In this document: positions 1 through 64,000 of the stretch, piece by piece
Layout of the letters: every line of letters begins with the position of its first letter
Numbering within the stretch: position 1 is the first letter of the stretch
Notes under the pieces: model-generated
Seen by the model: the letters and a program-made list of their open reading frames with translations, nothing else
Told to the model about the DNA's origin: nothing
The model's database searches: none
Program-made: the position numbers and the translations under genes
Assembly (NCBI GenBank): GCA_000224765.2
Contig: AGAU01000064.1
Span: forward strand, 12,508 to 76,507
Origin: SAR324 cluster bacterium JCVI-SC AAA005
GTDB taxonomy: Bacteria > SAR324 > NAC60-12
Direction of reading: 5' to 3'
DNA: 64,000 nucleotides

Positions 1-366
1 GAAGGCCTTGTTTTAAAGTATGGTATGGAACGACATTGCCAAAGAGTAAGAGCGTCTGAAGTTCCTGTTTTGGATTTGGAAGATCCGAATTCTGGTGGGA
101 GAAAAAAAATTAGAGACGAAGTAGCCCTAGCTTTATCAGAAGACCGAAGTGATGCGATTGTAATGGGTTGCGCTGGGATGGTTCATTTCGCAAGGGAGAT
201 GTCTGAAGAATTTCAAGTCCCTGTGATTGATGGAGTCACTTCTGCTGTAAAGCTGGTAGAAAGCCTTGTTTCTCTGGGCCTACAAACCAGCAAAAGAAAT
301 GGTTATGCATTTCCTCGAGCGAAAAAATACTTGGGTCGTTTCCAAAAGGATCAACCCAGGGGCTGA
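1..366 (+). CDS. hpxA: Asp/Glu/hydantoin racemase family, likely allantoin racemase (5' truncated by window)
   Basis: Frame open from base 1; DAIVMGCAGM and VPVIDGVTSAVK motifs; directly upstream of puuE. Confidence 0.8.
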   Translation, partial: EGLVLKYGMERHCQRVRASEVPVLDLEDPNSGGRKKIRDEVALALSEDRSDAIVMGCAGMVHFAREMSEEFQVPVIDGVTSAVKLVESLVSLGLQTSKRNGYAFPRAKKYLGRFQKDQPRG

Positions 367-399
367 ATTCGTTAGTTTTTGCCTCTATCTAGGTATTTC

Positions 400-1341
400 A
401 TGGGATTACATCATTCATGTCCTAGAAACTTGTTGGGTTACGGACCTGAACCGCCTGATCCACAGTGGCCAAATCAAGCCAAAGTAGCTGTTCAATTTGT
501 ACTCAACTACGAAGAAGGTGGCGAAAACTGTGTGCTTTATGGTGATCCCCACTCTGAAAGCTACCTTTGGGAAATAGTCGGTGCGCCCGGTTTGGCCGGT
601 GTTCGCAACATGAATATTGAGTCGATCTATGAGTACGGCAGCCGCTCCGGGGTTTGGCGCATTCTGAGGCTATTTCGTGAAATTGGATTACCCTTAACTG
701 TTTATGCAGTTGGGATGGCTCTTGAGAGGAATCCAAACGTCGCAGCAAGAATGCTCGCTGATGGTCATGAAATCGCTACTCATGGTTACCGATGGATTGA
801 TTACCAGTACGTCGGTGAAGAAACAGAAAGAGCCCATCTGCAAAAAGCTATTGAAATACAGCGACAACTAACGGGGAGTCGACCGCTTGGTTGCTACATT
901 GGGCGAATCAGTCCAAACACTCGTAGGATTGTTGCGGAGGAAGGTGGATTCCTTTACAACTCTGATGTTTACAATGATGATCTCCCCTATTGGGAATTAC
1001 ACGGTGAAAAACCTCTGCTGCTGGTTCCCTACACTCTGGATGTAAATGACATGAAGTTTGGTACAGCCCAGGGATTTAACACCGGAGAAGATTTTTTCAA
1101 TTATGCGAGAGCCGCTTTTGATACGCTTTACAAAGAAGGTGAGACGTCTCCCAAGATGATGTCAATAGGGCTACATTGCCGTTTGATTGGGCGCCCAGGC
1201 CGCTTCGAGGGATTATGTAAATTTGTAGAGCATATTCAACAGCATGAACGAGTTTGGGTCACACGCAGGGTAGATATCGCTAAACATTGGCACAAAATTC
1301 ATCCAGTTGAGAAGTGGCTTGATTTGGGAACTGTTGGATGA
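400..1341 (+). CDS. puuE: Allantoinase PuuE (polysaccharide deacetylase fold)
   Basis: NYEEGGE, ESIYEYGSR, HGYRW, YTLDVNDM and MSIGLHCR motifs; ATG at 400 preferred; purine operon context. Confidence 0.92.
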   Translation: MGLHHSCPRNLLGYGPEPPDPQWPNQAKVAVQFVLNYEEGGENCVLYGDPHSESYLWEIVGAPGLAGVRNMNIESIYEYGSRSGVWRILRLFREIGLPLTVYAVGMALERNPNVAARMLADGHEIATHGYRWIDYQYVGEETERAHLQKAIEIQRQLTGSRPLGCYIGRISPNTRRIVAEEGGFLYNSDVYNDDLPYWELHGEKPLLLVPYTLDVNDMKFGTAQGFNTGEDFFNYARAAFDTLYKEGETSPKMMSIGLHCRLIGRPGRFEGLCKFVEHIQQHERVWVTRRVDIAKHWHKIHPVEKWLDLGTVG

Positions 1342-1841
1342 ACTTCTCAGACTTCCAAATTTTGCCAATAGAAGATGCTGAGGAAGCTCTTTTGTGTTGT
1401 TGTAGCTCCCGGAATTGGGCAAACAAAATGGCCCAATCAAGACCTTTTGGATCATTGGAAGCGATGCACAACGTAGCCACCCAGATTTGGGAGGATTTGA
1501 AAGTCCAAGATTGGTTGGAAGCTTTTGAGCATCATCCAAGAATTGGAGATCGACAAGCGCTGGCTGCTCGTTTTGCTAGTACTAGAAATTGGTCTGCTAA
1601 CGAACAGGTCGGGGTAGAAAAGGCTGAAGAAGATATTCTTGATAGACTTGCATCTGGCAATGAAAAATATTCTCAGCGATTTGGATACGTCTTTTTGGTA
1701 TGTGCTGCAGGTAAGTCAGCGCTTGAAATGCTGAATTTGCTTGAAGCACGAATCAATAATTCTCCTGAAGAAGAACTTCAGATAGCTCAACAAGAGCAAC
1801 AAAAAATCATGTTGCTACGCATCGATAAAATGTTCGAATAA
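1338..1841 (+). CDS. uraD: OHCU decarboxylase
   Basis: HHPRIG, SANEQ, YSQRFGYVFLVCA and EQQKI motifs; adjacent to uraH. Confidence 0.9.
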   Translation: MNFSDFQILPIEDAEEALLCCCSSRNWANKMAQSRPFGSLEAMHNVATQIWEDLKVQDWLEAFEHHPRIGDRQALAARFASTRNWSANEQVGVEKAEEDILDRLASGNEKYSQRFGYVFLVCAAGKSALEMLNLLEARINNSPEEELQIAQQEQQKIMLLRIDKMFE

Positions 1842-1849
1842 TCCAAAAA

Positions 1850-2191
1850 ATGAGTCCAATCACTACCCACATACTTGATACTGCTAAAGGTAGTCCGGCT
1901 GAGAATGTTCCAATTCAGTTGGAATCATGGGTCAAATCCAAATGGCAACTGCTCGGAAAAGGATCGACTAATGCCGATGGAAGACTAACGAACCTGATGG
2001 GGCCAGGCACATTATCTAAAGGCAATTATCGAATAAGTTTTGACGTCAAGGATTACTACAGATCACAAAATATCCAAAGCTTCTTCTACCCTGTGGTCAG
2101 AATTGAGTTCGAAATTCTGAATCCAGAGCAGCATTATCATGTCCCCTTATTGTTAAGCCCCTTCGGTTATTCGACCTACAGAGGCAGTTAA
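1850..2191 (+). CDS. uraH: 5-hydroxyisourate hydrolase (transthyretin-like)
   Basis: ITTHILDT, HYHVPLLLSP and C-terminal YRGS. Confidence 0.95.
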   Translation: MSPITTHILDTAKGSPAENVPIQLESWVKSKWQLLGKGSTNADGRLTNLMGPGTLSKGNYRISFDVKDYYRSQNIQSFFYPVVRIEFEILNPEQHYHVPLLLSPFGYSTYRGS

Positions 2192-2219
2192 GAGAAACTA
2201 ATGTCATTTTTAGGAATAC

Positions 2220-3233
2220 ATGACTGATACGGTAATTCAGCATACTATTCAAATTCCTCATTATGTCGGCCCAACTACAAATCTCTGTTCACCAAGACTT
2301 GGAACGGTTGCCTTGCGTTGTAGCGATGATAGCTTTGCGTCTCGGGAACGGATGTTGGCTGAAACAGATCCTGTTTTCAAACCAGATGTTTACGATGATT
2401 TTGGAAAATGGATGGACGGTTGGGAAAGTAAACGTCGGCGGTATGGCGGACATGACTGGTGTGTGATTCGTTTGGGAGTCCCAGGAGATTTGGTAGGCCT
2501 AGAATTGGATACAACCCACTTTACGGGCAATTTTCCTCCAGCAGCTTCAGTTTGGGGGTCTAAAGAAGAGGATGATCCTGGAGATGCATCCGAAAGTTGG
2601 GAGGAAATTCTGGAATCTGTCAGCCTTGGTCCATCGAAACGACATTTTTTCGATTGCCAGCAGCTTGGCCCATGGCGTTGGTTGAGATTGAACATTTATC
2701 CTGATGGAGGCATTGCACGATTCCGAGCATATGGAAACGTTATTCCTGACTGGTCAAGATCAGGGTCGGAGATTGAGTTGTCTGGTCTCAAAAACGGAGG
2801 AAGAATCGTAGCATACAATGACGCTCACTATGGAAATGTGCAGGCTGTCTTGGATTCTGGCAGAGGTATTAATATGGGTGATGGCTGGGAAACTAGGCGT
2901 CGTCGTGAACCGGGTTTTGATTGGTTATTGGTTGCTCTGGGTGCACTTGGAAAAGCTAACAGAATCGAAGTGGATACCTCTTTCTACAAAGGAAATTCAC
3001 CCGCAAAATGTTCGGTCCAGGGGCAGAACATTGAATGGGGGACTGACCAATCTCTTATTACCCAGTCCATGTTTTGGCCAGAATTGCTGACTGCCAAGGA
3101 TCTAACCCCAAATACAATCCATCAATTTGAATTGAAGGATCTCGAAAAAATAGGACCTATCAGCCATGTCAAACTAAACATTTATCCTGATGGAGGTATT
3201 TCACGATTCCGGGTTTTTGGGAGTAAACTGTGA
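2220..3233 (+). CDS. alc: Allantoicase
   Basis: Two repeats, DGWESKRRR and DGWETRRRR, each followed by LNIYPDGGI. Confidence 0.93.
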   Translation: MTDTVIQHTIQIPHYVGPTTNLCSPRLGTVALRCSDDSFASRERMLAETDPVFKPDVYDDFGKWMDGWESKRRRYGGHDWCVIRLGVPGDLVGLELDTTHFTGNFPPAASVWGSKEEDDPGDASESWEEILESVSLGPSKRHFFDCQQLGPWRWLRLNIYPDGGIARFRAYGNVIPDWSRSGSEIELSGLKNGGRIVAYNDAHYGNVQAVLDSGRGINMGDGWETRRRREPGFDWLLVALGALGKANRIEVDTSFYKGNSPAKCSVQGQNIEWGTDQSLITQSMFWPELLTAKDLTPNTIHQFELKDLEKIGPISHVKLNIYPDGGISRFRVFGSKL

Positions 3234-3715
3234 TTGAGGTTAAACCAGAACCATTGACGGAAGAAAGCTTTGCTCCCTTTGGCCGGGTGATCGAACCGAA
3301 CAATGCAAAATCCTTTATGATCAATGAGGGGACTACAGAGAGACACCATGCTCTATCCAAGGTAGAGTTAGATGACGGTGCGGCAATTTTGTCGATTTTT
3401 AGAGGACGTTCTCGGCCCCGTCCCCTGGAACTTAAGCTAGTTGAAAGACACCCACTGGGATCCCAGGCGTTTGTTCCTTTACAGGCCGAGCCCTGGCTGG
3501 TTGTTGTGGCAACTGAACCCAAGCCTGAGGCAGTGAGATGTTTTTTAGCCCAAGGTAATCAAGGGGTGCAGTACTCAAAAGGTGTTTGGCACCATCCGTT
3601 ACTTACTTTGGTTTCCAAGCAAGATTTTCTGATTGTTGATCGCGAAGGCCCGGGAAAAAATTTAGAGGAAGTACATTGGGATGAAGGTGCACGCATCCTG
3701 ATTTCCAACATTTAA
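3230..3715 (+). CDS. allA: Ureidoglycolate lyase
   Basis: FAPFG, ERHPLGSQAF, GVWHHP and FLIVDR motifs. Confidence 0.92.
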   Translation: MIEVKPEPLTEESFAPFGRVIEPNNAKSFMINEGTTERHHALSKVELDDGAAILSIFRGRSRPRPLELKLVERHPLGSQAFVPLQAEPWLVVVATEPKPEAVRCFLAQGNQGVQYSKGVWHHPLLTLVSKQDFLIVDREGPGKNLEEVHWDEGARILISNI

Positions 3716-3729
3716 AGTAGGAATCCTTT

Positions 3730-4326
3730 ATGAATCCGCTTCCTCACAAAATTGAATTGTATCTGCCTGAATGGATTCCGGATTTTTTGAAGGATCAACC
3801 GGATTTTTTTCTGAGTACTGAAGAACGAATGAAATTGGTGCTAGGTCTAACTGATCGACAAATTGTGGAGGGGACTGGAGGACCATTTGGGGCTGCAGTT
3901 TTTGAGTTAGAATCAGGTAGATTGATTTCTGTTGGAGTCAATCGAGTTGTTGTCACAGGCTGTTCGACAGCGCACGCTGAGGTGGTGGCTCTGAGCCTTG
4001 CACAGAAAGCAGTTGGCACTCATGATTTGGGGGCTGAAGGACTTCCAGAATTCCAAATCGTGGTCAACGCTCAGATGTGTGCAATGTGTTTGGGAGCTGT
4101 AATTTGGTCTGGAGTCAGAGAAGTTTGTTATGCAGCATCCAGTCAAGAAGTTGAACAAATTACAGGATTTGATGAAGGTCCCTTACCCAGCAACATAGAA
4201 AGTGTCTTACGGCAACGAGGTATTCGTTTGAATGAAGGAATTATGGTGGAGGAAAGTAAACGCCTGCTTGAAAAATATGTGATCAGGGGTGGATTAGTTT
4301 ACAACGCAACCAGAACTGTCAAGTGA
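3730..4326 (+). CDS. guaD: Guanine deaminase, cytidine-deaminase superfamily (resembles Nitrosomonas NE0047)
   Basis: GGPFGAAVF, AHAE, CAMC Zn motif, GFDEGP and C-terminal YNA; purine operon context. Confidence 0.75.
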   Translation: MNPLPHKIELYLPEWIPDFLKDQPDFFLSTEERMKLVLGLTDRQIVEGTGGPFGAAVFELESGRLISVGVNRVVVTGCSTAHAEVVALSLAQKAVGTHDLGAEGLPEFQIVVNAQMCAMCLGAVIWSGVREVCYAASSQEVEQITGFDEGPLPSNIESVLRQRGIRLNEGIMVEESKRLLEKYVIRGGLVYNATRTVK

Positions 4327-5849
4327 ACCCTGTTCTGGAACTTCAGAAAATCCACAAAGAGTTTCCAGGAATTGTTGCAAACGATCGGATCGACCTTACT
4401 TTAAATCGTGGGGAAATACATACGATTCTCGGTGAAAATGGGGCCGGAAAATCAACGCTGATGAACATTATTAGTGGTCTTTACATTCCAGATTCCGGTT
4501 CAATGTTGCTTGAGGGAAAACCCCTCTACATTAAGAATCCAGCCCAAGCCATCGCAAACGGTGTGGGGATGGTACATCAGCATTTTATGCTGATTCCAAA
4601 TCACAGTGTCTCTGAAAACATCATTCTAGGGACTCCTCAATCGTTTCGCTTACAGAAATCAAAAGTTCGTCAGCAGATCAAGGAATTGGGAATACGTTAT
4701 GGCCTGGAATTGAACCCAGATCTGCGTGTTCAAGACCTTTCAGTGGGGGAACAACAAAAAGTTGAAATTCTCAAGGTTCTGTTTAGGGGAGCCAAAATTC
4801 TGATCCTAGATGAACCCACTGCTGTACTGACTCCCCAAGAATCTGAGGCGCTTTACAAAATCCTTTACCAAATGAAAAAAGATGGACACTCCATTCTTTT
4901 TATCTCACACAAGATGCGAGAGGTCATCGAACTCTCCGATCGAATCACGGTTCTGCGTCACGGGAAGATTAAGGCTACTCGAAATAGAGGCGAGACCAAT
5001 TCTTCAGAATTAGCCAATTTGATGATGGGAGAAAGTACAATTCAAACGGCTGAGATCAAAACAAAAGCTTTAAAAGTCTCACCAGATCAATGTCAAAATA
5101 CAACTATCGTCAGGTTGAAAAACGCCGGATTGCGTCATGAACTTGGTCATTGGTTGCTGCAAAATATCAACCTGGAAATCCGTGCTGGACAGATTGTTGG
5201 CTTGGCTGGAGTGGCTGGTAGTGGACAGGCCTCTCTTGCAGAAGTTCTTGTTGGCCTGAGAGGTTTGGATACTGGAGAATACGAGTTTGCTGGCGAGGAG
5301 CAAAAAGTCGCATCGGTTTCAAAACTCATTCATAAAGGTGTTGGCTACATTCCAGAGGATCGTAAACGTTATGGTATTGCTCCTCATCTTGAAGTAGCAG
5401 AAAATTTTCTTTTGAGGGATTTGCACAACCACCGATTTCAAAGCAGAGGATGGCTACAGCGAGACAAGGTTATTGCTTTTGGTAAAGAGCGTATGAGATC
5501 TTTTGACGTCAGGGCAGCGTCTGAAAAAATTCCCATTGGCCAGCTATCTGGTGGAAACATGCAAAAAGTCATTTTGGCCCGCGAAACTTCAAGACCATTA
5601 AAATTTTTGCTGGCAGCACAGCCCGTGCGAGGACTTGATTTTCATGCGAGTGCTTTTCTGCAGAATAAACTGCTTCAAGCGCGTGCAGACGGATTGGCTA
5701 TTTTGCTTATTTCAGAAGATCTTGAAGAATTACTTTTAATGAGTGATTACCTTTATGTCATTTGCCGCGGGAGTATTGTTGGCGAAATGCCAAAAGAAGA
5801 AGCGGAGATTGAAAAAATTGGTCTGCTAATGACAGGCGAAAGGGCCTAA
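4323..5849 (+). CDS. CUT2/nucleoside ABC transporter ATP-binding protein (two NBDs)
   Basis: GENGAGKST, LSVGEQQ, LDEPT and LSGGNMQK. Confidence 0.92.
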   Translation: MNPVLELQKIHKEFPGIVANDRIDLTLNRGEIHTILGENGAGKSTLMNIISGLYIPDSGSMLLEGKPLYIKNPAQAIANGVGMVHQHFMLIPNHSVSENIILGTPQSFRLQKSKVRQQIKELGIRYGLELNPDLRVQDLSVGEQQKVEILKVLFRGAKILILDEPTAVLTPQESEALYKILYQMKKDGHSILFISHKMREVIELSDRITVLRHGKIKATRNRGETNSSELANLMMGESTIQTAEIKTKALKVSPDQCQNTTIVRLKNAGLRHELGHWLLQNINLEIRAGQIVGLAGVAGSGQASLAEVLVGLRGLDTGEYEFAGEEQKVASVSKLIHKGVGYIPEDRKRYGIAPHLEVAENFLLRDLHNHRFQSRGWLQRDKVIAFGKERMRSFDVRAASEKIPIGQLSGGNMQKVILARETSRPLKFLLAAQPVRGLDFHASAFLQNKLLQARADGLAILLISEDLEELLLMSDYLYVICRGSIVGEMPKEEAEIEKIGLLMTGERA

Positions 5850-5855
5850 TAGCTC

Positions 5856-6917
5856 GTGTTTGAACTTGAACGTAGGTTGGAGACGCCACTGAGCGTTCAA
5901 GTTGTAGTCACGGTTGGCTCGATTGTCCTCGCATTGATATTGGGTAGCGTTCTTCTTGCGGTGGTAGGGGTAGACCCCATTGAGGCCTATCCAAGTGTGG
6001 GTGCCCTAATGTTCTTCGATCAATGGGGCTGGCAGGATCTGTTTCTCAAAATGACCCCTTTACTCTTGACAGGATTGGGGGTCGCCATTGCGGCTCAACT
6101 CAATCTGTGGAATATCGGAGCGGAGGGACAGCTTTATCTGGGAGCTATAGCAACCACTTGGTTAGCGCTTGAGTACAGCGAGGCACTTGATGCTCATTTC
6201 ATGTTGCCAATACTCCTTATTGGGACCTTCGTTGCAGGTGGTATGTGGGCTGCCATTCCAGCTGGGCTGCGCTCTTGGTTTGGGGTGAATGAAATCATCA
6301 CAACCTTGTTATTAAATTATGTGGCCATCAGCCTTGCTGATTACCTATTATACGGGGCTTGGCGAGATCCCAGTACATTGAATTTCCCAATGACACGGTC
6401 TTTTGGGGAGTCTTCCTTCTTACCAATGATTGGTTCCACAACGGTTCATTGGGGTTTGCCACTTGGGATTATATTAGCATTTTTGACTTGGGTCCTACTG
6501 AAGTCCACCACAATTGGCTTCCAAATCAGGGTGGCTGGAGATAATCTTTCGGCAGCAGATTACGCAGGCTTCAATACAAAGAATCTTCTTTTCATTGTGC
6601 TTGTTTTAAGTGGTGCCGTTGCCGCTCTAGCTGGAATGACTGAGGTAGCAGGGGTTCACCACAGGTTGCAGCAGAATTTCTCTATAAACTATGGCTACAC
6701 AGGCATTATTGTTTCCCGTCTGGCTAGAAATCATCCAATAGGGGTCATTGGAACCGCATTTCTGCTGGCAGTAATTTTTGTTGGAGGAGAGTTACTTCAA
6801 GTTGAGTATCAACTTCCGATTGCTGTGATCTATCTTTTTGAGGGATTACTACTTTTCACGGTGATTGGATCAGAACTTTTTTTAAGCTATCGCCTTCGCA
6901 GAAGAGTTGCCGTTTGA
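5856..6917 (+). CDS. Purine/nucleoside ABC transporter permease
   Basis: WNIGAEGQ and NEIITTLLLNY; multiple TM segments. Confidence 0.9.
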   Translation: MFELERRLETPLSVQVVVTVGSIVLALILGSVLLAVVGVDPIEAYPSVGALMFFDQWGWQDLFLKMTPLLLTGLGVAIAAQLNLWNIGAEGQLYLGAIATTWLALEYSEALDAHFMLPILLIGTFVAGGMWAAIPAGLRSWFGVNEIITTLLLNYVAISLADYLLYGAWRDPSTLNFPMTRSFGESSFLPMIGSTTVHWGLPLGIILAFLTWVLLKSTTIGFQIRVAGDNLSAADYAGFNTKNLLFIVLVLSGAVAALAGMTEVAGVHHRLQQNFSINYGYTGIIVSRLARNHPIGVIGTAFLLAVIFVGGELLQVEYQLPIAVIYLFEGLLLFTVIGSELFLSYRLRRRVAV

Positions 6918-7852
6918 CAACTCCAGAACTACTGACCATCATTCTGACCACAGCAGTTACAATGGGAACACCTCTGTTATTTGCAACATTGGGTGGTGTG
7001 CTCAGTGAGAGAGCAGGAGTGATTCACCTAGGCATGGAGGGGATCATGCTCGTCAGTGCTTTGGTGACATTTGTTGTGGACTTACAGACAGGTTCCAAAG
7101 TTTTGGCCTTGATAGGAGCGATGATGGCCGCTGGCGCATTATCTGGTCTACATGGTTTTGTTTGCATCAGTCTCCGTGGGAATCAAATAGCTTCTGGATT
7201 GGCGCTAGCACTCTTTGGAACGGGTCTCAGTGGACTTTTTGGAGATGCTCTGATTGGAAGCACAGTCACCTCGTTAAACAGAATTCCGATTCCAGGATTG
7301 GAGTTGATACCAATTTTTGGCAGTGCCTTCTTTAATCAGGATTGGTTGGTCTACCTGTCTTATTTTTTGGTAGCTGGATTATGGTTTATGCTTTTTCACA
7401 CAAACTGGGGACTGCAGATTCGCTCAGTTGGAGAAGCTCCTATTGTATGTGATGCACTCGGTTTATCAGTAGCAAAGATCCGCTACCTATGTGTAATTTT
7501 TGGTGGAATGCTAATTGGTCTTGGTGGGGCTTATTTCCCTCTGGTGCTTACTTCGTTTTGGGTAGATGATCTTACAGCTGGTCGTGGTTGGATTGCAGTG
7601 GCACTGGTGATCTTTGCGTTCTGGCATCCGGGTAAGGCCTTGTGGGGAGCTTATCTTTTTGGGGCTGCAATCGCTTTCCAACTCCAGGCTCAAGTCATGG
7701 GTTTGAAGATTCCATCTTATATTTTGGAAATGTTCCCTTATTTGTTGACCATCGTTGTATTGACGGTGGTTACTGTGCGCAATCGCCGGGCGGGGCAGAC
7801 CTTTATGCCAGCAGCACTGGGATTGCCCTTCTATCGTGGCGATAAGCACTAG
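6914..7852 (+). CDS. Purine/nucleoside ABC transporter permease
   Basis: SERAGVIHLGMEG, GRGWIAVALV and MFPYLLT. Confidence 0.9.
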   Translation: MTTPELLTIILTTAVTMGTPLLFATLGGVLSERAGVIHLGMEGIMLVSALVTFVVDLQTGSKVLALIGAMMAAGALSGLHGFVCISLRGNQIASGLALALFGTGLSGLFGDALIGSTVTSLNRIPIPGLELIPIFGSAFFNQDWLVYLSYFLVAGLWFMLFHTNWGLQIRSVGEAPIVCDALGLSVAKIRYLCVIFGGMLIGLGGAYFPLVLTSFWVDDLTAGRGWIAVALVIFAFWHPGKALWGAYLFGAAIAFQLQAQVMGLKIPSYILEMFPYLLTIVVLTVVTVRNRRAGQTFMPAALGLPFYRGDKH

Positions 7853-7890
7853 CTTTCGTCACCCAACATTGTGCAATGGAGAAGTGCCTC

Positions 7891-8943
7891 ATGATCAAGC
7901 ATTTACTGACCATCTCGGTTGCCCTCATGCTATGGCTCCCGAACTTCGCCTCTGCGGCTGATCCCAAAGTGGCTTTTATCTATGTTGGACCTGTAGGAGA
8001 TGGCGGCTGGACTTACGCCCACGATTTGGGTCGTCAGCATCTGGAGAAAATGGGAGTAGAAACTACCTATGTCGAAAGTGTTCCGGAGACAGATTCGGAA
8101 CGTGTTTTGAGAAATTTAGCTCGTCGGGGGTATGATATTATCTTCACCACAAGTTTTGGTTACATGGATCCGACCCTGAATGTTGCAAAGCAATTTCCCG
8201 AGACAATCTTCATGCACGCTAGTGGTTTTAGGACCCATGATAATATGGGTAACTACTTTGCTCGCATGTACCAAGCTCGATATCTAGTGGGAATGGTTGC
8301 AGGAATGATGACCAAGACCGATAATATTGGGATCATCGGTTCTCATCCTATCCCAGAAATCATTCGTCATATCAATGCATTTACCTTGGGGGTTCGATCA
8401 GTAAATCCAAAAGCTACTACTCAGGTTATCTGGGTAAACTCTTGGTTTGACCCCGCCAAAGAAGGTGCCGCTGCAAATAGCTTGATGGATAACGGAGCTG
8501 ATATTGTGACCATTACTACAGACTCAGCCGCAGCGACTCAAACAGCTGCAAAGAGAGGACTTTACGCGATTGGCAATGATTCAGACATGTCTCTTTATGG
8601 CCCAGAAGCGCATTTAACAGCAAACATCTTCAATTGGGGCATATACTATGAGCACGTTTACAATCAAGTGAAGAATGGCACTTGGAAGTCCTCTAGCGAT
8701 TGGTGGGGAATTGAGACAGGAGCTGTTGACATATCTCCATTTGGTAAGATGGTCCCAAAGAACATCCAAGATCTGGTTATGGCCAAAAAGGACGAGATTG
8801 CTAGCGGTGAATTTCTAGTCTTTAAAGGTCCGGTTAAAGGGCAAGATGGATCGACAGCTATTGCTGCAGGTGTGGTTCCATCAGACCAAGACCTACTCAG
8901 CATGATGTATTATGTTGAAGGTGTAGTGGGAGATATCCCTTAA
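7891..8943 (+). CDS. BMP family ABC substrate-binding protein (purine/nucleobase)
   Basis: Signal peptide; YVGPVGDGGWTYAHD, TSFGY and SWFDPAKE. Confidence 0.9.
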   Translation: MIKHLLTISVALMLWLPNFASAADPKVAFIYVGPVGDGGWTYAHDLGRQHLEKMGVETTYVESVPETDSERVLRNLARRGYDIIFTTSFGYMDPTLNVAKQFPETIFMHASGFRTHDNMGNYFARMYQARYLVGMVAGMMTKTDNIGIIGSHPIPEIIRHINAFTLGVRSVNPKATTQVIWVNSWFDPAKEGAAANSLMDNGADIVTITTDSAAATQTAAKRGLYAIGNDSDMSLYGPEAHLTANIFNWGIYYEHVYNQVKNGTWKSSSDWWGIETGAVDISPFGKMVPKNIQDLVMAKKDEIASGEFLVFKGPVKGQDGSTAIAAGVVPSDQDLLSMMYYVEGVVGDIP

Positions 8944-8946
8944 TAA

Positions 8947-9822
8947 TCAGATTCTGTTTTTCAGGAAAAAGCGAATCGCCTGTGCAACAGGCTTTGGATT
9001 GTCTAGGTGAAGATGATGTCCTCCAGGGAGGAGGACATCCTGCAAGTCTGGTACGTACTCGCATCGCGCCCGCATTCTCTGTTGCCAATCTGGGTTTTCC
9101 TGAAAATAAAAGTCACCATGAATCAGTAGGGTAGGGCAACGAATTTGCTTCAAAAACTCAATGATCTGTTCCTCTGAAAAATAGGTTCTAGATCCTACAC
9201 GAAGTCTAGGATCTGAAGCCCAAGTCACCCCGTTTTCCACCATCCGGACCCCCCGTTGGACCAGCGTTCTCACGGAGTTTAACTTCATCCCTCCAACCTT
9301 ATAACGTGCCTGAACTGCGGCTTCCAAGTCTGGGTACAAAGGCATGCTCTTGCGTTCTATACTTTTCATCCCTTCCATAGAGAGTCTGAGCGCTCTGGGA
9401 CCAAAGCTGTCTCGCCTTGAGAAAGGTCCTAATCCTTCAATTAAAATTGTGTTTTGAACTCTTTCTGGAAGCACTCCAGCCATCAAAGCTGCCACTGCAG
9501 CACCCATGCTGTGTCCCATTAGATTGAATTTCTTCCAGCCAAATTGATCTGCGACACGGAACATCAAATCAATAGAATCTGCAAAATGATATGCGATGCC
9601 GTGAGGCAGGTGATCCGAGAAACCATGTCCATGAAAATCCAATGATACTAGGCGAAGTTCGGGTAGAAGTGGGGCAATGTGATCATATGTCGCTGCATTA
9701 TCCAGCCATCCATGCATCCCAAGAAATGGGATTCCATTCTCTGGACCCCAGCAGCGAGCTGCAAATCGTAAATGTGGAAGCCGAATATCAATTTCGCGAA
9801 AAGGGTTATTACTCGTGACCAA
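8947..9822 (-). CDS. Alpha/beta fold hydrolase
   Basis: HGWLDNA, GHSMG nucleophile elbow and GGHHLH. Confidence 0.9.
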   Translation of the reverse strand: MVTSNNPFREIDIRLPHLRFAARCWGPENGIPFLGMHGWLDNAATYDHIAPLLPELRLVSLDFHGHGFSDHLPHGIAYHFADSIDLMFRVADQFGWKKFNLMGHSMGAAVAALMAGVLPERVQNTILIEGLGPFSRRDSFGPRALRLSMEGMKSIERKSMPLYPDLEAAVQARYKVGGMKLNSVRTLVQRGVRMVENGVTWASDPRLRVGSRTYFSEEQIIEFLKQIRCPTLLIHGDFYFQENPDWQQRMRARCEYVPDLQDVLLPGGHHLHLDNPKPVAQAIRFFLKNRI

Positions 9823-9832
9823 AGGTCTTAGC

Positions 9833-10618
9833 TCAGGTTTCAGAAAGGAAGTATTTTAGCGTCTTCATGAGCGCTTCAGGCTGTTGAATATGAATCCAAT
9901 GGCCACAATTTTTAAGCCGAACTAATCGATGATTTGGAAACCAACGATGTAAAATAGTTTGATGTTGGGTTTGGATGTAATTTGAATTTTTCCCAGCTAT
10001 GAATAAGGTGTTTCCATCAAATGGTAGCATCTTCGAGTCAATCGGAAAATCCAGTAAATTATTCAAGTTTTCTTCTAGTGCCTTCAAATTTATTTTCCAA
10101 CTAGATTGGCCTGCTCGGATTTCAAGGTTTGTCAGTAAAAATGACCTAATTGTGCTCTCCTGAATAGACTTGCTAAGAAGTTGATCAACTTCAGTACGAG
10201 TGAGTCCATGTTTAAGTGGAATGTCACTTAATGCTTGAAGATAATTTCTGTGACCGTCTCCATGCGTATAGACTACAGGTGAGATATCCCCGACAATAAG
10301 ATTTTGTATTTTTTGGGGATGCCGTAGTGCCAACTGCATTGCGGTCTTTCCTCCCATAGAGTGTCCAAGAATAGAAACACTACCTGCAGTTTTTTGTTCC
10401 AGAAACAGTAGGACATCTTCTAACATCTTAACATAATCCATTTCCTCAGAATCAGGGGATCTTCCGTGATTCCTTAAATCTACTAGAGAAATTCGGAAAT
10501 CCTTCGAAAGCTTTTTAGCAAAGCTTCTCCAATTGTTGCCAGATCCAAACAGTCCATGAAGAATAATCAGATCTGGTCCTTCTCCAAATTGTACGTGATG
10601 AAGTTCTAGCGCTGCCAC
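9833..10618 (-). CDS. ybfF: YbfF-like esterase (alpha/beta hydrolase)
   Basis: LHGLFGS, DLRNHG, GHSMGGK and GHWIH. Confidence 0.8.
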   Translation of the reverse strand: MAALELHHVQFGEGPDLIILHGLFGSGNNWRSFAKKLSKDFRISLVDLRNHGRSPDSEEMDYVKMLEDVLLFLEQKTAGSVSILGHSMGGKTAMQLALRHPQKIQNLIVGDISPVVYTHGDGHRNYLQALSDIPLKHGLTRTEVDQLLSKSIQESTIRSFLLTNLEIRAGQSSWKINLKALEENLNNLLDFPIDSKMLPFDGNTLFIAGKNSNYIQTQHQTILHRWFPNHRLVRLKNCGHWIHIQQPEALMKTLKYFLSET

Positions 10619-10621
10619 TGC

Positions 10622-10915
10622 TTAAACCAATGATTTGATCAATTTCAGTACTATTTCTCTGCTTGCTCGCCTAATAAGAAAGTGTTTAGCAAGAGATTTT
10701 GCTCCAATTGGCAATACCATATCAGACTGTGGGACTTTGAAAAATTCAGATAAGAATTTTTGGCAGGCTTTGTTCACTTCATTGCTGTGTGGCAGGGCAC
10801 ATACTTTCATTATTAGAGGATCTCCATGTATTCTTGCCTATTCTTTTACCTCAGAATTCGGATGAACTTAGACAAAAACATAAATGTCAACGTTATCAAA
10901 TTGATACCCAATCAA
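10622..10915 (-). pseudogene. DUF167/YggU family pseudogene
   Basis: One frame reads IYVFV*VHPNSEVKE*ARIHGDPLIMKVCALPHSNEVNKACQKFLSEFFKVPQSD...GAKSLAK, matching the DUF167 pattern; in-frame TAA at 10868-70 and TAG at 10838-40. Confidence 0.7.
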
Positions 10916-10916
10916 C

Positions 10917-11876
10917 TCAGTAATTTTTTTTGAGATCCATCCCTTTGTACAAACTGGACACTTCTTCTGCATAGCCATTAAAGGGTTGAGTTGGGATCTT
11001 TTGAAAAAACCAGCTCCCAATTGGGCGCTCCTTGGCCTGGGACCAGCGAGGATGATCAACCTCAGGATTTACATTAGCGTAAAAACCATACTCTTGGGGG
11101 GCTAATTCGTTCCATAAGCTCTTAGGCTGCTGATCTGTAAATTCAATTTTTTGAATTGATTTGATGCTCTTGAATCCATACTTCCATGGGACCATTAGCC
11201 GAACGGGTGCTCCATTTTGATTGGGAAGAGGTTTGCCGAAAACACCAGTTACCATCAGGGTTAGTTCGTGCAAGGCCTCATCCATCCTAAGGCCCTCTGT
11301 GTAAGGCCAAGGGTATGAGCGATTTTTCATACCGGGAGCTTCTTCGGGATCATCAAACGAGATAAATTTGATGTACTTTGCCGAAGACAGCGGCTGCGCT
11401 TTTTCAATTAGTTTTCTCAAGGGGAATCCATCCCATGGGACGATCATAGACCAAGCTTCAACACAACGAAATCGATAAACTCGCTGTTCAATTCCAAACT
11501 CATTGATCAGTTCATTAACGTCAAGTGTTGATGGTTTCTGCACCATTCCTGAAATTTCAATGCTCCATGGTTCGGTCTTCCAGTGTTTGGCTTTGTCCTT
11601 TACATCTTCCTTATCAAGGCTGAATTCGTAAAAATTGTTATATCCAGTCACATACTTCTCTTCAGTGATTTTTTCAGCTTCGATCAAATTGTACTTTGGG
11701 TTTCTTTGAGATGGGAACCCTGCTGTTGCAGCAGATAACTGATGGTTACAAAGTAGCAGGGTTGTGCCCATCAACCCCGCACCTTTTAGGAAAGTTCTTC
11801 GATTCCAAAAATCAGCCTCATCTACAGCAAGGGATTCTGGAATTTCCCAAGATTTATTTGAGCGTATCTGAGTCAT
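10917..11876 (-). CDS. msrP: Periplasmic protein-methionine-sulfoxide reductase catalytic subunit
   Basis: Tat motif NRRTFLK; YNNFYEF, FRCVEAWSM, PWKYGFKSIKSI and HPRWSQA; ATG at 11876 preferred. Confidence 0.95.
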   Translation of the reverse strand: MTQIRSNKSWEIPESLAVDEADFWNRRTFLKGAGLMGTTLLLCNHQLSAATAGFPSQRNPKYNLIEAEKITEEKYVTGYNNFYEFSLDKEDVKDKAKHWKTEPWSIEISGMVQKPSTLDVNELINEFGIEQRVYRFRCVEAWSMIVPWDGFPLRKLIEKAQPLSSAKYIKFISFDDPEEAPGMKNRSYPWPYTEGLRMDEALHELTLMVTGVFGKPLPNQNGAPVRLMVPWKYGFKSIKSIQKIEFTDQQPKSLWNELAPQEYGFYANVNPEVDHPRWSQAKERPIGSWFFQKIPTQPFNGYAEEVSSLYKGMDLKKNY

Positions 11877-12284
11877 TTTTCGTTCCAAAAAAAGTGAATT
11901 GTAATTAGAGTCTACCACTTGAATAGGGCTAAAATACTTAAAATTATGGCATAGAGTAGGCATCAATTCAGTCAAAAAATTTATTTCACATGCTGTAGTC
12001 CGGGCGAACTTCTCAAATCTTTAGAACGCTCAGCGTTAATGGAATACCATTTAAGGTAAAAAAAGTTTTGAAATCAATCATTTGATTTTTAATACGAAGC
12101 TTAAATGCTGTGATGCTATAGACTTTTCAGAAAGAGCATTTACTGGGAAAAGAACACCTCATATTAGTGTATTTCAGACTTTGTTTAGGACTTTCAGCAA
12201 AGAGATAGTCCTGATAGCTTGCTTCGAGGTCAAAAAATCCTTGTCTGTTCGTAGTAGAATTCTAAATTTTCCACTCTATATGAA

Positions 12285-12980
12285 ATGAATCATCGGAAGA
12301 TTCTCAAAGTTTGGTGGTTAGTACTAATCTGGGTAATAGCACCGATCTGGAATACCGATTTAGTGTTCGCACAAGATCCAGCTGAAACTCGGAAATGGAT
12401 CGGAGGTGGGGATGCATTTGGTTCTTATGGCCAAAGCGATGTTGATAAATCAGAAGATTTAGAGGGCATTACACTAGAAATCATGCTTTCACATCGAATC
12501 TTTGATGATTCAATGGCGCTTGGTAAAGCATTTATGGACACCAGATTCGAGCATGGATTTGAGGATAGTTTTGGAAATTATCATCATATTAATGCAAGAG
12601 TCCTTCACGGTTATTACTCGTTTGGATTTGGAAAATCCTTTGAGGTGCACAACAAGTTTCAGGTGGGAGCGACAGCAGATTTAGTTGGAGGACTTGGTCT
12701 GGCGATATTCGACAAATACTACAAGACGGCATCTGGCCAGGAGATCAACTTCGATCCAAAGTTTGGTGGAGATGTTCTAGTTGGATATCAGTGGGCGATT
12801 TTTTTGGATTTCAATAACTATTGGACAGTAGGTATGAAATCCTCTGTTTACCGTAACAGACTATATGTTGAATTTGGTGGAGTGGATGCACATGTTAATC
12901 ACATTCATTCAAACATGCTATTTGTCGGAATTAAAAAAGGATACGTGGACTGTGTTCCGACAGCATATGTTCAATGCTAA
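12285..12980 (+). CDS. Secreted hypothetical protein, probable outer-membrane beta-barrel (paralog 1)
   Basis: Signal peptide; alternating aromatic/hydrophobic strands; full-length similarity to 13076..13759. Confidence 0.7.
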   Translation: MNHRKILKVWWLVLIWVIAPIWNTDLVFAQDPAETRKWIGGGDAFGSYGQSDVDKSEDLEGITLEIMLSHRIFDDSMALGKAFMDTRFEHGFEDSFGNYHHINARVLHGYYSFGFGKSFEVHNKFQVGATADLVGGLGLAIFDKYYKTASGQEINFDPKFGGDVLVGYQWAIFLDFNNYWTVGMKSSVYRNRLYVEFGGVDAHVNHIHSNMLFVGIKKGYVDCVPTAYVQC

Positions 12981-13075
12981 TATTGTTTTAGAATTTGTTA
13001 CCAGGCCAAAGTAAAAGGCATCTTATTTTATTTGTGTCATTATTTTTACCTAAACATCTTTTTTTTTGACTAAAG

Positions 13076-13759
13076 ATGCCTGCTAAGTATTTTGCCGCCT
13101 GGATGATACCTATAATTCTCAATCTTATATTATTCCAACAAGGGTTTGCACAAGAGCTGGCCGAAACCCGGCGCTGGATTGGTTTTGGAAACTCTTACGG
13201 GGATTACGGTGAGAAGGACTTAGATGGTACTTATTCTGTAAAGGGCTTAGCAAATGAGATTATGATGGCTCACAAAATTTTTGATGATGGAACGGCTTTC
13301 GGTCAAGCCCTATTGGATACTCGCTTTGAGAAAAGTTTTGAGGATAAAGATGGAAATTATCATCATGTAAATACGCGAGTTTTCCACAGCTATTTTTCAT
13401 ATGGCTACGGTAGATCATATGAAATGACCAACAAATTGCACCTCGGAGGTACGGTGGATTTGATTGGAGGATTAGGCTTAATCGTTTTTAAGAAAGACTA
13501 TATTCTTGCATCTGGACAAAATCTTAAATTTAGTGAGAAGTTTGGTTTTGATATATTGACTGGTTATCAAATGTCAATTTTTATGGATTTGAACAATTAT
13601 TGGGTAATCGGTTGGAAAACAGCTTATTATCAGAATAGACTCTATTTAGAATTTGGAGATACAGTTGGTAATTTGAATCACATGCATTCCAATATGATGT
13701 TTATCGGAACAAAATTGGGCCTTACCGACTGTGTCCCGACTGCGTATGTGCAATGCTAA
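13076..13759 (+). CDS. Secreted hypothetical protein, probable outer-membrane beta-barrel (paralog 2)
   Basis: Signal peptide; shared AETR.WIG, DTRFE and DCVPTAYVQC motifs. Confidence 0.7.
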   Translation: MPAKYFAAWMIPIILNLILFQQGFAQELAETRRWIGFGNSYGDYGEKDLDGTYSVKGLANEIMMAHKIFDDGTAFGQALLDTRFEKSFEDKDGNYHHVNTRVFHSYFSYGYGRSYEMTNKLHLGGTVDLIGGLGLIVFKKDYILASGQNLKFSEKFGFDILTGYQMSIFMDLNNYWVIGWKTAYYQNRLYLEFGDTVGNLNHMHSNMMFIGTKLGLTDCVPTAYVQC

Positions 13760-13842
13760 AAAATAGATGTTTGGTTTCCGAACAACTTATTAGGAAATAT
13801 GATTTTGCAGACTCTAAATAATTTAAATCTCGAACTTTCAAA

Positions 13843-13870
13843 AAATCTGAATTTTTTCAGATTTCTTCTT
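13843..13870. terminator. AT-rich hairpin, possible terminator
   Basis: aaatctgaa...ttcagattt inverted repeat downstream of the paralog pair. Confidence 0.3.
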
Positions 13871-14514
13871 CTTGTCACCTCACCAGTTATTTGAGATTCT
13901 CCTGAGAAACGAATCGATTAGACTCTAACTTCCTAGGGTTTTTTTATTTCCAAAATTTTAACGAAAATTTAAGGAATTTCCGCAAGCTTAGTAACCACCT
14001 TTTCCTATCCTGCTATCCCTATCGGTGCTCTGTCGGATGGTAATCTCAAAGAATTTAGACTTGTGGGTACTTTGTCAAAAGTATTCAAAAATGTTGAAAC
14101 TTCTTTGAGGTGTCCCACGAGTGTATATAGATCGAAATTCAACTGATGATCGCTTGCCAAAAAAACCTAGAAAAAGTTTGGTCAGTCATTCGGAGTTGAT
14201 CTCTGCCTGCTTTCTTATGATCTTAGGGTTTGGGGCGGACTGGTTGAATCAATAAACTTTCTGAATATTCCTCAAGAATTATTCCATGATCTTCTAGTTG
14301 TTACCAAGCTATGGTATTGTACGCTGTAGGAGTACCAAATCTTCAGCCTAATGGCTTATCCAAATAGCTTTTCCTGTGGTGTCATTTGCGCCTCACTCTC
14401 ATTCCATTTTAATTGATAAAATAATATCATATCTATGAAAGTTAAAAAAATAGATTGTTAGAAGATACTTTGCAAAGCGTTTTATTGGGCTACTTAATCA
14501 GGGAAAAATTAAAA

Positions 14515-15516
14515 TCAACCCCAGTGGCTGACCATTTTGCAAGCTAGGTCAAAGGCCGCTCGGGTTGCGCCAAGATTGGCTTTTCCCTGACCTGCGATGT
14601 CAAAAGCTGTACCATGAGCTGGTGTGGTGACTGGAAAAGGAATTCCACCCTGTACTGTTACGCCACGGCTGAAGCCCAATAGTTTTAATGCGATTTGCCC
14701 CTGGTCATGATACATCGTTACCACTGCATCGATTTCCTTGGTGATGGCCTTCAAAAATACTGTGTCAGATGGCCACGGACCATCAACAGGAACCCCTTCT
14801 GATTGGAGAGATTGGACTGCTGGTGCAATTACATCGATTTCCTCAAGCCCAAAATTACCACCGTCACCTGCATGAGGATTTAAAGCAGCTACAGAGATTT
14901 TCGGGGAGGTTATGCCTGAATTATAGAGCACTCCGTGAATCAACCGGACAGCATCACCAATGCTTTGTTCGTTGATTCGATCAGCAACGTCTCTTAATGC
15001 GATGTGGCTTGTGACTCGACTGGTCCACATTCCATCAAAAGTATTTAATTCGCTGATATAGTTGTCAACTTTGAGACGAGTGGCCATATAATGGAGCTCA
15101 TCATCGTGTCCTAATCCAGCAAAATGCATTGCTTGCTTGTTGAAAGGTGCAAAGACCACTGCATCAACGATCCCATCATTTGCAAAATCCAAAGCGAGAT
15201 TTAATGTGTTTAGGACTGAAGCCCCCGAACATTTTGTTGCTTCTGCGATCTTTACCTCGTCACTAGATATAGTCTGAGTGAGATGGAGAGCAAAACTGCC
15301 TGACTCTGCTGATAACCATTCACCTTTTAAAGGGTCAACTTTCTTAAAGTTATTGTGCATCCCCGCTTGGTGTTGACCCATCTCCAGCACATGGTTATCA
15401 CCGATCACCAAAACATCTGCTTCCTGGGAGAGCTTTGGCTCTGCAAGTAATTTCGATAGGAGTTCTGGTCCGATTCCGCTCGGATCTCCCGGAATCAGAG
15501 CAATCCGTGGTTTCAT
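14515..15516 (-). CDS. PdxA-family decarboxylating dehydrogenase (catabolic subgroup)
   Basis: GDPSGIGPE, NPHAGDGG, MYHDQG and HGTAFDIAG; last gene of the tct unit. Confidence 0.88.
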   Translation of the reverse strand: MKPRIALIPGDPSGIGPELLSKLLAEPKLSQEADVLVIGDNHVLEMGQHQAGMHNNFKKVDPLKGEWLSAESGSFALHLTQTISSDEVKIAEATKCSGASVLNTLNLALDFANDGIVDAVVFAPFNKQAMHFAGLGHDDELHYMATRLKVDNYISELNTFDGMWTSRVTSHIALRDVADRINEQSIGDAVRLIHGVLYNSGITSPKISVAALNPHAGDGGNFGLEEIDVIAPAVQSLQSEGVPVDGPWPSDTVFLKAITKEIDAVVTMYHDQGQIALKLLGFSRGVTVQGGIPFPVTTPAHGTAFDIAGQGKANLGATRAAFDLACKMVSHWG

Positions 15517-15528
15517 AAGTTCTGCTCT

Positions 15529-16230
15529 TTAGGAGTTGAAAAAATTCTCTTCCTGATCTTCAGAAATATTCTTGATCGTTGTATCAACATGAGTGCGCAG
15601 TACTATAGATATGTTTTTACTGTCTCTTTTTCAAAGTGAATCAGCAATTTGATTATGTTGGTCAAGGGTCATAGTCCGCCTTTTTATCCTACGAGAGGAC
15701 AAAAAACGAGCTCTCCAAAGCCGAGCATTATATTGCCGATGTGTTTCAATCAGAGCTTGGTTTCTACTGGAAGCTATTAATTTCCGATGAAATTCCATGT
15801 CAATCTTGAAAAAATCTCGTGGATCAATTTTGTCTGATTTCGCTGACATTGCTTCAGCGAGGCTGGATATGGAATCAATCTCCTCGGGATTGGCTCGGTC
15901 ACAAGCCAGTTCTCCAGCAAGAGACTCCAAAGCTCCGATTACTTTAATTGAATCGGCCAACTCTATAAGAGATGGATTTGCTATGAAGGGTCTGCGAGTC
16001 AAGCTGTATTCTACTAAGCCTTCATACTCCAAAATCTTCAATGCCTCACGAAGTGGGGTTCTACTTATCCCAAGGATAGATGCGAGATCTCGTTCTGGCA
16101 AGGGAGTACCAGGTTTAAGCTTTTCGAGCAGAATCAACTCTCTAAGAGTTTCAGCTGCTTCTTCTGCGAGTGACTTTCTAGGACTGAGCAAAGGCCGCCC
16201 AGCTTTCTTCAATTCGTCGAGTGATTCCAT
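15529..16230 (-). pseudogene. GntR/FCD regulator with an internal nonsense codon
   Basis: wHTH ISRTPLREAL; the FCD domain continues in frame past TGA at 15631-33 (QHNQIADSL*KRDSKNISIVLRTHV...) to TAA at 15529. Confidence 0.75.
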
Positions 16231-16361
16231 CTACTCTTATAACTTTTGAATTAGACTATCTTAAATCTAAAAATTAAAGGAATACACTTGATAAGCAATT
16301 TTTTCAGATACTTAAATGCTAAGCATTCAATATAATAAACATATTGGCAAAATGCAGACTC

Positions 16362-17855
16362 TCATGATTTAAATTTTTTTATTTTTTTTAGTAAAGCCGG
16401 TCCAGCCAGAGCCAGAACCGTCAAAACGAGGAAAAACAAAGAAAGTGGTCTTGTAGCAATCAACCACCATTGTTCGTCCAACATCACCATGCTCTGCCCA
16501 AGCCTCTTTTCGAGCATCCCCCCCAGAATCAGTCCGATTGCTAGAGAAACCACTGAAAATCCATACCTTCGCATCAGGTATCCGATCACACCAAAAATCA
16601 GAGCAATCCAGACATCAATCATGGACTGGTCCAGGGCATAGGCTCCAACGATGGAAAAAAGGAAAACCATGGGCCAAAGAATGGTCAATGGAATTAAAGT
16701 GGCACGAGCGAAGATTCGTGCTCCGTACAAGCCGATGAAGAAAAATAATACATTGACAAGCAGCATGGACCAGAAAATAGCAAAGACGAATGTTGACTGC
16801 TCTGTAAACATAGTTGGTCCAGGACGAAGCCCGTGGACCATCAGTCCTGCCAGAATTACCGCTGCAGTAGGACTTCCGGGGATCCCAAGCGCCAATGTGG
16901 GAACCATTGCGCCCCCAGTAGCTGAATTATTGGCGGCCTCGCTACCAGCAATACCCTCAATGGAACCCTTTCCAAATTCCTCTGGGGTTTCCGACCATCG
17001 CTTTGCTTCATTGTAACCTATCATCGAAGCGATGGTCGCTCCTTCGGCGGGTAAAATTCCGATAAAAGTGCCAATTCCCGAGGAACGTAAAATCGTCTTC
17101 CAAGTTTTCTTGTAGTCCGCCTTGCTTGGTAGTTGAATCGCACGAAGGGTTATTCTCTCGCGGACGATTCCCAGTTGACCAGCCTGAGCCAACAGTTCTG
17201 CAATTCCAAACACCCCAATCATGACTGGTACAAAGCCAATTCCCTCTGTTAATTCGTTCATTCCAAATGTAAAACGCTCAACTGTGGTAAGCAGATCAAT
17301 TCCTACTGTTGCCAACAAAACTCCGAAGGCTCCTGACATTATGCTCTTTATAGAAGACGCTTCACCAATAGAAGCAAGCATAGAAAGACCAAAGACAGTC
17401 AGAGCAAAATATTCGGGAGGGGCAAACTTATAAGCTGCACCAGCCAGCAAAGGAGCTGCTGCCATCAAACAAAGGACGCTAATGATTCCACCAATTGTCG
17501 AGGAAACTGCTGCCATCCCGAGTGCTCTTCCCGCTTCACCGCGTTGAGCAAGGGGATAGCCATCAAGGCACGTGGTAGCACTCGCTGATGTCCCTGGGGT
17601 GTTTATCAAAATTGCGGTCACCGCTCCAGCAAAGGTTGCAGCACAATAAATGCTTGTAAGCACCGCAATCGCTGCAATTGGTTCCATCGTAATGGTAAAA
17701 GGGAGCAACAAAGCAACCCCATTAGTGGCATTCAGACCTGGGAGTGCTCCGACAAGAATGCCACCCAGAGTTGCCAGCAAAATCAAAAACAGCAACATCG
17801 GGTCAGCTAAGGCCCATAGACCAGAGAAGATGGCTTCCAATATTATCCGTACCAA
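16362..17855 (-). CDS. tctA: Tripartite tricarboxylate transporter large subunit
   Basis: GALPGL, ILINTPGT, DGYPLA, EAANNS and LGIPGS. Confidence 0.93.
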   Translation of the reverse strand: MVRIILEAIFSGLWALADPMLLFLILLATLGGILVGALPGLNATNGVALLLPFTITMEPIAAIAVLTSIYCAATFAGAVTAILINTPGTSASATTCLDGYPLAQRGEAGRALGMAAVSSTIGGIISVLCLMAAAPLLAGAAYKFAPPEYFALTVFGLSMLASIGEASSIKSIMSGAFGVLLATVGIDLLTTVERFTFGMNELTEGIGFVPVMIGVFGIAELLAQAGQLGIVRERITLRAIQLPSKADYKKTWKTILRSSGIGTFIGILPAEGATIASMIGYNEAKRWSETPEEFGKGSIEGIAGSEAANNSATGGAMVPTLALGIPGSPTAAVILAGLMVHGLRPGPTMFTEQSTFVFAIFWSMLLVNVLFFFIGLYGARIFARATLIPLTILWPMVFLFSIVGAYALDQSMIDVWIALIFGVIGYLMRRYGFSVVSLAIGLILGGMLEKRLGQSMVMLDEQWWLIATRPLSLFFLVLTVLALAGPALLKKIKKFKS

Positions 17856-18325
17856 AGATTTGTCAACAAACCGCGTGGGAAGCGGACCTCAAAGACCAGA
17901 TCGAAGAGAAAGAAAACAAATGTTGGAAGAAGCAGGGTAACCAAGCATAAAGCCCCCAATCTGCGCTCACCCCAACTGAAGGAGAGCAACCCACCAAAGC
18001 ATCCAAGAGCAATAAAGAAATCTAGATGGGTCAAAAGAACAAAAATGATCATTAAGGTTAAGGAAATGAAAACTGAAGGAGGAATAGCTGCCCGGTTCTG
18101 TTGAATATTCTCAAAGGGAAGCAGGCATGCAAGTCCTGTCAGCAAAAGAAGAATTAACTGTGGAAAATCAGATGGTTGAATCCCTCGCTTGAGGATCTCC
18201 GGGACTTGATCAAATTGAGTAGTGAAATAAAAAGCAACTAGACAAAACAAGATGATCAATCCGGGGATCAACCATCGACTGGTATTGAGTGAGCCAGTGT
18301 CTGAACCGTTGGATTGAACAGTCAT
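17843..18325 (-). CDS. tctB: Tripartite tricarboxylate transporter small subunit
   Basis: Several TM helices; P..FP and C-terminal F.V.FPRG; lies between tctC and tctA. Confidence 0.85.
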   Translation of the reverse strand: MTVQSNGSDTGSLNTSRWLIPGLIILFCLVAFYFTTQFDQVPEILKRGIQPSDFPQLILLLLTGLACLLPFENIQQNRAAIPPSVFISLTLMIIFVLLTHLDFFIALGCFGGLLSFSWGERRLGALCLVTLLLPTFVFFLFDLVFEVRFPRGLLTNLWYG

Positions 18326-18382
18326 CGTAGAGAGCCAACGAGGGAGGATGTACCCCAAAGAAATGGGGTACAAAGAAAGAAA

Positions 18383-19333
18383 TTATTGAATAAAACCCAA
18401 TTCGGTAAGGGCATCTTTCATATCGGTAACCATCGTCTGTAATTGGTTACCCCATACACCAGATCCGGCTACTGATGTGGCGTCCAAGCCCACAGAGGCT
18501 AAGAAGCCTTGATATACACCGTGCTTCATGGCTTTGACAAGGGAATCTTCAATCTTCTTAGCAACATCATCTGGGACATCATTGTGGACGACAAACCCCC
18601 TGACAGTTGAAAAGCTAACAGGGATGCCCAACTCTTTTGCAGTCGAGACATCTGAGATAGCAGACATTCTCTCGTCGGCAAGAACAACGATCGGGCAGAT
18701 ATCTCCTGCTTCGATTTGGGCTCCAGCTTCTGCAAGATTTAAAACACCAACATCGACTGCACCTGCCACCAATTGGGTAGCCAATTCACCACCACCATCA
18801 AAGGGTACGATTTTTGGGGTAGCTAAGTTCCCACGCTTTGTAAACATGAATGCGGAAACGTCATCAATATTGCCAAGGTGTGTAGTGCCATAGGTCAACG
18901 GTGAATCCTTTTGGGCATTTACGAAACTCTGAGCATCGTTATAGACCCCACAGCGCACCATCAATATTTGGGGGTCATCTGTTCCTCTGGCGATTGGGCG
19001 GACATCATCCAGTGTCATCTTGGTTTTGTTTTTTGCCAGTTCAGCTGCGTGTCCAATAGTGAAGGTTAAAATGGAATAGCCATCAGCTGGCTGTTTTAAA
19101 TAGTAATCCATGGCCACAGAGCCGCCACCGCCCCGCTTGTTAACAACTACCATGTCTTGGCCCAACACTCTTCGTGCGCGAAGCATCATCATCCGAGCTG
19201 TAACGTCAGTCCCCCCACCCGCTCCCGCATGGGTGATTACCTCCACGGTTTTGTTTGGATAGTCAACAGCACTCACTAGTGTGCCCCCGAGCAGCATCAT
19301 TGCTGCCAACGCTGACGTGAATAGTTTCTTCAT
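18383..19333 (-). CDS. tctC: Tripartite tricarboxylate transporter substrate-binding protein
   Basis: GGAGG RBS; signal peptide; YP, AGGGTDVTAR, VVNKRGGGG and VPFDGGG. Confidence 0.92.
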   Translation of the reverse strand: MKKLFTSALAAMMLLGGTLVSAVDYPNKTVEVITHAGAGGGTDVTARMMMLRARRVLGQDMVVVNKRGGGGSVAMDYYLKQPADGYSILTFTIGHAAELAKNKTKMTLDDVRPIARGTDDPQILMVRCGVYNDAQSFVNAQKDSPLTYGTTHLGNIDDVSAFMFTKRGNLATPKIVPFDGGGELATQLVAGAVDVGVLNLAEAGAQIEAGDICPIVVLADERMSAISDVSTAKELGIPVSFSTVRGFVVHNDVPDDVAKKIEDSLVKAMKHGVYQGFLASVGLDATSVAGSGVWGNQLQTMVTDMKDALTELGFIQ

Positions 19334-19371
19334 GGTTCCTCCTTTGAGAATGGCTAAGAGCGGCGAAAGGT

Positions 19372-19387
19372 ATTTGGTATTCCAAAT
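19372..19387. promoter_or_regulatory. Candidate GntR/FadR-family operator
   Basis: Near-palindrome ATTTGGTATTCCAAAT about 40 bp upstream of the tctC start, in the divergent intergenic region. Confidence 0.4.
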
Positions 19388-19562
19388 TTTGTCTAGCAAA
19401 AAATGTTTATCAAAAATTTAAACCAAAGACCAAGTTTTGAGTGTGTTTTAAAAATCTATCCTAAGATGAGTGTTGACTAACTCTTTTAAATCAATTAATA
19501 CGCACCTCGACATAAGTCGAAATTGGTTAAATCATTGACGGTTTTCTTAATTCTAATTTGGA

Positions 19563-20936
19563 GTGAAAATGAGTTCTTTTCTTAACAAGACCCTTTTCAA
19601 ATTTTTCAGAGTTGGGGCCATTGGGAGCTTTGCTGTGATTGCTAGTGCGTCACTAGCATTGGCTGATTTTGATTGGAAAAGATTTTCTGGGCAATCTATC
19701 ACAGTAATGATGCCTGAACATCCTGTAACCGATGGGGTACGAGCTGTATTAGACAATTTTGAATCTGACACGGGCATTGACGTTAAATTGCAGACGATGG
19801 CGGAGGATCTCTATTTTGACCGGATGGAGGTAGCCTTACGCGGTTCAGGAGATAATTCCCAGATGGATGTCTACTTCTTACCAATGGATTCAACAGCTTA
19901 CACCCAGCACACAAATGGACTTGTTCACTCGCTTCAGGGTTACCTTGATAGCAAAGATCACACGGCACCTGATTATGCTTTGGAAGATATACCAGAGGGG
20001 TTTTTGGATGCTACAAAGTACATGGTCGATGGCAAATGGCAGTACCATGGGATTCCAGCCTCCTTTGAGACATATATCCTGTTCGCCAATTTGGATTATG
20101 TGAATCAGTATCTTGATGGGAAGATGCCGGAATCCATGCCTGAATTGCTGGCTGCATCCCGTAAAGTCAAGGAAGCCAGTGGGGGAACTGTTTCTGGAGC
20201 TGTGATGCGAGGGATTCGCTCTGACACTTTGATTGATACAATTACAGGAATAGTCAACAATTCTGTTGGATCAGCTGATCGTTCTGCACCTTATAACGTT
20301 TGGTTTACTGGAGACTGGTCAAAGCCAATGATGAATGATCCAGACATCGTACGAGGCTTAACGAATTATGCTGAATTGATGAAAGCAGGGCCAATCAACA
20401 TTCAATCCATGGATTGGCCAGATGCGTCCCAACATTTCATGGCAGGAGGAGCTGCGTTCTTCATTGATGCAAGCTTATTTGCGCCTGGATTTGAGAATCC
20501 AGAGGATAGCCCGATTGCAGGAAAAATTGGTTACTCAGTGATACCTATTGATAATGAAGAGGGGAAACCTTACACGGCTCATTGGCAGTGGGGTTTTGGA
20601 ATTCCCAAAAATGCCAGCAATGCAGATGCTGGATGGTATTTCATTCAATATATGACCAATAGTCAAAACGCCTCAGCGATCGGCAAGCTTCATGGTGGAG
20701 CACCTCGTTTGTCAACTTGGAAAGATTCTAATTATGCAGCAAGCTTCCCAAAAAGTTACGTAGAAGCGGTATTTGCTGCAATGCCGAATTCACAAACTTC
20801 AGTGGTTCAAAGAGCTGGTTGGAGTGAATTCGCTTTGCGAATTGTTGATGTAATTCAAGCTATTTACGGTGGTGAAAGTCCTGCTTCAGCTGGAGCTGCT
20901 GCGCAGGCGGACTTCGTAAAAATGGCTTCAAAATAA
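19563..20936 (+). CDS. CUT1 sugar/polyol ABC substrate-binding protein
   Basis: Signal peptide; FESDTGIDV and WGFGIP...AGWYFIQY; precedes permeases. Confidence 0.88.
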   Translation: MKMSSFLNKTLFKFFRVGAIGSFAVIASASLALADFDWKRFSGQSITVMMPEHPVTDGVRAVLDNFESDTGIDVKLQTMAEDLYFDRMEVALRGSGDNSQMDVYFLPMDSTAYTQHTNGLVHSLQGYLDSKDHTAPDYALEDIPEGFLDATKYMVDGKWQYHGIPASFETYILFANLDYVNQYLDGKMPESMPELLAASRKVKEASGGTVSGAVMRGIRSDTLIDTITGIVNNSVGSADRSAPYNVWFTGDWSKPMMNDPDIVRGLTNYAELMKAGPINIQSMDWPDASQHFMAGGAAFFIDASLFAPGFENPEDSPIAGKIGYSVIPIDNEEGKPYTAHWQWGFGIPKNASNADAGWYFIQYMTNSQNASAIGKLHGGAPRLSTWKDSNYAASFPKSYVEAVFAAMPNSQTSVVQRAGWSEFALRIVDVIQAIYGGESPASAGAAAQADFVKMASK

Positions 20937-20945
20937 TTTATTTTT

Positions 20946-20970
20946 GCCTGGTAGTTGTCTGCTGCCAGGC
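20946..20970. terminator. Intercistronic hairpin after the SBP gene
   Basis: gcctggtag...ctgccaggc stem flanked by T and A runs. Confidence 0.55.
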
Positions 20971-20997
20971 TAAAAAAATCCCCCTGTAAAGCTCAAG

Positions 20998-21876
20998 ATG
21001 GCTAAGGCTCTCCAGACCCTTGGCAGCCTTTCTGCCTTTTGGTTCATTTTCCCTTGCCTGCTAACGTTGATTTTTACTTCCGTCTACCCAGTAAGTTTCG
21101 GAATTATTGTTTCCCTGACCAATTGGAACTGGGGCAATCAACTCGACTACGTAGGATTTGAAAACTATCTAAATTTGTTATCAGATCCTGAGTTTTGGGT
21201 AGTTGTTGGTAATACAATCACTTTTGCAATTTCAGCGACTGCAATTGAGATCGCACTCGGATTCTATTTGGCGGTTCAGGTAGAAAAATTAAGGATTCCA
21301 ACTGAGTTGATTCGAGCAATGCTAATGCTGCCGCTTATGGTTTCAGGGATTGTAGTTGCTCTGATGTCAAAAGTTATGTTTGATCCCTTTCTGGGCATCA
21401 TCAATCATCTCATTCGTATTTTTGGAATTGGTCCCTCTGCATTTTATGGTGCCGCCAAAACAGCCATGTCATCAATTGTTGCAGTTGATGTTTGGTGGCA
21501 AACGGCATTTGTATTCGTCATCATGCTTGCAGGATTGCGGGGCTTGCCGAATGATCCGATTGAGGCTGCGCGGGTTGAAGGAGCAAGTGAATTCACTATT
21601 TTTTGGAAAATTCGTTTTCCAATACTGCGGTCGCTGCTTTTGACGGTAGTGATTATTCGCATCATCGATACCTTGAAAGTTTTTGATATCGTTTTTGGTA
21701 CCACCGGTGGAGGGCCAGGTCTTGCCACAGAAGTTGTACAAACCTTTGTCTATCGCACTGCCTATAGCTATCAGCAAATTGGGAAAGCGATGGCGACAAT
21801 GATCTTGTTTTCGTTACTAATTCTCTCGATTTCTATTGCACTTCAGTCTCTGCAAAGAAAAGTGGAGTCTAGTTGA
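20998..21876 (+). CDS. CUT1 ABC permease (MalF-like)
   Basis: VGFENY, EAARVEGAS and TGGGPG. Confidence 0.9.
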   Translation: MAKALQTLGSLSAFWFIFPCLLTLIFTSVYPVSFGIIVSLTNWNWGNQLDYVGFENYLNLLSDPEFWVVVGNTITFAISATAIEIALGFYLAVQVEKLRIPTELIRAMLMLPLMVSGIVVALMSKVMFDPFLGIINHLIRIFGIGPSAFYGAAKTAMSSIVAVDVWWQTAFVFVIMLAGLRGLPNDPIEAARVEGASEFTIFWKIRFPILRSLLLTVVIIRIIDTLKVFDIVFGTTGGGPGLATEVVQTFVYRTAYSYQQIGKAMATMILFSLLILSISIALQSLQRKVESS

Positions 21877-22712
21877 TGTGGCGTCAGACCATCCAGGCTC
21901 GCTTCTCCAAACTTTGGGCCTACCTATTCACGGGCAGCATGATTTTGTTCAGCCTGTTCCCGGTGTATTGGGTGTTGACGGTATCACTAAAATCAAAACG
22001 GGACAGCCTATCCAACCCACCTCTTTGGCTCTTTGAACCTGTAACATCAAGTTATACCAAAATCTGGAATCACGACACTTTCAAGGACACATTTTTCAAC
22101 TCAATAATCATCACCTTGATTGGAATTGCCCTTTCTTTGGCGATTGCGCTTCCCACAGCTTATGCCCTGGTACGGCTCAGGTTAAGGGGAAAAAATCTTG
22201 TGGGTATTTGGTTAATCTTAGCTTATATGCTGCCTGAATTTTTGTTTGTCCTGCCAATGTTTTCCCTTTATCAATGGACAGGTCTTTACGATACCCATCT
22301 TGGTCTGGCTCTGATGTACCAGGTTCACGTTTTGCCTTTGTCAATTTGGTTGCTCAGTTCCTTTTTCCGGGAAATCAATCCTGCCATTGATGAAGCGGCA
22401 CGAATTGAAGGTTGCTCCAATTGGCAAATTCTCACTCGCATCTATATCCCTTGCACCCTGCCCGGCTTGGTGGCGACAGCAATCCTCAATGCGATATGGA
22501 TCTGGAACGAGTTAGCAATAGCACTAGGGTTGACCTTTTCGAATGCCCAAACTGTAACGTTGGGGGTTACAAGCTTTAGAGGATATGCAGCACTCGATTG
22601 GGGAGCAATGACAGCAGCCTCGATTATTGCCATCATCCCAATGCTTTTGTTCGCTGCAGTTGCCCAGAAACATATTGTCAAGGGGCTAACCCTCGGCGCA
22701 GTCAAAGGATAA
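21873..22712 (+). CDS. CUT1 ABC permease (MalG-like)
   Basis: EAARIEGCS, WNE and C-terminal GLTLGAVKG. Confidence 0.9.
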   Translation: MMWRQTIQARFSKLWAYLFTGSMILFSLFPVYWVLTVSLKSKRDSLSNPPLWLFEPVTSSYTKIWNHDTFKDTFFNSIIITLIGIALSLAIALPTAYALVRLRLRGKNLVGIWLILAYMLPEFLFVLPMFSLYQWTGLYDTHLGLALMYQVHVLPLSIWLLSSFFREINPAIDEAARIEGCSNWQILTRIYIPCTLPGLVATAILNAIWIWNELAIALGLTFSNAQTVTLGVTSFRGYAALDWGAMTAASIIAIIPMLLFAAVAQKHIVKGLTLGAVKG

Positions 22713-22719
22713 TTTCAAA

Positions 22720-23760
22720 ATGCCTTTTCAAGAAAATAACATCACCCACTTTCCCATCATCTTTGGACGTAATCTTTTAGCAGAATTAGATGGTTTTGTG
22801 TTACCAAAGATGCTGGTGGTAACGATGGAAGATTTATGGCCAATTTTTGAAAAAATGCTACCCCGAAGTGCTGAAGTTTATTTTGTGAAAACCCTAGAAC
22901 GTAGTGAATTGGAAACAGAACTTCTCAAGTTTGGCCATATTTCGTCATTTGTCGGGCTTGGTGGGGGCCAAGCGATTGATGTGGCTAAGTATTTCTCTTG
23001 GCGGCTCACCAAACCACTGTTTCAATTTCCCACCTCCCTCTCAGTCGATGCTGTGTTTGGTCATCGGGCTGGAGTTCGTAAAAAAAGCATTGTGCGTTAT
23101 GTTGGCTGGGCAATTCCGCAATCAATTTATATCGATTATGGGATTATTGATGCTGCTCCAAGATTACTGAATATTGGTGGAATCGGGGACATCTTCTGTT
23201 TTTATACGGGTGTGATGGACTGGAAATATGCAGCAACTTTGGGGAAATGCGAAAAACGTTGGCCTTATGATGAAAGCCTTGCCCAAATTTCGTTCAAAAA
23301 AGCTGAAACTGCACTAAATTCCTTATCAGAAATCAAGAATCTCACGCCTCGAGGAATTGAAATCATGGTTGATGCTCTGAAGTGGGGAGGCGCTTCCTAT
23401 CACGCTGCTGGGTGGAATCCACGGCATATCGAGGGTGTTGAGCATTTCATTTTTTATGCACTCGAAGCCCAGACTGGAAAGAAATTCCTTCATGGTCAGG
23501 CTGTTTGTTTGGGCTTGATTCTGGGATCCATGATGCACCAACAAAGAACTGAGGAGTTTTTGGAAGCTCTGGTGCAATTGTGCCTAGACATTCGTCCCTA
23601 CTCAATGGGGGTTAGCTGGAAAGATGTCAATTTAACCATGAAGAACCTTCGGGAATTTGTCCACCGTGAAAATCTACCATATGGGATAGCCAATGATTTT
23701 GAGGTCACGGATTCGTTTCTGAGCCACGCCAGAGAAAAGGTTGAAAGTGCCTTCGAGTAA
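22720..23760 (+). CDS. sn-glycerol-1-phosphate dehydrogenase (EgsA/AraM)-like oxidoreductase, paralog 1
   Basis: GLGGGQAIDVAK, PTSLSVD, GIGD, EGVEH and LHGQAV. Confidence 0.75.
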   Translation: MPFQENNITHFPIIFGRNLLAELDGFVLPKMLVVTMEDLWPIFEKMLPRSAEVYFVKTLERSELETELLKFGHISSFVGLGGGQAIDVAKYFSWRLTKPLFQFPTSLSVDAVFGHRAGVRKKSIVRYVGWAIPQSIYIDYGIIDAAPRLLNIGGIGDIFCFYTGVMDWKYAATLGKCEKRWPYDESLAQISFKKAETALNSLSEIKNLTPRGIEIMVDALKWGGASYHAAGWNPRHIEGVEHFIFYALEAQTGKKFLHGQAVCLGLILGSMMHQQRTEEFLEALVQLCLDIRPYSMGVSWKDVNLTMKNLREFVHRENLPYGIANDFEVTDSFLSHAREKVESAFE

Positions 23761-23842
23761 TTGCAACTAAATCTTAAAATGAATGAATCCCAGTCAAGAC
23801 TTTTTCAAATAACAAAATTGATGGCTTGCACAAGAAAGATGA

Positions 23843-24931
23843 TTGATGAGTGAAATACGATTTGTCAATGTGTCCAAACGTTATTTAGATTCGGTGGAGG
23901 TGATCAATTGTTTGAACCTTAAGGTGAAGGAGGGAGAGTTCATGGTCCTCGTGGGACCCTCTGGTTGTGCTAAATCAACTACTCTAAGGATGATCGCCGG
24001 ACTGGAGGATGTGACTTCGGGTGATCTTCTGATCGGAGGTCTACGTGCAAATGATTTAACTCCTGGTCAAAGGAATATCTCGATGGTGTTTCAATCCTAC
24101 GCGCTTTTTCCAAACATGACTGTTCGGGAAAATCTCTCTTTTGGCTTACAGATCCGCAAAACTTCAGGAAAAAAGGTACTGAGTGAAGTCGGGCGCATCG
24201 CTGGAATGCTAGGGTTGGAAGAATTGCTTGATCGAAAACCTAAGCAGCTTTCTGGTGGGCAAGCCCAGAGAGTTGCCTTGGGCAGAGCAATGATCCGTCG
24301 GCCCTCAGCCTTTCTATTTGATGAACCGCTCTCAAATCTTGATGCAGAACTTCGCGTACAGATGCGAAGTGAGATTTCCCAAATGCAACATGAATTAGAG
24401 ACCACAACGGTCTATGTAACTCATGACCAAGTTGAAGCGATGACGATGGGGGACCGGATAGCAGTGATGAATAAGGGGCAGGTACAACAAGTTGGGCCGC
24501 CGGTCGAACTTTATGAAAAACCGGCTAATCTGTTTGTCGCAGGCTTCATCGGCAGTCCCCGTATGAATCTTCATTCCAAAGAAAGGCTTCTTGAAGCTAG
24601 TGATCAAAATTTGGCAGTGTTGGATGAAAAGCTTGCAAAAGATACTGTTCTAGGGGTTCGTCCCGAACATGTTTTTTTACAAGCTGCTAAGCAGAAGGAT
24701 CTCTCTCTGGGGTTGGGTCGAGTTGAGCGGGTAGAGGATCTTGGACACGAAGCATTGGTGAAGCTAATTACTTCCAGTGGATTAGTGCTAACAGCAAGGA
24801 TTAATGGAGAAATCCGTCATCAAACTAGTTTGGGTGATCAAGTTCGAATTAGTATTCCGTTTCAACGACTTCATGCATTTTCATCTGGAACTGGCTTTAG
24901 TGTTCCTGAGTTCAACAGCTTCTCCAGATGA
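23843..24931 (+). CDS. MalK/UgpC-type ABC ATPase
   Basis: GPSGCAKST, LSGGQAQRVALGRA, DEPLSNLDA and GVRPEH. Confidence 0.92.
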   Translation: MMSEIRFVNVSKRYLDSVEVINCLNLKVKEGEFMVLVGPSGCAKSTTLRMIAGLEDVTSGDLLIGGLRANDLTPGQRNISMVFQSYALFPNMTVRENLSFGLQIRKTSGKKVLSEVGRIAGMLGLEELLDRKPKQLSGGQAQRVALGRAMIRRPSAFLFDEPLSNLDAELRVQMRSEISQMQHELETTTVYVTHDQVEAMTMGDRIAVMNKGQVQQVGPPVELYEKPANLFVAGFIGSPRMNLHSKERLLEASDQNLAVLDEKLAKDTVLGVRPEHVFLQAAKQKDLSLGLGRVERVEDLGHEALVKLITSSGLVLTARINGEIRHQTSLGDQVRISIPFQRLHAFSSGTGFSVPEFNSFSR

Positions 24932-24982
24932 TCTTCCAAAAGCTTTAAAAATTATAAAATTCTTCTCCCAAAAAATAAAAAA

Positions 24983-26041
24983 ATGCAGCATTTACGAAGT
25001 AAGGAAATCCCTTATGGCTTCCCAACAATTTTTGGTCGTGGGCTAATCGATGAGTTCAAGAATTTTATTAACCCTCCCTTCCTGGTTGTTACCATGGAGG
25101 ACTTATGGCCACTTTTTGGACACCACTTTGATGGAGCAGATTGCCAAACTTATTTCTGTAGCTCAATCGAGCAGGAGAATCTTAATCGTGAAGCCGAAAA
25201 TCTTGGCGAAATTCGAGCAATTGTAGGTCTTGGAGGAGGCCAAGCACTCGATGTCGCTAAGTATTTTAGTTGGCGAAAAAACCTCCCGCTCTTTCAGGCA
25301 CCCACAGCACTCTCCGTCAATGCGGTCTACGGGCAGCGATCTGGAATTCGCATTGATGGTAAGGTGGTCTATAGAGGCTGGGCAATCCCTCAATCAATTT
25401 ACATTGATTATGATGTCCTGGCATCCTGCCCTCCTGCTTTGAACTGGTCTGGAATCGGAGACATTCTTTGCTTTCATACTGGAGTTTTGGATTGGCGTTA
25501 TGCAGAGCGTGAAGGCAAGATCGAAGAAAAATGGCGATATGATGAAGCGCTCGCGCAACAATCATTAAGAAAAGTGAGGGGGATTGTTGAGAATATTGAC
25601 AACATACGGGTGATGAATGACCAGGGGATTGAGGCTTTAGTTGATGGTTTGAAGTGGGGAACAAGCTATCATGGTGCTGGCTGGTGTCCTAGACATATTG
25701 AGGGCACTGATCATTTCCTTTTTTACACTCTTGAAAAACTAACCGGAAAGAAGTTCTTGCATGGACAGCCTGTTGGACTGGGGGTGATTGTTGGATCAAT
25801 GCTTCATGAGGATGGAACTGAGGAAATGTTGGATACCATCTCAAGCATCGGGCTAGACATTCGGCCAGAAGCAATGGGACTTACCTGGGATCAACTGGTG
25901 GAGGGGCTAAAGCTTTTGCGAAGCTATGTGAACGAAGTTGGTCTCTGGCACTCCATCGCTCACGATGTAAACATCAGCGATGGTTTTATCACAGACCTGC
26001 AAAATCGGCTTAATCAGGCCTACCAGCACAAGAAGAGTTAG
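24983..26041 (+). CDS. EgsA/AraM-like oxidoreductase, paralog 2
   Basis: GLGGGQALDVAK, PTALSVN, GIGD, EGTDH and LHGQPV; colinear with paralog 1. Confidence 0.75.
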   Translation: MQHLRSKEIPYGFPTIFGRGLIDEFKNFINPPFLVVTMEDLWPLFGHHFDGADCQTYFCSSIEQENLNREAENLGEIRAIVGLGGGQALDVAKYFSWRKNLPLFQAPTALSVNAVYGQRSGIRIDGKVVYRGWAIPQSIYIDYDVLASCPPALNWSGIGDILCFHTGVLDWRYAEREGKIEEKWRYDEALAQQSLRKVRGIVENIDNIRVMNDQGIEALVDGLKWGTSYHGAGWCPRHIEGTDHFLFYTLEKLTGKKFLHGQPVGLGVIVGSMLHEDGTEEMLDTISSIGLDIRPEAMGLTWDQLVEGLKLLRSYVNEVGLWHSIAHDVNISDGFITDLQNRLNQAYQHKKS

Positions 26042-26067
26042 CTGCACTGATCACATTCAAAATTGAC

Positions 26068-27039
26068 TCAGCATACTGTTCTTTCATTGACCCACTCTCG
26101 GGATCTTTCCCAACGATCCCATGAAAGATCTGAGATGGGCTGCATTTCTAAAACAGCTTGTTCCAGATCCGCAAGTTCTCCGTGGCTGTGGAGCGCAAGA
26201 TCACAACCCACCTCCAAACATCGCTTAATTCTCTCGGGCATTGTTCCTGAAAGAGACTTCATGAAAAGACAGTCGGTGACAAGAACCCCCTTAAACCCAA
26301 TCCAATCACGAATGATCTCACTGATAATTTTGTTTGAAAGGGTCGCTGGCCATTTTTCATCCAGTTCGGGAAATAGAAGGTGACTGGTCATTCCCCATGG
26401 AAGATCAGACAGTATCTGAAAAGGTCGAAAATCCGATTTTTTCAAGAAATCTTCAGTCTCTCGCACAATCGGAAGCTCTTCATGAGGATCTACTGAAGCT
26501 CGTCCGTAGCCGGGTAGGTGCTTGACCGTTGGAATGACCCCTGCCTCACTTAGCCCGTTAGCACAAGCGCGTGCAAACTTGGCGACATGCTTCGGATCTG
26601 AAGCAAAAGCACGATCTCCAATCACTTCATGAGCATCGGGTATCAGTAAATCCGCGACAGGAGCTGCATTAACGGTAATACCCAACTCCTTTAATCCTTT
26701 GCCAAGGCGCCAATAATTTTGGTGAATCCTTTTTTGGATAATAACCTCGCTCCCACCTTCTTCAACAAGTGATCTTGCAGAAGGGTAACGCTTCCATTTA
26801 GGTTGTGGCAATCTTTGAACCCGCCCCCCTTCCTCATCAATCAAGATGGCAAGATCATCACGATCACAGACTTCGTGAAATTGATAAACCAACCGCTTTA
26901 TTTGCTTTGGCTCCTTCAGGTTTCTTGCAAAGAGAATGAAGCCAAAGGGAGAGACTCTTCGAAAAAAATCAGCCCATTCTTTCTCAACTTCCAAACCTGG
27001 AATACCAAAAATAATGGGAAGTACTGGTTTTTGATCCAT
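26068..27039 (-). CDS. nagZ: GH3 beta-N-acetylhexosaminidase
   Basis: DEEGGRVQR, APVAD, KHLPGYG...DPH and TDCL.M. Confidence 0.9.
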   Translation of the reverse strand: MDQKPVLPIIFGIPGLEVEKEWADFFRRVSPFGFILFARNLKEPKQIKRLVYQFHEVCDRDDLAILIDEEGGRVQRLPQPKWKRYPSARSLVEEGGSEVIIQKRIHQNYWRLGKGLKELGITVNAAPVADLLIPDAHEVIGDRAFASDPKHVAKFARACANGLSEAGVIPTVKHLPGYGRASVDPHEELPIVRETEDFLKKSDFRPFQILSDLPWGMTSHLLFPELDEKWPATLSNKIISEIIRDWIGFKGVLVTDCLFMKSLSGTMPERIKRCLEVGCDLALHSHGELADLEQAVLEMQPISDLSWDRWERSREWVNERTVC

Positions 27040-27205
27040 GAATTGGAAACTCTAAAATGAATGAAAAGAGCAGGTTGGGGCACTTTGGGAAACATTACAG
27101 AGGCATCCCATTCATTGAGCGGAGGCCACAGATATCTTAAAACAATAAAACATAGAATAAATTTAGCAACTTCTGGCCCTTCAAAAAAAAGTTGTCTGAT
27201 GAATC

Positions 27206-27280
27206 GAGTTGTTGTACCTTCCCGCCTGCGATTAAGAGGTGCTCAAAGACACAACTGTGGTCTTTGAGCAAATACGACTT
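27206..27280 (+). promoter_or_regulatory. Structured 5' leader of the ngcE-like operon
   Basis: Strong hairpin tgctcaaagac/gtctttgagca at 27240-27270, enclosed by a possible outer stem gagttgt/acgactt. Confidence 0.35.
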
Positions 27281-27324
27281 TGGTGAGGAATTTTTTCTCG
27301 CCTCATCTGTTCATTGGAGCTCAC

Positions 27325-28722
27325 ATGAAAAAATCGGAAATTTCACGAAGACGCTTTATTGAATACACGGGTGCAGCAGGTATGGGTATTGGCCTCAGTT
27401 CGGTCTTGCCTCAGATTTCACTTGCCAAAACGGGCATCAAGGTAGCTTCAGGTGCAGCAAATCCTTTGGGATTGGCATCAAACACCCAGGCTGAGGGCGT
27501 TTTCTTCAGTGGTGGATTCGGACACGCGTACATTGAATATGCTGCTGAAATATTTGGAGAAGTTCATCCTGGCAGTAGCATGTCGGTGGAGGGAATACAG
27601 CGAGTTGGAGAACGCTTACGGCCAAGAATCATTGCGGGGAATCCACCTGATGTAATTGACAACAGTGGTGCTGGAAACCTCGATACGGGAGCACTGGTTG
27701 GAGAAGGGGAATTGATGGATCTTGGACCACTGATGTCAGCGACAGCTCTTGATACTCCTGGCAAAACATTTGGGGAGACCTTGTTTCCAGGGTCACAAAA
27801 TTCTGGTCTTTTCGACGGCGTACAGCGATATGTGAATATTGCCTTCACAGTTTTTGGAGTATGGCACAGCAAGTCTCTATTCGATGAGAAGGGCTGGAAT
27901 TACCCAACAACCTGGGATGGAATGCTCTCACTTTGCGACACTATCAAAACTTCTGGTATTGCACCATGGACTTACCAAGGAAAGTATCCTCAATACATGC
28001 TGTTTGGTCTCTTAGAGCCAATTGTTTCCAAGATTGGTGGACCACAAATTTGGAAAGATGTTGATAACTTAGTTCCTAGTGCTTGGGAACACCCTGCTAT
28101 GTTGCAAGCGCTGAACATGATGAAGGCCTTGCATGATAACGGTTATATCATGGAAGGTACTCCTGGATTGACCCACACAGAATCTCAGGCGGAGTGGTTA
28201 CAGAATAAGGCGGCCTTCATTCCGTGTGGGACCTGGCTGGAAAATGAAATGCGAAGTATTACCCCAGGTGGATTTAATATGGTCATCAAGCCTGTACCTT
28301 CTGATGATGCTTCCAGATTAAGCTGGATTGATGCGAGTTCTGGTGAGCCATTCATGGTCTTTTCCAATGGGAAAAATCCAGTTGCGGGTATGGAGTTTTT
28401 ACGCTGCTTGCTGAGCAAGGAGTCAGCGAAGTGGTTCGCACAGAATGTTGGTTCAATCATGCCTGTGGTAGGTGGAGCAGAGGGTGTGGATCTGAGTTCT
28501 GCAATGACCTCTGCACTTGCTGCAGTGGATAATGCAGGACCTAACATCTTAGACAGACCATCCTTCCCAGGCTGGTACTCTGATATCTACAGCGAAGTCA
28601 AGGACAGCATGGGGGCACTACTGACTGGACGTGCAAGTGCAGAAGAATTTATCGAGCGAGTTCAAGGTGCTTCTGACGATGTTCGTGAAGATGAAGACAT
28701 TGTTAAGTTTAAGAGAACCTAA
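27325..28722 (+). CDS. ngcE: NgcE-like GlcNAc/chitobiose ABC substrate-binding protein, Tat-exported
   Basis: SRRRFI Tat motif; F.GGFG..Y, GNPPDVIDNSGA, WTYQGKYP.Y, HTESQ..W and FIPCGTWLENE, as in Streptomyces NgcE-type proteins. Confidence 0.8.
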   Translation: MKKSEISRRRFIEYTGAAGMGIGLSSVLPQISLAKTGIKVASGAANPLGLASNTQAEGVFFSGGFGHAYIEYAAEIFGEVHPGSSMSVEGIQRVGERLRPRIIAGNPPDVIDNSGAGNLDTGALVGEGELMDLGPLMSATALDTPGKTFGETLFPGSQNSGLFDGVQRYVNIAFTVFGVWHSKSLFDEKGWNYPTTWDGMLSLCDTIKTSGIAPWTYQGKYPQYMLFGLLEPIVSKIGGPQIWKDVDNLVPSAWEHPAMLQALNMMKALHDNGYIMEGTPGLTHTESQAEWLQNKAAFIPCGTWLENEMRSITPGGFNMVIKPVPSDDASRLSWIDASSGEPFMVFSNGKNPVAGMEFLRCLLSKESAKWFAQNVGSIMPVVGGAEGVDLSSAMTSALAAVDNAGPNILDRPSFPGWYSDIYSEVKDSMGALLTGRASAEEFIERVQGASDDVREDEDIVKFKRT

Positions 28723-28796
28723 CGATTGAGAACATTGTCTCAAAAAAGTTTCTCTAAAATCCTCTAACTTTGTATGAATTGCTAAGATAGTTCACA

Positions 28797-28831
28797 TGGC
28801 AGTTGGAACGATCCGCTGATTCCAGCTGCCA
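28797..28831. terminator. Intercistronic hairpin after the SBP gene
   Basis: tggcagttggaa...ttccagctgcca stem. Confidence 0.55.
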
Positions 28832-28887
28832 ACCTCCCTTCCTCTGTCGAGGAAATACCTGATCCTCATGATTGAACAGACTCCGTT

Positions 28888-29763
28888 ATGCGTCGTAACA
28901 AGTACGGGATCATCCTCCCTTTTCTAGCTCCTGCACTTATTCTCTATAGCCTATTCGTAATCTATCCATACTCACAGGCAATGTATGTGGCCTTTACAAA
29001 ATGGAAAGGCCTTAGAAAGTCTCCGAGATTTGTAGGTCTAGATAACTTTGAAAAAATGCTTGGTGATGATAAATTTTGGAACGCACTCTCCAACAATCTG
29101 ATTTATCTCTTTGTTTTACCAATTGTTACGCTTGGTTTTGCACTGTTCATGGCCTTCATGATTTCACAAAAGGTGCGCTTCAATAATTTTTATCGGGTTA
29201 CCTATTTTTTCCCTCAAGTGATGTCAGTGGTAGCTATCGGAATTCTCTGGAGTTTTGTTTATCATCCAACCATCGGCATCTTTAGTTCACTACTAAAAGC
29301 GGTAGGAATTAAGAATCCTCCTGTTTGGCTTGGCGATCCTGATACAGCTCTCTGGTCAATCGTGGCGGTAACGGTATGGCAGTCGGCAGGCTTTTTTATG
29401 GTGATTTTCATGGCGGGTATGCTCTCAATACCAAAATCACTTTATGAAGCTGCAGCACTTGATGGGGCAGGTAGAGGGGCAACTTTTTTTCGAATTACTT
29501 TCCCTTTGCTTTGGGAAAACACTCGTTCCTCGCTCGTTTTTATCACTGTAATAGCGATGGATATGTTTGGCATTACCTTCACGATGACTCAGGGGGGGCC
29601 GGACCGTTCCACTGATGTGCTGGCCACTCTTTTGTACGAGCACGCTTTCTTACATAGTCGTTTTGGGTATGCCACAAGTATAGCGATGGTTTACTTCATC
29701 ATAGTAATCGTGCTGACATTACTAATTTTCCGCGTAACGCGGCGAGAGACGATTGAATTTTAG
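28888..29763 (+). CDS. Amino-sugar ABC permease (NgcF-like)
   Basis: FVGLDNF, YEAAALDGA and GGPDRSTDV. Confidence 0.88.
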   Translation: MRRNKYGIILPFLAPALILYSLFVIYPYSQAMYVAFTKWKGLRKSPRFVGLDNFEKMLGDDKFWNALSNNLIYLFVLPIVTLGFALFMAFMISQKVRFNNFYRVTYFFPQVMSVVAIGILWSFVYHPTIGIFSSLLKAVGIKNPPVWLGDPDTALWSIVAVTVWQSAGFFMVIFMAGMLSIPKSLYEAAALDGAGRGATFFRITFPLLWENTRSSLVFITVIAMDMFGITFTMTQGGPDRSTDVLATLLYEHAFLHSRFGYATSIAMVYFIIVIVLTLLIFRVTRRETIEF

Positions 29764-29771
29764 GAATTAGC

Positions 29772-30608
29772 ATGTACAAAGTGAGCCGCTGGTCAGCTGT
29801 TTCTACGCAAACGGTGTTGGTTGGATGGGCAGTGATAGTGATTTTTCCGATGATCTGGATGATCTATAGTTCCTTCAAGACTGATCAGGAATTGTTCTTC
29901 AGTCCATGGGCCCCTCCAATGGAATTACAGTGGGATAACTTCGCTAGAGCGTGGACAAAAGCTCATGTGGGAGATTATCTTCTAAATACCCTGATTGTTG
30001 TTATTCCTGCTCTGCTATTGACGTTAATTATTTCTGCAATGGCAGCTTATGTCTTGGCGCGGTTTGAATTTGTTGGTCGGCGTTTCCTATTTTACATGTT
30101 TCTTTCTGGAATGCTTTTTCCAGTATTCCTTGCCCTGATACCGCTCTTTAACTTGGTAAATCAATTGAAGATGCTTAACACCTTCCACGGGTTGATTTTA
30201 GTTTACATCGCCTACTCTCTACCCTTCACCATTTTTTTTCTGACAGGCTTCTTCAAGACCCTTCCTACTGAGATCGAAGAATCAGCGATTATGGACGGTG
30301 CTAATCCTTACCAAGTGTTCTTCAAGGTGATGTTGCCAATGGCTTCTCCAGGATTAATCAGCATGGGTATTTTTAACTTTTTGGGGATGTGGAACCAGTA
30401 TGTTTTGCCCTTGGTATTAATCAGTGATGAGAGTAAATATATGCTCTCACAAGGTTTGGCTTTTATGCTGTTCAAGCAATTCTACGAGAATGACTGGAGT
30501 GCTTTGTTTGCAGCGTTAACGATCATTATGGTCCCTACTTTAATTGTATATATAACTTTTCAAAAACAGATTCAAGATGGTATCACGACAGGTGCCCTAA
30601 AAGGTTGA
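29772..30608 (+). CDS. Amino-sugar ABC permease (NgcG-like)
   Basis: SSFKT, EESAIMDGA, WNQY and GALKG. Confidence 0.88.
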   Translation: MYKVSRWSAVSTQTVLVGWAVIVIFPMIWMIYSSFKTDQELFFSPWAPPMELQWDNFARAWTKAHVGDYLLNTLIVVIPALLLTLIISAMAAYVLARFEFVGRRFLFYMFLSGMLFPVFLALIPLFNLVNQLKMLNTFHGLILVYIAYSLPFTIFFLTGFFKTLPTEIEESAIMDGANPYQVFFKVMLPMASPGLISMGIFNFLGMWNQYVLPLVLISDESKYMLSQGLAFMLFKQFYENDWSALFAALTIIMVPTLIVYITFQKQIQDGITTGALKG

Positions 30609-30641
30609 TGATACTAATTTTACTTACTTTATGGAAATTGA

Positions 30642-31349
30642 ATGAAAGTTCTTCTCGCAGGGGGCAGTGGTCGGGTAGCAACACTTGTCACTCCCTTTCT
30701 AGCCAATCATCATCAACTGCGTATTTACGATCGTAATCCACCAGCTGATCAGTCGGTGGAATTTCTTCAAGGAGAATTAACCGATCCAGTTGCTTTAGAT
30801 AAAGCTGTCGAGGGAATGGAAGCTTTCATTTATCTGGCAATGGGCAGGGAAGACTGGGATACCTGGCAAGGAGTTGACTCTGCTTACGATGTGAATGTCA
30901 AGGGTCTGCATTTCCTATTGAGAAGCGCTCAGGCCGCAGGGATTCAACAAGCGGTTTATTGTAGCAGTATGTCGGTATATGCGGACCTTCGGAAGCGCTA
31001 CTTTCAAGATGAGGATATTCCACCAGATGAAACGGAGCTTTATGGTTTCACGAAGTGGATAGGTGAAGAGATTTGCCGCAATGCTTGGCGAAGATGGGGA
31101 ATGCATACTAATGCCCTGCGTCTTTGTCATCCCACCCTGAAAGAAAAGTGGAATCTGGAGACCCGGGAAGGAGTTACTACAATAGCTACAACTGACGAAG
31201 ATGTTGCCTCTGCAATGTTGGGAGCACTTGAACTGAAGGCGGGTTTTCAGGCATTTATGATCAGTGGAGACTTTGAGCAGAAGATTATGTGCATGGCCAA
31301 AGCTGAACGTATGTTGGGTTGGACTCCTAAAGCCCGACCCATCAGATAA
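30642..31349 (+). CDS. Extended SDR, NAD-dependent epimerase/dehydrogenase (uronate dehydrogenase-like)
   Basis: GGSGRVA Rossmann loop; SSMSVY; YGFTK catalytic YxxxK. Confidence 0.82.
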   Translation: MKVLLAGGSGRVATLVTPFLANHHQLRIYDRNPPADQSVEFLQGELTDPVALDKAVEGMEAFIYLAMGREDWDTWQGVDSAYDVNVKGLHFLLRSAQAAGIQQAVYCSSMSVYADLRKRYFQDEDIPPDETELYGFTKWIGEEICRNAWRRWGMHTNALRLCHPTLKEKWNLETREGVTTIATTDEDVASAMLGALELKAGFQAFMISGDFEQKIMCMAKAERMLGWTPKARPIR

Positions 31350-31439
31350 TGTCCAATTGGCAAATGAAATTCATGCAGATTTGCTTCAATAAAATCTTCA
31401 ATCTGCTGATGAAAACTAACTTCTTGAAGAGAGATAAAA

Positions 31440-31958
31440 ATGGCTTTTTTGGTAAAGAAACGTGGAAAGTTATCCTACTACTATGAGGGTGAAGATCCTG
31501 TCTTATCAGCAATGGTAGTAGAAGAACAGCCTGATGGAGACCTGCGGATTCACTTCTCCGGACTTACTGGAGGGCACTCTGCTACGAAGGTTCTTCAGTT
31601 AGATTCAGTCACCACCATGGAACCTGCGATTGAAGTTCCTCTAGTCTTTCGTTGCTGGGAGCATTGGTTGCGGGAAGCTGGTATTTGTCAGTCCATTGCT
31701 GAAATTGACTTTATAGAGATTCATGCATTTGGAGCTCAACCGAAGTCTCCCAGTCCTCTGTCTGATCCTACAGGGTATCGCAAAGAGCAAGAACGAGTTC
31801 GTGCTGAATATGCGAAGGCTTACCGCAATTTCTTCAAGGAGAATTGTCCACAAAACGGAGTTCCTGCTCGTTTTACAGTACATGTTGTCGACTTCCCAGA
31901 TGAAGCAGCTTCCTATGAATTTTATGGAGTAGGTCTTTTGCAGCAGGATCATGGTTGA
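31440..31958 (+). CDS. Divergent RidA/YjgF/UK114-fold protein
   Basis: IHFSGL; AYRNFF; PARFTVHVVDFP...YEFYG matches the Rid signature PARxxVxVxxLP...VEI. Confidence 0.6.
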   Translation: MAFLVKKRGKLSYYYEGEDPVLSAMVVEEQPDGDLRIHFSGLTGGHSATKVLQLDSVTTMEPAIEVPLVFRCWEHWLREAGICQSIAEIDFIEIHAFGAQPKSPSPLSDPTGYRKEQERVRAEYAKAYRNFFKENCPQNGVPARFTVHVVDFPDEAASYEFYGVGLLQQDHG

Positions 31959-32035
31959 GAAAATTTTGAGAGAAACAGCCTTGATATGATGAACATTTAT
32001 CAAAGCTAAAAATATTTGTTCCCAGAAAGGAATCC

Positions 32036-33142
32036 ATGAGTTCAAATTACAAATCGCTTGGGATTCGGCCTATTGTTAACGCGAATGCCACACTAACTAA
32101 ACTTGGTGGTTCACTGATGCCTGCAGAGGTTCGTCAAGTGATGCAGGATGCTGCTCAATCCTTCGTTGACATGCATGATCTTCAACAGAAAGTTGGGGGT
32201 CGCTTGGCAGAAATAACGCGGAATGAAGCTGCCTTTGTTAGTTGTGGAGCTGCGACAGGGTTGCTGCTGGCAACAGCTGCATGCATCCAAAAAGCCTCGG
32301 GAGCAACCTATGAAAACTTTCCTAATCCACCAGAAACTCAGAATGAAGTCATCGTTCAAAGAATGCATCGGAATCCATACGATTATGCGGTAAGACAGGC
32401 TGGAGCTTCATTGGTTGAAATTGGGACAATGAACGGCACTTCCCCAGATGACCTGGAAAACGCCTACAGTTCTTCGACGGTTGCTATTTTCTGGTTCCAG
32501 GGTGACATGAATCAGCCATATGAACTCTCTTTAAAAGATGTAATTCAATCCGCTCAAAAGCATGGTGTGCCAGTCATTGTAGATGGAGCTGCGCAGTTGC
32601 CCCCCGTCAGCAATCTGTGGAATTTCACTCAACAAGGGGCAGACCTAGCAATTTTTAGCGGTGGCAAGGACTTGTCAGGTCCACAGGCATCCGGACTAGT
32701 AGTTGGAAAGTGGGAATGGATCGAGCTGCTCAGGGTCTTGGGTGCCCCCAATCACGGTGTTGGGAGACCTATGAAGGTTGGCAAGGAAGAAATGATGGGC
32801 CTCTTAGCGGCAGTGGAGCGCTATGTAAGCCTTGACCACGATCATTTGCTGGAAGTCTATGAGCACCGTGTCCAGATCTGGATTCAAGGATTGAATGGAA
32901 AAGGTGGACTCTCGGCCAAAAGAGATTATCCCAATGAAGCAGGACAACCGGTCCCAAGAGCCCTAGTTCAGCTTCCAGACAAGTTACCAAAAGATCAACT
33001 AGTTGCCCAGTTAATGGATAGCGAACCTGCTGTTTCTGTTGCTCCCTCTGAGACCCTGAACGCCATCCTTCTCAATCCAATGACGGTAAGCGATGAAGAG
33101 ACGCAGATTGTCTTGGATCAGATTCTTAGTCTAATCTATTAG
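32036..33142 (+). CDS. SelA-like PLP-dependent enzyme (DgaE D-glucosaminate ammonia-lyase family)
   Basis: NANATLTKLGGS, VDGAAQ, FSGGKDLSGPQASG (PLP Lys) and GRPMKVGKEE. Confidence 0.82.
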   Translation: MSSNYKSLGIRPIVNANATLTKLGGSLMPAEVRQVMQDAAQSFVDMHDLQQKVGGRLAEITRNEAAFVSCGAATGLLLATAACIQKASGATYENFPNPPETQNEVIVQRMHRNPYDYAVRQAGASLVEIGTMNGTSPDDLENAYSSSTVAIFWFQGDMNQPYELSLKDVIQSAQKHGVPVIVDGAAQLPPVSNLWNFTQQGADLAIFSGGKDLSGPQASGLVVGKWEWIELLRVLGAPNHGVGRPMKVGKEEMMGLLAAVERYVSLDHDHLLEVYEHRVQIWIQGLNGKGGLSAKRDYPNEAGQPVPRALVQLPDKLPKDQLVAQLMDSEPAVSVAPSETLNAILLNPMTVSDEETQIVLDQILSLIY

Positions 33143-33203
33143 ATTTCTTGCTCATTTTGCCGCTAGTTTCAAGAATTGATGTTTATAAGATAAAAGGAGT
33201 TCT

Positions 33204-34139
33204 GTGCCTAAACCAAATTTGTCGGCTCATGGTACGCAAGTAGTCAAACCAGATGACTTTGATCAGTTTTGGCAGGAAATTATGGATGAAGCAGACTCAA
33301 TTCCATTGAACGCTTCGATTGAATTGGATCCTTTACGCTCAAGCAAAGAAGTGGAAGTGTTTGAGGTCGAGTACGACAGCCTCGATGGTCTGCGGATCGC
33401 TGGCTGGTATTGTCTACCCAAAGACAGAACTAAGCCTCTTCCAGCTCGAGTGTTCTATCCTGGCTATATCAGTGAGCCAACCTTGCCAAAATCACATGCT
33501 GCCCAAGGTTATGCGACCTTTGGTGCTGCTCCACGGGGCAAGTTACGGAGCAATGGCAAATTCAACCCCGGATATCCTGGATTATTGACCCACAATATCA
33601 AAGATCGAAACAGATATGGTTACAAAGGATTTTACATTGATGCGGTGAGAGCCATTGATTTTCTAATCGAGCAACCTGAGGTTGACTCTGACCGCATTGG
33701 AATTCAAGGAAGTAGCCAGGGGGGAGCCTTGACCCTTGTGGTAGCTGCACTCCGCCAACAAATTCTAGCTGCTTCTGCTGGAGCACCTTATCTTGCTGGA
33801 GTTGTGGATGCTTTTAAACTGACCCGAACGTATCCATATGAGGAGATCAACGATTATCTTGGAATTTATCCTGACCAGTGGGCAGATATAGTTAGTACTT
33901 GGAATTATTATGATTGTATCAATTTTGCGGAGCGGATTCGATGTCCCATCATCGTCTACATTGGTCTTCAAGACGATGTCTGCCCTCCAGAGACCGCCTA
34001 TCCACTGATGGAAAAGATCAGTTCGTCTGCCAAGAAGCTCTATGAATACGAAGGGCATGGCCATGACGCTAATCATCATGAGCATGATCATGTGGTAGAT
34101 GCTTTTTTTGACACACAGTTGAAAACAGCTCGTTCTTGA
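33204..34139 (+). CDS. CE7 acetyl esterase / cephalosporin-C deacetylase family
   Basis: PDDFDQFW, GSSQGG nucleophile, GLQDDVCPP and GHGH. Confidence 0.88.
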   Translation: MPKPNLSAHGTQVVKPDDFDQFWQEIMDEADSIPLNASIELDPLRSSKEVEVFEVEYDSLDGLRIAGWYCLPKDRTKPLPARVFYPGYISEPTLPKSHAAQGYATFGAAPRGKLRSNGKFNPGYPGLLTHNIKDRNRYGYKGFYIDAVRAIDFLIEQPEVDSDRIGIQGSSQGGALTLVVAALRQQILAASAGAPYLAGVVDAFKLTRTYPYEEINDYLGIYPDQWADIVSTWNYYDCINFAERIRCPIIVYIGLQDDVCPPETAYPLMEKISSSAKKLYEYEGHGHDANHHEHDHVVDAFFDTQLKTARS

Positions 34140-34168
34140 GTCACCAAGCTCTGAGAATATAAGGAATT

Positions 34169-35035
34169 ATGAAACCCAAAGACTTTGACCAATTCTGGGC
34201 TTGTATTGAAAACGACTTGAGTGCAGTGGTTCTGGAGCCAGAATTGAGAGAACTTTTCATTCGCAGCAAACCCGAATTCAACGTGTACGGCTTGTGGCTG
34301 TCCAGTTTAAAAGGTTATCGAATATTTGCTTACTACAGTGTACCAAGGGGTGAAGGACCGTTCCCAGTCATTTACCATCTCCCAAATTATGGGAGTGTAG
34401 TCCATATTCCACCTTTTGAAGAACGTTGCAAATATATCTGTGTGGCTTTGTGCCACCGAGGCCAACGACTCTCTGATTTGCCATTTGCAGCTTCATATCC
34501 TGGTTTGTTGACTATGGGGATTGAAGCTGCGGATTCTTATATTTACAGAGATATAGCCGGAGATTGCTTATCTGTCATGGACTTTTTGAAAGGTCGTGAA
34601 GAAGTGGATACGGGAAAAATATGTTTATTAGGTGGTGAATTAGCGCTTTGGACAGCGGCTCGTAGGTCTGAAGCAGCCGCACTCCATTATACTCCTGCAC
34701 TTCATTACAACTCCTTAAAGAGGGCATCCCAGACCAGTGATTATCCACTGGAAGAGTTTAATGATCACTTGCGAGGCTCAACGGCCTCTCGCGTTTCTGT
34801 GGAGACAACTCTATCTTATTTCGAGCCAGTCTATCATGCTCCCAAAGTTCAAATACCGACCATGTTAGTTGAGGATTCTGTGGGATCCTGTGAGGATCTA
34901 GTGAATGCTTTTGCTGGGCCTGTTCTTAGAGTACCTTTTCAACATTCGAGTTATCGAGATGGTGTTCGACAAGCAAAATGGATTGCAGACAAACTTGATA
35001 GTGGCCTGCCAATCTTACCAGCACATTGGTGCTAA
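34169..35035 (+). CDS. CE7-family paralog lacking the catalytic serine (pseudoenzyme)
   Basis: PKDFDQFW, RGQ and YPLEE retained; GxSQGG collapsed to LLGGEL; ORF intact. Confidence 0.75.
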   Translation: MKPKDFDQFWACIENDLSAVVLEPELRELFIRSKPEFNVYGLWLSSLKGYRIFAYYSVPRGEGPFPVIYHLPNYGSVVHIPPFEERCKYICVALCHRGQRLSDLPFAASYPGLLTMGIEAADSYIYRDIAGDCLSVMDFLKGREEVDTGKICLLGGELALWTAARRSEAAALHYTPALHYNSLKRASQTSDYPLEEFNDHLRGSTASRVSVETTLSYFEPVYHAPKVQIPTMLVEDSVGSCEDLVNAFAGPVLRVPFQHSSYRDGVRQAKWIADKLDSGLPILPAHWC

Positions 35036-35056
35036 ATTTTGAGGCCAAACAAAATT

Positions 35057-36193
35057 TCACTGCAATCGTAAACCACACTCTGCGTGATGAATTCCCTGTA
35101 CGGCAAGTAGTGGATGAATCAATTTAGTTAGATTTAGACTATCTCCAAGGCTATCTTTGACAGAAGTGTTTGTTTGATCTACACGGAACACGGTTAGGTC
35201 AGCTTTCTGCCCGACGGTCAGCCAATCATCACCTTCTGTTGGGTCTAAAAATGCAGAGGGTCTGGTTGAGCCCGCGGCAATTACCTTCTCGAGTGGCATC
35301 CCCAGATTCAAAAGCTTTGAAAAGGTGGTTGGCAGGTCGTAGGCTGGTCCCTTGATGCTGTTTCGGTGCAGGTCGGTGCTGATCAAATCTGTTTCGATTC
35401 CATTATCTCTCGCGAAGCGCATGACCTTGAAAGAAAAAGAGGCTGCACCATGCCCAACGTCAAGCAAAACCCCTCGTGCTCGGGCTTCGTGGACGGCAGC
35501 AAGTGACCTCTGGTCTTCCATGAGATTGCCACCAGGTTTCCCATGAAAGGCATGGGTGACCACATCTCCTTCCTCGAGAAGATCAAGAACGTCTTCAAGC
35601 AAGGGTGGTGGTTCGCCCACATGAACGATCAATGGCAACCCTGCCACACGGGCTACCTTCCTCGCTACTCGAACCGCTTCAGCACCCAAGTCTCCAGTGA
35701 TGACATGACTAGCTCTGCACTTGACCCCGCGAATTAGGTCCGGATAATTTTCAATTGTCTTTAAAGTTCTTTCCACATTAACTGAACGGAATCCAAGGGA
35801 AAGTTCACTTATTCGATTGCAGGCTACAAGTCCGATGCTACCAATATTCAAGAAAGCAAAAAGCCTCTCTTTGGCCTGTTTCGCAATAAATTCTGAAAAC
35901 CCAATAAAGTTGGCTTCCCCAGCAGATCCACAATCAACTAAAGTTGTCACTCCAGTCTCAAGTCCCGCCTGTTCAGGCCGGATGGAAATGTCGGTCGCCC
36001 CAAAATAGACGTGAACGTGAAGATCCACCCAACCTCTTGAAATCATTGCATTTTCAAATGAATACTCTTTATGACCTTTTGGGTTGTCCAATTGAAGTCC
36101 AAGTCTAGTGATTTTGCCTTTTTCGATTTCAAGATCGATTAATTGTGATTCTGTATTTGAGTTGTTCAAAGGGGTGACGTTGCGGATGATCAT
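35057..36193 (-). CDS. Amidohydrolase/deacetylase, dihydroorotase-like (EF_0837 type)
   Basis: DLHVH, DCGSAG, GVKCRAS, VHVG, THAFHGK, DVGHG and ISTDLH. Confidence 0.85.
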   Translation of the reverse strand: MIIRNVTPLNNSNTESQLIDLEIEKGKITRLGLQLDNPKGHKEYSFENAMISRGWVDLHVHVYFGATDISIRPEQAGLETGVTTLVDCGSAGEANFIGFSEFIAKQAKERLFAFLNIGSIGLVACNRISELSLGFRSVNVERTLKTIENYPDLIRGVKCRASHVITGDLGAEAVRVARKVARVAGLPLIVHVGEPPPLLEDVLDLLEEGDVVTHAFHGKPGGNLMEDQRSLAAVHEARARGVLLDVGHGAASFSFKVMRFARDNGIETDLISTDLHRNSIKGPAYDLPTTFSKLLNLGMPLEKVIAAGSTRPSAFLDPTEGDDWLTVGQKADLTVFRVDQTNTSVKDSLGDSLNLTKLIHPLLAVQGIHHAECGLRLQ

Positions 36194-36320
36194 GTTGAAT
36201 CCAATTTCAAAAGATTTCAAAAAACTTTAAAAATATAGCCATTCAATTTAAGGATTGTGTCCAAGGTAGTTAAGTTGCAATTACGAATATTGCATAAAAA
36301 ATTTAGACTAAGATCACGAA

Positions 36321-37211
36321 GTGCCCCTAAAAGTCATTCCCCTTAATCCCAAATTAATAGATTTTGTTGCAAAGGTAGAAGGTATCTCACTTGGAGAACC
36401 ATTGGCAGTCAAAAGTGTAGAAGCCATCTTCAACGCTTTGGATCGATTCGCAGTACTAGTTTTTCCAAATCAAGTATTGACAGATGAACAGCACATTCGT
36501 TTCAGTCGTTACTTCGGTGACTTGGAGTTGGCTACTGGCGATTACATGAAGCAAGATGACCGACGATTGCAGATGGAATTAAATGACATTTCCAATCTTG
36601 ATCGTACAGGCGGAAAAATAGAAGCTGCTGATGTCAAGAGGCTATTTTCCCTTGGAAATATGCTTTGGCATTCAGACAGTTCGTTCAAGGCTATTCCGGC
36701 ACAATATTCAATCCTTTCTGCCAAGATCATCCCTGCTACTGAAGGGGATACAGAGTTTGCAGACATGAGAGCTGCTTGGAAGGCATTAGATGAAAAAACT
36801 CAACAGAAATGTCTTGGCCAAGTGACTTGTCACAGTCAACTCTACTCCAGGGGAGAACTTGGATTTACGGATTTTCGGGAAGACCAGCAGAAAGCAATGG
36901 TTCCAGTCAGGCAGGCTCTTGTTCGGAGTCACCCCAGGACAAAGAAAATTTCACTGTATCTTTCTGCACATGCAGGCATGATTGAAGGTTGGACAATTCC
37001 AGAAGCAAGGATCTTTCTGAAGCGATTGTCCGAACAAGCCACCCAGCGAGAATTTGTTTATAGACATAGGTGGAGAGTAAATGACTTAGTGATCTGGGAC
37101 AATCAAGCTACAATGCACCGTGCGATGGGCTTTGATAACAAACAAGTTCGCGATATGAGGCGCACAACAATTGCGGGTAATATCTCCTCTCTCAAGGATA
37201 TGCCCTCTTAA
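36321..37211 (+). CDS. TauD/TfdA-family Fe(II)/2-oxoglutarate dioxygenase (TfdA/SdpA-like)
   Basis: WHSDSS, GDTEFADMRAA, WDNQATMHRA and RDMRRTT. Confidence 0.87.
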   Translation: MPLKVIPLNPKLIDFVAKVEGISLGEPLAVKSVEAIFNALDRFAVLVFPNQVLTDEQHIRFSRYFGDLELATGDYMKQDDRRLQMELNDISNLDRTGGKIEAADVKRLFSLGNMLWHSDSSFKAIPAQYSILSAKIIPATEGDTEFADMRAAWKALDEKTQQKCLGQVTCHSQLYSRGELGFTDFREDQQKAMVPVRQALVRSHPRTKKISLYLSAHAGMIEGWTIPEARIFLKRLSEQATQREFVYRHRWRVNDLVIWDNQATMHRAMGFDNKQVRDMRRTTIAGNISSLKDMPS

Positions 37212-37318
37212 AAGTCGGGGATAGAAGATCGGAATGAAAAGTTGTTGATAGGAGAAAATAATTAATTTCGATACAAAAAACGATAAGAATTAAAATAAGC
37301 ATATTTGTTATCAACTAT

Positions 37319-38420
37319 TTAATTTTTAACATAAACCCATTTTCTAGAGTCTGCAGCTTCTAAGATTGCATCTGCCACGGCCTGTGCACGCATCCCATGA
37401 AAAGAAGATGGAATGCACTCTCTATCCTCTCGAATGGCTCTAATAAACTCCCAAGCTTGATCGTATCTAAAGTAAACAACCTTATCACCCTCCATTGGAT
37501 TTCGTGGTGAATCCAATTTTTTCAAGAATTCGTCGGGGACAGGTTGAGGTTGATAGGGTTTTCCGCGATTACTTAAAAGGATTTGGTGGGGATTATGTAG
37601 CTGATAAACTACAGACGCTTCTGTACCGTTCAACTCTGCTTGATCGTGGTCCCCTCTTGGTCCAAAGCCTTTATTGAGCTTTCCAATTTCAAATACCCCT
37701 GTGGCACCATTCTCAAATTGGGCGATCCAGGCAACCCAATCCTCTACGTCCTGAGGTGGACAAGGTTTTCCACTCTTCGTAAGTCCCCGAGTTGCCCATT
37801 GTTTTGTGTGGGCGCACAACGAAGAGATAGGCCCTAGCAGATCTTCAGCAAAATCAATTCGGTGAATGCCCATGTCTCAGTTCCCCTGAGCCAGCCTGCA
37901 GATAATACTGGAGCCAGCCAATCGCTCTTTCGCCCCAGTCCTGCAGACGGTGGAATCTCTCATGACGAATCTCGCCTAGTGCACCAGTGCGCACCAAATG
38001 ACGTATGTAGTTCATCGCAGGAACAAATCGATAGGTGAAAGCTGTCATGTGCCTTAGTTGTGTTTTCTGAACAACCTCAAGAATTTCTTTGGTCTCCTGA
38101 AGATTCATACCCAGTGGTTTTTCACAAAGCACATGGGAGCCGGAAGCAAAGGCTTTCAGAATCAGGGATTTGTGAGTGCAGTTTGGGGTGGCAATCACTA
38201 CAGCATTAGGTTTTATTTCCAATAGCAGTTCATCAACATCGCCAAAAGAAGCTTCTACTCTCCATTCCCTGCTCCGTATCTCCCGCAGGGAAGCATCCGG
38301 ATCACAGATTCCTACAATATCTACTCCTGGAATTCTAGAAAAACCAGGATAGTGAACTTGGGCACACACTCCACCCAACCCAATCATTGCTACTCGAATC
38401 GTCTTTGCACTCATAGCCAA
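37319..38420 (-). pseudogene. Gfo/Idh/MocA oxidoreductase, frameshifted
   Basis: N-half has GLGG and HVLCEKP; the GSGELxDMGIHRID motif is split across frames near 37875. Confidence 0.8.
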
Positions 38421-39088
38421 CTCCTTTGAACTATTCTATTTATTCCAAGCTTTCATACATCTTCATGGGAGTCTGCATGGATACCTTCCTAGGATCTAGC
38501 ATAACCATTTTGTTTGGAAGTACATCCTGCCCGTATGAATCCTTGTTCAGTGTTTTTGAAGAAGCAATCATCACTTGATCTGTTTGGTTCTGTTGATTTC
38601 GGGGATTCATTGAAATCAGAGAGTTCAACTAGGTAGCAGGTGCATGGAGAATGAATTTTCAATTTCGGTATCGCTGAAGCTGCAGAAAGCAACGTAAGAC
38701 TTGTCCACAACGGCAACATTCAGGTGACTTGGTTCCCAATCTTCCTGTACTTGTGTGATCTTCATTACCCGAGTTACAGCTGCCAAGAGATTCTTTTTGT
38801 TCCAGTCAAATGGGATTTCATGCGTTTGCGCGGGCTGACTTCGTAGGTTTGGCAAATACCGGCCGACTCCACAGCTGTTCCAATTCAAAGGTTTTGAACA
38901 TTCTTTTGAATGGAACTTTGCCAAATGAAAGATTGCTGTAAATTTGTCAACAAAGTGAACATGCTGTCTGGAGATCTTAGTTAGAGCGTGAAGCAAAAAA
39001 TTATGGTAATTGAAAGAATTCTTAAAGAATTATAGGGCACAAAATATAAGCATTAGAGTGACCCGTACTGTAGCTAATAACTTTATAG

Positions 39089-39772
39089 TCAGTAGTTGCC
39101 TCTTACATAATTTTCAGGGTAAGTTCGGCCAATCCATTCCTGAACTTTTGGATGTTGGTCGACAGCTAAACAGACTCTTCTGGTTTTTGGAAAGTCTTCG
39201 AGAAGACTTTTGGGCATCCCATCCAATAATCCAGAGGTAAACCAACCCAAAACCCTCCAAATTGCGATATCGGCAATGCTGATCGAAGCAGGAACAATCC
39301 AATCAGATCTCTCTGTAATACAACGCTCTAACATGCCTAGTTTTCTTTTGATAGGGCCTTTTGCCAATTCTATCCTCGCAGTTATTTTTTGATCTTTATC
39401 ATTAATCTGGTTAGTACTGGAAACCATGGTGTTAAGGTCTGTAGCAAAATCGATAAACTGGTCAATTTTTGCAGCTTTGAGGTGATCGTTAACTGGGTAA
39501 AGCCCTGATAATTTTCCACAAAACCTCGCAATACTACCTGTTTGGGCAATCGATGTTCCGTCCACTTCCAGAACTGGCATTTGATGGAAAGGCATAACAG
39601 TGCCATCATCTAATTTTCCAGATTCCTTTGCCCTCAGAAACTCTTCACGGTCAATTCGTAAATCCTCGAATTCTACGTCCCCAATAAAGAGAGTGATTCT
39701 GGCAACTTCAGCTCTCCAAAAAGGCATGTTTGTGTAAATAAATTTTAACTGCATATTAGGTGACTTTCTCAT
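39089..39772 (-). CDS. Glutathione S-transferase, sigma-class-like
   Basis: RAE..R, PFHQMPVLEVDG, AQTGSIARF and SIADI. Confidence 0.88.
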   Translation of the reverse strand: MRKSPNMQLKFIYTNMPFWRAEVARITLFIGDVEFEDLRIDREEFLRAKESGKLDDGTVMPFHQMPVLEVDGTSIAQTGSIARFCGKLSGLYPVNDHLKAAKIDQFIDFATDLNTMVSSTNQINDKDQKITARIELAKGPIKRKLGMLERCITERSDWIVPASISIADIAIWRVLGWFTSGLLDGMPKSLLEDFPKTRRVCLAVDQHPKVQEWIGRTYPENYVRGNY

Positions 39773-39818
39773 TATTTAAAGTGATTGGGAGACGAAACTT
39801 GATGAATCGCCGGATGGA

Positions 39819-39846
39819 TATTACTCTTCGCCTTCCATTCGTCAAG
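39819..39846 (-). promoter_or_regulatory. Possible sigma70 promoter for the GST gene
   Basis: Minus strand reads TTGACG-N16-TAATAT about 45 bp upstream of the start. Confidence 0.3.
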
Positions 39847-39991
39847 AGCGTGATTGAGGAACTTTAGGCATATTTAGCTTAGTTCAAAGGTAGACTTTGT
39901 CAGTAAAGGATTCTGCTGAATGAGAAAATTTGTTTGAGACCAAAATTAAAAGATAAATTTTTTTCATAAAATCAGTGCTTATTTGGAGTGA

Positions 39992-41662
39992 ATGATGGTG
40001 GAAATTGAAGAGCAGACCGGAGCTCAACTTCTCGTCCAGTGTCTACAAAATTTGGGTGTAAAAAATAGCTTTGGTGTCCCAGGGGAATCCTACTTGGCGG
40101 TATTAGATGCTCTTCATGATGCTGACATTAAATTTACCCTCTGTAGACAGGAAGGATCTGCTAGTTTTGCCGCATGTGCTTGGGGTAAGCTGACTGGCAT
40201 GCCAGGAATATGTTTTGTGACTCGAGGACCTGGAGCCACTAATGGATCAATTGGAGTCCATTCTGCTCGTCAAGATAGCTCTCCGATGATTCTTTTCGTA
40301 GGGCAGGTTAATGTTGACCATAAAGATAGAGAGGCTTTTCAGGAAGTGGACTATAGGGCTTTTTTTGGCCCTTTGGCAAAATGGGCTACTGAGATTGATA
40401 ATGTTAAGCGCATTCCAGAGATTGTTAGCCGCGCTTGGCGCTGTGCGTTGTCAGGCCGACCTGGGCCAGTCGTGATTGGATTACCTGAGGACATGTTAAC
40501 CAATCGTACTTCTGTAGAGCCTTGTCAACCAATTGAAGTAGCTGAGGCTGGGGTTGATCTTTCCCAAACTGATGCACTGACAAGGATTCTCAACGAGTCG
40601 GAGCGGCCGCTGATCCTCATTGGAGGAGGAGGTTGGAGAGAAACAGGTAAATCTGCTATTCAGAGGTTTGCAGAGCTTCATAATTTTCCTGTTTCAGCTA
40701 TTTTTCGCTATCACGACCTCATTGACAACCATAGCCATATTTACGTTGGAGACGCCGGTGTAGGAATGGCTGACCATCTTGCTAAAATGGTCAAAAATTC
40801 AGATGTCATTTTGGTAATCAATGCGCGCTTGGGGGAGGCAGCCACTAAGTCTTGGTCACTCTTGAAAGTGCCCTATCCTCGTCAAAAATTGATTCATGTT
40901 CACGCCTGCGACTCAGAAATCGGCAAAATATATCAACCGGGTCTTAGTTTTCATTCAAACCCAAATCAGTTTGCTCAGTTTCTTGAGAGCTTGGAAATTG
41001 ATGGTAAAAATCTTACCCAGAGAACTTCTTGGATGACTAAGGGGCACTCTGACTATCTTTCATCTTTGTTAGCTCCTCCACAACAAAGTCCCGTTGACAT
41101 GTCAGCAGTCATGAATTTCCTGCGAGAAAGACTAGAGCAAGACGCCATCATAACAAACGGTGCAGGAAATTTTGCATTTTGGCCAAATAAACATTTTTGC
41201 TTTGGTCCTAAACAAAGGCTGCTGGCTCCACAAAGTGGTGCCATGGGCTATGGACTACCAGCGGCGATTGCTGCAGCACTTGCCTATCCTAAACGGCAGG
41301 TTGTCTGTTTTGCTGGTGATGGTGATCTGCAAATGGGATTATCTGAACTCGGCACTGCCGTTCAGCATGGTGCCAGACTGATTATTTTAGTTTTGAATAA
41401 TGGAGCGTATGGGACTATCCGAATGCATCAGGAGAAAAAGTATCCAAGTAGAGTGTCTGGAACGAATTTATACAATCCTGATTTTGCAGCAGTTGCTGAG
41501 GCGTTTGGAACGAAAGGGTTTTGTGTTAGACAAACTGAGGATTTTGCAGAGACCTTCGAAAAAGCTTATAGGTCAAAAAATGGGGCTCTGCTGGAATTGA
41601 TGGTCAGCGTCGAGGCCATTACCCCAAGGAAGACTATCTCCGATCTCCGCTCAGGGCACTAG
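39992..41662 (+). CDS. Thiamine pyrophosphate-dependent enzyme (acetolactate synthase large subunit-like)
   Basis: FGVPGESY, RGPGATN, SGAMGYG and GDGD...LNNG; no ilvH/ilvN nearby. Confidence 0.9.
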   Translation: MMVEIEEQTGAQLLVQCLQNLGVKNSFGVPGESYLAVLDALHDADIKFTLCRQEGSASFAACAWGKLTGMPGICFVTRGPGATNGSIGVHSARQDSSPMILFVGQVNVDHKDREAFQEVDYRAFFGPLAKWATEIDNVKRIPEIVSRAWRCALSGRPGPVVIGLPEDMLTNRTSVEPCQPIEVAEAGVDLSQTDALTRILNESERPLILIGGGGWRETGKSAIQRFAELHNFPVSAIFRYHDLIDNHSHIYVGDAGVGMADHLAKMVKNSDVILVINARLGEAATKSWSLLKVPYPRQKLIHVHACDSEIGKIYQPGLSFHSNPNQFAQFLESLEIDGKNLTQRTSWMTKGHSDYLSSLLAPPQQSPVDMSAVMNFLRERLEQDAIITNGAGNFAFWPNKHFCFGPKQRLLAPQSGAMGYGLPAAIAAALAYPKRQVVCFAGDGDLQMGLSELGTAVQHGARLIILVLNNGAYGTIRMHQEKKYPSRVSGTNLYNPDFAAVAEAFGTKGFCVRQTEDFAETFEKAYRSKNGALLELMVSVEAITPRKTISDLRSGH

Positions 41663-41785
41663 TACGATAGTTTTGGGTTGAGAAGGAATCAAATGAATAA
41701 TCTACTTCGTATGCTGCAAAGGATCTGAAGAAATTATTAGATCAAAAACATTAAATGTGGGGAGAGTTCTTTGAAAATACTATTA

Positions 41786-42007
41786 CTAGAATACGTTTCT
41801 CACAATTTCGAACAATTCCATAACGACTCTCGAGAAAGAGTACAAAATGATTGCTCCACAGACTGTCAAATCTCCTTCCCCCTTCGTAGGGTGAAAGAGC
41901 ATGACCATAGCTGAAGGAATCTCTAAAGCTTCGCTCTCAACTCTTCTTTGTCTGAATAAAATCAAAATGGTGAAGGCACCACCCAGTAGAAATAACCAAA
42001 CTACCAT
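41786..42007 (-). CDS. Small hypothetical membrane-anchored protein
   Basis: G-rich RBS-like run; N-terminal hydrophobic helix followed by RQRR. Confidence 0.3.
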   Translation of the reverse strand: MVVWLFLLGGAFTILILFRQRRVESEALEIPSAMVMLFHPTKGEGDLTVCGAIILYSFSRVVMELFEIVRNVF

Positions 42008-42249
42008 AGATTAACCCCCCGCTAAAACCTTTTAAAGACACTCATATCTCTGTATTTCCAAGCAATTCTGAATCCAGAATAAGTCCTTAGTTCAATTAAC
42101 ATACAGATCTTAAGATTTTGGCAGTGGTGCCAAACAGTTCTAAAATGTAGTAAGGACCATTTGGTAACAATCTGAAACAGGTTGAAATGAGGAAGAATCA
42201 CGGCTTTAGTGAGAATGGGGTCCGAAGAGCCTTAGATTTTTTATGGGTT

Positions 42250-42561
42250 GATGGATGCTTGCTCTTCCCATGCATCTTGTCAAAGCTCAAATACATAGGC
42301 GTCTCCGCCTGAATAAGTCACCTCCGTACCATCGTTTTGAAACAAGTCATAGTACTTGGGGCAATTTCACCAGTTTGCTTTGCTTGAAAACTCTATGTAC
42401 TAACAATCAGCTTGATATCTTTTGACTTCTGCCAACAAGGGTGAACAGTTGGTTTGATAATTCTTTAACCACCAACATTAACTGTATGAACCCTAGCGTT
42501 TACTCGGTGTGCTATCCTCGTCAGCATTGTTTGCGGAAGTTTTTACTTCAATAAATGCCAT
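42250..42561 (-). pseudogene. Heavily degraded cupin-domain gene
   Basis: GGAGGAG RBS and MAFIEVK start; fragments VHTVNVGG, TVHP.W and DGTEVTYSGGDAYV....DAW spread over several frames with stops. Confidence 0.55.
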
Positions 42562-43128
42562 GACTCCTCCAAAAAAAGTATTGTTTTGGACTGAAGATCT
42601 GAAAATAGTGTGTATTCAGATGATCAACTTGCAGTAGATCAAAGTCAGCAATTCAATTGAAAGTCAAGTTAAGCAAAAAAATTTACACTCAACTAAATCA
42701 CCCCATATGAGTTGACCAGCCAAGTGAAAACAACGATATAAAGAATGAGGACCAAAAATAACGAATAGGACGTGGGATTCATTTGCTTTACTCCTGATGA
42801 ACGAATTTTGGAAAGGTGCCAATAAAGCTACAAAGCAGATTTTGGAGCCCACGTTATCTGGAATGCCATGGGCATAAAGGTAACAAGAAAAAAAATATCA
42901 ATTACAAGTCAGCTAATGGCAAGGTGGGTTAGACAATTAGCTACAGGAAAATCGGTCCATTACGTAATGAGAAGAAAGTTCACGAAGAGTTAGGAACTAA
43001 TACTATCAATTTTACCGAAAAAGAGCCTTTTAAAAAAAGTAGACTTAAAACGAATTAAGCAAATATTTTTTTGAGAATAAATTAAATTGATTAGCAATGA
43101 AATCAATTTTTTAGTGAAGGGAATGTAA

Positions 43129-44718
43129 TTAAATCTTAGAATCATTTGTATCGAGCATTTCCTCAAACTTCCGAGCCCGGACCTTCTTCACAATAAAATC
43201 AATATTCTTGATGGTCTTCCGAAGTTCCTCGTCTTTTTCAAGGCTTCCTTTTGCCTGAGTCATGCTTTGGATAATCACTCCTATGACTAGATTCAAAATT
43301 ACCAGACCGCTGACGATGATGAAGCTGATAAAATAGAATACAGCGGTCAATGGCATTTTTACAGGATTTGTACACAAACTTGGATTGTCCCCATAGCCAT
43401 ATTCGGCACAACTGTACATCTGAATGTACATTAGATCAGTCCAATCCTCAAATGTGGCAGCTCGGAATAAGGACACCATACTGATTGGGAGATTTCCAAA
43501 ATGGATTGGGTCATTTTCTGAAAAAATTGTGGTGCCAATCACCCCGTAAATATAAATCAAAAGTAACAGGAGAATTCCTACAAAGCCAATGGGTTTGGTA
43601 CTCTGAAGCAGTGAAATGACGATGATTCTTAATTGGGGAACTTGGCGGAAAATTCTTGTAAATCTGAGGAGTCTGATAACCCTGAGGATAAATGGATAAG
43701 ATCCAAAAGGAAGAAATGACCCAACCACAAGAAGGCTATCAAAAACATTCCATCCATCAGAAAAGAAAGCCAAGGGCTTATTCCATTTTGGTAGAAAGCG
43801 AATAAGAATTTCGACAAGAAAAATATACTTGATGACCGTGTTGATTGAATAGAACAAGATGGAATAGTCTTTTACCAAAGTTTCACTGGTTTCTAAACCT
43901 ACAACCACACCTGTCAAAATAATTAAAAGGTTGATGGAGTTTTGAAACCATGGGCTTTGCTCAATATTGCTCAGCCAACAAAGGGGGCTAGGTGCTGGTT
44001 GATTATACTCTATACCCGGCTCGACACCTAGATTCTCAAGCAACAACTTGTAAACGATTTTCTCCTCATCTGTGAATTCATCATCTGAGAAGATGATTTC
44101 TTCGACCATTGTTCGAATACTGATTTTTTGATGATCATCAATCTTGTTGAGTTTTCTGAGATCACCACCAACTTTCTGAATTTGGCTCTCCAGATCAAGG
44201 TCTTTGAGGTTCTGGTAAGCCTCATTATAATAAACTCGAATATCTGGACCCATGTACTTGATCCAGATCTCGGCAAATTCGTCGATGCTGGCGAAATCCG
44301 AGCAAGAAACATAATTTAGAACATTGAGGTACTCAAATAATTCGACACTTGGTTCAATTTCATAGGTATTAATTTGGAGCAGACTTTTGGCGAGATCATA
44401 GAATTTCCTCTCGGAGGAGAGGACTTCATCATCCGCAAAAATGATCTCCTCAAACATGAGAAGAATTTCTTTTTTTGCGGAATCTTCCTCCCCCTTCAAG
44501 CTAACTAAGCTTTCGCGAGTCAATTTGACTTTTTGACCATCGGTAAGATTGATAAGTTGTTGATTTGCCTGCTTTGAATACTCTTCGTAGCGTTCGCCAA
44601 GGTGCTTGGAGACAATCTTGTCAATTCTTTTTTCCGACTCATGATCTGACAATGAGATGACGTTCAACATCTTTAGACAGATAACTAGGTTCAGAGGATT
44701 TCGCAATCGATCAATCAT
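43129..44718 (-). CDS. BacNav-family voltage-gated cation channel with an N-terminal tandem TerB-like domain pair
   Basis: WNVFD in S3; S4 RVIRLLRFTRIFR; filter TFEDWTD; S6 LNLVIGVII; duplicated EEIIF(A/S)DDE...E motif. Confidence 0.85.
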   Translation of the reverse strand: MIDRLRNPLNLVICLKMLNVISLSDHESEKRIDKIVSKHLGERYEEYSKQANQQLINLTDGQKVKLTRESLVSLKGEEDSAKKEILLMFEEIIFADDEVLSSERKFYDLAKSLLQINTYEIEPSVELFEYLNVLNYVSCSDFASIDEFAEIWIKYMGPDIRVYYNEAYQNLKDLDLESQIQKVGGDLRKLNKIDDHQKISIRTMVEEIIFSDDEFTDEEKIVYKLLLENLGVEPGIEYNQPAPSPLCWLSNIEQSPWFQNSINLLIILTGVVVGLETSETLVKDYSILFYSINTVIKYIFLVEILIRFLPKWNKPLAFFSDGWNVFDSLLVVGSFLPFGSYPFILRVIRLLRFTRIFRQVPQLRIIVISLLQSTKPIGFVGILLLLLIYIYGVIGTTIFSENDPIHFGNLPISMVSLFRAATFEDWTDLMYIQMYSCAEYGYGDNPSLCTNPVKMPLTAVFYFISFIIVSGLVILNLVIGVIIQSMTQAKGSLEKDEELRKTIKNIDFIVKKVRARKFEEMLDTNDSKI

Positions 44719-44986
44719 TAGGATGCAATTAAAAATATTTTTTTAAAATCAATTGTGATTGAAGAACATTATCTTTGAAATTTCATCTGATCATGAATAA
44801 TTAATCTCCATCTTAAAAAATTTTCTCAATTCCCAACAGGTAGAATCCCTCAAAGATACTGAGGACTTCTTTATAGGTTGTCAGTATTCGTGAAATTTGA
44901 AAGCGGTTGGTCTATTTAGCGGGGATAACGAGTTTAAAGTTTCTTCAAATAGATGTTACAAGTATGATTCTTTCATTCCAATATTT

Positions 44987-45898
44987 TTAGTAATTCTTTA
45001 TGATCTCTTCATAATGATCGTTTTGTCTTAGGTTGCGGATCTTTTCAATATGTTCTGGCCCTATTTCACAGCATCCTCCAAGTATTTTTGCTCCCTTTGA
45101 AAGCCACTCCTGCGCAAATTCAGCATAAGTATGAGGGTTTATCTCCTGTCTAGACTTCAGTACGTCTACAGTGGCGTGACCTTGATAAGGTTCTACTGTT
45201 AAAAAACCGTTTGCATACGCTCCCATAGTTTTTACATGGGGAGCTAGTTCACTCAGGGCCTGCGTGGTTGTTTCAGGTGTAGAACAGTTGACCAACAAAG
45301 CACTTGCCCCCTCTGCAAGGACTGCCTGCGCGGCTTTAACAATGAGTTCACCAGACCGTAAAAATGAACCATCTTTTTCATTGACGGTAAAGGCAGTCCA
45401 GACGGGCAAGCCTGATTTCATAGCAACAGATGTACTAATACAGGCCTCTTCGATAGAAGCCATTGTCTCACACAAAAACAGGTCAACGTGTTTATACTGT
45501 TGCTCTAAGATCTGCTGATATTCTTGTTGAGATAATTGAGAACCTAAACGTTCGGATGGTCGGTAACTGCCTGGAAGAGGGGGAAGGCTACCTGCGATTA
45601 ACGTGGACAACCCCATATCATCACAAGCTTGTTTTGCTGCGTTAATGGCAGCCTTTTGCAGGGCTTCAAACTCATCTTGTCTGTTGTATTTAGCAAGTCG
45701 AGTTGGTGTGGCGGCGTAGGAACTGAGTGTAATTACGTCAGCACCGGCTTGGATGAAATCTTGGTGAACTTCTGCCACCAAGTCAGGATGGTCTCGCAAT
45801 ACATCGGCAGACCAAAGTGGTGTTAGTTTATGTTTAGCCCTTTTTACTAACTCCTGGCCCATGCCACCATCAAGAATTATAAACGAATTATTAAGCAT
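44987..45898 (-). CDS. Homocysteine S-methyltransferase family
   Basis: LDGGMGQEL, H.DFI.AGA, ETM, NCS and GGCC. Confidence 0.9.
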   Translation of the reverse strand: MLNNSFIILDGGMGQELVKRAKHKLTPLWSADVLRDHPDLVAEVHQDFIQAGADVITLSSYAATPTRLAKYNRQDEFEALQKAAINAAKQACDDMGLSTLIAGSLPPLPGSYRPSERLGSQLSQQEYQQILEQQYKHVDLFLCETMASIEEACISTSVAMKSGLPVWTAFTVNEKDGSFLRSGELIVKAAQAVLAEGASALLVNCSTPETTTQALSELAPHVKTMGAYANGFLTVEPYQGHATVDVLKSRQEINPHTYAEFAQEWLSKGAKILGGCCEIGPEHIEKIRNLRQNDHYEEIIKNY

Positions 45899-45934
45899 AT
45901 TTGTAAATCAGATTGCAACATAAAATCTACTGAC

Positions 45935-46618
45935 CTATTTGTCTGTACATTCTGGGTTAATGATTCCCAGGGTCGTCTTGACCCTGCAAAGTTGTTTACG
46001 GGAAAGATTTGCGTTTCTTAAAGTTGCTCGTGTTAGGTCTGTATCAATCAACTTAGCTCCACTTAAGTTAGCATTACTTAGGTCAGCTTCCGTGAAGTTA
46101 GAAAGAACCAGATTGGTCATGCTCAAGTTTGCATTTTTTAGAATCGCTCCCCGGGCGTTGGCCCTTTCCAACTTGGCCCCAATTAATTCTACTCCGAGTA
46201 GATTGGTACCTGTTAGATTTGCCGAACTCAGAACTGCACCGGTTAAATTTGCATTGCTTAATTTGGCCCCGCTTAAATCAGCACCTGTCAAATTGGCTTT
46301 TCTAAGATTTGCACCCACTAGATTTGCATTGCTCAAGTTTGCCCCGCTTAGGTCAACTCTACGTAAGTCAGCACCCACTAATGAGGCCTCCTTTAAAGTT
46401 GCTTGACGCAAACTGGATTTATTTAAATTTACTTTCCGTAAAGTTGCTCCACTGAGATTAGCCATATCAAGGTCGATACCATTTAGTTCAGCCTGACTGA
46501 GATCACATTTTTCACAATTGTTGAGCATCAAAAGCCACTCTAAATCCTTTTGTTCGAGAGCAAAAACCTGAAAACCCATAAGAGAAGCGACTACGGGAAG
46601 AATAATATGTCGTTTCAT
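45935..46618 (-). CDS. Exported pentapeptide repeat protein
   Basis: Signal peptide; CEKCDLS; long A(N/D)Lxx array; C-terminal Cys pair. Confidence 0.9.
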   Translation of the reverse strand: MKRHIILPVVASLMGFQVFALEQKDLEWLLMLNNCEKCDLSQAELNGIDLDMANLSGATLRKVNLNKSSLRQATLKEASLVGADLRRVDLSGANLSNANLVGANLRKANLTGADLSGAKLSNANLTGAVLSSANLTGTNLLGVELIGAKLERANARGAILKNANLSMTNLVLSNFTEADLSNANLSGAKLIDTDLTRATLRNANLSRKQLCRVKTTLGIINPECTDK

Positions 46619-46881
46619 GAGTACTTTAAGAGTTGTGGTTTAAAAGTGTATGTCAGGAAATGCAATAAGCTAAATCTGACCTGTATCGAACCAGAAAACA
46701 AACGAACATTCTGACTCCTGCTCTTCGGCATTAGGAGAAATCATGTGATTAACAATTGTATTGAGGTGCACGCCACGCACTTCGGAGGCCAAACTAGTTG
46801 ATGAAAGTCAGTTTAGTAAAAGTTGAAAAATCAAATTTAGGTTTTTTTGCAGTCTGTATAGCAATTGGACTTACAATAATT

Positions 46882-48468
46882 CTATAATTTTTTTGCCTGC
46901 TCCCGTAGTTCTATTTTACGGATTTTGCCTGTAGCCGTCTCCAGTAGGTCACAAAAAATGTAAAACTTTGGGACTTTAAAACCAGCCAGAACTGTTCGAC
47001 AGTGGAGACGAAGTTCTTTCGCAGTTGAGGTCATTCCTTGTTTAAACTCAATAAATGCATAAGGCACTTCTCCCCAAAATTCATCAGGTCGGGCGACTAC
47101 TGCGGCAATACTCACATCTGGGTGATTGTGAAGCACGGCTTCGACTTTTAAGCTGGAAATATTTTCACCTCCAGAAATGATAATATCTTTTGAGCGGTCG
47201 GGTATTTCAAAATCCCCATTTGGATGGACCACAGCAATATTACCAGTATGAAAACCACCACCCCGAAATGCCGTTTCAGTCGCTTCTGGGTTGTGATAAT
47301 ATCGAGCGAAGAGTGTGTTACCTGATAAAAGAATCTCACCGTTCGTGATCCCATCCCAAGGCACTTCTTTCCCTTTTTCATCAAGCACTTTGATACGATT
47401 CGCCGTGGAGTGCCTCACCCCCTGCCGAGCAAGCAATTTAGCTTTCTCTTCAGTGTTTAGCTTTTCCTCCAGTTCATTTAACAGTCGTAACGAAGTTGGA
47501 CCAAAGCTTTCTGTGAGGCCGTAGAGGTGGATAAAGTCAAAGCCAAACCTCTCCATGTTTTCAATCAAACGATTAGTTGGTGATGCCCCCCAGTTGCTAA
47601 AGTGATACGCCGAGCAGGTTGAAAATTCTCGATGGCAGCATGACCAAGCAACATGTAGACTACCACAGGAGCACATGAGAAATGGGTGATTTCCAGTTCT
47701 TGTCATGCTTTTACAATTAAAGCTGGATCAACAAGACTCAGACAAACATGAGTACCCCCTGCCGCAGTGATTGCCCAAGTATGGCACCACTCATTGCAGT
47801 GAAACATTGGTAGAGTCCAAAGATATTTCGTCAATCGTCCAAAACCTAGTCCCAAAACATTTCCAAGCGTATTGAGGTAAGCTTCACGATGATGAAGAAC
47901 CACTCCCTTGAGAGTGTCAGTTGTTCCAGATGTATAATTCAAAGCGATTGGAGCCCATTCATCTCTTGTTTCTAAACAGAGATCTCCAAGACTGATTTAT
48001 CTGACAATTAGAATATTCAAATTATCAGATTCATTTTCTGAAAATACCTCAACTGGAATGCCGACACTCTTTGCAGCTTGCTTTGCAGTTGCCGCAGATG
48101 TGGGATCACATAGGAGGAGTTTGCTCTCCGTATGTTTCAGAATCCAACCCACTTTTGATGAATCCAAGCGGGTATTGATTGAGTTTAGTATAGCTCCAAT
48201 TGAGGGGACTGCATAATGGGCCGCAAGCATCTCTGGGCGATTAACTACCATGACGGAAACCACGTCATCAGATTCGATATGCATTTCACCGGGATAATTT
48301 TGAAGTCGACCGACAATGCTACCGAATTGGCAATAATTCCAGAATTGCTCTCACCAAATCACAGCTTGTGAATCCGGCTGATCCCTTATTGCTCAATTTA
48401 AAAAAATCCAATGGTGTAAGTGGTTGAAAGTTGTCTGGTCTTGCGGAAAGATAGGTTTCATTTCGCAT
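46882..48468 (-). pseudogene. Acyl-CoA synthetase (AMP-binding, DmdB/AlkK-like), fragmented
   Basis: PLTPLDF start, NYTSGTT, PMFHCN.W, YGLTE, IISGGENISS and ATGKI.K spread over three or more frames. Confidence 0.85.
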
Positions 48469-48551
48469 TTTCAGATCTCAAACGGATTGATTCTCAAAAT
48501 ATTTATCCTGAGTAGCAATTTTTCTCGTTCCACAGCATGCTACAGAAATTT

Positions 48552-48917
48552 TTAATAAATTTGGAAAAACAATAGGTTATGCTCTTCTCGGAAGCTCAGT
48601 CGCTTTGTTACAGTATGTGGACAGCTATATCTTTTCAGTAATTCTGATTCGAGCGCAATCTCCCTCATTTCATTAAGTTTGGAGGTAATATTGTCCTCCA
48701 ACAAATACAAAAACCCTTTTTGGAGAAGATATTTTTCGTCAAAAGTATCGTCTTCTATTTCGTAATTCCATTCTTCCAAAAGTGAAATTTGCTGATTACG
48801 ATCTTCTAAGCAATCAAGTATATTTTCAAAAATTTCATTCATTTCATCTAACTCAAAAGTTGAGTATTTTTTCTGATTTGGAAGACAATTGAGTTCTTGC
48901 ATGGCAAACGCAATCAA
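48552..48917 (-). CDS. Acidic hypothetical protein
   Basis: 121-aa ORF with helical acidic composition; no family recognised. Confidence 0.35.
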   Translation of the reverse strand: MIAFAMQELNCLPNQKKYSTFELDEMNEIFENILDCLEDRNQQISLLEEWNYEIEDDTFDEKYLLQKGFLYLLEDNITSKLNEMREIALESELLKRYSCPHTVTKRLSFREEHNLLFFQIY

Positions 48918-49254
48918 GATTAATAATGCTTCTTTCAGATTTTGCCTTCCAGTTATTTTTCAGAGCAAAAAATCGGATCAAATGATTTGAAGAAAATGAG
49001 CAGTCTTTAATTTATTAAATAAATTATTATGCTGTATAAAATAATGTATTGTTTACCTTGTCTACAGCATTATTTTTAGAGATATGGTGAGACCTTGAAA
49101 ATGTTTTATGTGATGAATCGTTTGACTGATGAAAATCCTAATTCTTCTATATGGAAATGTCTTCAGGGATCTGTAAGTTTACTTGGATATATTATTATAA
49201 GCTTTAGGTGCTGATAATAATTTTTTTTAAAAATTAATTGCTTATTAAGGGCAA

Positions 49255-49761
49255 ATGGCAATGGTAAAGATAGGGCAATTTATACCAGATGTTGAAGTCT
49301 TATGGGTTACAGAATCAAAAGTAGATACAATAAATCTCAGTCAAAAACTCGCAGGTCGAAAAGTGGCCATCTTTGGGATGCCAGGTGCTTTCACTGATAC
49401 CTGCTCAGAGTTACATCTCCCAAATATCTTAGTAAATAAAAATGATTTGTTGACAATGGGGGTTGAGGAAATTTGTATTCTGACAGTTAATGATGCATTT
49501 GTTCTGGGGGCTTGGGGTAGATCAAAAGGAATTTTTAAAGAAGAAGTGGCAATAATTGGAGATTCAGCATCTGAATTTACCAAAAGTATGTGCTTGAATT
49601 TCACTGTACCAGCAATTGGTTTTTATGAACGATCCATGCGCTATGCAATGCTAACTGAAGATGGAATTGTAAAACATTTTTTGATAGAAAAGACACAATC
49701 TAAGATTACTACCTCTGGTGCTGATGCTCTTATTGAAGCAATCTCTAAGTCCTCAACCTGA
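49255..49761 (+). CDS. Peroxiredoxin (Prx5/Redoxin family)
   Basis: PGAFTDTCS.LH.P, VNDAFVL.AW and RS.RYAM. Confidence 0.9.
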   Translation: MAMVKIGQFIPDVEVLWVTESKVDTINLSQKLAGRKVAIFGMPGAFTDTCSELHLPNILVNKNDLLTMGVEEICILTVNDAFVLGAWGRSKGIFKEEVAIIGDSASEFTKSMCLNFTVPAIGFYERSMRYAMLTEDGIVKHFLIEKTQSKITTSGADALIEAISKSST

Positions 49762-49879
49762 ATATTCAGGTATATACAATTCACAATAATTCTGGAACGT
49801 GTTTCTGATTTCAACAAAATCGAGCTGATTCCTTTGCTTTTCATCAGGTTTGGCTGATTCTATAAGAATTGTTTTTTTT

Positions 49880-50340
49880 ACAAAATTGTTTGAGTTACTA
49901 GTCGTGGTTAAGGAAATCCATGATATTGCTAAGATTGAAACATGCAGTGGTTCATAGGTTTATCAGGACCTCCAGGTCCCACCTAGATCAAAAAAAGCGA
50001 TCGATGCTTCTGTTGTTTCACCTTTAAGCCCAGGTGTTGGAAATTTGGTAGGTAAATTGGCCACAACTGGGCTTGCTTACTTTCAAGCGGTGGACACAAA
50101 AAAACAAATGCCTGAAGCAGAACTCATGATTGATTGTCTAGTGGATCCGCAGCTTATGTTGCAATGGGAATAGTCCCTATGGCACTTAGTAAGCAACAGG
50201 CTGTATCTATTATCAGGCCAGCAAAATATTGTGGTGTTGGGGGGTCAATCCAACAATTGGGACTCTCGATATCCAGAGATTAAAGCTTTAGCCAGGAGTT
50301 TTGATATATGAGTTTTGCTAGGTTGGTGAAGGGTCCTGCT
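49880..50340 (+). pseudogene. Amidase-signature family remnant
   Basis: Fragments VVKEIHD, GKLATTGLAY and SGSAAYVAMGIVPMALS....SIIRPAKYCGV with stops and frameshifts. Confidence 0.6.
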
Positions 50341-50809
50341 CTTTTAATTGAAAGCCTTACAGGTAACTAGTGAATGGTTGAGTGTAGAGAAGATAATCGA
50401 TCATGAAAAATTGATCTTTTTCATACTTCGTATTGGGACACTGCCAGTGATGATTTATCTAAGGAACAAGACAGCTAGTTTATAATCTTAAATCGATGGA
50501 TGATATATTTTTAGATTAGTTTTAGCCAAATGAATTCAGTGGTTCAGTGAAACTCCACAAGAGAGTATTTGCGAGAGAAGCATTTGATGCCATTTATTTC
50601 GAATGGAATGCTTACCGGTCTTTGGTCGGTTCTGACTGGGCATTGTCTTAGGGGTAGGAGAAATCAAACAGAGTGTGGCTGAAGTGAACCAAAATGTTGA
50701 TGTTTGAATGATGATTAGAAGATTCCTACCAGTATTTTGGAGGTAATAATTTACAGTTTCGGGACGTTCATTTTTAAGCAAAAGATAGTGACAGCTTGTA
50801 TAAAATTGA

Positions 50810-51682
50810 TCAGTTTTCCACATTTTTTCCCCAGTAGAGCTTCCCAATTGCTGAAACATCAGCATTGACTCCAACGCCGCCGTGCTTTCCATCTGCCCCG
50901 AAAGATAGGATAACGTAGCGACTTCCATCACTTGAGTAATTGTAAGGATTCCCCCAGCCATCCGCGGGAATTTGTTGACTTCGAAAATAAGGCCCTTTCC
51001 AGTTCTCAACGTTGCTACCAAAAATTGGTTGCTGCAGGAGTGCACTCAAAGTTTGCTCCGTTGTTGGGAACCGGCTGTTGTGTGCTTCATATAAACTTAG
51101 GGCTGTTTCCAAATCTCTAAGTTGAGTTTTGGTAATTTGTATGGACTCAAACTGCACCTCGGGGCTCTCCCCCTCATTCTTAATCAGAGAAAACGCCTTT
51201 GAGGAACCTGCTAGATCAAAGACAGCCACATATTCAATTCCATCAGAATATTGTATCCCTACCGCTAAGGTCATAGAGTCTCTAACTTGTTTGATGAAAT
51301 TAAGATTGGATTCCAGGTTTTCCCCGATGACAAGGAAGGTCAAATTGGCTTTGGTAAAGGCGGTGCCTTTTGTATTTTCGATTTTTCCCTTATCAAAACG
51401 ATATCTTAATAGTTGTTCGAATCCATTCTTGCTAATGAAACGCTTCCAATCCACATAAATATCTCCATTATTCCTGATAATTAAAACGGGTTTTTTAACG
51501 GAGGTGTCTGGACCATCTTTAGCGGCCTTACTCACTGTTGAGATTTTTTCATCAGTAAATGGGTCTAGTCGCACACTGTGTTCCCAACCATTAGCCTGAT
51601 AATCGTTGACCTGAATTGAGTGGATTTGCCCAAAAGTTGGAAGGGGTAGAAGTACTAGGGCTAGTAGCAGAGAGAATTTCAT
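50810..51682 (-). CDS. Secreted fusion: VasI/TagO-like N-domain plus GspG pseudopilin globular domain
   Basis: Sec signal; DPFTDEK...YRFD...FDLAG; then ALSLY..HN.RFPTTEQ.L.AL, WKGPY, DGWGNPY and SFGADGKHGG.GVNADV. Confidence 0.75.
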   Translation of the reverse strand: MKFSLLLALVLLPLPTFGQIHSIQVNDYQANGWEHSVRLDPFTDEKISTVSKAAKDGPDTSVKKPVLIIRNNGDIYVDWKRFISKNGFEQLLRYRFDKGKIENTKGTAFTKANLTFLVIGENLESNLNFIKQVRDSMTLAVGIQYSDGIEYVAVFDLAGSSKAFSLIKNEGESPEVQFESIQITKTQLRDLETALSLYEAHNSRFPTTEQTLSALLQQPIFGSNVENWKGPYFRSQQIPADGWGNPYNYSSDGSRYVILSFGADGKHGGVGVNADVSAIGKLYWGKNVEN

Positions 51683-52153
51683 AGTTTGGTTTCTTTTTTC
51701 AAATATCGGTCACTTTCTTTATCAGTTGACGAAAGTTGGAAGGATATGACGCACTTCTAAAGAAAAATCGGAAAAAGAGTTTGAATGATTGTAGAGCTTG
51801 TAGATAATCGATGCCATTAACAAAAGCCAGCTGTCAGTATTGAGGTAAAATCACACTCGAAGAAGAAAACTGGAAAAGAAGAGGTTGTTAGATTTGAAAT
51901 CGATGAACAGCGGGAGAAATGTACGGCTTATAAAAAAGTCTATTGGTGAGATTTAATAAGTAGTTATTCAGATCATTACTGTGGAAAATGTAGATTCCAT
52001 CAATGTGTATTCAATCCAAATGTTAATTTGAATTTTAGGGAAAAAGAAAATTGCTGTAATCGTTGTTGTTTTTATTTACATTTTTATCCACTGTTACTGT
52101 TTATGCCAAAAATATTATAGATTTCTAAATTCGCTATATTAATTTTAAAAAAT

Positions 52154-53155
52154 TCAAAAATCACAACCCAGATGATAAAGGCAATCTCCCCTCAAAACTC
52201 GCCCAGGGATTCTTTGGCAAACCACAACACCCCCTGCATCAAAATAAACTTTCTCAGGCCGGGAACCCGGAGTCTCTGGGAGATGAACATATCCAGCAAT
52301 GTCTCCTTTTTTGACTTCACTTCCAAGTTCAGCTACTGGTTCGAATAGACCCTCACCATCTGCATAACTAAAGAAAGAGAAGTCTGGCGCATGAAGCATC
52401 CGTGATTTTTTTTCAACTGGAGCCACCCTGCTGTTATGCAGAACCCCAATCTCCGCAAGAAATCGACGAGTTCCCTCCTCACAAATTTTCAAACATTCAG
52501 CTGTTATGGTCCCACTTCCTCCCATTTCAGTGCCAAACATCAATACGTTTTGGCGCCGGGCAGCATGATTGCCTGAGGAACCAGCTGCATGGCCGCCAGG
52601 AAAGAAAAAGGAATAAGGTGCCCCAAATGCTTCCATTAGTCTTTGAATTTCCTTTAACCGTTCTGCATCAGTCTCCAAGGCTGCAACCGCACTGGGAATA
52701 TAATGCAATGAGGATCCTCCACTGTGAAGATCCAGTCCATAGTCTGCCATTGGCATCAGGACTGATTCCACATAATGTGCAATCACAAGAGTTGGAGACC
52801 CTTCAGGGTCTCCTGGATAAACGCGATTCAGGTTTAGATCATCAATTGGTGAGGTTCGTAGTCCCGCTTTGCCTGCTGGAAAATTAAGCATCGGCAAGAT
52901 GATTATTCTGCCGATGATATCTTTGGGTTCCAATTCGTAAATCAATTTTGAAAGAGTTACTTGCCCTTCGTATTCATCGCCATGTGTGCCAGCGAGAAGT
53001 AGTGCGGTTGGCCCTTCTCCATTTCTGATACATGCTACTGGAAACGGAATCCAGCCGTAGGCAGATCGATGCACGGAATGAGGAAGTCTGAGATAACCGG
53101 TTTGTTTACCTTCTTTTTCAAAATCGATGGTTGTCATAATTGGGCTGGAGGTCAT
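52154..53155 (-). CDS. Succinylglutamate desuccinylase/aspartoacylase family deacylase (DoeB-like)
   Basis: GTHGDEYEG, NLNRVYPG, DLHSGG and TEMGG. Confidence 0.85.
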   Translation of the reverse strand: MTSSPIMTTIDFEKEGKQTGYLRLPHSVHRSAYGWIPFPVACIRNGEGPTALLLAGTHGDEYEGQVTLSKLIYELEPKDIIGRIIILPMLNFPAGKAGLRTSPIDDLNLNRVYPGDPEGSPTLVIAHYVESVLMPMADYGLDLHSGGSSLHYIPSAVAALETDAERLKEIQRLMEAFGAPYSFFFPGGHAAGSSGNHAARRQNVLMFGTEMGGSGTITAECLKICEEGTRRFLAEIGVLHNSRVAPVEKKSRMLHAPDFSFFSYADGEGLFEPVAELGSEVKKGDIAGYVHLPETPGSRPEKVYFDAGGVVVCQRIPGRVLRGDCLYHLGCDF

Positions 53156-53392
53156 ATTTTTCTTCTCCTATGTTTCTATTTAGATTTTCAAGCAAAAAAT
53201 TGAAAATAATGAAGTCAGACAGGTTTTCTAAATGATTTGAAAAGTAGCACTTATTTAAGGTTCAGAATGAAGCAATTAAATATACACACAAACTGATTTC
53301 TTCATAGTTTGAATTTAAAAAATTTTGGCCTTGACGAACGACAAGCCATACGTTTCATGATTCGAAATGGACATTATAATCACTAGTAGCAA

Positions 53393-53755
53393 TCAACAAT
53401 CTTTGACGGCGATAGACCCAAAGGGAAGAATAGTATTACAGAATTTAGCTCCCATGAGATTGGTATTTGTCAGATCTGCCCCAAATAAATCAGCCCGAAA
53501 TAGCATGGCACCACTTAGGTCAGCTCCGCTCAAGTTTGCTCTTCTCAAATTGGCAAGGTGTAAAATAGCGCCACTAAGATCAGTTTCTTGAAGATCAGTC
53601 TCATAAAAATTAGCGCCACTAAGATCACACTTGGGACAATTTTTTGAATTCTGAAGTTTCCCCAAATCTTCTGGGTTATAACCAAAAATCTGACCGGTTA
53701 AGCACAAGAACAAGAGTAACATAAAATTTATTTTTTTCATAAAAACAATATCCAA
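53393..53755 (-). CDS. Exported pentapeptide repeat protein (short)
   Basis: Signal-like N-terminus (probable start MKKINF); CPKCDLS; ANL/ADL repeats; FCNT..P.G.....C. Confidence 0.85.
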   Translation of the reverse strand: MDIVFMKKINFMLLLFLCLTGQIFGYNPEDLGKLQNSKNCPKCDLSGANFYETDLQETDLSGAILHLANLRRANLSGADLSGAMLFRADLFGADLTNTNLMGAKFCNTILPFGSIAVKDC

Positions 53756-53973
53756 TTCTAAATTGTTACCTGTTCGGTAAAACTACCAAAAATGTGAATT
53801 CTAAAAAAATCATTATCTATAAAATTTGCTATGATAAAAGAGTTATTAATAATTTAATCAAAATAAAATTTAGAGTTCTATTGAATTATCTCTGTTCCAA
53901 TTAATTTAATCATTTTGAATCTATTTTGAAAAAGTATAGAAATCAAGTAATTAACTACCAAAAAAATTAAATT

Positions 53974-54303
53974 TTATCCACCGATTTTTTTGAATGCAAT
54001 CTTTTTAGATCCTAGAAAATTTGCTACTTGTTCATATTTCTCACCATGAATTTCAATAAAGTCATTTTTGTAAGTACCGCCAACACCAGTTTTTCTCTTC
54101 AAATCTCTAGCAAGTTCCTTGCACCAGCTTTTATTACTTGGAAGTCCTTTAATTTCAATTACAGTTCTTCCTTTGCCCGAAGTCAATCGCCGAACTAAAA
54201 GCTTTAGCGAAGACTCATCAACCTCATAAACATTTTTTGAAATTTTAGTTTTATGCTTTCTTAGATCACCAAATTCACTTGAATAAACTAAATCATCACT
54301 CAC
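53974..54303 (-). CDS. yciH: SUI1/YciH family translation factor
   Basis: LVYSSE, GKGRTV..I.G, LK...GVGGT.K, IEIHG and C-terminal GG. Confidence 0.85.
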   Translation of the reverse strand: MSDDLVYSSEFGDLRKHKTKISKNVYEVDESSLKLLVRRLTSGKGRTVIEIKGLPSNKSWCKELARDLKRKTGVGGTYKNDFIEIHGEKYEQVANFLGSKKIAFKKIGG

Positions 54304-55101
54304 GATTTCCCTTTCATATTTAAAATATGAAAAAGGTGTGGCCGGTCAACTCTTGAAATAGATCCAAGTAATACAAGATTTGATGCCATATGCAAAGTAT
54401 TAGGTAAACAAAGATCTGATATTCCGCAGAAACTGCAGCTATTGTGAATCTCTTTGAACCAATGGTCCCAAATTAAGAAATTTCAACAAGTCTATGCCTA
54501 AAAAGCAGAGCTCAGGCTAATTTTTTTGGATTCGAATGATATTATTAACTTTATATATCCCCAAAATCAAGAAAATGGCTTTGTGATTTTGGCATTGGCA
54601 AATTACTGTTAAAATAAATTTTAAATTTGAATTGAGGCTGGCCAGAAGTTATAGGCTAGCCAAACAATGCACACCGATGATTAAAAATCCAATGATATAT
54701 TCTAACTTTATGTTGGATGATTTAAGCATGACTTATTTCCTTGAGGGTTTTCTATGAGCTTAAGAACTATGTACTAGATCAATGATTCTCCACTTCAGTT
54801 AGACTATATTCTCAGATCGGGCATTTGGGGAGGAAGTCTGGGGGAGAAACAAGACAGGTTTATGCTGAAATCTTAAATTATCGGATTACGTACCCAAAAT
54901 GATTGAAAATATCATCCCAGACAAATAATGGGTTTAAGGACAGATCAGAAGGTTACAGGACGTCAAATTTTCACCAACTAATTGGAAATGGTTTTGAAAA
55001 GTTGTCTCAATCTAACACTAGATCTTAATTTTCAAAAAAATATGCCCTCCTGATATTTGTTTTGCTTGCTTGCCATCTACCTGACAGTGATTATGTCTAG
55101 A

Positions 55102-56115
55102 CTAATCAGGTTTGGACACTCTAACTGTTGGATCGAAAATCCGATCCCAGACTGAGTACAATCCACCGACATCAAACCTCTGTTGAATTTGTTGAAAACT
55201 TCCAATATTTATTTGGTTGTTGATTTGACGACCGACTTCGAAATTGAATACATAAGCCCCCTCAACGCCCATCCGAAGATCAGAAATGATGATCTTGTCA
55301 TCTGATTGCCTTACCTTATATTGACCTTTGGTAAACCAGGTGAGGCGCTCAATTTTTGGGTGGTCTATAATGGTAGTAAGTAATTCTTTGTTCTGAGGAA
55401 ACCCACGGACCTGAATCTGATCCAAATTATCAAAAATAGATGCCCAGATTTCGAAGTATTGGTCATCTTTCACTGCGACTCCTCGCCATAGTAGGGTATT
55501 TAGGGGTGCAGGAGTGGACTCAAAAATTTGAACTGAAATACCACGTTTGGCCAATGCTTTTTGAATCCGATGATCAATTACCCACTTGGCTCCAGTACTC
55601 CATACGAGGTATAGCGTTGAAAGTCCTAACATGATGACATTGAGTGTCAAAGCTCGATCTCGTTCATGTATAAGAAATGAACAGATTACAGCTACAAGTA
55701 GTGGGATAGTGTAGACTGGATCCACTATAAATAAAATTGAGTGTGCAAAGGGGTAATCTGTCAGTGGCCAGAGGATCTGCGTTCCATAAACTGTGAATAA
55801 ATCAGCTAGTGAATGGGTGGTGAAACAAAGGTACACTGCGATATGCCATCGAATCAAAGACGCATCACGACCAAAAGGTAATCGGGATAAAAGCCGGGAG
55901 AAAAGTGGGGTTACTAAAGCTTGCACCAAAAATGAGTGGGAGAATCCCCGGTGGTGGGTCATGTTCTCAATTGGACCACCAAAATCAATAAGTACATCAA
56001 GATCAGGCAAAGTCCCTAAGACCATTCCACAGAGTGTGGCACGTTTTCCAAGGTGTCGACCTAAAACGGCATAGGTGACAGCGCCACCTAAGACAGCTTG
56101 TGTCAAAGAATCCAA
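55102..56115 (-). CDS. Inner-membrane metal-dependent hydrolase (YdjM/YbcI family)
   Basis: DSLTQ..LG, LPDLD, HRGFSHS, H...D.FT.YGT and DLRMG. Confidence 0.87.
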   Translation of the reverse strand: MDSLTQAVLGGAVTYAVLGRHLGKRATLCGMVLGTLPDLDVLIDFGGPIENMTHHRGFSHSFLVQALVTPLFSRLLSRLPFGRDASLIRWHIAVYLCFTTHSLADLFTVYGTQILWPLTDYPFAHSILFIVDPVYTIPLLVAVICSFLIHERDRALTLNVIMLGLSTLYLVWSTGAKWVIDHRIQKALAKRGISVQIFESTPAPLNTLLWRGVAVKDDQYFEIWASIFDNLDQIQVRGFPQNKELLTTIIDHPKIERLTWFTKGQYKVRQSDDKIIISDLRMGVEGAYVFNFEVGRQINNQINIGSFQQIQQRFDVGGLYSVWDRIFDPTVRVSKPD

Positions 56116-57450
56116 AGCATCTCCTGCAAATCAGATTTATTTATTGAGACTGGTTTAAGGGTCATAAGACGGCGCTAAGATATCCAGAATAGTCTTGGCC
56201 GGGTGATTTCGTAAGGCAATAATGGTAAACAGCTTGAAACAAGCTGCGAGGTAACATGAGTTCGATCATTGGCACAAAGAAAATAATTTTATGTTTTTGA
56301 ATCAGCTTAATAATAGCATTCCTTATTCTCATTCCTTCACTTTTAGAGATGCGGTGGTACTCCTTAAAAGCCAATCTTGCCAATGAGTAATTTTCAGAGA
56401 AAGCTCGCCGTTCACTAAATGCTTTGCTGCTTTGAATTTTCAGGCAGTTAAAAGGATTTTTTAAGAGAGGATATGGGGTAGATTTCTTCAATTGTCGAGT
56501 GTGTGGATAAAAATGTTCGACAAAAATATGATTAGATCTAATTTTAAACGATCAATCTGAAATATTGTCAGCCGTCACAGTGACTGCAAGTGTGAAGAGA
56601 AATGGATCAACTCAACAAGTAGGTATGGGAAAAGGGCTAATAAGAGAATGTAATGGGTGTTCCCATGAGACGTTTTATACAGATGTTCTTATTTTTGAAA
56701 TTGTAACCTGAGTTATGACCTCATAATCTTCAGAAAGCTTTGTTTCACGGATTTGATCTACAGACCAATAAAGTCAGTCGGGAAGCTGTTAAACAGTCGG
56801 TTAAATTTAGCTGATTGGTTTGAGAGGGAGCACCAATCTCATAGTAAATAAAAAAACCAGTGATTTGAAAATCAGAAAATAGTCAAAATTTTCGATTACT
56901 TTCTTGAAAGAATTTACCAAATTTCAGTTCATCACTTGTGAAGCATTAAGTTCTCCTACGTTACACTAATGATTGCCCTAATCGAGTTTTGGAAAATACC
57001 TTTCTCAAAAGACCGATACCGAAGTCTGGTCATCTTAAATTTTGCAGAGAGGCTGATCCAAAGTTGGAACATCTCAAGATCGCTACTTTTTTGAGAAAAC
57101 TTCCCTGAATGGAATTTATTAGGAACTACTCGCGAACTTGCATTCATTCACTGAATTGCGTAGCCAGAGTCTTGATTTCTCACTTCGACTTTGATGGCAA
57201 ATCTGAGGTTTCAAACCATTTTTGGTGGTGCCCTCCAAATCTGCTTTCGCTCATGGGTTGGTAGAGAGCATGAAGAAGATCATACAATATTTGTTTGACT
57301 GTATCCTGCCCCCACAATACCAAGGGCGCCAAAAGTATCATATTTTTTATGTTGCTTTAAGCATCAGTTATTTTTATGAAATAATTTTTATAGCTTTTTG
57401 CACTTATACAGACAGGTACCACAACTCAAGAAATAATCACTTCAATGTGA

Positions 57451-57927
57451 TTGAGAAAACAAATGAGAGCACCATATCAAGTTTTGGTTTTTCCATACAA
57501 ACATAAGGATGAAACTGTTCTTTTTCTCTTGTGTTTAAGAAGAGATCTTGGCTTCTGGCAGCCCGTATCAGGTGGTGGGGAAGATACTGAAACTTATTTA
57601 GAAACTGCTAAAAGAGAATTGAGTGAGGAAACAGACCTAGTGGGCAAAAATTGGATGCAACTGGATTCAATGTGTACCCTACCAAGAATATTATTTAATG
57701 ATCACAAGCATTGGAATAACCACCTTTTGGTAGTTCCAGAATATGCTTTCTCCGTGCAAGTCAAAGGGGAACCTACATTATCATCAGAGCATATTGATTA
57801 TTGTTGGTGCAATGCAACCGAAGCACAAAAACTTCTTAAATATGATTCCAACAGAATTGCTCTTTGGGAACTGTGTGAAAGACTGAAATCTCAGGGAAAA
57901 CAGATTCCAAAATTGGAACGGTTTTGA
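57451..57927 (+). CDS. NUDIX hydrolase (NudB-like)
   Basis: WQPVSGGGE..E....AKRELSEET and LSSEH. Confidence 0.85.
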   Translation: MRKQMRAPYQVLVFPYKHKDETVLFLLCLRRDLGFWQPVSGGGEDTETYLETAKRELSEETDLVGKNWMQLDSMCTLPRILFNDHKHWNNHLLVVPEYAFSVQVKGEPTLSSEHIDYCWCNATEAQKLLKYDSNRIALWELCERLKSQGKQIPKLERF

Positions 57928-57984
57928 AACTAGAAAAAATTAACAAATGGCGACTTGCAATTTGGCTTTCTTGAAACAGGAATA

Positions 57985-59499
57985 TCAGAGATGCTCTGGT
58001 TCATCCCCTATTTCCATCATCTTCTCATGAAGTTCAATTTTCATTTTTTTGACAACTTCTTGATACTCAGGTTGTGAATAACAGTTAAACAGCTCCAATG
58101 GATCTTTCTCACAATCAAACAGTTCCCATTCACGGTCTTCTCCACCGTGATTCGTTCCTGGTAAATCATAGCCCTCATTATACCAATAAATCAGCTTGTA
58201 GCGTTGATTACGAATTCCGTAATGAGAATATGCGTTATGATCAGGGTCTCGGTGCATCCAATAGCGATGATATGCTATATTGGACCAATCATCCGGAACT
58301 TCTCCACGGAACAATGGCCGAAGACTACTTCCCTGCATGTAATTTGGAATAGAAAGACCCGCGAAATCAAGAAATGTGGGTGCAAAATCTACATTACAGC
58401 AAACATTTTCAGATACTGACCCCATCGGAATTTCAGCAGGGAAACGCGCAAGAAAAGGCATTTGAAAAGATTCTTCATACATGAACCGTTTGTCATACCA
58501 ACCATGTTCACCAAGAAAAAATCCTTGGTCAGATGTATAAATGACAAGGGTGTTCTCAGCTAGTCCATTATCATCAAGGTAATCCAGAATTTTACCAACG
58601 CTTTCATCGATTGAATGGATAGTACGTAAGTAGCGCTTCAGATAACGCTGATATTTGAAATGACTTAGTTCTTCGCGGCTCTGAAAAGTAAAGACCTCTG
58701 CAGTATCTTTATCAATTAGTCGGAGATTACTGACATCTGAAGGGTTTGGGATTTTTCGATTAATACTGCCAATTCTTGTCCGTTCCCCAACCTCAGAGCC
58801 ACCCTCAGGTTGAACGAGTCCCAAGTCCGAATACTTCATATCATCTTTGATTCTCATTTTGGCTTCTTTAGCAGCCCGAGCACGATTTTTATAGTTGTCA
58901 TCAAAAGTCTCGGGAACCGCTATGTCAGCTTGATAAAGCCCCCTGTTTTTTGGATGGGGTTCCCATTCACGATGGGGAGCTTTGTGAAGGCACATCAAAA
59001 AGAACGGTTTTTCAGTATCTCTTTTCTGGAGCCATTTTAAACTTTTTTCCGAAATGATATCTGTTGCATAACCTGGAATTTCAATGGTCTTGCCCATCTC
59101 AATCATGTAAGGATCAAAATATTCTCCCTGCCCAGGTAACACAGACCAAAAGTCAAATCCAGTAGGTTCGTGTTCTTTTCCCTCACCCAAATGCCACTTC
59201 CCAATGACTGCAGTCTGATAGTTGCCAGTTCTCAAATGTTTTGCAACATTTGGCATTCTATTATTGATAGGTGTTTGCAGTGTGAAGACACAATTTACGT
59301 GGTTATACGTACCCGTAAGTATAGCAGCCCGACTTGGCGTACAAATCGAGTTGGTAACGTAACAGTGGTTCAAGCGAATACCTTCTTCGGCAAGTCGATC
59401 GATATTTGGGGTCTCATTGATTCCAGCCCCATAGCAGCTAATGGCTCTGGCGGCATGATCATCAGCCATAATGAAGATGATATTTGGTTTTGGATTCAT
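57985..59499 (-). CDS. Cys-type formylglycine sulfatase, GlcNAc-6-sulfatase-like
   Basis: CTPSRAAILTG, GKWHLG, HKAPHR and SDQGFFLGEHGWYDKRFMYEES; no signal peptide. Confidence 0.9.
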   Translation of the reverse strand: MNPKPNIIFIMADDHAARAISCYGAGINETPNIDRLAEEGIRLNHCYVTNSICTPSRAAILTGTYNHVNCVFTLQTPINNRMPNVAKHLRTGNYQTAVIGKWHLGEGKEHEPTGFDFWSVLPGQGEYFDPYMIEMGKTIEIPGYATDIISEKSLKWLQKRDTEKPFFLMCLHKAPHREWEPHPKNRGLYQADIAVPETFDDNYKNRARAAKEAKMRIKDDMKYSDLGLVQPEGGSEVGERTRIGSINRKIPNPSDVSNLRLIDKDTAEVFTFQSREELSHFKYQRYLKRYLRTIHSIDESVGKILDYLDDNGLAENTLVIYTSDQGFFLGEHGWYDKRFMYEESFQMPFLARFPAEIPMGSVSENVCCNVDFAPTFLDFAGLSIPNYMQGSSLRPLFRGEVPDDWSNIAYHRYWMHRDPDHNAYSHYGIRNQRYKLIYWYNEGYDLPGTNHGGEDREWELFDCEKDPLELFNCYSQPEYQEVVKKMKIELHEKMMEIGDEPEHL

Positions 59500-59587
59500 T
59501 TTGGAGATTCTCTCTTTGTTTACCTCAATATTTTGGGAGTAGCGAAATAATACTAAGCTCCATTAAAATAAAAAAATGATCAATTAT

Positions 59588-60421
59588 TCACTTTGCTGTA
59601 TGAGCCCGTGTAATATCTGATTCATCGGGTTTGTAGAATGACTCAGAACTAGTACTGAGTCGGAGCCCCATTTGTTTAATCGCTGTGTCGGAGACTTTTT
59701 TCAGCGGGGTATATTGGGGATGATGTGATGAAAAATATGGATCATTCCTGGCTGCGTTATAACAACAGATTAAGTTCCAGCGATTCCTTTCGCTGATGTT
59801 AGCATCCGATCTGTGAAGAGTGTTGCAATGGAAAAAAATTGCGGAGCCTGGGTCTAGTTCGCAGTAAACAAGTTCTAACCTAGCTAGCAACTGTTGAACA
59901 CGTTCAGGGTCAGCACAGTTTTGGGTCGAATAAACACCATGTTCAATACGGCCAGCTTTGTGAGAACCACGTATAACCTGTAGACATCCATTTTCTCTAT
60001 CGGCATGGTTCAAGGCAATCCAGCAACTTGCCATGTGAGGATACAAGCACCCATTTTTATACCAATATCCGTAATCTTGGTGCCATTCCCATGCACCTCC
60101 TTCAGTTGGTTTTTTTAGGATTAGCTTTGAATGGTAGTGATAAACCTCACCGTCAAGTAGTTTTTCCATTGATCCTACGATACGGTTTGAGCGACTTACC
60201 ATCCCCCAAAGATCATTTCCGGGATGATTCCAAAGTGTCATTTGACTATTTTGTCCTTTTCGATCGCTTACATCAAAAACATTCTCCTTCATCATTGGAT
60301 CAGCATTTGCTGCAGCTAGTAGGAGTTTGGTTTCTTCAGAATCTAGCAGATTTGGAATTATCAAGAAACCATCTTCAAGAAAATCGTCAACTTGTTCAGT
60401 GGAAACTTTAAATTCTTGCAT
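59588..60421 (-). CDS. PhyH-family Fe(II)/2OG dioxygenase (proline 4-hydroxylase/EctD-like)
   Basis: YHSK, WEWHQDYGYW, ENGCL..IRGSH and LHRS..N.S...R. Confidence 0.85.
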   Translation of the reverse strand: MQEFKVSTEQVDDFLEDGFLIIPNLLDSEETKLLLAAANADPMMKENVFDVSDRKGQNSQMTLWNHPGNDLWGMVSRSNRIVGSMEKLLDGEVYHYHSKLILKKPTEGGAWEWHQDYGYWYKNGCLYPHMASCWIALNHADRENGCLQVIRGSHKAGRIEHGVYSTQNCADPERVQQLLARLELVYCELDPGSAIFFHCNTLHRSDANISERNRWNLICCYNAARNDPYFSSHHPQYTPLKKVSDTAIKQMGLRLSTSSESFYKPDESDITRAHTAK

Positions 60422-60967
60422 TATGATCCTAAATTTTTAGAAAATAAAATCAGGTTACGACTCAATATTAAGATATAAATTTTTAGAAAAAATACTATAA
60501 TTTTTTTTAAAGTTAAAAATCATTAGTATAAAATTTTCCTGATTGAACATTGTGTAAATTCTTTTTTTATTGAAGAAAGCAATTCGTTATAATTTTGAGA
60601 ATTAAAAGTTCGCTCGCATCGAATGATTTGTCAATTGGCAGTATAGTGAATCAATTAATTTTGATCCTTATTATTTAACTTTTTTATGACTTATTCACTA
60701 CAAAAATAAGAAAGTTTTTGAGCAGAAAACTAATGGGCAACTCTTGGACTTTGTCCCAAGCGTAGGCCCAGACTGTAACAGTAAAGACCATGAGTAATCT
60801 AAATGGTGTGATTTAATATCTTCTATTTCTAGCGAACTGTTTGAAATTTGAATTTTTTGCGTGAGGATTAATAATCTACAACGCAGAGTCTTGGATTTTT
60901 TTTTGATGCAGTCAACTGGATTTTTGGACATGATTGATAGCGATATTCACTTTCTTTGATCTAAATT

Positions 60968-61398
60968 TTACATAAGTGCCATCAATCTTTCCATAACTGT
61001 AGCCTCTCCAAAAGATTCCCGAATAAAGCCATCATTTGTAAGCCAATCTAATCCATGATCTCCAAAAATTTCCTTTTTTGGTTTAAACTTACGAGAATCC
61101 TCAAATACGCCAATTGGGAGAAGGATAAAGCCCTCAATAGCATCTACAAATCCATGAGTTCTAGTGGCGCAGTTTGAACAAAAATGGAGATGCATAGGCA
61201 TTCCGCTAACCCCCATGAAATCATACAGTTTGTTGACCCTTCAATTTCAATATCATCAGTCGCAAATACTGTGAAGACGTTAGCAGTCCCAAATAGTTTT
61301 CAGCAGCGATTACAGTTGCACTGGTTAACCAGCATCGGATCATACTCAGTGATGAATCTAACTTTACTACAGGGACAACCACCTTGGTGCTTGATCAT
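60968..61398 (-). pseudogene. GFA (Mss4-like Zn) family pseudogene
   Basis: MIKHQGGCPCSKVRF...CNCNRC*KLFG contains an internal TGA, then a frameshift into HFCSNCAT. Confidence 0.75.
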
Positions 61399-62073
61399 AT
61401 AGTCTCGCATTTAAATTGTTATTACTTTCTACCATACGACAGAGTTGCTGACGTATCTCACTACAGGAAGTTGAAGTCAAGGTGCTATTGTACACACCCC
61501 TCAATTTTCGCATTAAAACTCCATGACTTTTTCATACTCAGGAAAAACTCAAAATCATTCATTCACAAACTTTTTAAAACTATTAAGTCTTTTCACGTGG
61601 CTATCACCCATATGATTGAGGCTGAAGCATATCACCTTCAGACATGGGCACACTATTGCCTCCTAATTGACCATAGTTTGGAATCATCCTCAAAAATTGT
61701 AGATAATCCTGCAATGTACTGTACAAATCGCTTCCAGCCTTTTCAAATTCTGGATCTTGTGGAATTTAAACTGTAAAATGGTCGACGCAAAACATCACAT
61801 CAATCTCTATGAATCACTGAGTTAACGTGATTTAATGCCAATTACTGAAACAAGGTGAATCATGTATGAACTGTCAAGAATCCGATCAGAGATTTCTGCA
61901 TTCAGGTGAGAAGTGAACGTGCTGGCAAACCTGGCTGGTGTTTAGGAGAAATCTGCGAAGGGCTAATAATAGGCATGCCATTTTTTGCCTAATTTATTGT
62001 CTGAAAAGCCAGTGTGCATAGAGATTACTAACATTTGTTAAGTTTCAATGCATCTTATAAACAAGGTAGCTCA

Positions 62074-62853
62074 ATGGTTACACGCTATGTTTTTATCACT
62101 GGTGCTACAAGTGGTATTGGCTATGGAATTGCGCAAATTCTTGCCTCAAAAGGGCATCATATAGCTTATAATGGCCTAGCTGATTTTGAAGACATAATAG
62201 CAATTAGCGATAAATTGAAGGATTTAGGCGCTGCCAGTGTTCACTATTTTGATGCTGATATGCGTAATGGAGATGCTGTAAGAGAAATGATTACAGCTGC
62301 CGAATTCACAATGGGGCCAATTGATGTGCTGATTAATAATGCAGGTATTCAACACGTAGCACCCATTGAAAAATTCCCAATTTCCAGATGGGATGATTTG
62401 ATAGCTGTTAACTTGACAGCAAACTTCCATACCATCGCTTCAGTGATTGATGGTATGCGCGCCCGTGGCTTTGGACGCATAATCAATATTTCTTCGGTGC
62501 ATGGCTTGGTTGCTTCTGCAAACAAATCCGCCTACGTTTCTGCAAAGCATGGTGTTGTAGGTCTAACTAAAACAATTGCTCTTGAATGCGCAACAGATGG
62601 AATTACCGTCAACGCCATCTGCCCAGGATGGGTGAGAACGCCATTGGTAGAAGCCCAGATACACGACCGATCAGAAGTTAGCAGTAGAAGTTTTGAGGAA
62701 GAGGCAAGTATCCTAATTCAGGAACGTCAACCGAATCGAACCTTTGTGACTCCGGAACAAATTGGCAGTTTATGTCTTTATTTGATGAGTGAAGCCGCTG
62801 CCAGTGTCACCGGAATGGCAGTACCTATAGATGGTGCTTGGACAGCACATTAA
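62074..62853 (+). CDS. bdhA: D-3-hydroxybutyrate dehydrogenase
   Basis: TGATSGIG, NNAGIQHVAP, SVHGLVAS.NKSAYVSAKHG and CPGWV.TPLV. Confidence 0.9.
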   Translation: MVTRYVFITGATSGIGYGIAQILASKGHHIAYNGLADFEDIIAISDKLKDLGAASVHYFDADMRNGDAVREMITAAEFTMGPIDVLINNAGIQHVAPIEKFPISRWDDLIAVNLTANFHTIASVIDGMRARGFGRIINISSVHGLVASANKSAYVSAKHGVVGLTKTIALECATDGITVNAICPGWVRTPLVEAQIHDRSEVSSRSFEEEASILIQERQPNRTFVTPEQIGSLCLYLMSEAAASVTGMAVPIDGAWTAH

Positions 62854-63042
62854 AATTTCTATCATTGGTCTTGAATTGATGAAAAACGCTGGCTAACCCT
62901 GCGATAGGCTTTACTTTGAAACTTTCTCGCATGGGCGATTTGTGGCTCCAATGCATACTTTGCGTAGTTGAAGACTGATTGGAATTAAGAATAGTTAAGA
63001 AGTAAAAAATGTGCATTACCCCTGCCTAAAAAAACTTGCCTA

Positions 63043-64000
63043 TCAAAACCCATAGCCAATAAGTATCGTTGTCTCCGAACCTTCTCCTCCATTCGCAAAA
63101 TCTGTCCTAAAGATTACCGAAGAGAGCACAATACGTAGACCAATTCCTGCAGAGTATTTGAAATTATGAAATAAAGTATAGTCATTTGAATCGGAAACCT
63201 GTCCGATTTCATAAAACGGAGCCAGTTGCAGCGCTTCAAAGGTTCCTTTCTCCAATAGAAAGTCAAAAGGGGTTAATTGCTCCAAGAAATAAAACCGATA
63301 CTCAATGCCAGCAAAGAAGGAGTATTTGTCATAAAATCGAGCTACGGGATAGCTTCTTAGACGGTTTGGCCCCCCTAAAGCAGTTGAATTTGAGTTTCCT
63401 GCTTCATTTTGGTTGAAGTCATTGAAACCTCTCTCAACGCCCTTACATAGGGTTTCAATGGAAATTTGCTGAGATCCCGTGCCTTCCTTCAAACAATCAT
63501 CGTAATCAAACTTACCAAACCCCAAAGCCTTGGTTACTTCCGATGAAGAGAAAAATATGTTTCCAACCAGTACACCGCTACTGTCTGCATTTGGAAAATA
63601 ACTAGTCAGGCTATAGTCGTAAGTATGAAAATTTGTTAAGCCCTCTCCTTCGAAAAAGTAATTTTCATAGTTAAAACGAATACCTGACCGCGGATCTGTT
63701 CGATCATCTGTGTAATCAATTAACAGCCCTCTTCGAGAAACAAAAATTTTATTCAGATTGTAGTATTTAAGTAGGTTTTTGACAAATTTGGAAATCTCAT
63801 TTTCTTGTTCACTAGGAGGTCTATTTTCAAGTTCATCAAAATTAGCTAAATCGCTAGTCTCATAATCTATTTCTGGAAAAGCTAATGCACCACCAACATA
63901 AAATTCTAACTGTCTATCAAAAAAATTCAGACCCAATTCCAATGCTCGCCCGTAACTTCGACCAAACTCCAGTGTGAATTCTGGCTCTGGGGAAGAGTCC
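63043..64000 (-). CDS. Omp85/BamA-TamA-like outer-membrane beta-barrel, C-terminal part (5' truncated)
   Basis: D.TD...PRSG, LGG..RLRSY...RF, EYR, G.GLR and terminal Phe; frame open to window end. Confidence 0.75.
   Translation of the reverse strand, partial: DSSPEPEFTLEFGRSYGRALELGLNFFDRQLEFYVGGALAFPEIDYETSDLANFDELENRPPSEQENEISKFVKNLLKYYNLNKIFVSRRGLLIDYTDDRTDPRSGIRFNYENYFFEGEGLTNFHTYDYSLTSYFPNADSSGVLVGNIFFSSSEVTKALGFGKFDYDDCLKEGTGSQQISIETLCKGVERGFNDFNQNEAGNSNSTALGGPNRLRSYPVARFYDKYSFFAGIEYRFYFLEQLTPFDFLLEKGTFEALQLAPFYEIGQVSDSNDYTLFHNFKYSAGIGLRIVLSSVIFRTDFANGGEGSETTILIGYGF

What the first reader, a model, noticed from the sequence alone, without database searches (positions are those of the whole stretch)
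26068..36193. Candidate undescribed kinase-free pathway for GlcNAc or oxidised chito-oligosaccharides
Seen: NagZ divergent from NgcEFG-like ABC, SDR, RidA-like, DgaE/SelA-like PLP enzyme and two CE7 genes, with a convergent EF_0837-type amidohydrolase. There is no nagK, nagA, nagB or PTS. Known: DgaE deaminates glucosaminate-6-phosphate made by a PTS, and an oxidised-chitin route (deacetylation, then deamination to KDG) is described in Pseudoalteromonas with other enzymes. Inference: import, then C1 oxidation by the SDR or direct uptake of the aldonic acid, then deacetylation, then PLP elimination on free glucosaminate with Rid hydrolysing the imine, giving KDG and NH3. This is the strongest candidate for a new system in the window.
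Basis: partly seen in the sequence, partly recalled or inferred. Interest (0 to 1): 0.8.

Follow-up and report, generated by a model that had tools for sequence, protein, structure and literature searches.

The report
Oxidative GlcNAc-to-KDG gene cluster candidate
A marine bacterium carries a conserved, apparently transcribed operon that probably imports chitin sugars and breaks them down by oxidation, deacetylation and ammonia removal instead of the usual phosphorylation route, using enzyme families not yet tied to this job; none of it has been tested at the bench.

Summary
The order is NagZ-type GH3, then divergently NgcEFG, a short extended SDR, an unannotated 172-aa protein, a DgaE-family PLP enzyme and two CE7 genes, then a convergent cog3964 amidohydrolase.

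- **PLP enzyme.** It keeps the PLP lysine and the carboxylate-binding basic residue. It lacks the His-His loop of the Salmonella enzyme and 2 of the 3 arginines placed at the 6-phosphate.
- **172-aa protein.** It belongs to a small, very conserved family with no Pfam or NCBIfam match. It has a Rid/YjgF-like predicted fold and a predicted trimer.
- **Second CE7 gene.** It lacks the nucleophile serine.
- **Other genomes.** The sub-modules SDR-172aa-cog3964-PLP, CE7a-CE7b-PLP and NgcE-PLP recur in Chloroflexota, Spirochaetota and Actinomycetota. The whole operon is kept in related genomes.
- **Downstream steps.** A KDG-kinase/KDPG(al)-aldolase pair lies elsewhere in the genome.
- **Expression.** Marine metatranscriptome contigs from 4 studies cover the genes.

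Most likely the cluster is an ATP-independent upper route from GlcNAc/chitobiose through N-acetylglucosaminate and glucosaminate to KDG. It has the logic of the Pseudoalteromonas ong pathway, built from non-orthologous enzymes, with an added intracellular oxidation step.

The SDR's regiochemistry and the roles of the two hydrolases are inferred. Sub-threshold NagA/NagB-like genes exist elsewhere in the genome. This scan has noted related DgaE-like/amidohydrolase/Rid modules on other DNA.

The parts
26068..27039 (-). GH3 N-terminal-domain glycosidase, NagZ-type beta-N-acetylglucosaminidase candidate, divergent from the operon
   Evidence: PF00933 scores 166.5 bits. NF003740 scores 182.1 bits, below its cut-off of 207. 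The sequence shows KHLPGYG...DPH and TDCLFM; the NagZ signature these are compared with is recalled, not taken from a call.
27280..28722 (+). NgcE-type substrate-binding protein (GlcNAc/diacetylchitobiose)
   Evidence: TIGR03851 equivalog scores 454.4 bits against a cut-off of 399.65. RNA-library contigs of 3 studies (runs X1, X3, X4) lie on it.
28888..30608 (+). Two ABC permeases (NgcF/NgcG-like), 28888-29763 and 29772-30608
   Evidence: PF00528 in both. Protein identity to same-genus loci is 94-98%. The cluster has no ATPase of its own; the nearest MalK/UgpC-like ATPase is at 23843-24931.
30642..31349 (+). Short (235 aa) extended SDR, NAD-type. Proposed GlcNAc (or GlcN) 1-dehydrogenase
   Evidence: PF01370. 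Weak full-length match to Azf, 53.9 bits against a cut-off of 400. GGSGRV, D30, S108 and Y134xxxK138 are invariant in 14 homologues. The model has pLDDT 90.9. Uronate dehydrogenases match at Z 24.7-25.6 and rmsd 2.4-2.5, tied with many sugar-nucleotide SDRs.
31440..31958 (+). 172-aa protein of an unannotated family with a Rid/YjgF-like predicted fold. Proposed enamine/imine deaminase
   Evidence: No Pfam, NCBIfam or PDB sequence hit. Identity to homologues in other phyla is 65-78%. The VIA wide search gave YjgF/Rid proteins in its top 14 rows, Z 6.3-7.9. Foldseek top hits are AmnE, YabJ and Rid proteins. The trimer model scored 0.56 against a best control of 0.00.
32036..33142 (+). DgaE-family (SelA-like, fold-type I) PLP enzyme. 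Proposed D-glucosaminate ammonia-lyase acting on the non-phosphorylated acid
   Evidence: TIGR01437 scores 213.9 bits (cut-off 385) and NF047797 scores 164.5 (cut-off 600). PDB matches are 8t7j (E 2.7e-42) and 7lc0 (E 3.5e-37). K211 aligns to DGL K213, K225 to R226 and R308 to R301. DGL H162/H163 have no His counterpart (D157 and M158 or a gap), R332 aligns to A336 and R346 to M349.
33204..34139 (+). CE7a: CE7 serine hydrolase with the GSSQG nucleophile, Asp and His present
   Evidence: PF05448 scores 195.7 bits. PDB 1l7a matches at E 3.2e-47. Motifs seen in the alignment.
34169..35035 (+). CE7b: CE7 paralogue without the nucleophile serine
   Evidence: PF05448 scores 68 bits. The four-residue GxSQ stretch is deleted in the window copy and in the L047 and L068 copies. 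A CE7a-type and a CE7b-type gene stand directly upstream of the PLP gene in L039, L047, L059, L067, L068, L073, L075 and L080; L021 has the pair about 2 kb downstream of it.
35057..36220 (-). cog3964-type amidohydrolase-superfamily metallohydrolase, convergent. Proposed N-acetylglucosaminate deacetylase (or lactonase)
   Evidence: NF006689 scores 374.9 bits against a cut-off of 371; TIGR03583 scores 293 against 432. PDB 2ogj matches at E 1.8e-97. The same family lies within 5 kb of the PLP gene in 36 of 80 loci.

Best explanation
The cluster encodes uptake of GlcNAc/chitobiose and an upper catabolic route to 2-keto-3-deoxygluconate (KDG) that spends no ATP.

Proposed steps:
1. NgcEFG imports (GlcNAc)1-2.
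2. The NagZ-type GH3 splits the disaccharide.
3. The short NAD-dependent extended SDR oxidises C1 to the lactone, and so to N-acetyl-D-glucosaminate.
4. One of the two hydrolases (the cog3964 metallohydrolase or the CE7a/CE7b pair) removes the N-acetyl group. The other opens the lactone or removes O-acetyl groups.
5. The DgaE-family PLP enzyme eliminates water and ammonia from free D-glucosaminate.
6. The 172-aa Rid-like protein hydrolyses the released enamine/imine to KDG plus NH3.
7. KDG is then phosphorylated and cleaved by the KDG kinase and KDPG(al) aldolase encoded on another contig.

Shown here: gene content, conservation, family assignments, the residue changes in the PLP enzyme, the Rid-like predicted fold, the serine-less CE7b, and presence in RNA libraries.

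Inferred: every substrate and every reaction.
For: **Transporter.** The SBP is an NgcE equivalog above its cut-off. SBPs beside the PLP homologue in L015, L026, L030, L040 and L058 score 450-490 bits against the cut-off of 399.65.

**PLP enzyme.**
- The DGL paper (passages read) names His162/His163 as strictly conserved. It places the phosphate at Arg301/332/346 and the carboxylate at Arg226.
- A phmmer alignment and a profile alignment to 7lc0 both show K211 at K213, K225 (R in most of the family) at R226 and R308 at R301. Neither shows a His at 162/163. A336 stands at R332 and M349 at R346.
- W153, G156 and (nearly) M158 and M349 are conserved in 23 family members.

**Neighbourhoods of 80 PLP loci** (the best 80 of 557 confirmed relatives), counting genes within 5 kb of the PLP gene:
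- cog3964: 36 of 80.
- CE7: 14 of 80.
- The 172-aa family: 14 of 80.
- Rid: 6 of 80.
- SDR at 40% identity or more: 9 of 80.
- SDR-172aa-cog3964-PLP stand in a row in L006, L010, L015, L031 and L038.
- The 172-aa family and Rid genes are never both within 3 kb of the PLP gene (0 of 80), as expected if they do the same job.
- L031 has a GlcNAc 2-epimerase gene next to the module, and L026 has a PfkB kinase.

**172-aa protein.**
- Rid/YjgF proteins fill the top 14 rows of a Foldseek-independent search (Z 6.3-7.9, 109-126 residues aligned). They are also among the top Foldseek rows.
- A three-copy model scored 0.56, with the best of 3 controls at 0.00. In the tool's calibration, 20 of 30 proteins solved as pairs of one chain reached the mark, against 1 of 23 solved as single chains. 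The runs agree in at least 10% of contacts and the partner pLDDT is at least 53.
- Invariant residues R144, H148, D151, E160 and others lie at the predicted interface.

**Downstream steps.** C508 carries an IlvD-type sugar-acid dehydratase, an aldolase (NF006600, 248 bits against a cut-off of 207) and a KDG/KDGal-kinase-like PfkB (195 bits, below its cut-off of 400) side by side.

**PTS.** No mannose-type PTS EIIC was found in 0 of 5 genomes; 4 of these are at least 92% complete.

**Conservation in kin.** The whole operon is kept in 3 of 3 long same-genus loci and in another genus.

**Expression.** Contigs from 4 RNA libraries of 4 studies, mostly 99% or more identical, lie on NgcE, the permeases, SDR, the 172-aa gene, PLP, both CE7 genes and the amidohydrolase. 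One 947-base contig bridges NgcG and SDR.

**Precedent.** The ong pathway shows the same chemistry on free GlcNAc1A and needs its RidA (passages read).
Against: - No enzyme here has been assayed.
- The SDR scores far below every curated model (Azf 53.9 against 400). Its fold matches sugar-nucleotide epimerases as well as uronate dehydrogenases (Z 24.6-28.5 for 50 rows), so C1 oxidation is a guess from size and context.
- The phosphate site of DGL comes from manual docking in the paper, and one of the three arginines is kept.
- Rid homology is not seen by sequence. There is no Pfam hit, and hhalign gives probability 2%, E 0.025, over 28 columns. The model is only middling (pLDDT 68.7), Z is under 8, and one of the three trimer runs scored 0.00.
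- cog3964 and CE7 are never both within 3 kb of the PLP gene in the 80 loci (0 of 80). They may therefore be alternatives for one step, which leaves the presence of both in this lineage unexplained.
- Most PLP loci have other transporters or none in view. An NgcE at 40% identity or more lies within 5 kb of the PLP gene in only 5 of 80 loci.
- The genome has NagA-like (197 bits against 225.65) and NagB-like (124-126 bits against 236.9) genes with an AGE epimerase on C454, and a ROK kinase on C581. A conventional route for the imported GlcNAc is therefore not excluded.
- RNA libraries can hold DNA, and I laid no silent control stretch.
Confidence: 0.55

Rival explanations
1. The enzymes work as proposed from N-acetylglucosaminate onward, but the physiological input is already oxidised. 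Chitobionic acid or GlcNAc1A, made outside the cell by other organisms' LPMOs, is imported. NagZ splits GlcNAc-GlcNAc1A. The SDR has a side role, for example salvaging the released GlcNAc or acting on another sugar.
For: The ong pathway starts from LPMO products. The MAG itself shows no AA10, GH18 or GH20, so it would be a scavenger (the MAG is 76% complete). The core that recurs most often is cog3964-PLP without the SDR (36 of 80 against 9 of 80).
Against: The SBP scores as an NgcE equivalog, a family defined on neutral GlcNAc/chitobiose. The SDR is kept inside the operon between the permease and the 172-aa gene in all 3 long same-genus loci, and directly after the permease genes in another genus. 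It also stands directly before the 172-aa gene in 5 loci of other phyla.
Confidence: 0.15
2. The SDR, Rid-like protein, PLP enzyme and hydrolases act on a different compound. Candidates are another 2-amino-2-deoxy-aldonate (from GalNAc or ManNAc), an O-acetylated amino sugar, or an N-acyl-D-beta-hydroxy amino acid. NgcEFG/NagZ only feed GlcNAc to the conventional NagK/NagA/NagB-type enzymes encoded elsewhere.
For: - NagA-like, NagB-like, AGE and ROK genes exist in the genome.
- PLP homologues sit beside very different transporters and enzymes: Opp/Dpp-type SBPs, MFS, aldehyde dehydrogenase, enolase-superfamily dehydratases and FAD oxidases.
- CE7 enzymes are known as O-acetyl esterases (PDB titles).
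- By my recollection, cog3964 enzymes hydrolysed acetylated alpha-hydroxy acids in vitro. That paper is not held.
Against: NgcE equivalogs recur next to this PLP subfamily in five further loci of several orders, with a cut-off copy in a sixth. The genes are packed with gaps of 8-165 bases on one strand. The NagA/NagB-like genes score below their cut-offs and lie in a cluster with a sulfatase, an Opp-type transporter and glucuronate isomerase, which suggests another substrate.
Confidence: 0.2
3. The route is phosphorylative like the Salmonella dga pathway. A kinase encoded elsewhere makes glucosaminate-6-phosphate, the PLP enzyme is a true DgaE, and KDPG is the product.
For: The enzyme is in the DgaE family by HMM (TIGR01437 is the best hit). 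Eight PfkB matches and a ROK kinase are present in the genome. One of the three phosphate arginines is kept. A published prediction for haloarchaea assumes an unknown kinase.
Against: - It scores below both DgaE cut-offs.
- There is no His at the His162/His163 positions, which the DGL authors call strictly conserved in DGL.
- R332 and R346 are replaced by Ala and Met, and the Met is nearly invariant in the subfamily.
- There is no kinase in the operon and no mannose-type PTS in 0 of 5 genomes.
- In the ong work, the product of KdgK acting on GlcNAc1A gave no acetate or primary amine with OngB, OngC or OngD. The authors suggest it may inhibit them.
Confidence: 0.07

Closest known systems
ong cluster of Pseudoalteromonas prydzensis: GlcNAc1A catabolism by OngB, OngC, OngD (RidA) and KdgK (PMC9537276, passages read; PMC12017989, abstract and start of the text read)
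   Same: The chemistry is the same on the non-phosphorylated acid: N-deacetylation, PLP-dependent deamination to KDG, a Rid-type helper, then KDG kinase.
   Different: - The enzymes are non-orthologous. The deacetylase candidate is cog3964 or CE7, not the D-aminoacylase-like OngB.
- The lyase is a SelA/DgaE-type enzyme, not the 'D-amino acid deaminase' OngC.
- The helper has no Rid sequence signature.
- Uptake is by NgcEFG, not by TonB receptors plus an SSS transporter.
- The glycosidase is a GH3 NagZ type, not the GH20 OngA.
- An SDR is added that could make the acid inside the cell.
- No LPMO was found in the MAG.
- I had no OngB or OngC sequences, so non-orthology rests on family names and on their absence from the PDB hits.
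[quoted passage not shown]
   Same: Same PLP fold family. The PLP lysine, the basic residue at the carboxylate and one arginine of the phosphate cluster are conserved. The reaction type would be the same (alpha,beta-elimination giving a 2-keto-3-deoxy acid).
   Different: It scores below the equivalog and subfamily cut-offs. It has no His-His loop. Two of the three phosphate arginines are lost. There is no PTS and no adjacent aldolase.
Predicted GlcNAc pathway of Natrarchaeobius (PMC12343721, passages read)
   Same: It is a published in-silico proposal in which GlcNAc is deacetylated, oxidised to glucosaminate and deaminated by a DgaE homologue.
   Different: That proposal uses a CE14 deacetylase and glucose dehydrogenase, assumes an unknown kinase and KDPG as the product, and is in archaea. 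It has no NgcEFG, cog3964, CE7 pair or 172-aa protein.
cog3964 amidohydrolases (PDB 2ogj, Agrobacterium; Ornelas et al. 2013, recalled, paper not held) and the EF_0837 group (TIGR03583)
   Same: The window's hydrolase matches 2ogj at E 1.8e-97 and passes NF006689.
   Different: The physiological substrate of this family is unknown to me. The EF_0837 model itself is not passed (293 against 432).
Orphan activities N-acetylhexosamine 1-dehydrogenase (EC 1.1.1.240) and D-glucosaminate ammonia-lyase (EC 4.3.1.9) of Pseudomonas/Agrobacterium (recalled from the older literature; no call)
   Same: They are the two reactions proposed here for the SDR and the PLP enzyme, on free substrates.
   Different: As far as I recall, no genes of these families were assigned to them. 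This link is a lead only.
NgcEFG plus NagK/NagA/NagB route of Streptomyces and others (recalled)
   Same: Same transporter family and the same imported sugars.
   Different: No kinase, NagA or NagB is in the cluster. An oxidative module follows the permease genes instead.

Membership tests
[quoted passage not shown] | Score at or above the curated HMM cut-offs | tested here: not met
   NF047797 scores 164.5 bits against 600; TIGR01437 scores 213.9 against 385.3.
[quoted passage not shown] | PLP-binding lysine and a basic residue at the alpha-carboxylate (DGL K213, R226) | tested here: met
   K211 lies in the invariant SGGK. K225 is R in most family members.
[quoted passage not shown] | His162-His163 loop, which the authors call strictly conserved in DGL | tested here: not met
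   No His in either alignment. H162 pairs with D157 in both; H163 pairs with M158 (profile alignment) or with a gap (phmmer). The family consensus is FWFQG-A-M-N.
[quoted passage not shown] | Arg301/Arg332/Arg346 cluster at the 6-phosphate (from docking in the paper) | tested here: not met
   R308 is kept. A336 and M349 replace the other two. The PDB relative 8t7j keeps Arg at both of those positions.
[quoted passage not shown] | Operon with a mannose-type PTS and a KDPG aldolase | tested here: not met
   No PF03609 match in 0 of 5 genomes. The aldolase is on another contig.
ong-type GlcNAc1A catabolic cluster | OngB-type (D-aminoacylase-like) deacetylase | tested here: inconclusive
   The hydrolase is cog3964 (NF006689). 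Its 4 PDB hits are 2ogj, 8wzy, 2ics and 8je0. No OngB sequence was at hand for a direct comparison.
ong-type GlcNAc1A catabolic cluster | RidA-family protein and a KDG kinase | tested here: inconclusive
   There is a Rid-like predicted fold only. A KDG-kinase-like PfkB lies on C508, below its cut-off.
Rid / YjgF (PF01042, PF14588) | Pfam or NCBIfam model match | tested here: not met
   No family at E up to 0.001 for the window protein, or at E up to 0.01 for 10 family members. A profile search of 1.84 billion representatives found 168 proteins. The 10 of these that I scanned have no Rid Pfam match.
Rid / YjgF (PF01042, PF14588) | Chorismate-mutase-like beta-alpha fold of about 120 residues | tested here: met
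   The top 14 rows of the VIA wide search are YjgF/Rid proteins: Z 6.3-7.9, rmsd 2.9-3.9, 109-126 residues aligned. Foldseek gives E about 2e-4. Caveats: model pLDDT is 68.7 and Z is under 8.
Rid / YjgF (PF01042, PF14588) | Homotrimer with conserved residues at subunit interfaces | tested here: inconclusive
   The model scored 0.56 (runs 0.70, 0.56, 0.00) against a best control of 0.00. R144, H148, D151 and E160 are at the interface. This is a prediction only.
Rid / YjgF (PF01042, PF14588) | Carboxylate-binding arginine of the RidA subgroup | tested here: inconclusive
   hhalign pairs the PARFTVH stretch (R144) with the invariant HARSAVG arginine of 5 Rid proteins, but at probability 2% and E 0.025.
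CE7 (PF05448) | HMM match | tested here: met
   CE7a scores 195.7 bits and CE7b 68 bits, against a cut-off of 21.
CE7 (PF05448) | GxSQG nucleophile with Asp and His | tested here: not met
   Met in CE7a (GSSQG, DD, GHD). Not met in CE7b, where the four residues that hold the serine are deleted. The same deletion is in L047_b and L068_b.
NgcE (TIGR03851) | Equivalog HMM cut-off | tested here: met
   454.4 bits against 399.65. Ligand binding cannot be tested with these tools.
NagZ (NF003740) | Equivalog HMM cut-off | tested here: not met
   182.1 bits against 207. The GH3 N-terminal domain is met. An Asp-His motif is present (the signature itself is recalled).
cog3964 amidohydrolase (NF006689) / EF_0837 (TIGR03583) | HMM cut-offs | tested here: met
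   NF006689 scores 374.9 against 371, so it is met. TIGR03583 scores 293.3 against 432.15, so it is not met.
Uronate dehydrogenase / Azf-type short extended SDR (sugar C1 dehydrogenases) | HMM or distinctive structural match | tested here: inconclusive
   Azf scores 53.9 bits against 400. Udh structures match at Z 24.7-25.6 with the lowest rmsd (2.4-2.5) and no skipped inserts, but are tied with epimerases at Z 24.6-28.5.

The most novel reading that the evidence does not exclude
Abundant marine bacteria of this lineage (a member of the same 90%-identity protein cluster is labelled SAR324) and many Chloroflexota catabolise GlcNAc by a route with no ATP investment before KDG. In this reading:
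- An NAD-dependent GlcNAc 1-dehydrogenase would be the gene behind an orphan activity.
- A DgaE-like lyase is re-tooled for the non-phosphorylated acid.
- A previously unrecognised, very conserved branch of the Rid fold acts as its dedicated imine deaminase.
- A heteromeric CE7 hydrolase with a serine-less subunit is an alternative to the cog3964 hydrolase.
Probability: 0.35. Interest if true: 0.75.

Novelty: new variant of a known kind. Interest (0 to 1): 0.6.

Why it matters
Chitin and peptidoglycan amino sugars are a large pool of marine carbon and nitrogen. If the reading is right, several things follow.
- A widespread uncultured group would use GlcNAc through an oxidative route that standard annotation (nagK/nagA/nagB) misses, so genome-based budgets of amino-sugar use would be too low.
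- The large, mostly unassigned DgaE-like and cog3964 families would gain a first physiological context on non-phosphorylated substrates.
- A 172-aa 'hypothetical protein' would get a function. One search found this exact sequence on 158 contigs.
- Candidate genes would exist for two old orphan enzyme activities.
- The serine-less CE7 partner would be a separate small puzzle in a well-studied esterase family.

Tried and rejected
- The promoter and terminator scan of 25900-37400 found fewer sites than the shuffles (14 against 17.3; 7 against 10.4). It says nothing about operon structure.
- The protein atlas look-up for the 172-aa protein gave only its own kind of 'hypothetical protein' cluster at 0.77.
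- The PDB sequence search with the 172-aa protein gave 0 hits at E up to 10.
- hhalign of the 172-aa family against 5 Rid proteins gave probability 2%. It is kept only as a pointer to the PAR motif.
- Fold searches with the SDR model do not discriminate between sugar C1 dehydrogenases and NDP-sugar epimerases.
- AA10, GH18 and GH20 were not found in the window's MAG. At 76% completeness this is not absence.
- No contig of the four RNA runs lay on 25900-26661. The tool warns that a hole proves nothing.
- One of the three trimer runs scored 0.00.
- The cog3964 paper could not be read. What I say about it is recalled.
- Literature searches found no paper that assigns this gene set or a free-glucosaminate activity to a DgaE-like enzyme. 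The searches were: glucosaminate/deacetylase/chitin/KDG; DgaE; six names of the intermediates and enzymes; cog3964; glucosaminate plus 2-keto-3-deoxygluconate; SAR324 plus N-acetylglucosamine. The library lacks most subscription journals, and I opened no supplementary files.
- I considered TauD (36321-37211) and the split GFO gene as parts of the system and dropped them. TauD is next to the amidohydrolase only in the same genus, with a 4-kb gap in one locus, and is not seen in L102.

Full report
**1. What is there**

On the minus strand, 26068-27039 encodes a 323-aa protein that consists of a GH3 N-terminal domain. It scores 182 bits on the NagZ model, under the cut-off of 207. It carries KHLPGYG...DPH and TDCLFM, which fit the NagZ Asp-His signature as I recall it.

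Divergent from it, all on the plus strand and 8-165 bases apart, lie eight genes:
- an NgcE equivalog (454 bits against a cut-off of 399.65);
- two permeases;
- a 235-aa extended SDR;
- a 172-aa ORF with no family;
- a DgaE-family PLP enzyme;
- two CE7 genes.

A cog3964 amidohydrolase converges on the operon's end. It passes NF006689 (374.9 against 371). It does not pass the EF_0837 model (293 against 432). It matches PDB 2ogj at E 1.8e-97.

No nagK, nagA, nagB or PTS family appears among the window ORFs scanned. The cluster has no ABC ATPase. The nearest, a MalK/UgpC-like one, sits in the neighbouring operon at 23843-24931.

**2. The genome**

The window lies in a MAG of 4.26 Mb in 646 contigs, 75.8% complete. 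A member of the same 90%-identity cluster as the SDR is labelled 'SAR324 cluster bacterium'. The exact 172-aa sequence was seen on 158 contigs, including marine surveys. Each cluster gene is single-copy in the MAG.

**3. Conservation in kin**

The 172-aa gene is found in 10 of 41 relatives. Without the window's own genome, that is 7 of 8 genomes of the same genus and 9 of 24 of the same family.

In the phylum it is found in 10 of 73 genomes. These were filtered at 80% completeness, plus the window's own genome. All 10 are in one family. The cluster is therefore an accessory trait.

Three long same-genus loci keep the whole order, from NagZ through NgcEFG-SDR-172aa-PLP-CE7a-CE7b to the amidohydrolase, at 86-97% protein identity. 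A genome of another genus keeps it at 60-88% identity, with about 3.4 kb inserted between the SDR and the 172-aa gene.

**4. Conservation elsewhere**

An alignment of 23 PLP homologues was used to scan one genome for each of 185,579 species. Of the matches, 557 stretches encode a relative, and the best 80 loci were kept. They come mostly from Chloroflexota, with some Spirochaetota, Armatimonadota, Poribacteria, Actinomycetota and others.

Counts by tblastn within 5 kb of the PLP gene:

| Gene family | Loci of 80 |
|---|---|
| cog3964 amidohydrolase | 36 |
| CE7 | 14 |
| 172-aa family | 14 |
| TIGR04076 small protein | 12 |
| SDR (40% identity or more) | 9 |
| Rid | 6 |
| NgcE (40% identity or more) | 5 |

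Only 43 of the 80 loci have 5 kb on both sides. Among these the counts are 17, 9, 5, 7, 3, 6 and 4, in the same order as the table.

Further points on these loci:
- The adjacent amidohydrolases are also NF006689 members (377-436 bits), although only 26-38% identical to the window's.
- SDR-172aa-cog3964-PLP stand in a row in L006, L010, L015, L031 and L038.
- CE7a-CE7b stand directly before the PLP gene in L039, L047, L059, L067, L068, L073, L075 and L080.
- cog3964 and CE7 are never both within 3 kb of the PLP gene (0 of 80). The 172-aa family, Rid and TIGR04076 also exclude each other.
- NgcE equivalogs, all above the cut-off, flank the PLP gene in L015, L026, L030, L040 and L058.
- L031 adds a GlcNAc 2-epimerase and an MFS transporter. 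L026 adds a PfkB kinase and a DeoR regulator.
- In L049 and L056 an FAD amine-oxidase-like gene and an ABM-fold gene stand where the SDR would be.

**5. The PLP enzyme**

Its nearest solved relatives are 8t7j and the Salmonella DGL 7lc0. The DGL paper (passages read) makes three relevant statements:
- His162/His163 are strictly conserved in DGL, and His163 protonates C3.
- In a manually docked model the phosphate lies by Arg301, Arg332 and Arg346.
- The carboxylate lies by Arg226.

A pairwise alignment and a profile alignment agree on these correspondences:

| DGL residue | Window protein | Note |
|---|---|---|
| K213 | K211 | PLP lysine |
| R226 | K225 | R in most of the subfamily |
| R301 | R308 | kept |
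| H162, H163 | D157, M158 | no His in either alignment; consensus FWFQG-A-M-N |
| R332 | A336 | lost |
| R346 | M349 | lost; Met nearly invariant |

8t7j keeps arginines at both of the last two positions.

The enzyme is thus a DgaE relative that fails the family's cut-offs. It has also lost the features tied to the phosphorylated tail. This is the best sequence-level support for a non-phosphorylated substrate. The caveat is that the phosphate site itself is a docking model.

**6. The 172-aa protein**

It has no Pfam, NCBIfam or PDB sequence match. Its homologues in other phyla are 65-78% identical to it, with a mean column identity of 79%. The PLP enzyme's homologues are 52-88% identical to it.

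A profile search of 1.84 billion representatives found only 168 proteins, mostly fragments. The 10 I scanned have no Rid family; the only Pfam hit among them is a histidine-phosphatase domain in a 511-aa protein.

The AlphaFold model is middling (pLDDT 68.7, pTM 0.69) and has the order beta-beta-beta-alpha-beta-alpha-beta-beta. Foldseek's best rows include AmnE deaminase, YabJ and Rid proteins at E about 2e-4. The Foldseek-independent search of 48,161 chains puts YjgF/Rid proteins in all of its top 14 rows (Z 6.3-7.9, 109-126 residues aligned).

hhalign against five Rid proteins aligns only PARFTVHVVDFPD to the Rid HARSAVG..LP stretch, at probability 2%.

A three-copy model scored 0.56, with the best of 3 controls at 0.00. 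In the tool's calibration the mark was reached by 20 of 30 proteins solved as pairs of one chain, against 1 of 23 solved as single chains. The runs agree in at least 10% of contacts and the partner pLDDT is at least 53. One run scored 0.00. Invariant R144, H148, D151, E160 and others lie at the interface.

Together with its mutual exclusion with Rid genes beside the PLP gene, I read it as a divergent Rid-fold enamine/imine deaminase. This is an inference.

**7. The SDR**

It has the NAD-type Rossmann motif, an acidic residue after beta-2, and S108/Y134/K138 invariant in 14 homologues. Its best curated match is the archaeal glucose-6-phosphate dehydrogenase Azf, over the full length but far below the cut-off.

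The model is good (pLDDT 90.9). Uronate dehydrogenases align end to end with the lowest rmsd (2.4-2.5, Z 24.7-25.6). Sugar-nucleotide epimerases score the same or higher once their extra C-terminal parts are skipped. An unassigned Agrobacterium SDR, 4id9, is first at Z 28.5.

The protein therefore resembles the short, free-sugar-oxidising members in size. Oxidation at C1 remains a guess.

**8. The hydrolases**

CE7a has GSSQG, the Asp and the His. CE7b lacks the four residues that hold the serine, as do its counterparts in L047 and L068. The pair is therefore probably one catalytic and one non-catalytic subunit.

Either the pair or a cog3964 enzyme accompanies the PLP gene in other lineages, but never both. 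That suggests each can supply the step the lyase depends on, most simply removal of the N-acyl group. In this lineage both are present, so one may open the lactone or remove O-acetyl groups. I cannot assign the roles.

**9. Rest of the pathway**

Contig C508 carries three genes side by side:
- an IlvD-type sugar-acid dehydratase;
- a KDPGal/KDPG aldolase (248 bits against 207);
- a KDG/KDGal-kinase-like PfkB (195 against 400).

KDG can therefore plausibly be used.

No mannose-type PTS EIIC was found in 0 of 5 related genomes.

Against a strictly 'alternative' reading:
- C454 holds an AGE epimerase, a NagB-like gene (124-126 bits against 237) and a NagA-like gene (197 against 226). They lie within a cluster with an Opp-type transporter, a sulfatase and glucuronate isomerase.
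- The NagA-like gene is kept in 5 of 5 genomes.
- A ROK kinase is on C581.
- No AA10, GH18 or GH20 was found in the MAG. The organism would then be a scavenger of soluble products.

**10. Expression**

Twenty-one of 24 listed runs hold part of the stretch, and 19 of them are on record as RNA, from 9 studies.

Contigs of four RNA libraries from four studies, mostly 99% or more identical, lie on NgcE, the permeases, the SDR, the 172-aa gene, the PLP gene, both CE7 genes and the amidohydrolase. One 947-base contig bridges NgcG and the SDR, and one bridges CE7b and the amidohydrolase's 3' end.

This is consistent with transcription at sea. It does not prove it, because DNA can be present in such libraries and I laid no silent control stretch.

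**11. Comparison and novelty**

The chemistry matches the ong pathway (OngB deacetylase, OngC deaminase, essential RidA OngD, KdgK). The enzyme families differ, uptake and glycosidase differ, and an oxidising step is added.

A DgaE homologue in an oxidative GlcNAc route has been predicted for haloarchaea, with an assumed kinase. Six literature searches found no paper that assigns this gene set.

Earlier notes of this scan describe DgaE-like/amidohydrolase/Rid modules in other genomes. These are leads, not evidence.

I file the finding as a new variant of a known kind. It has three parts that are new in themselves: the Rid-fold 172-aa family, the serine-less CE7 partner, and the NgcEFG-SDR link.

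Noticed in passing
window 19563-26041: The neighbouring operon has a sugar SBP, two permeases, and then two paralogous Fe-ADH-fold genes flanking a MalK/UgpC-like ATPase. The Fe-ADH-fold genes are glycerol-1-phosphate-dehydrogenase-like, at 113-117 bits against a cut-off of 413. The combination is unusual, and the ATPase may also power NgcEFG. FeADH2 is also next to NagZ in same-genus loci.
   Followed up: partly
window 37319-38420 (-): A GFO/IDH/MocA oxidoreductase is split into two overlapping ORFs: the N-terminal domain at 37854-38420 and the C-terminal domain at 37319-37873. This is a possible frameshift or assembly error.
   Followed up: no
window 25-4326 and 4323-8943: A purine/urate breakdown set (polysaccharide-deacetylase-like gene, OHCU decarboxylase, HIUase, allantoicase, ureidoglycolate lyase, deaminase) is followed by a Bmp/PnrA-type nucleoside ABC transporter.
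   Followed up: no
window 57985-60421 (-): A sulfatase with an N-sulphoglucosamine sulphohydrolase C-terminal domain lies next to a PhyH-family dioxygenase. Together with the C454 cluster, this hints at use of sulfated amino-sugar polymers.
   Followed up: no
L086 (G000:C454:64000-82000): This cluster holds a PhyH/ectoine-hydroxylase-like gene, an AGE epimerase, a NagB-like gene, an Opp-type ABC transporter interrupted by an arylsulfatase, a NagA-like gene and glucuronate isomerase. It is a candidate route for sulfated glycosaminoglycan fragments.
   Followed up: partly
L025, L028, L034, L036, L042, L043, L044 (directly after the PLP gene); L035 about 3.4 kb downstream: A roughly 105-115-aa TIGR04076-family protein with no Pfam match follows the PLP gene. 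By tblastn it lies within 5 kb of the PLP gene in 12 of 80 loci. It is never within 3 kb of that gene together with the 172-aa family or Rid. It may be a third kind of helper.
   Followed up: partly
L049 7688-12823; L056 6275-13032: In two Anaerolineae loci the 172aa-cog3964-PLP module is preceded by an ABM-fold protein and followed, on the other strand, by an FAD amine-oxidase-like gene. L056 also has a classical SDR. No Udh-like SDR is present, so the oxidising partner may be an alternative one.
   Followed up: no
window 36321-37211: A TauD-family dioxygenase lies just past the amidohydrolase. It is adjacent in one same-genus locus and 4 kb away in another, and is not seen in the other-genus locus. 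Its link to the cluster is unclear.
   Followed up: partly

Follow-up and report, generated by a model that had tools for sequence, protein, structure and literature searches.

What does a bacterial voltage-gated cation channel gain from a long soluble stretch in front of its first membrane helix? This question is raised by a gene on the minus strand of the window, the whole 64,000-nucleotide stretch of SAR324 DNA analysed here, in which about 235 residues of repeated sequence precede a channel module. We know of no canonical BacNav with a cytoplasmic N-terminal regulatory domain and, among the characterised members of the bacterial Nav/Cav type, of none with a cytoplasmic regulatory domain of its own. 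The literature searched, in which subscription papers lay largely out of reach, yielded no description of the fusion analysed here, that of TerB-like domains to such a channel.

Gene organisation and channel module

The gene is divided into the following parts (x/33 gives the number of alignment rows that keep a residue):

43129..44718, minus strand: whole gene, 529 aa; two TerB-like repeats, linker, predicted 6TM voltage-gated cation channel and C-terminal helix
44365..44718, minus strand: TerB-like repeat 1, aa 1-118, six helices
44410..44451, minus strand: acidic motif of repeat 1, EEIIFAD-x6-E, aa 90-103 (D96 and E103 33/33)
44017..44364, minus strand: TerB-like repeat 2, aa 119-234, strongly constrained and acidic (26 D/E against 11 K/R)
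44062..44103, minus strand: acidic motif of repeat 2, EEIIFSD-x6-E, aa 206-219 (E206, D212 and E219 33/33)
43954..44016, minus strand: variable linker, aa 235-255 (low pLDDT, mean identity 38%)
43249..43953, minus strand: Ion_trans domain, aa 256-490, with S1-S4 (E276, F300, E303, W323-N324, D327) and the pore S5-P-S6 (N476)
43645..43683, minus strand: S4 gating charges (R346, R349 and R352 33/33; R355, as R/K, 33/33; R358 24/33)
43435..43455, minus strand: TFEDWTD at aa 422-428, the selectivity filter; NavPp type (TLEDWTD) except for Phe at position 2
43372..43410, minus strand: C437/C449, an extracellular Cys pair behind the P2 helix (33/33)
43132..43248, minus strand: C-terminal helix, aa 491-529, with the family-specific signature T-x-K-N-I-D-x-I-V-K-x-I-R

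Pfam Ion_trans (PF00520) was matched over aa 256-490 with an E-value of 2.8e-40 and 138.5 bits (cut-off 25), covering positions 2-237 of the 241 in the model. The counter-charges in S2 and S3, the Phe plug, the S6 Asn and the S4 arginines at every third residue are all kept, with F300 and E303 present in 33/33 and D327 in 32/33 rows of the 33-row alignment, and the channel is thus intact. Bacterial channel chains in the PDB match the channel part at E 1e-33 to 1e-25. The initial annotation had described a complete 6TM BacNav module behind about 235 residues made of two repeats, and an intact Ion_trans domain does follow two repeats at aa 1-234. Its BacNav label holds for the 6TM voltage-gated architecture but not for the canonical NavAb/NaChBac type, since the filter is of the NavPp/AnclNav type. 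The protein is, as predicted from these features, a voltage-gated cation channel of the NavPp or 'ancestor-like BacNav' filter type.

C437 and C449 are predicted to form a disulfide, and a Cys pair of this kind is also common among the nearest unfused channels in the matches listed. The C-terminal helix probably contributes to a four-helix bundle. Another Ion_trans gene of the same genome is present in three pieces with a stop (G000:C517:21639-22212, plus strand; L170-L172) and is probably broken or mis-assembled.

Two repeats ahead of the channel

The N-domain repeats with a period of 116 aa. Both motif pairs that had been quoted for it were recovered, LNVISLSD (aa 18-25) with EEIIFADDEVLSSE (aa 90-103) and LNYVSCSD (aa 134-141) with EEIIFSDDEFTDEE (aa 206-219). 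Local alignment of the two halves scored 113, compared to shuffled sequences that averaged 30 and reached 62 at most, and the family profiles of repeat 1 and repeat 2 matched each other with a probability of 98.6% (E 5.6e-16). With 0/5000 shuffles reaching the observed score and with this profile match, a chance repeat is ruled out.

AlphaFold2 modelled the N-domain from a 42-row alignment as two units of six helices each, placed at corresponding positions (pLDDT 87.7, pTM 0.80). Because of this pTM, the repeat pair is to be taken as one rigid unit in the model. The model of the full-length monomer reached a pTM of 0.45 with no confidence in the packing between domains, so that it does not fix the placement of the N-domain relative to the channel. 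When the N-domain was modelled together with four C-terminal helices and Ca2+, the complex scored 0.16 against a mark of 0.32, which speaks neither for nor against such an arrangement. No membrane-spanning stretch was found in the N-domain (best 19-residue hydropathy 1.23), and hydropathy gives no support to a signal peptide or an additional membrane helix there.

TerB-like fold of the repeats

In a structure search with VIA-align against 48,161 chains, 2H5N (PG1108) came out on top (rmsd 3.1, 110 aligned residues) with a Z-score of 10.6, which is lower than the caution level of the tool for helical bundles (about 13) yet 5 above the next row. That row had Z 5.6, and the Nostoc TerB protein 2OU3 was third with Z 5.1. 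A second structure comparison of the N-domain again returned 2H5N (Z 10.9). The top three PDB sequences for a profile made from 18 PF05099-matching domains were 2OU3, 2H5N and 2JXU; as the TerB profile picks both, 2H5N and 2OU3 count as members of the TerB family.

Comparison of a 35-row repeat profile with a 32-row TerB profile gave a probability of 94.4% (score 45.9, E about 1e-7), set against at most 0.56% and a score of at most 13.7 for 30 column shuffles and 0.2% for the reversed control. The 18-row TerB profile was matched at 94.2% over 44 C-terminal columns only, and the signal between repeats and TerB lies mainly in the C-terminal half. In a reciprocal search within the phylum, the weak matches of the repeat profile included two Pfam TerB proteins (94.6 and 81 bits). 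These two were among eight reciprocal matches checked, of which one more had a faint TerB match and five had none.

Searches with single sequences gave little. The window protein has no TerB match at the PF05099 gathering cut-off of 24.4 bits, and single repeats matched Pfam TerB weakly in 6/35 cases (best E 0.0016). For aa 1-235, nothing exceeded the Pfam cut-off, the only match being DUF5856 at E 0.029, and no NCBIfam family was matched; a sequence search of the PDB with the N-domain was likewise without a match. The proposed Foldseek check returned 0 matches at E<=0.001 among PDB and viral structures. TerB-labelled clusters in the ESM Atlas matched the N-domain at 0.87, which we take as a lead only. 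Among 1.84 billion representatives, the repeat profile found 21 matches, and the five sequences retrieved were members or fragments of the fused family; free TerB proteins stayed below significance in this search.

The resemblance to TerB noted at the outset is supported by the structure match to 2H5N, the profile comparison (94%) and the reciprocal search, and by these three lines the repeats are TerB-like. It is very probable that the N-domain has the TerB fold and is fused to the channel.

Acidic motifs

Free TerB domains keep all four acids of two D-x6-E motifs (18/18). In the channel repeats, the EEIIF(A/S)D-x6-E motif corresponds to the second D/E pair of TerB, and this second D-x6-E motif is invariant in both repeats (D96/E103 and D212/E219, 33/33). 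It is preceded by a Glu-Glu, namely E90 (32/33) and E91 (E/D, 33/33) in repeat 1 and E206 (33/33) and E207 (32/33) in repeat 2. The first motif of repeat 1 is degenerate: D25 is kept in 24/33 rows and Ile, Phe or Leu takes the place of the Glu at +7. In repeat 2 this motif is one residue short, with D/E141 in 32/33 rows, E147 (+6) in 28/33 and Phe at +7. The initial annotation had likened both motifs of each repeat to the metal-binding helices of TerB, a likeness that stands for the second D-x6-E of each repeat but not for the degenerate first half (LNVISLSD/LNYVSCSD).

Since repeat 1 lacks the Glu of the first motif and that of repeat 2 comes early, the canonical TerB site may be partly lost. 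If this site requires both motifs, it would be altered in the channel repeats, and the extra glutamates ahead of the second motif might stand in for the lost acids. Repeat 2 also contains a conserved stretch outside the acidic motifs, with W152, K154, M156, G157, P158 and D159. Crystal structures of TerB domains presumably contain metal ions. Metal binding by TerB is presented in the accessible part of PMC4633105 as a bioinformatic proposal, and other papers, as far as their text could be seen, describe the function of TerB as unknown.

Distribution and origin of the fusion

Among 71 related loci, 55 contain the full fused ORF, six are fused but partial and six run off the contig end. In three further loci, a break within the channel puts most of it into another frame than the N-domain, and one of the three has 71 ambiguous bases; we read them as errors or broken copies. 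Repeat 1 stands alone in one locus (L085), and a clean stand-alone tandem domain was found in none of the 71. An assembly chimera is ruled out by the complete fused ORF in 55/71 loci.

The N-domain was detected in 14/88 genomes of the phylum. Thirteen of these matches are strong, the own genome counted, and belong to one family with four genera; the remaining one is weak (E 7e-4) and lies elsewhere. Close homologues are named SAR324, Lambdaproteobacteria or Deltaproteobacteria in their sources, and one 1.9-kb contig with a family member comes from a bin labelled Nitrospina and may be mis-binned.

In a channel-domain tree of 56 rows, the 24 fused channels and one contig-cut fused locus form a single branch (support 100/99). 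All repeat-1 rows and all repeat-2 rows fall on separate branches of the repeat tree (SH-aLRT 97 and 93), which is consistent with one duplication preceding the spread of the family. The channel repeats group there with TerB-like domains that two FecR proteins of this bacterial family carry, a grouping that is partly circular, as these proteins were chosen by similarity.

Two single sequences, P0011 and P0057, have the N-domain joined to apparent TrkH-type (PF02386) or ABC-permease (PF00528) tails. Their contigs are short and the junctions abrupt, and both are probably assembly chimeras.

Selection and expression

To estimate selection, dN was related to the gene-wide dS in 15 of the 17 gap-free genes (71 non-independent pairs), leaving out two with ambiguous bases or an unclean translation. 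The ratio was 0.022 for repeat 2 (95% codon bootstrap 0.009-0.039), 0.049 for the pore and 0.096 for the voltage sensor; the C-terminal helix had 0.016, and within repeat 1 the ratio was 0.102 for the first and 0.013 for the second half. In the deeper family, mean identity reaches 0.71 in repeat 2, 0.72 in the pore and 0.67 in the sensor; repeat 1 and the C-terminal helix each have 0.57. By these estimates, purifying selection acts on repeat 2 no less strongly than on the pore, and the TerB module is not a passenger. Comparison of the sequences and models shows that one ancestral event joined a duplicated domain of TerB fold to the N-terminus of the channel in a marine bacterial family, and that selection has kept both the TerB pair and the channel.

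Parts of the gene are represented in RNA contigs from four runs in three studies, almost always with 95-100% identity; DNA carry-over is possible for these contigs. No contig bridging N-domain and channel was found in the four runs, and a promoter scan stayed at chance level (6 found, 9.9 expected).

Unfused relatives and filter classes

A search with the channel part (proteins of 290-926 aa) gave 292 matches, of which 120 were listed. Among the matches listed, 83 lie outside the fused family; they are 291-337 aa long with a median leader of 5 residues, which supports the contrast to channels with short N-termini drawn in the initial annotation. None of these 83 nearest unfused channels among the matches listed has a match to the repeat profile, and 76 of them share the filter TLEDWTD. 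In the channel-domain tree, which was built without NavPp, CavMr, NavAb and NaChBac, the neighbours of the fused channels are TLEDWTD channels and the sole TLESW row is a long branch.

At filter position 4, all full loci have Asp (55/55). Six of the 24 fused rows read TFEGWTD and form a derived subclade (support 100/100). This subclade (P0039-P0043, P0074; L083) also shows a one-residue gap ahead of the filter, and the first TerB motif of its repeat 1 has decayed further. A small group (P0019, P0022, P0027, P0028) carries the filter TFDDWSY.

The accessible text of one study defines 'ancestor-like BacNavs' (AnclNav) by TLEDW or TLEGW filters (Shimomura et al. 2020, PMC7041947). It describes NavPp from Plesiocystis pacifica (TLEDWTD) as modestly Na+ selective with Ca2+ block (PCa/PNa 0.308), and the mutant NavPp-D4G as having gained Ca2+ selectivity (PMC7041947). 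By analogy with NavPp, modest Na+ selectivity and block by Ca2+ are predicted for channels with a TxEDWTD filter, and the TFEGWTD subclade is predicted to favour Ca2+. The fused family contains a natural Asp-to-Gly filter switch, tied to Ca2+ selectivity by the mutants in the accessible part of that work (PMC7041947), so that a Na+-type and a Ca2+-type filter can be set side by side on one scaffold.

Gene neighbourhood and other TerB proteins

No neighbouring gene is common to the family; the commonest one occurs in 25/71 loci, and neighbours differ between subgroups. Within the window, the neighbours of the channel gene are metabolic according to Pfam. Genes for a homocysteine S-methyltransferase and a pentapeptide-repeat protein lie upstream (window 44987-46618, minus strand) and recur in 25 and 20 of the 71 loci, mostly those of the closest relatives. 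Partners of the ter operon, Shango or Bunzi type were not found by PADLOC (0 families at E<=0.01). A 290-aa ORF at 50810-51682 of the window (minus strand) combines a T2SS protein G domain (aa 181-277) with about 180 preceding residues that have no Pfam match.

Of the 88 genomes of the phylum, 82 have PF05099 matches, as many as 26 in a single genome; in the own genome, 13 matches at E<=1 fall on 9 ORFs. One of its proteins is a K+ channel-TerB fusion of 846 aa (L173:2435-4972, plus strand, identical to G000:C269:5434-7971), which comprises a two-helix pore (TVGFG), RCK/TrkA_N domains, Sel1 and a C-terminal TerB domain above the Pfam cut-off. Relatives of this K+ channel occur in 39/88 genomes, of which 24 extend from pore to TerB in one match and 7 contain the pore-RCK part only. 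A 569-aa protein with a C-terminal TerB domain matching PF05099 (L178:3751-5460, minus strand) reads like an MFS transporter. Two FecR-domain proteins (L118:1872-3605, plus strand; L122:208-3342, minus strand), one of them with leucine-rich repeats, carry an N-terminal TerB-like domain and, outside the channels, belong to the proteins that match the repeat most closely. In addition, a family of about 265 aa (L016:1507-2304, minus strand; L120, L123, L125) has a TerB-like D-x6-E motif at its end, three of the four members scanned lacking a significant Pfam match, and a 511-aa protein (L175:1605-3137, minus strand, identical to G000:C455:22104-23636) has an N-terminal TerB-like domain and a weak C-terminal DUF2225/TPR match.

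Possible role of the TerB pair

Channels of the 6TM type are homotetramers with a cytoplasmic N-terminus, and eight TerB-like domains would therefore lie under the voltage sensors, around the C-terminal helix bundle. We propose that the TerB pair acts as a rigid cytoplasmic regulatory module beneath the voltage sensors. A divalent cation (Ca2+, Mg2+, Mn2+ or Zn2+) would bind to each repeat at its invariant EE-x4-D-x6-E cluster and so alter the packing of repeat 2 on the channel, either on the S1/S4-S5 face or on the C-terminal bundle. This change in packing would shift voltage dependence or inactivation and thereby provide feedback from the cytoplasmic ion level to the channel. Some regulatory role of the pair is likely, and the addition of TerB to two unrelated cation channels in this lineage fits such a role. 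A divalent cation as its input is suggested with more reserve. The reading as a whole, in which the cytoplasmic pair binds the cation and acts on gating by way of the conserved repeat-2 face, is our tentative preference, with both the ligand and the effect on gating being putative. The Ca2+- or metal-sensing module that the initial annotation had assumed to regulate gating is likewise a proposal.

The main rival takes the TerB pair as a docking module for protein interaction or membrane surveillance. A partner protein would control the channel, the acids would be structural, and the channel would be tied into a lineage-wide network of TerB-bearing proteins. We regard this as rather unlikely, although the abundance of PF05099 in the phylum, the conserved non-acidic stretch of repeat 2 (W152-D159) and the accessible literature, which has TerB as membrane-associated and TerC as a partner, all speak for it. 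Since TerB is also found on a transporter and on FecR proteins, a general docking module fits the family's range, which extends from FecR/LRR proteins, an MFS-like transporter and a DUF2225-like protein to the K+ channel; and because the phylum fuses TerB to so many unrelated proteins, fusion to a channel need not imply channel-specific sensing. Against docking, no partner gene travels with the channel, and the D-x6-E acids are as invariant in both repeats as in free TerB domains. The invariant loop acids would be left unexplained if the pair merely helped folding, tetramer formation or localisation without sensing, similar to the T1 domain of Kv channels. Such an assembly or stability module is unlikely, all the more as the 83 nearest unfused relatives among the matches listed have leaders of about 5 residues and no such domain; the packing of the repeats as one rigid unit, the decay of the first acidic motif and a highly constrained C-terminal helix that differs from that of unfused relatives would agree with it.

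The signal could also run in the opposite direction, with voltage or ion flow as input and the TerB pair as output to cytoplasmic partners, sensing Ca2+ that enters through the pore. The derived subclade with the Ca2+-favouring Gly at filter position 4 (6/24 fused rows, 100/100) and the Ca2+ selectivity gained by NavPp-D4G in the accessible part of PMC7041947 would suit this direction, which is nevertheless very unlikely, given the NavPp-type Asp in most members (55/55 full loci) and neighbours among which no output partner is evident.

A wider form of the preferred reading would have voltage and a cytoplasmic divalent cation gate a Nav/Cav-type channel together through the TerB pair, the channel being one node of a lineage-wide TerB sensor system. 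This is doubtful. If true, the fused channel would have a bacterial equivalent to the feedback that calmodulin exerts on the Nav/Cav channels of animals, and TerB domains on the K+ channel, the transporter and the FecR-type proteins would represent a common metal/Ca2+ sensor coordinating ion flux in SAR324. The fused channel itself is real, lineage-restricted and directly testable. With a TerB pair on a voltage-gated channel, the current becomes a direct readout for TerB function, with and without the four acids, and recordings could show what TerB domains sense.

Comparison with known systems

The fused channel shares the single-domain 6TM architecture with NavPp and CavMr, and its filter TFEDWTD differs from the TLEDWTD given for NavPp in the accessible text at position 2 only. 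With CavMr of Meiothermus ruber (TLEGWVD, from the same partial source), one fused subclade shares Gly at position 4. In contrast to this group, a 234-aa tandem TerB-like N-domain replaces the leader of about 5 residues found in the nearest unfused relatives among the matches listed, the filter has Phe at position 2, and the C-terminal helix is conserved and of the family's own kind. NavAb, NaChBac and their relatives share the S1-S6 architecture. Their filter is TLESW, unlike the filter class of the fused channel.

With TerB (PF05099; 2OU3, 2H5N, 2JXU), which is also known from tellurite-resistance operons, DjlA and the Shango and Bunzi defence proteins, the repeats share an all-helical fold of about 115 aa and the invariant second D-x6-E. 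They differ from it in the degenerate first motif, the added Glu-Glu and single-repeat scores under the Pfam cut-off, and they stand in tandem on a voltage-gated channel whose gene neighbourhood contains no ter operon or defence match. A soluble module beneath the pore that tunes gating is familiar from the RCK rings of MthK and BK, from CNBD channels, from the PAS domain of EAG and from the T1 domain of Kv channels. The fused channel stands apart from these through its TerB fold, its N-terminal placement and its pore of the Nav/Cav type.
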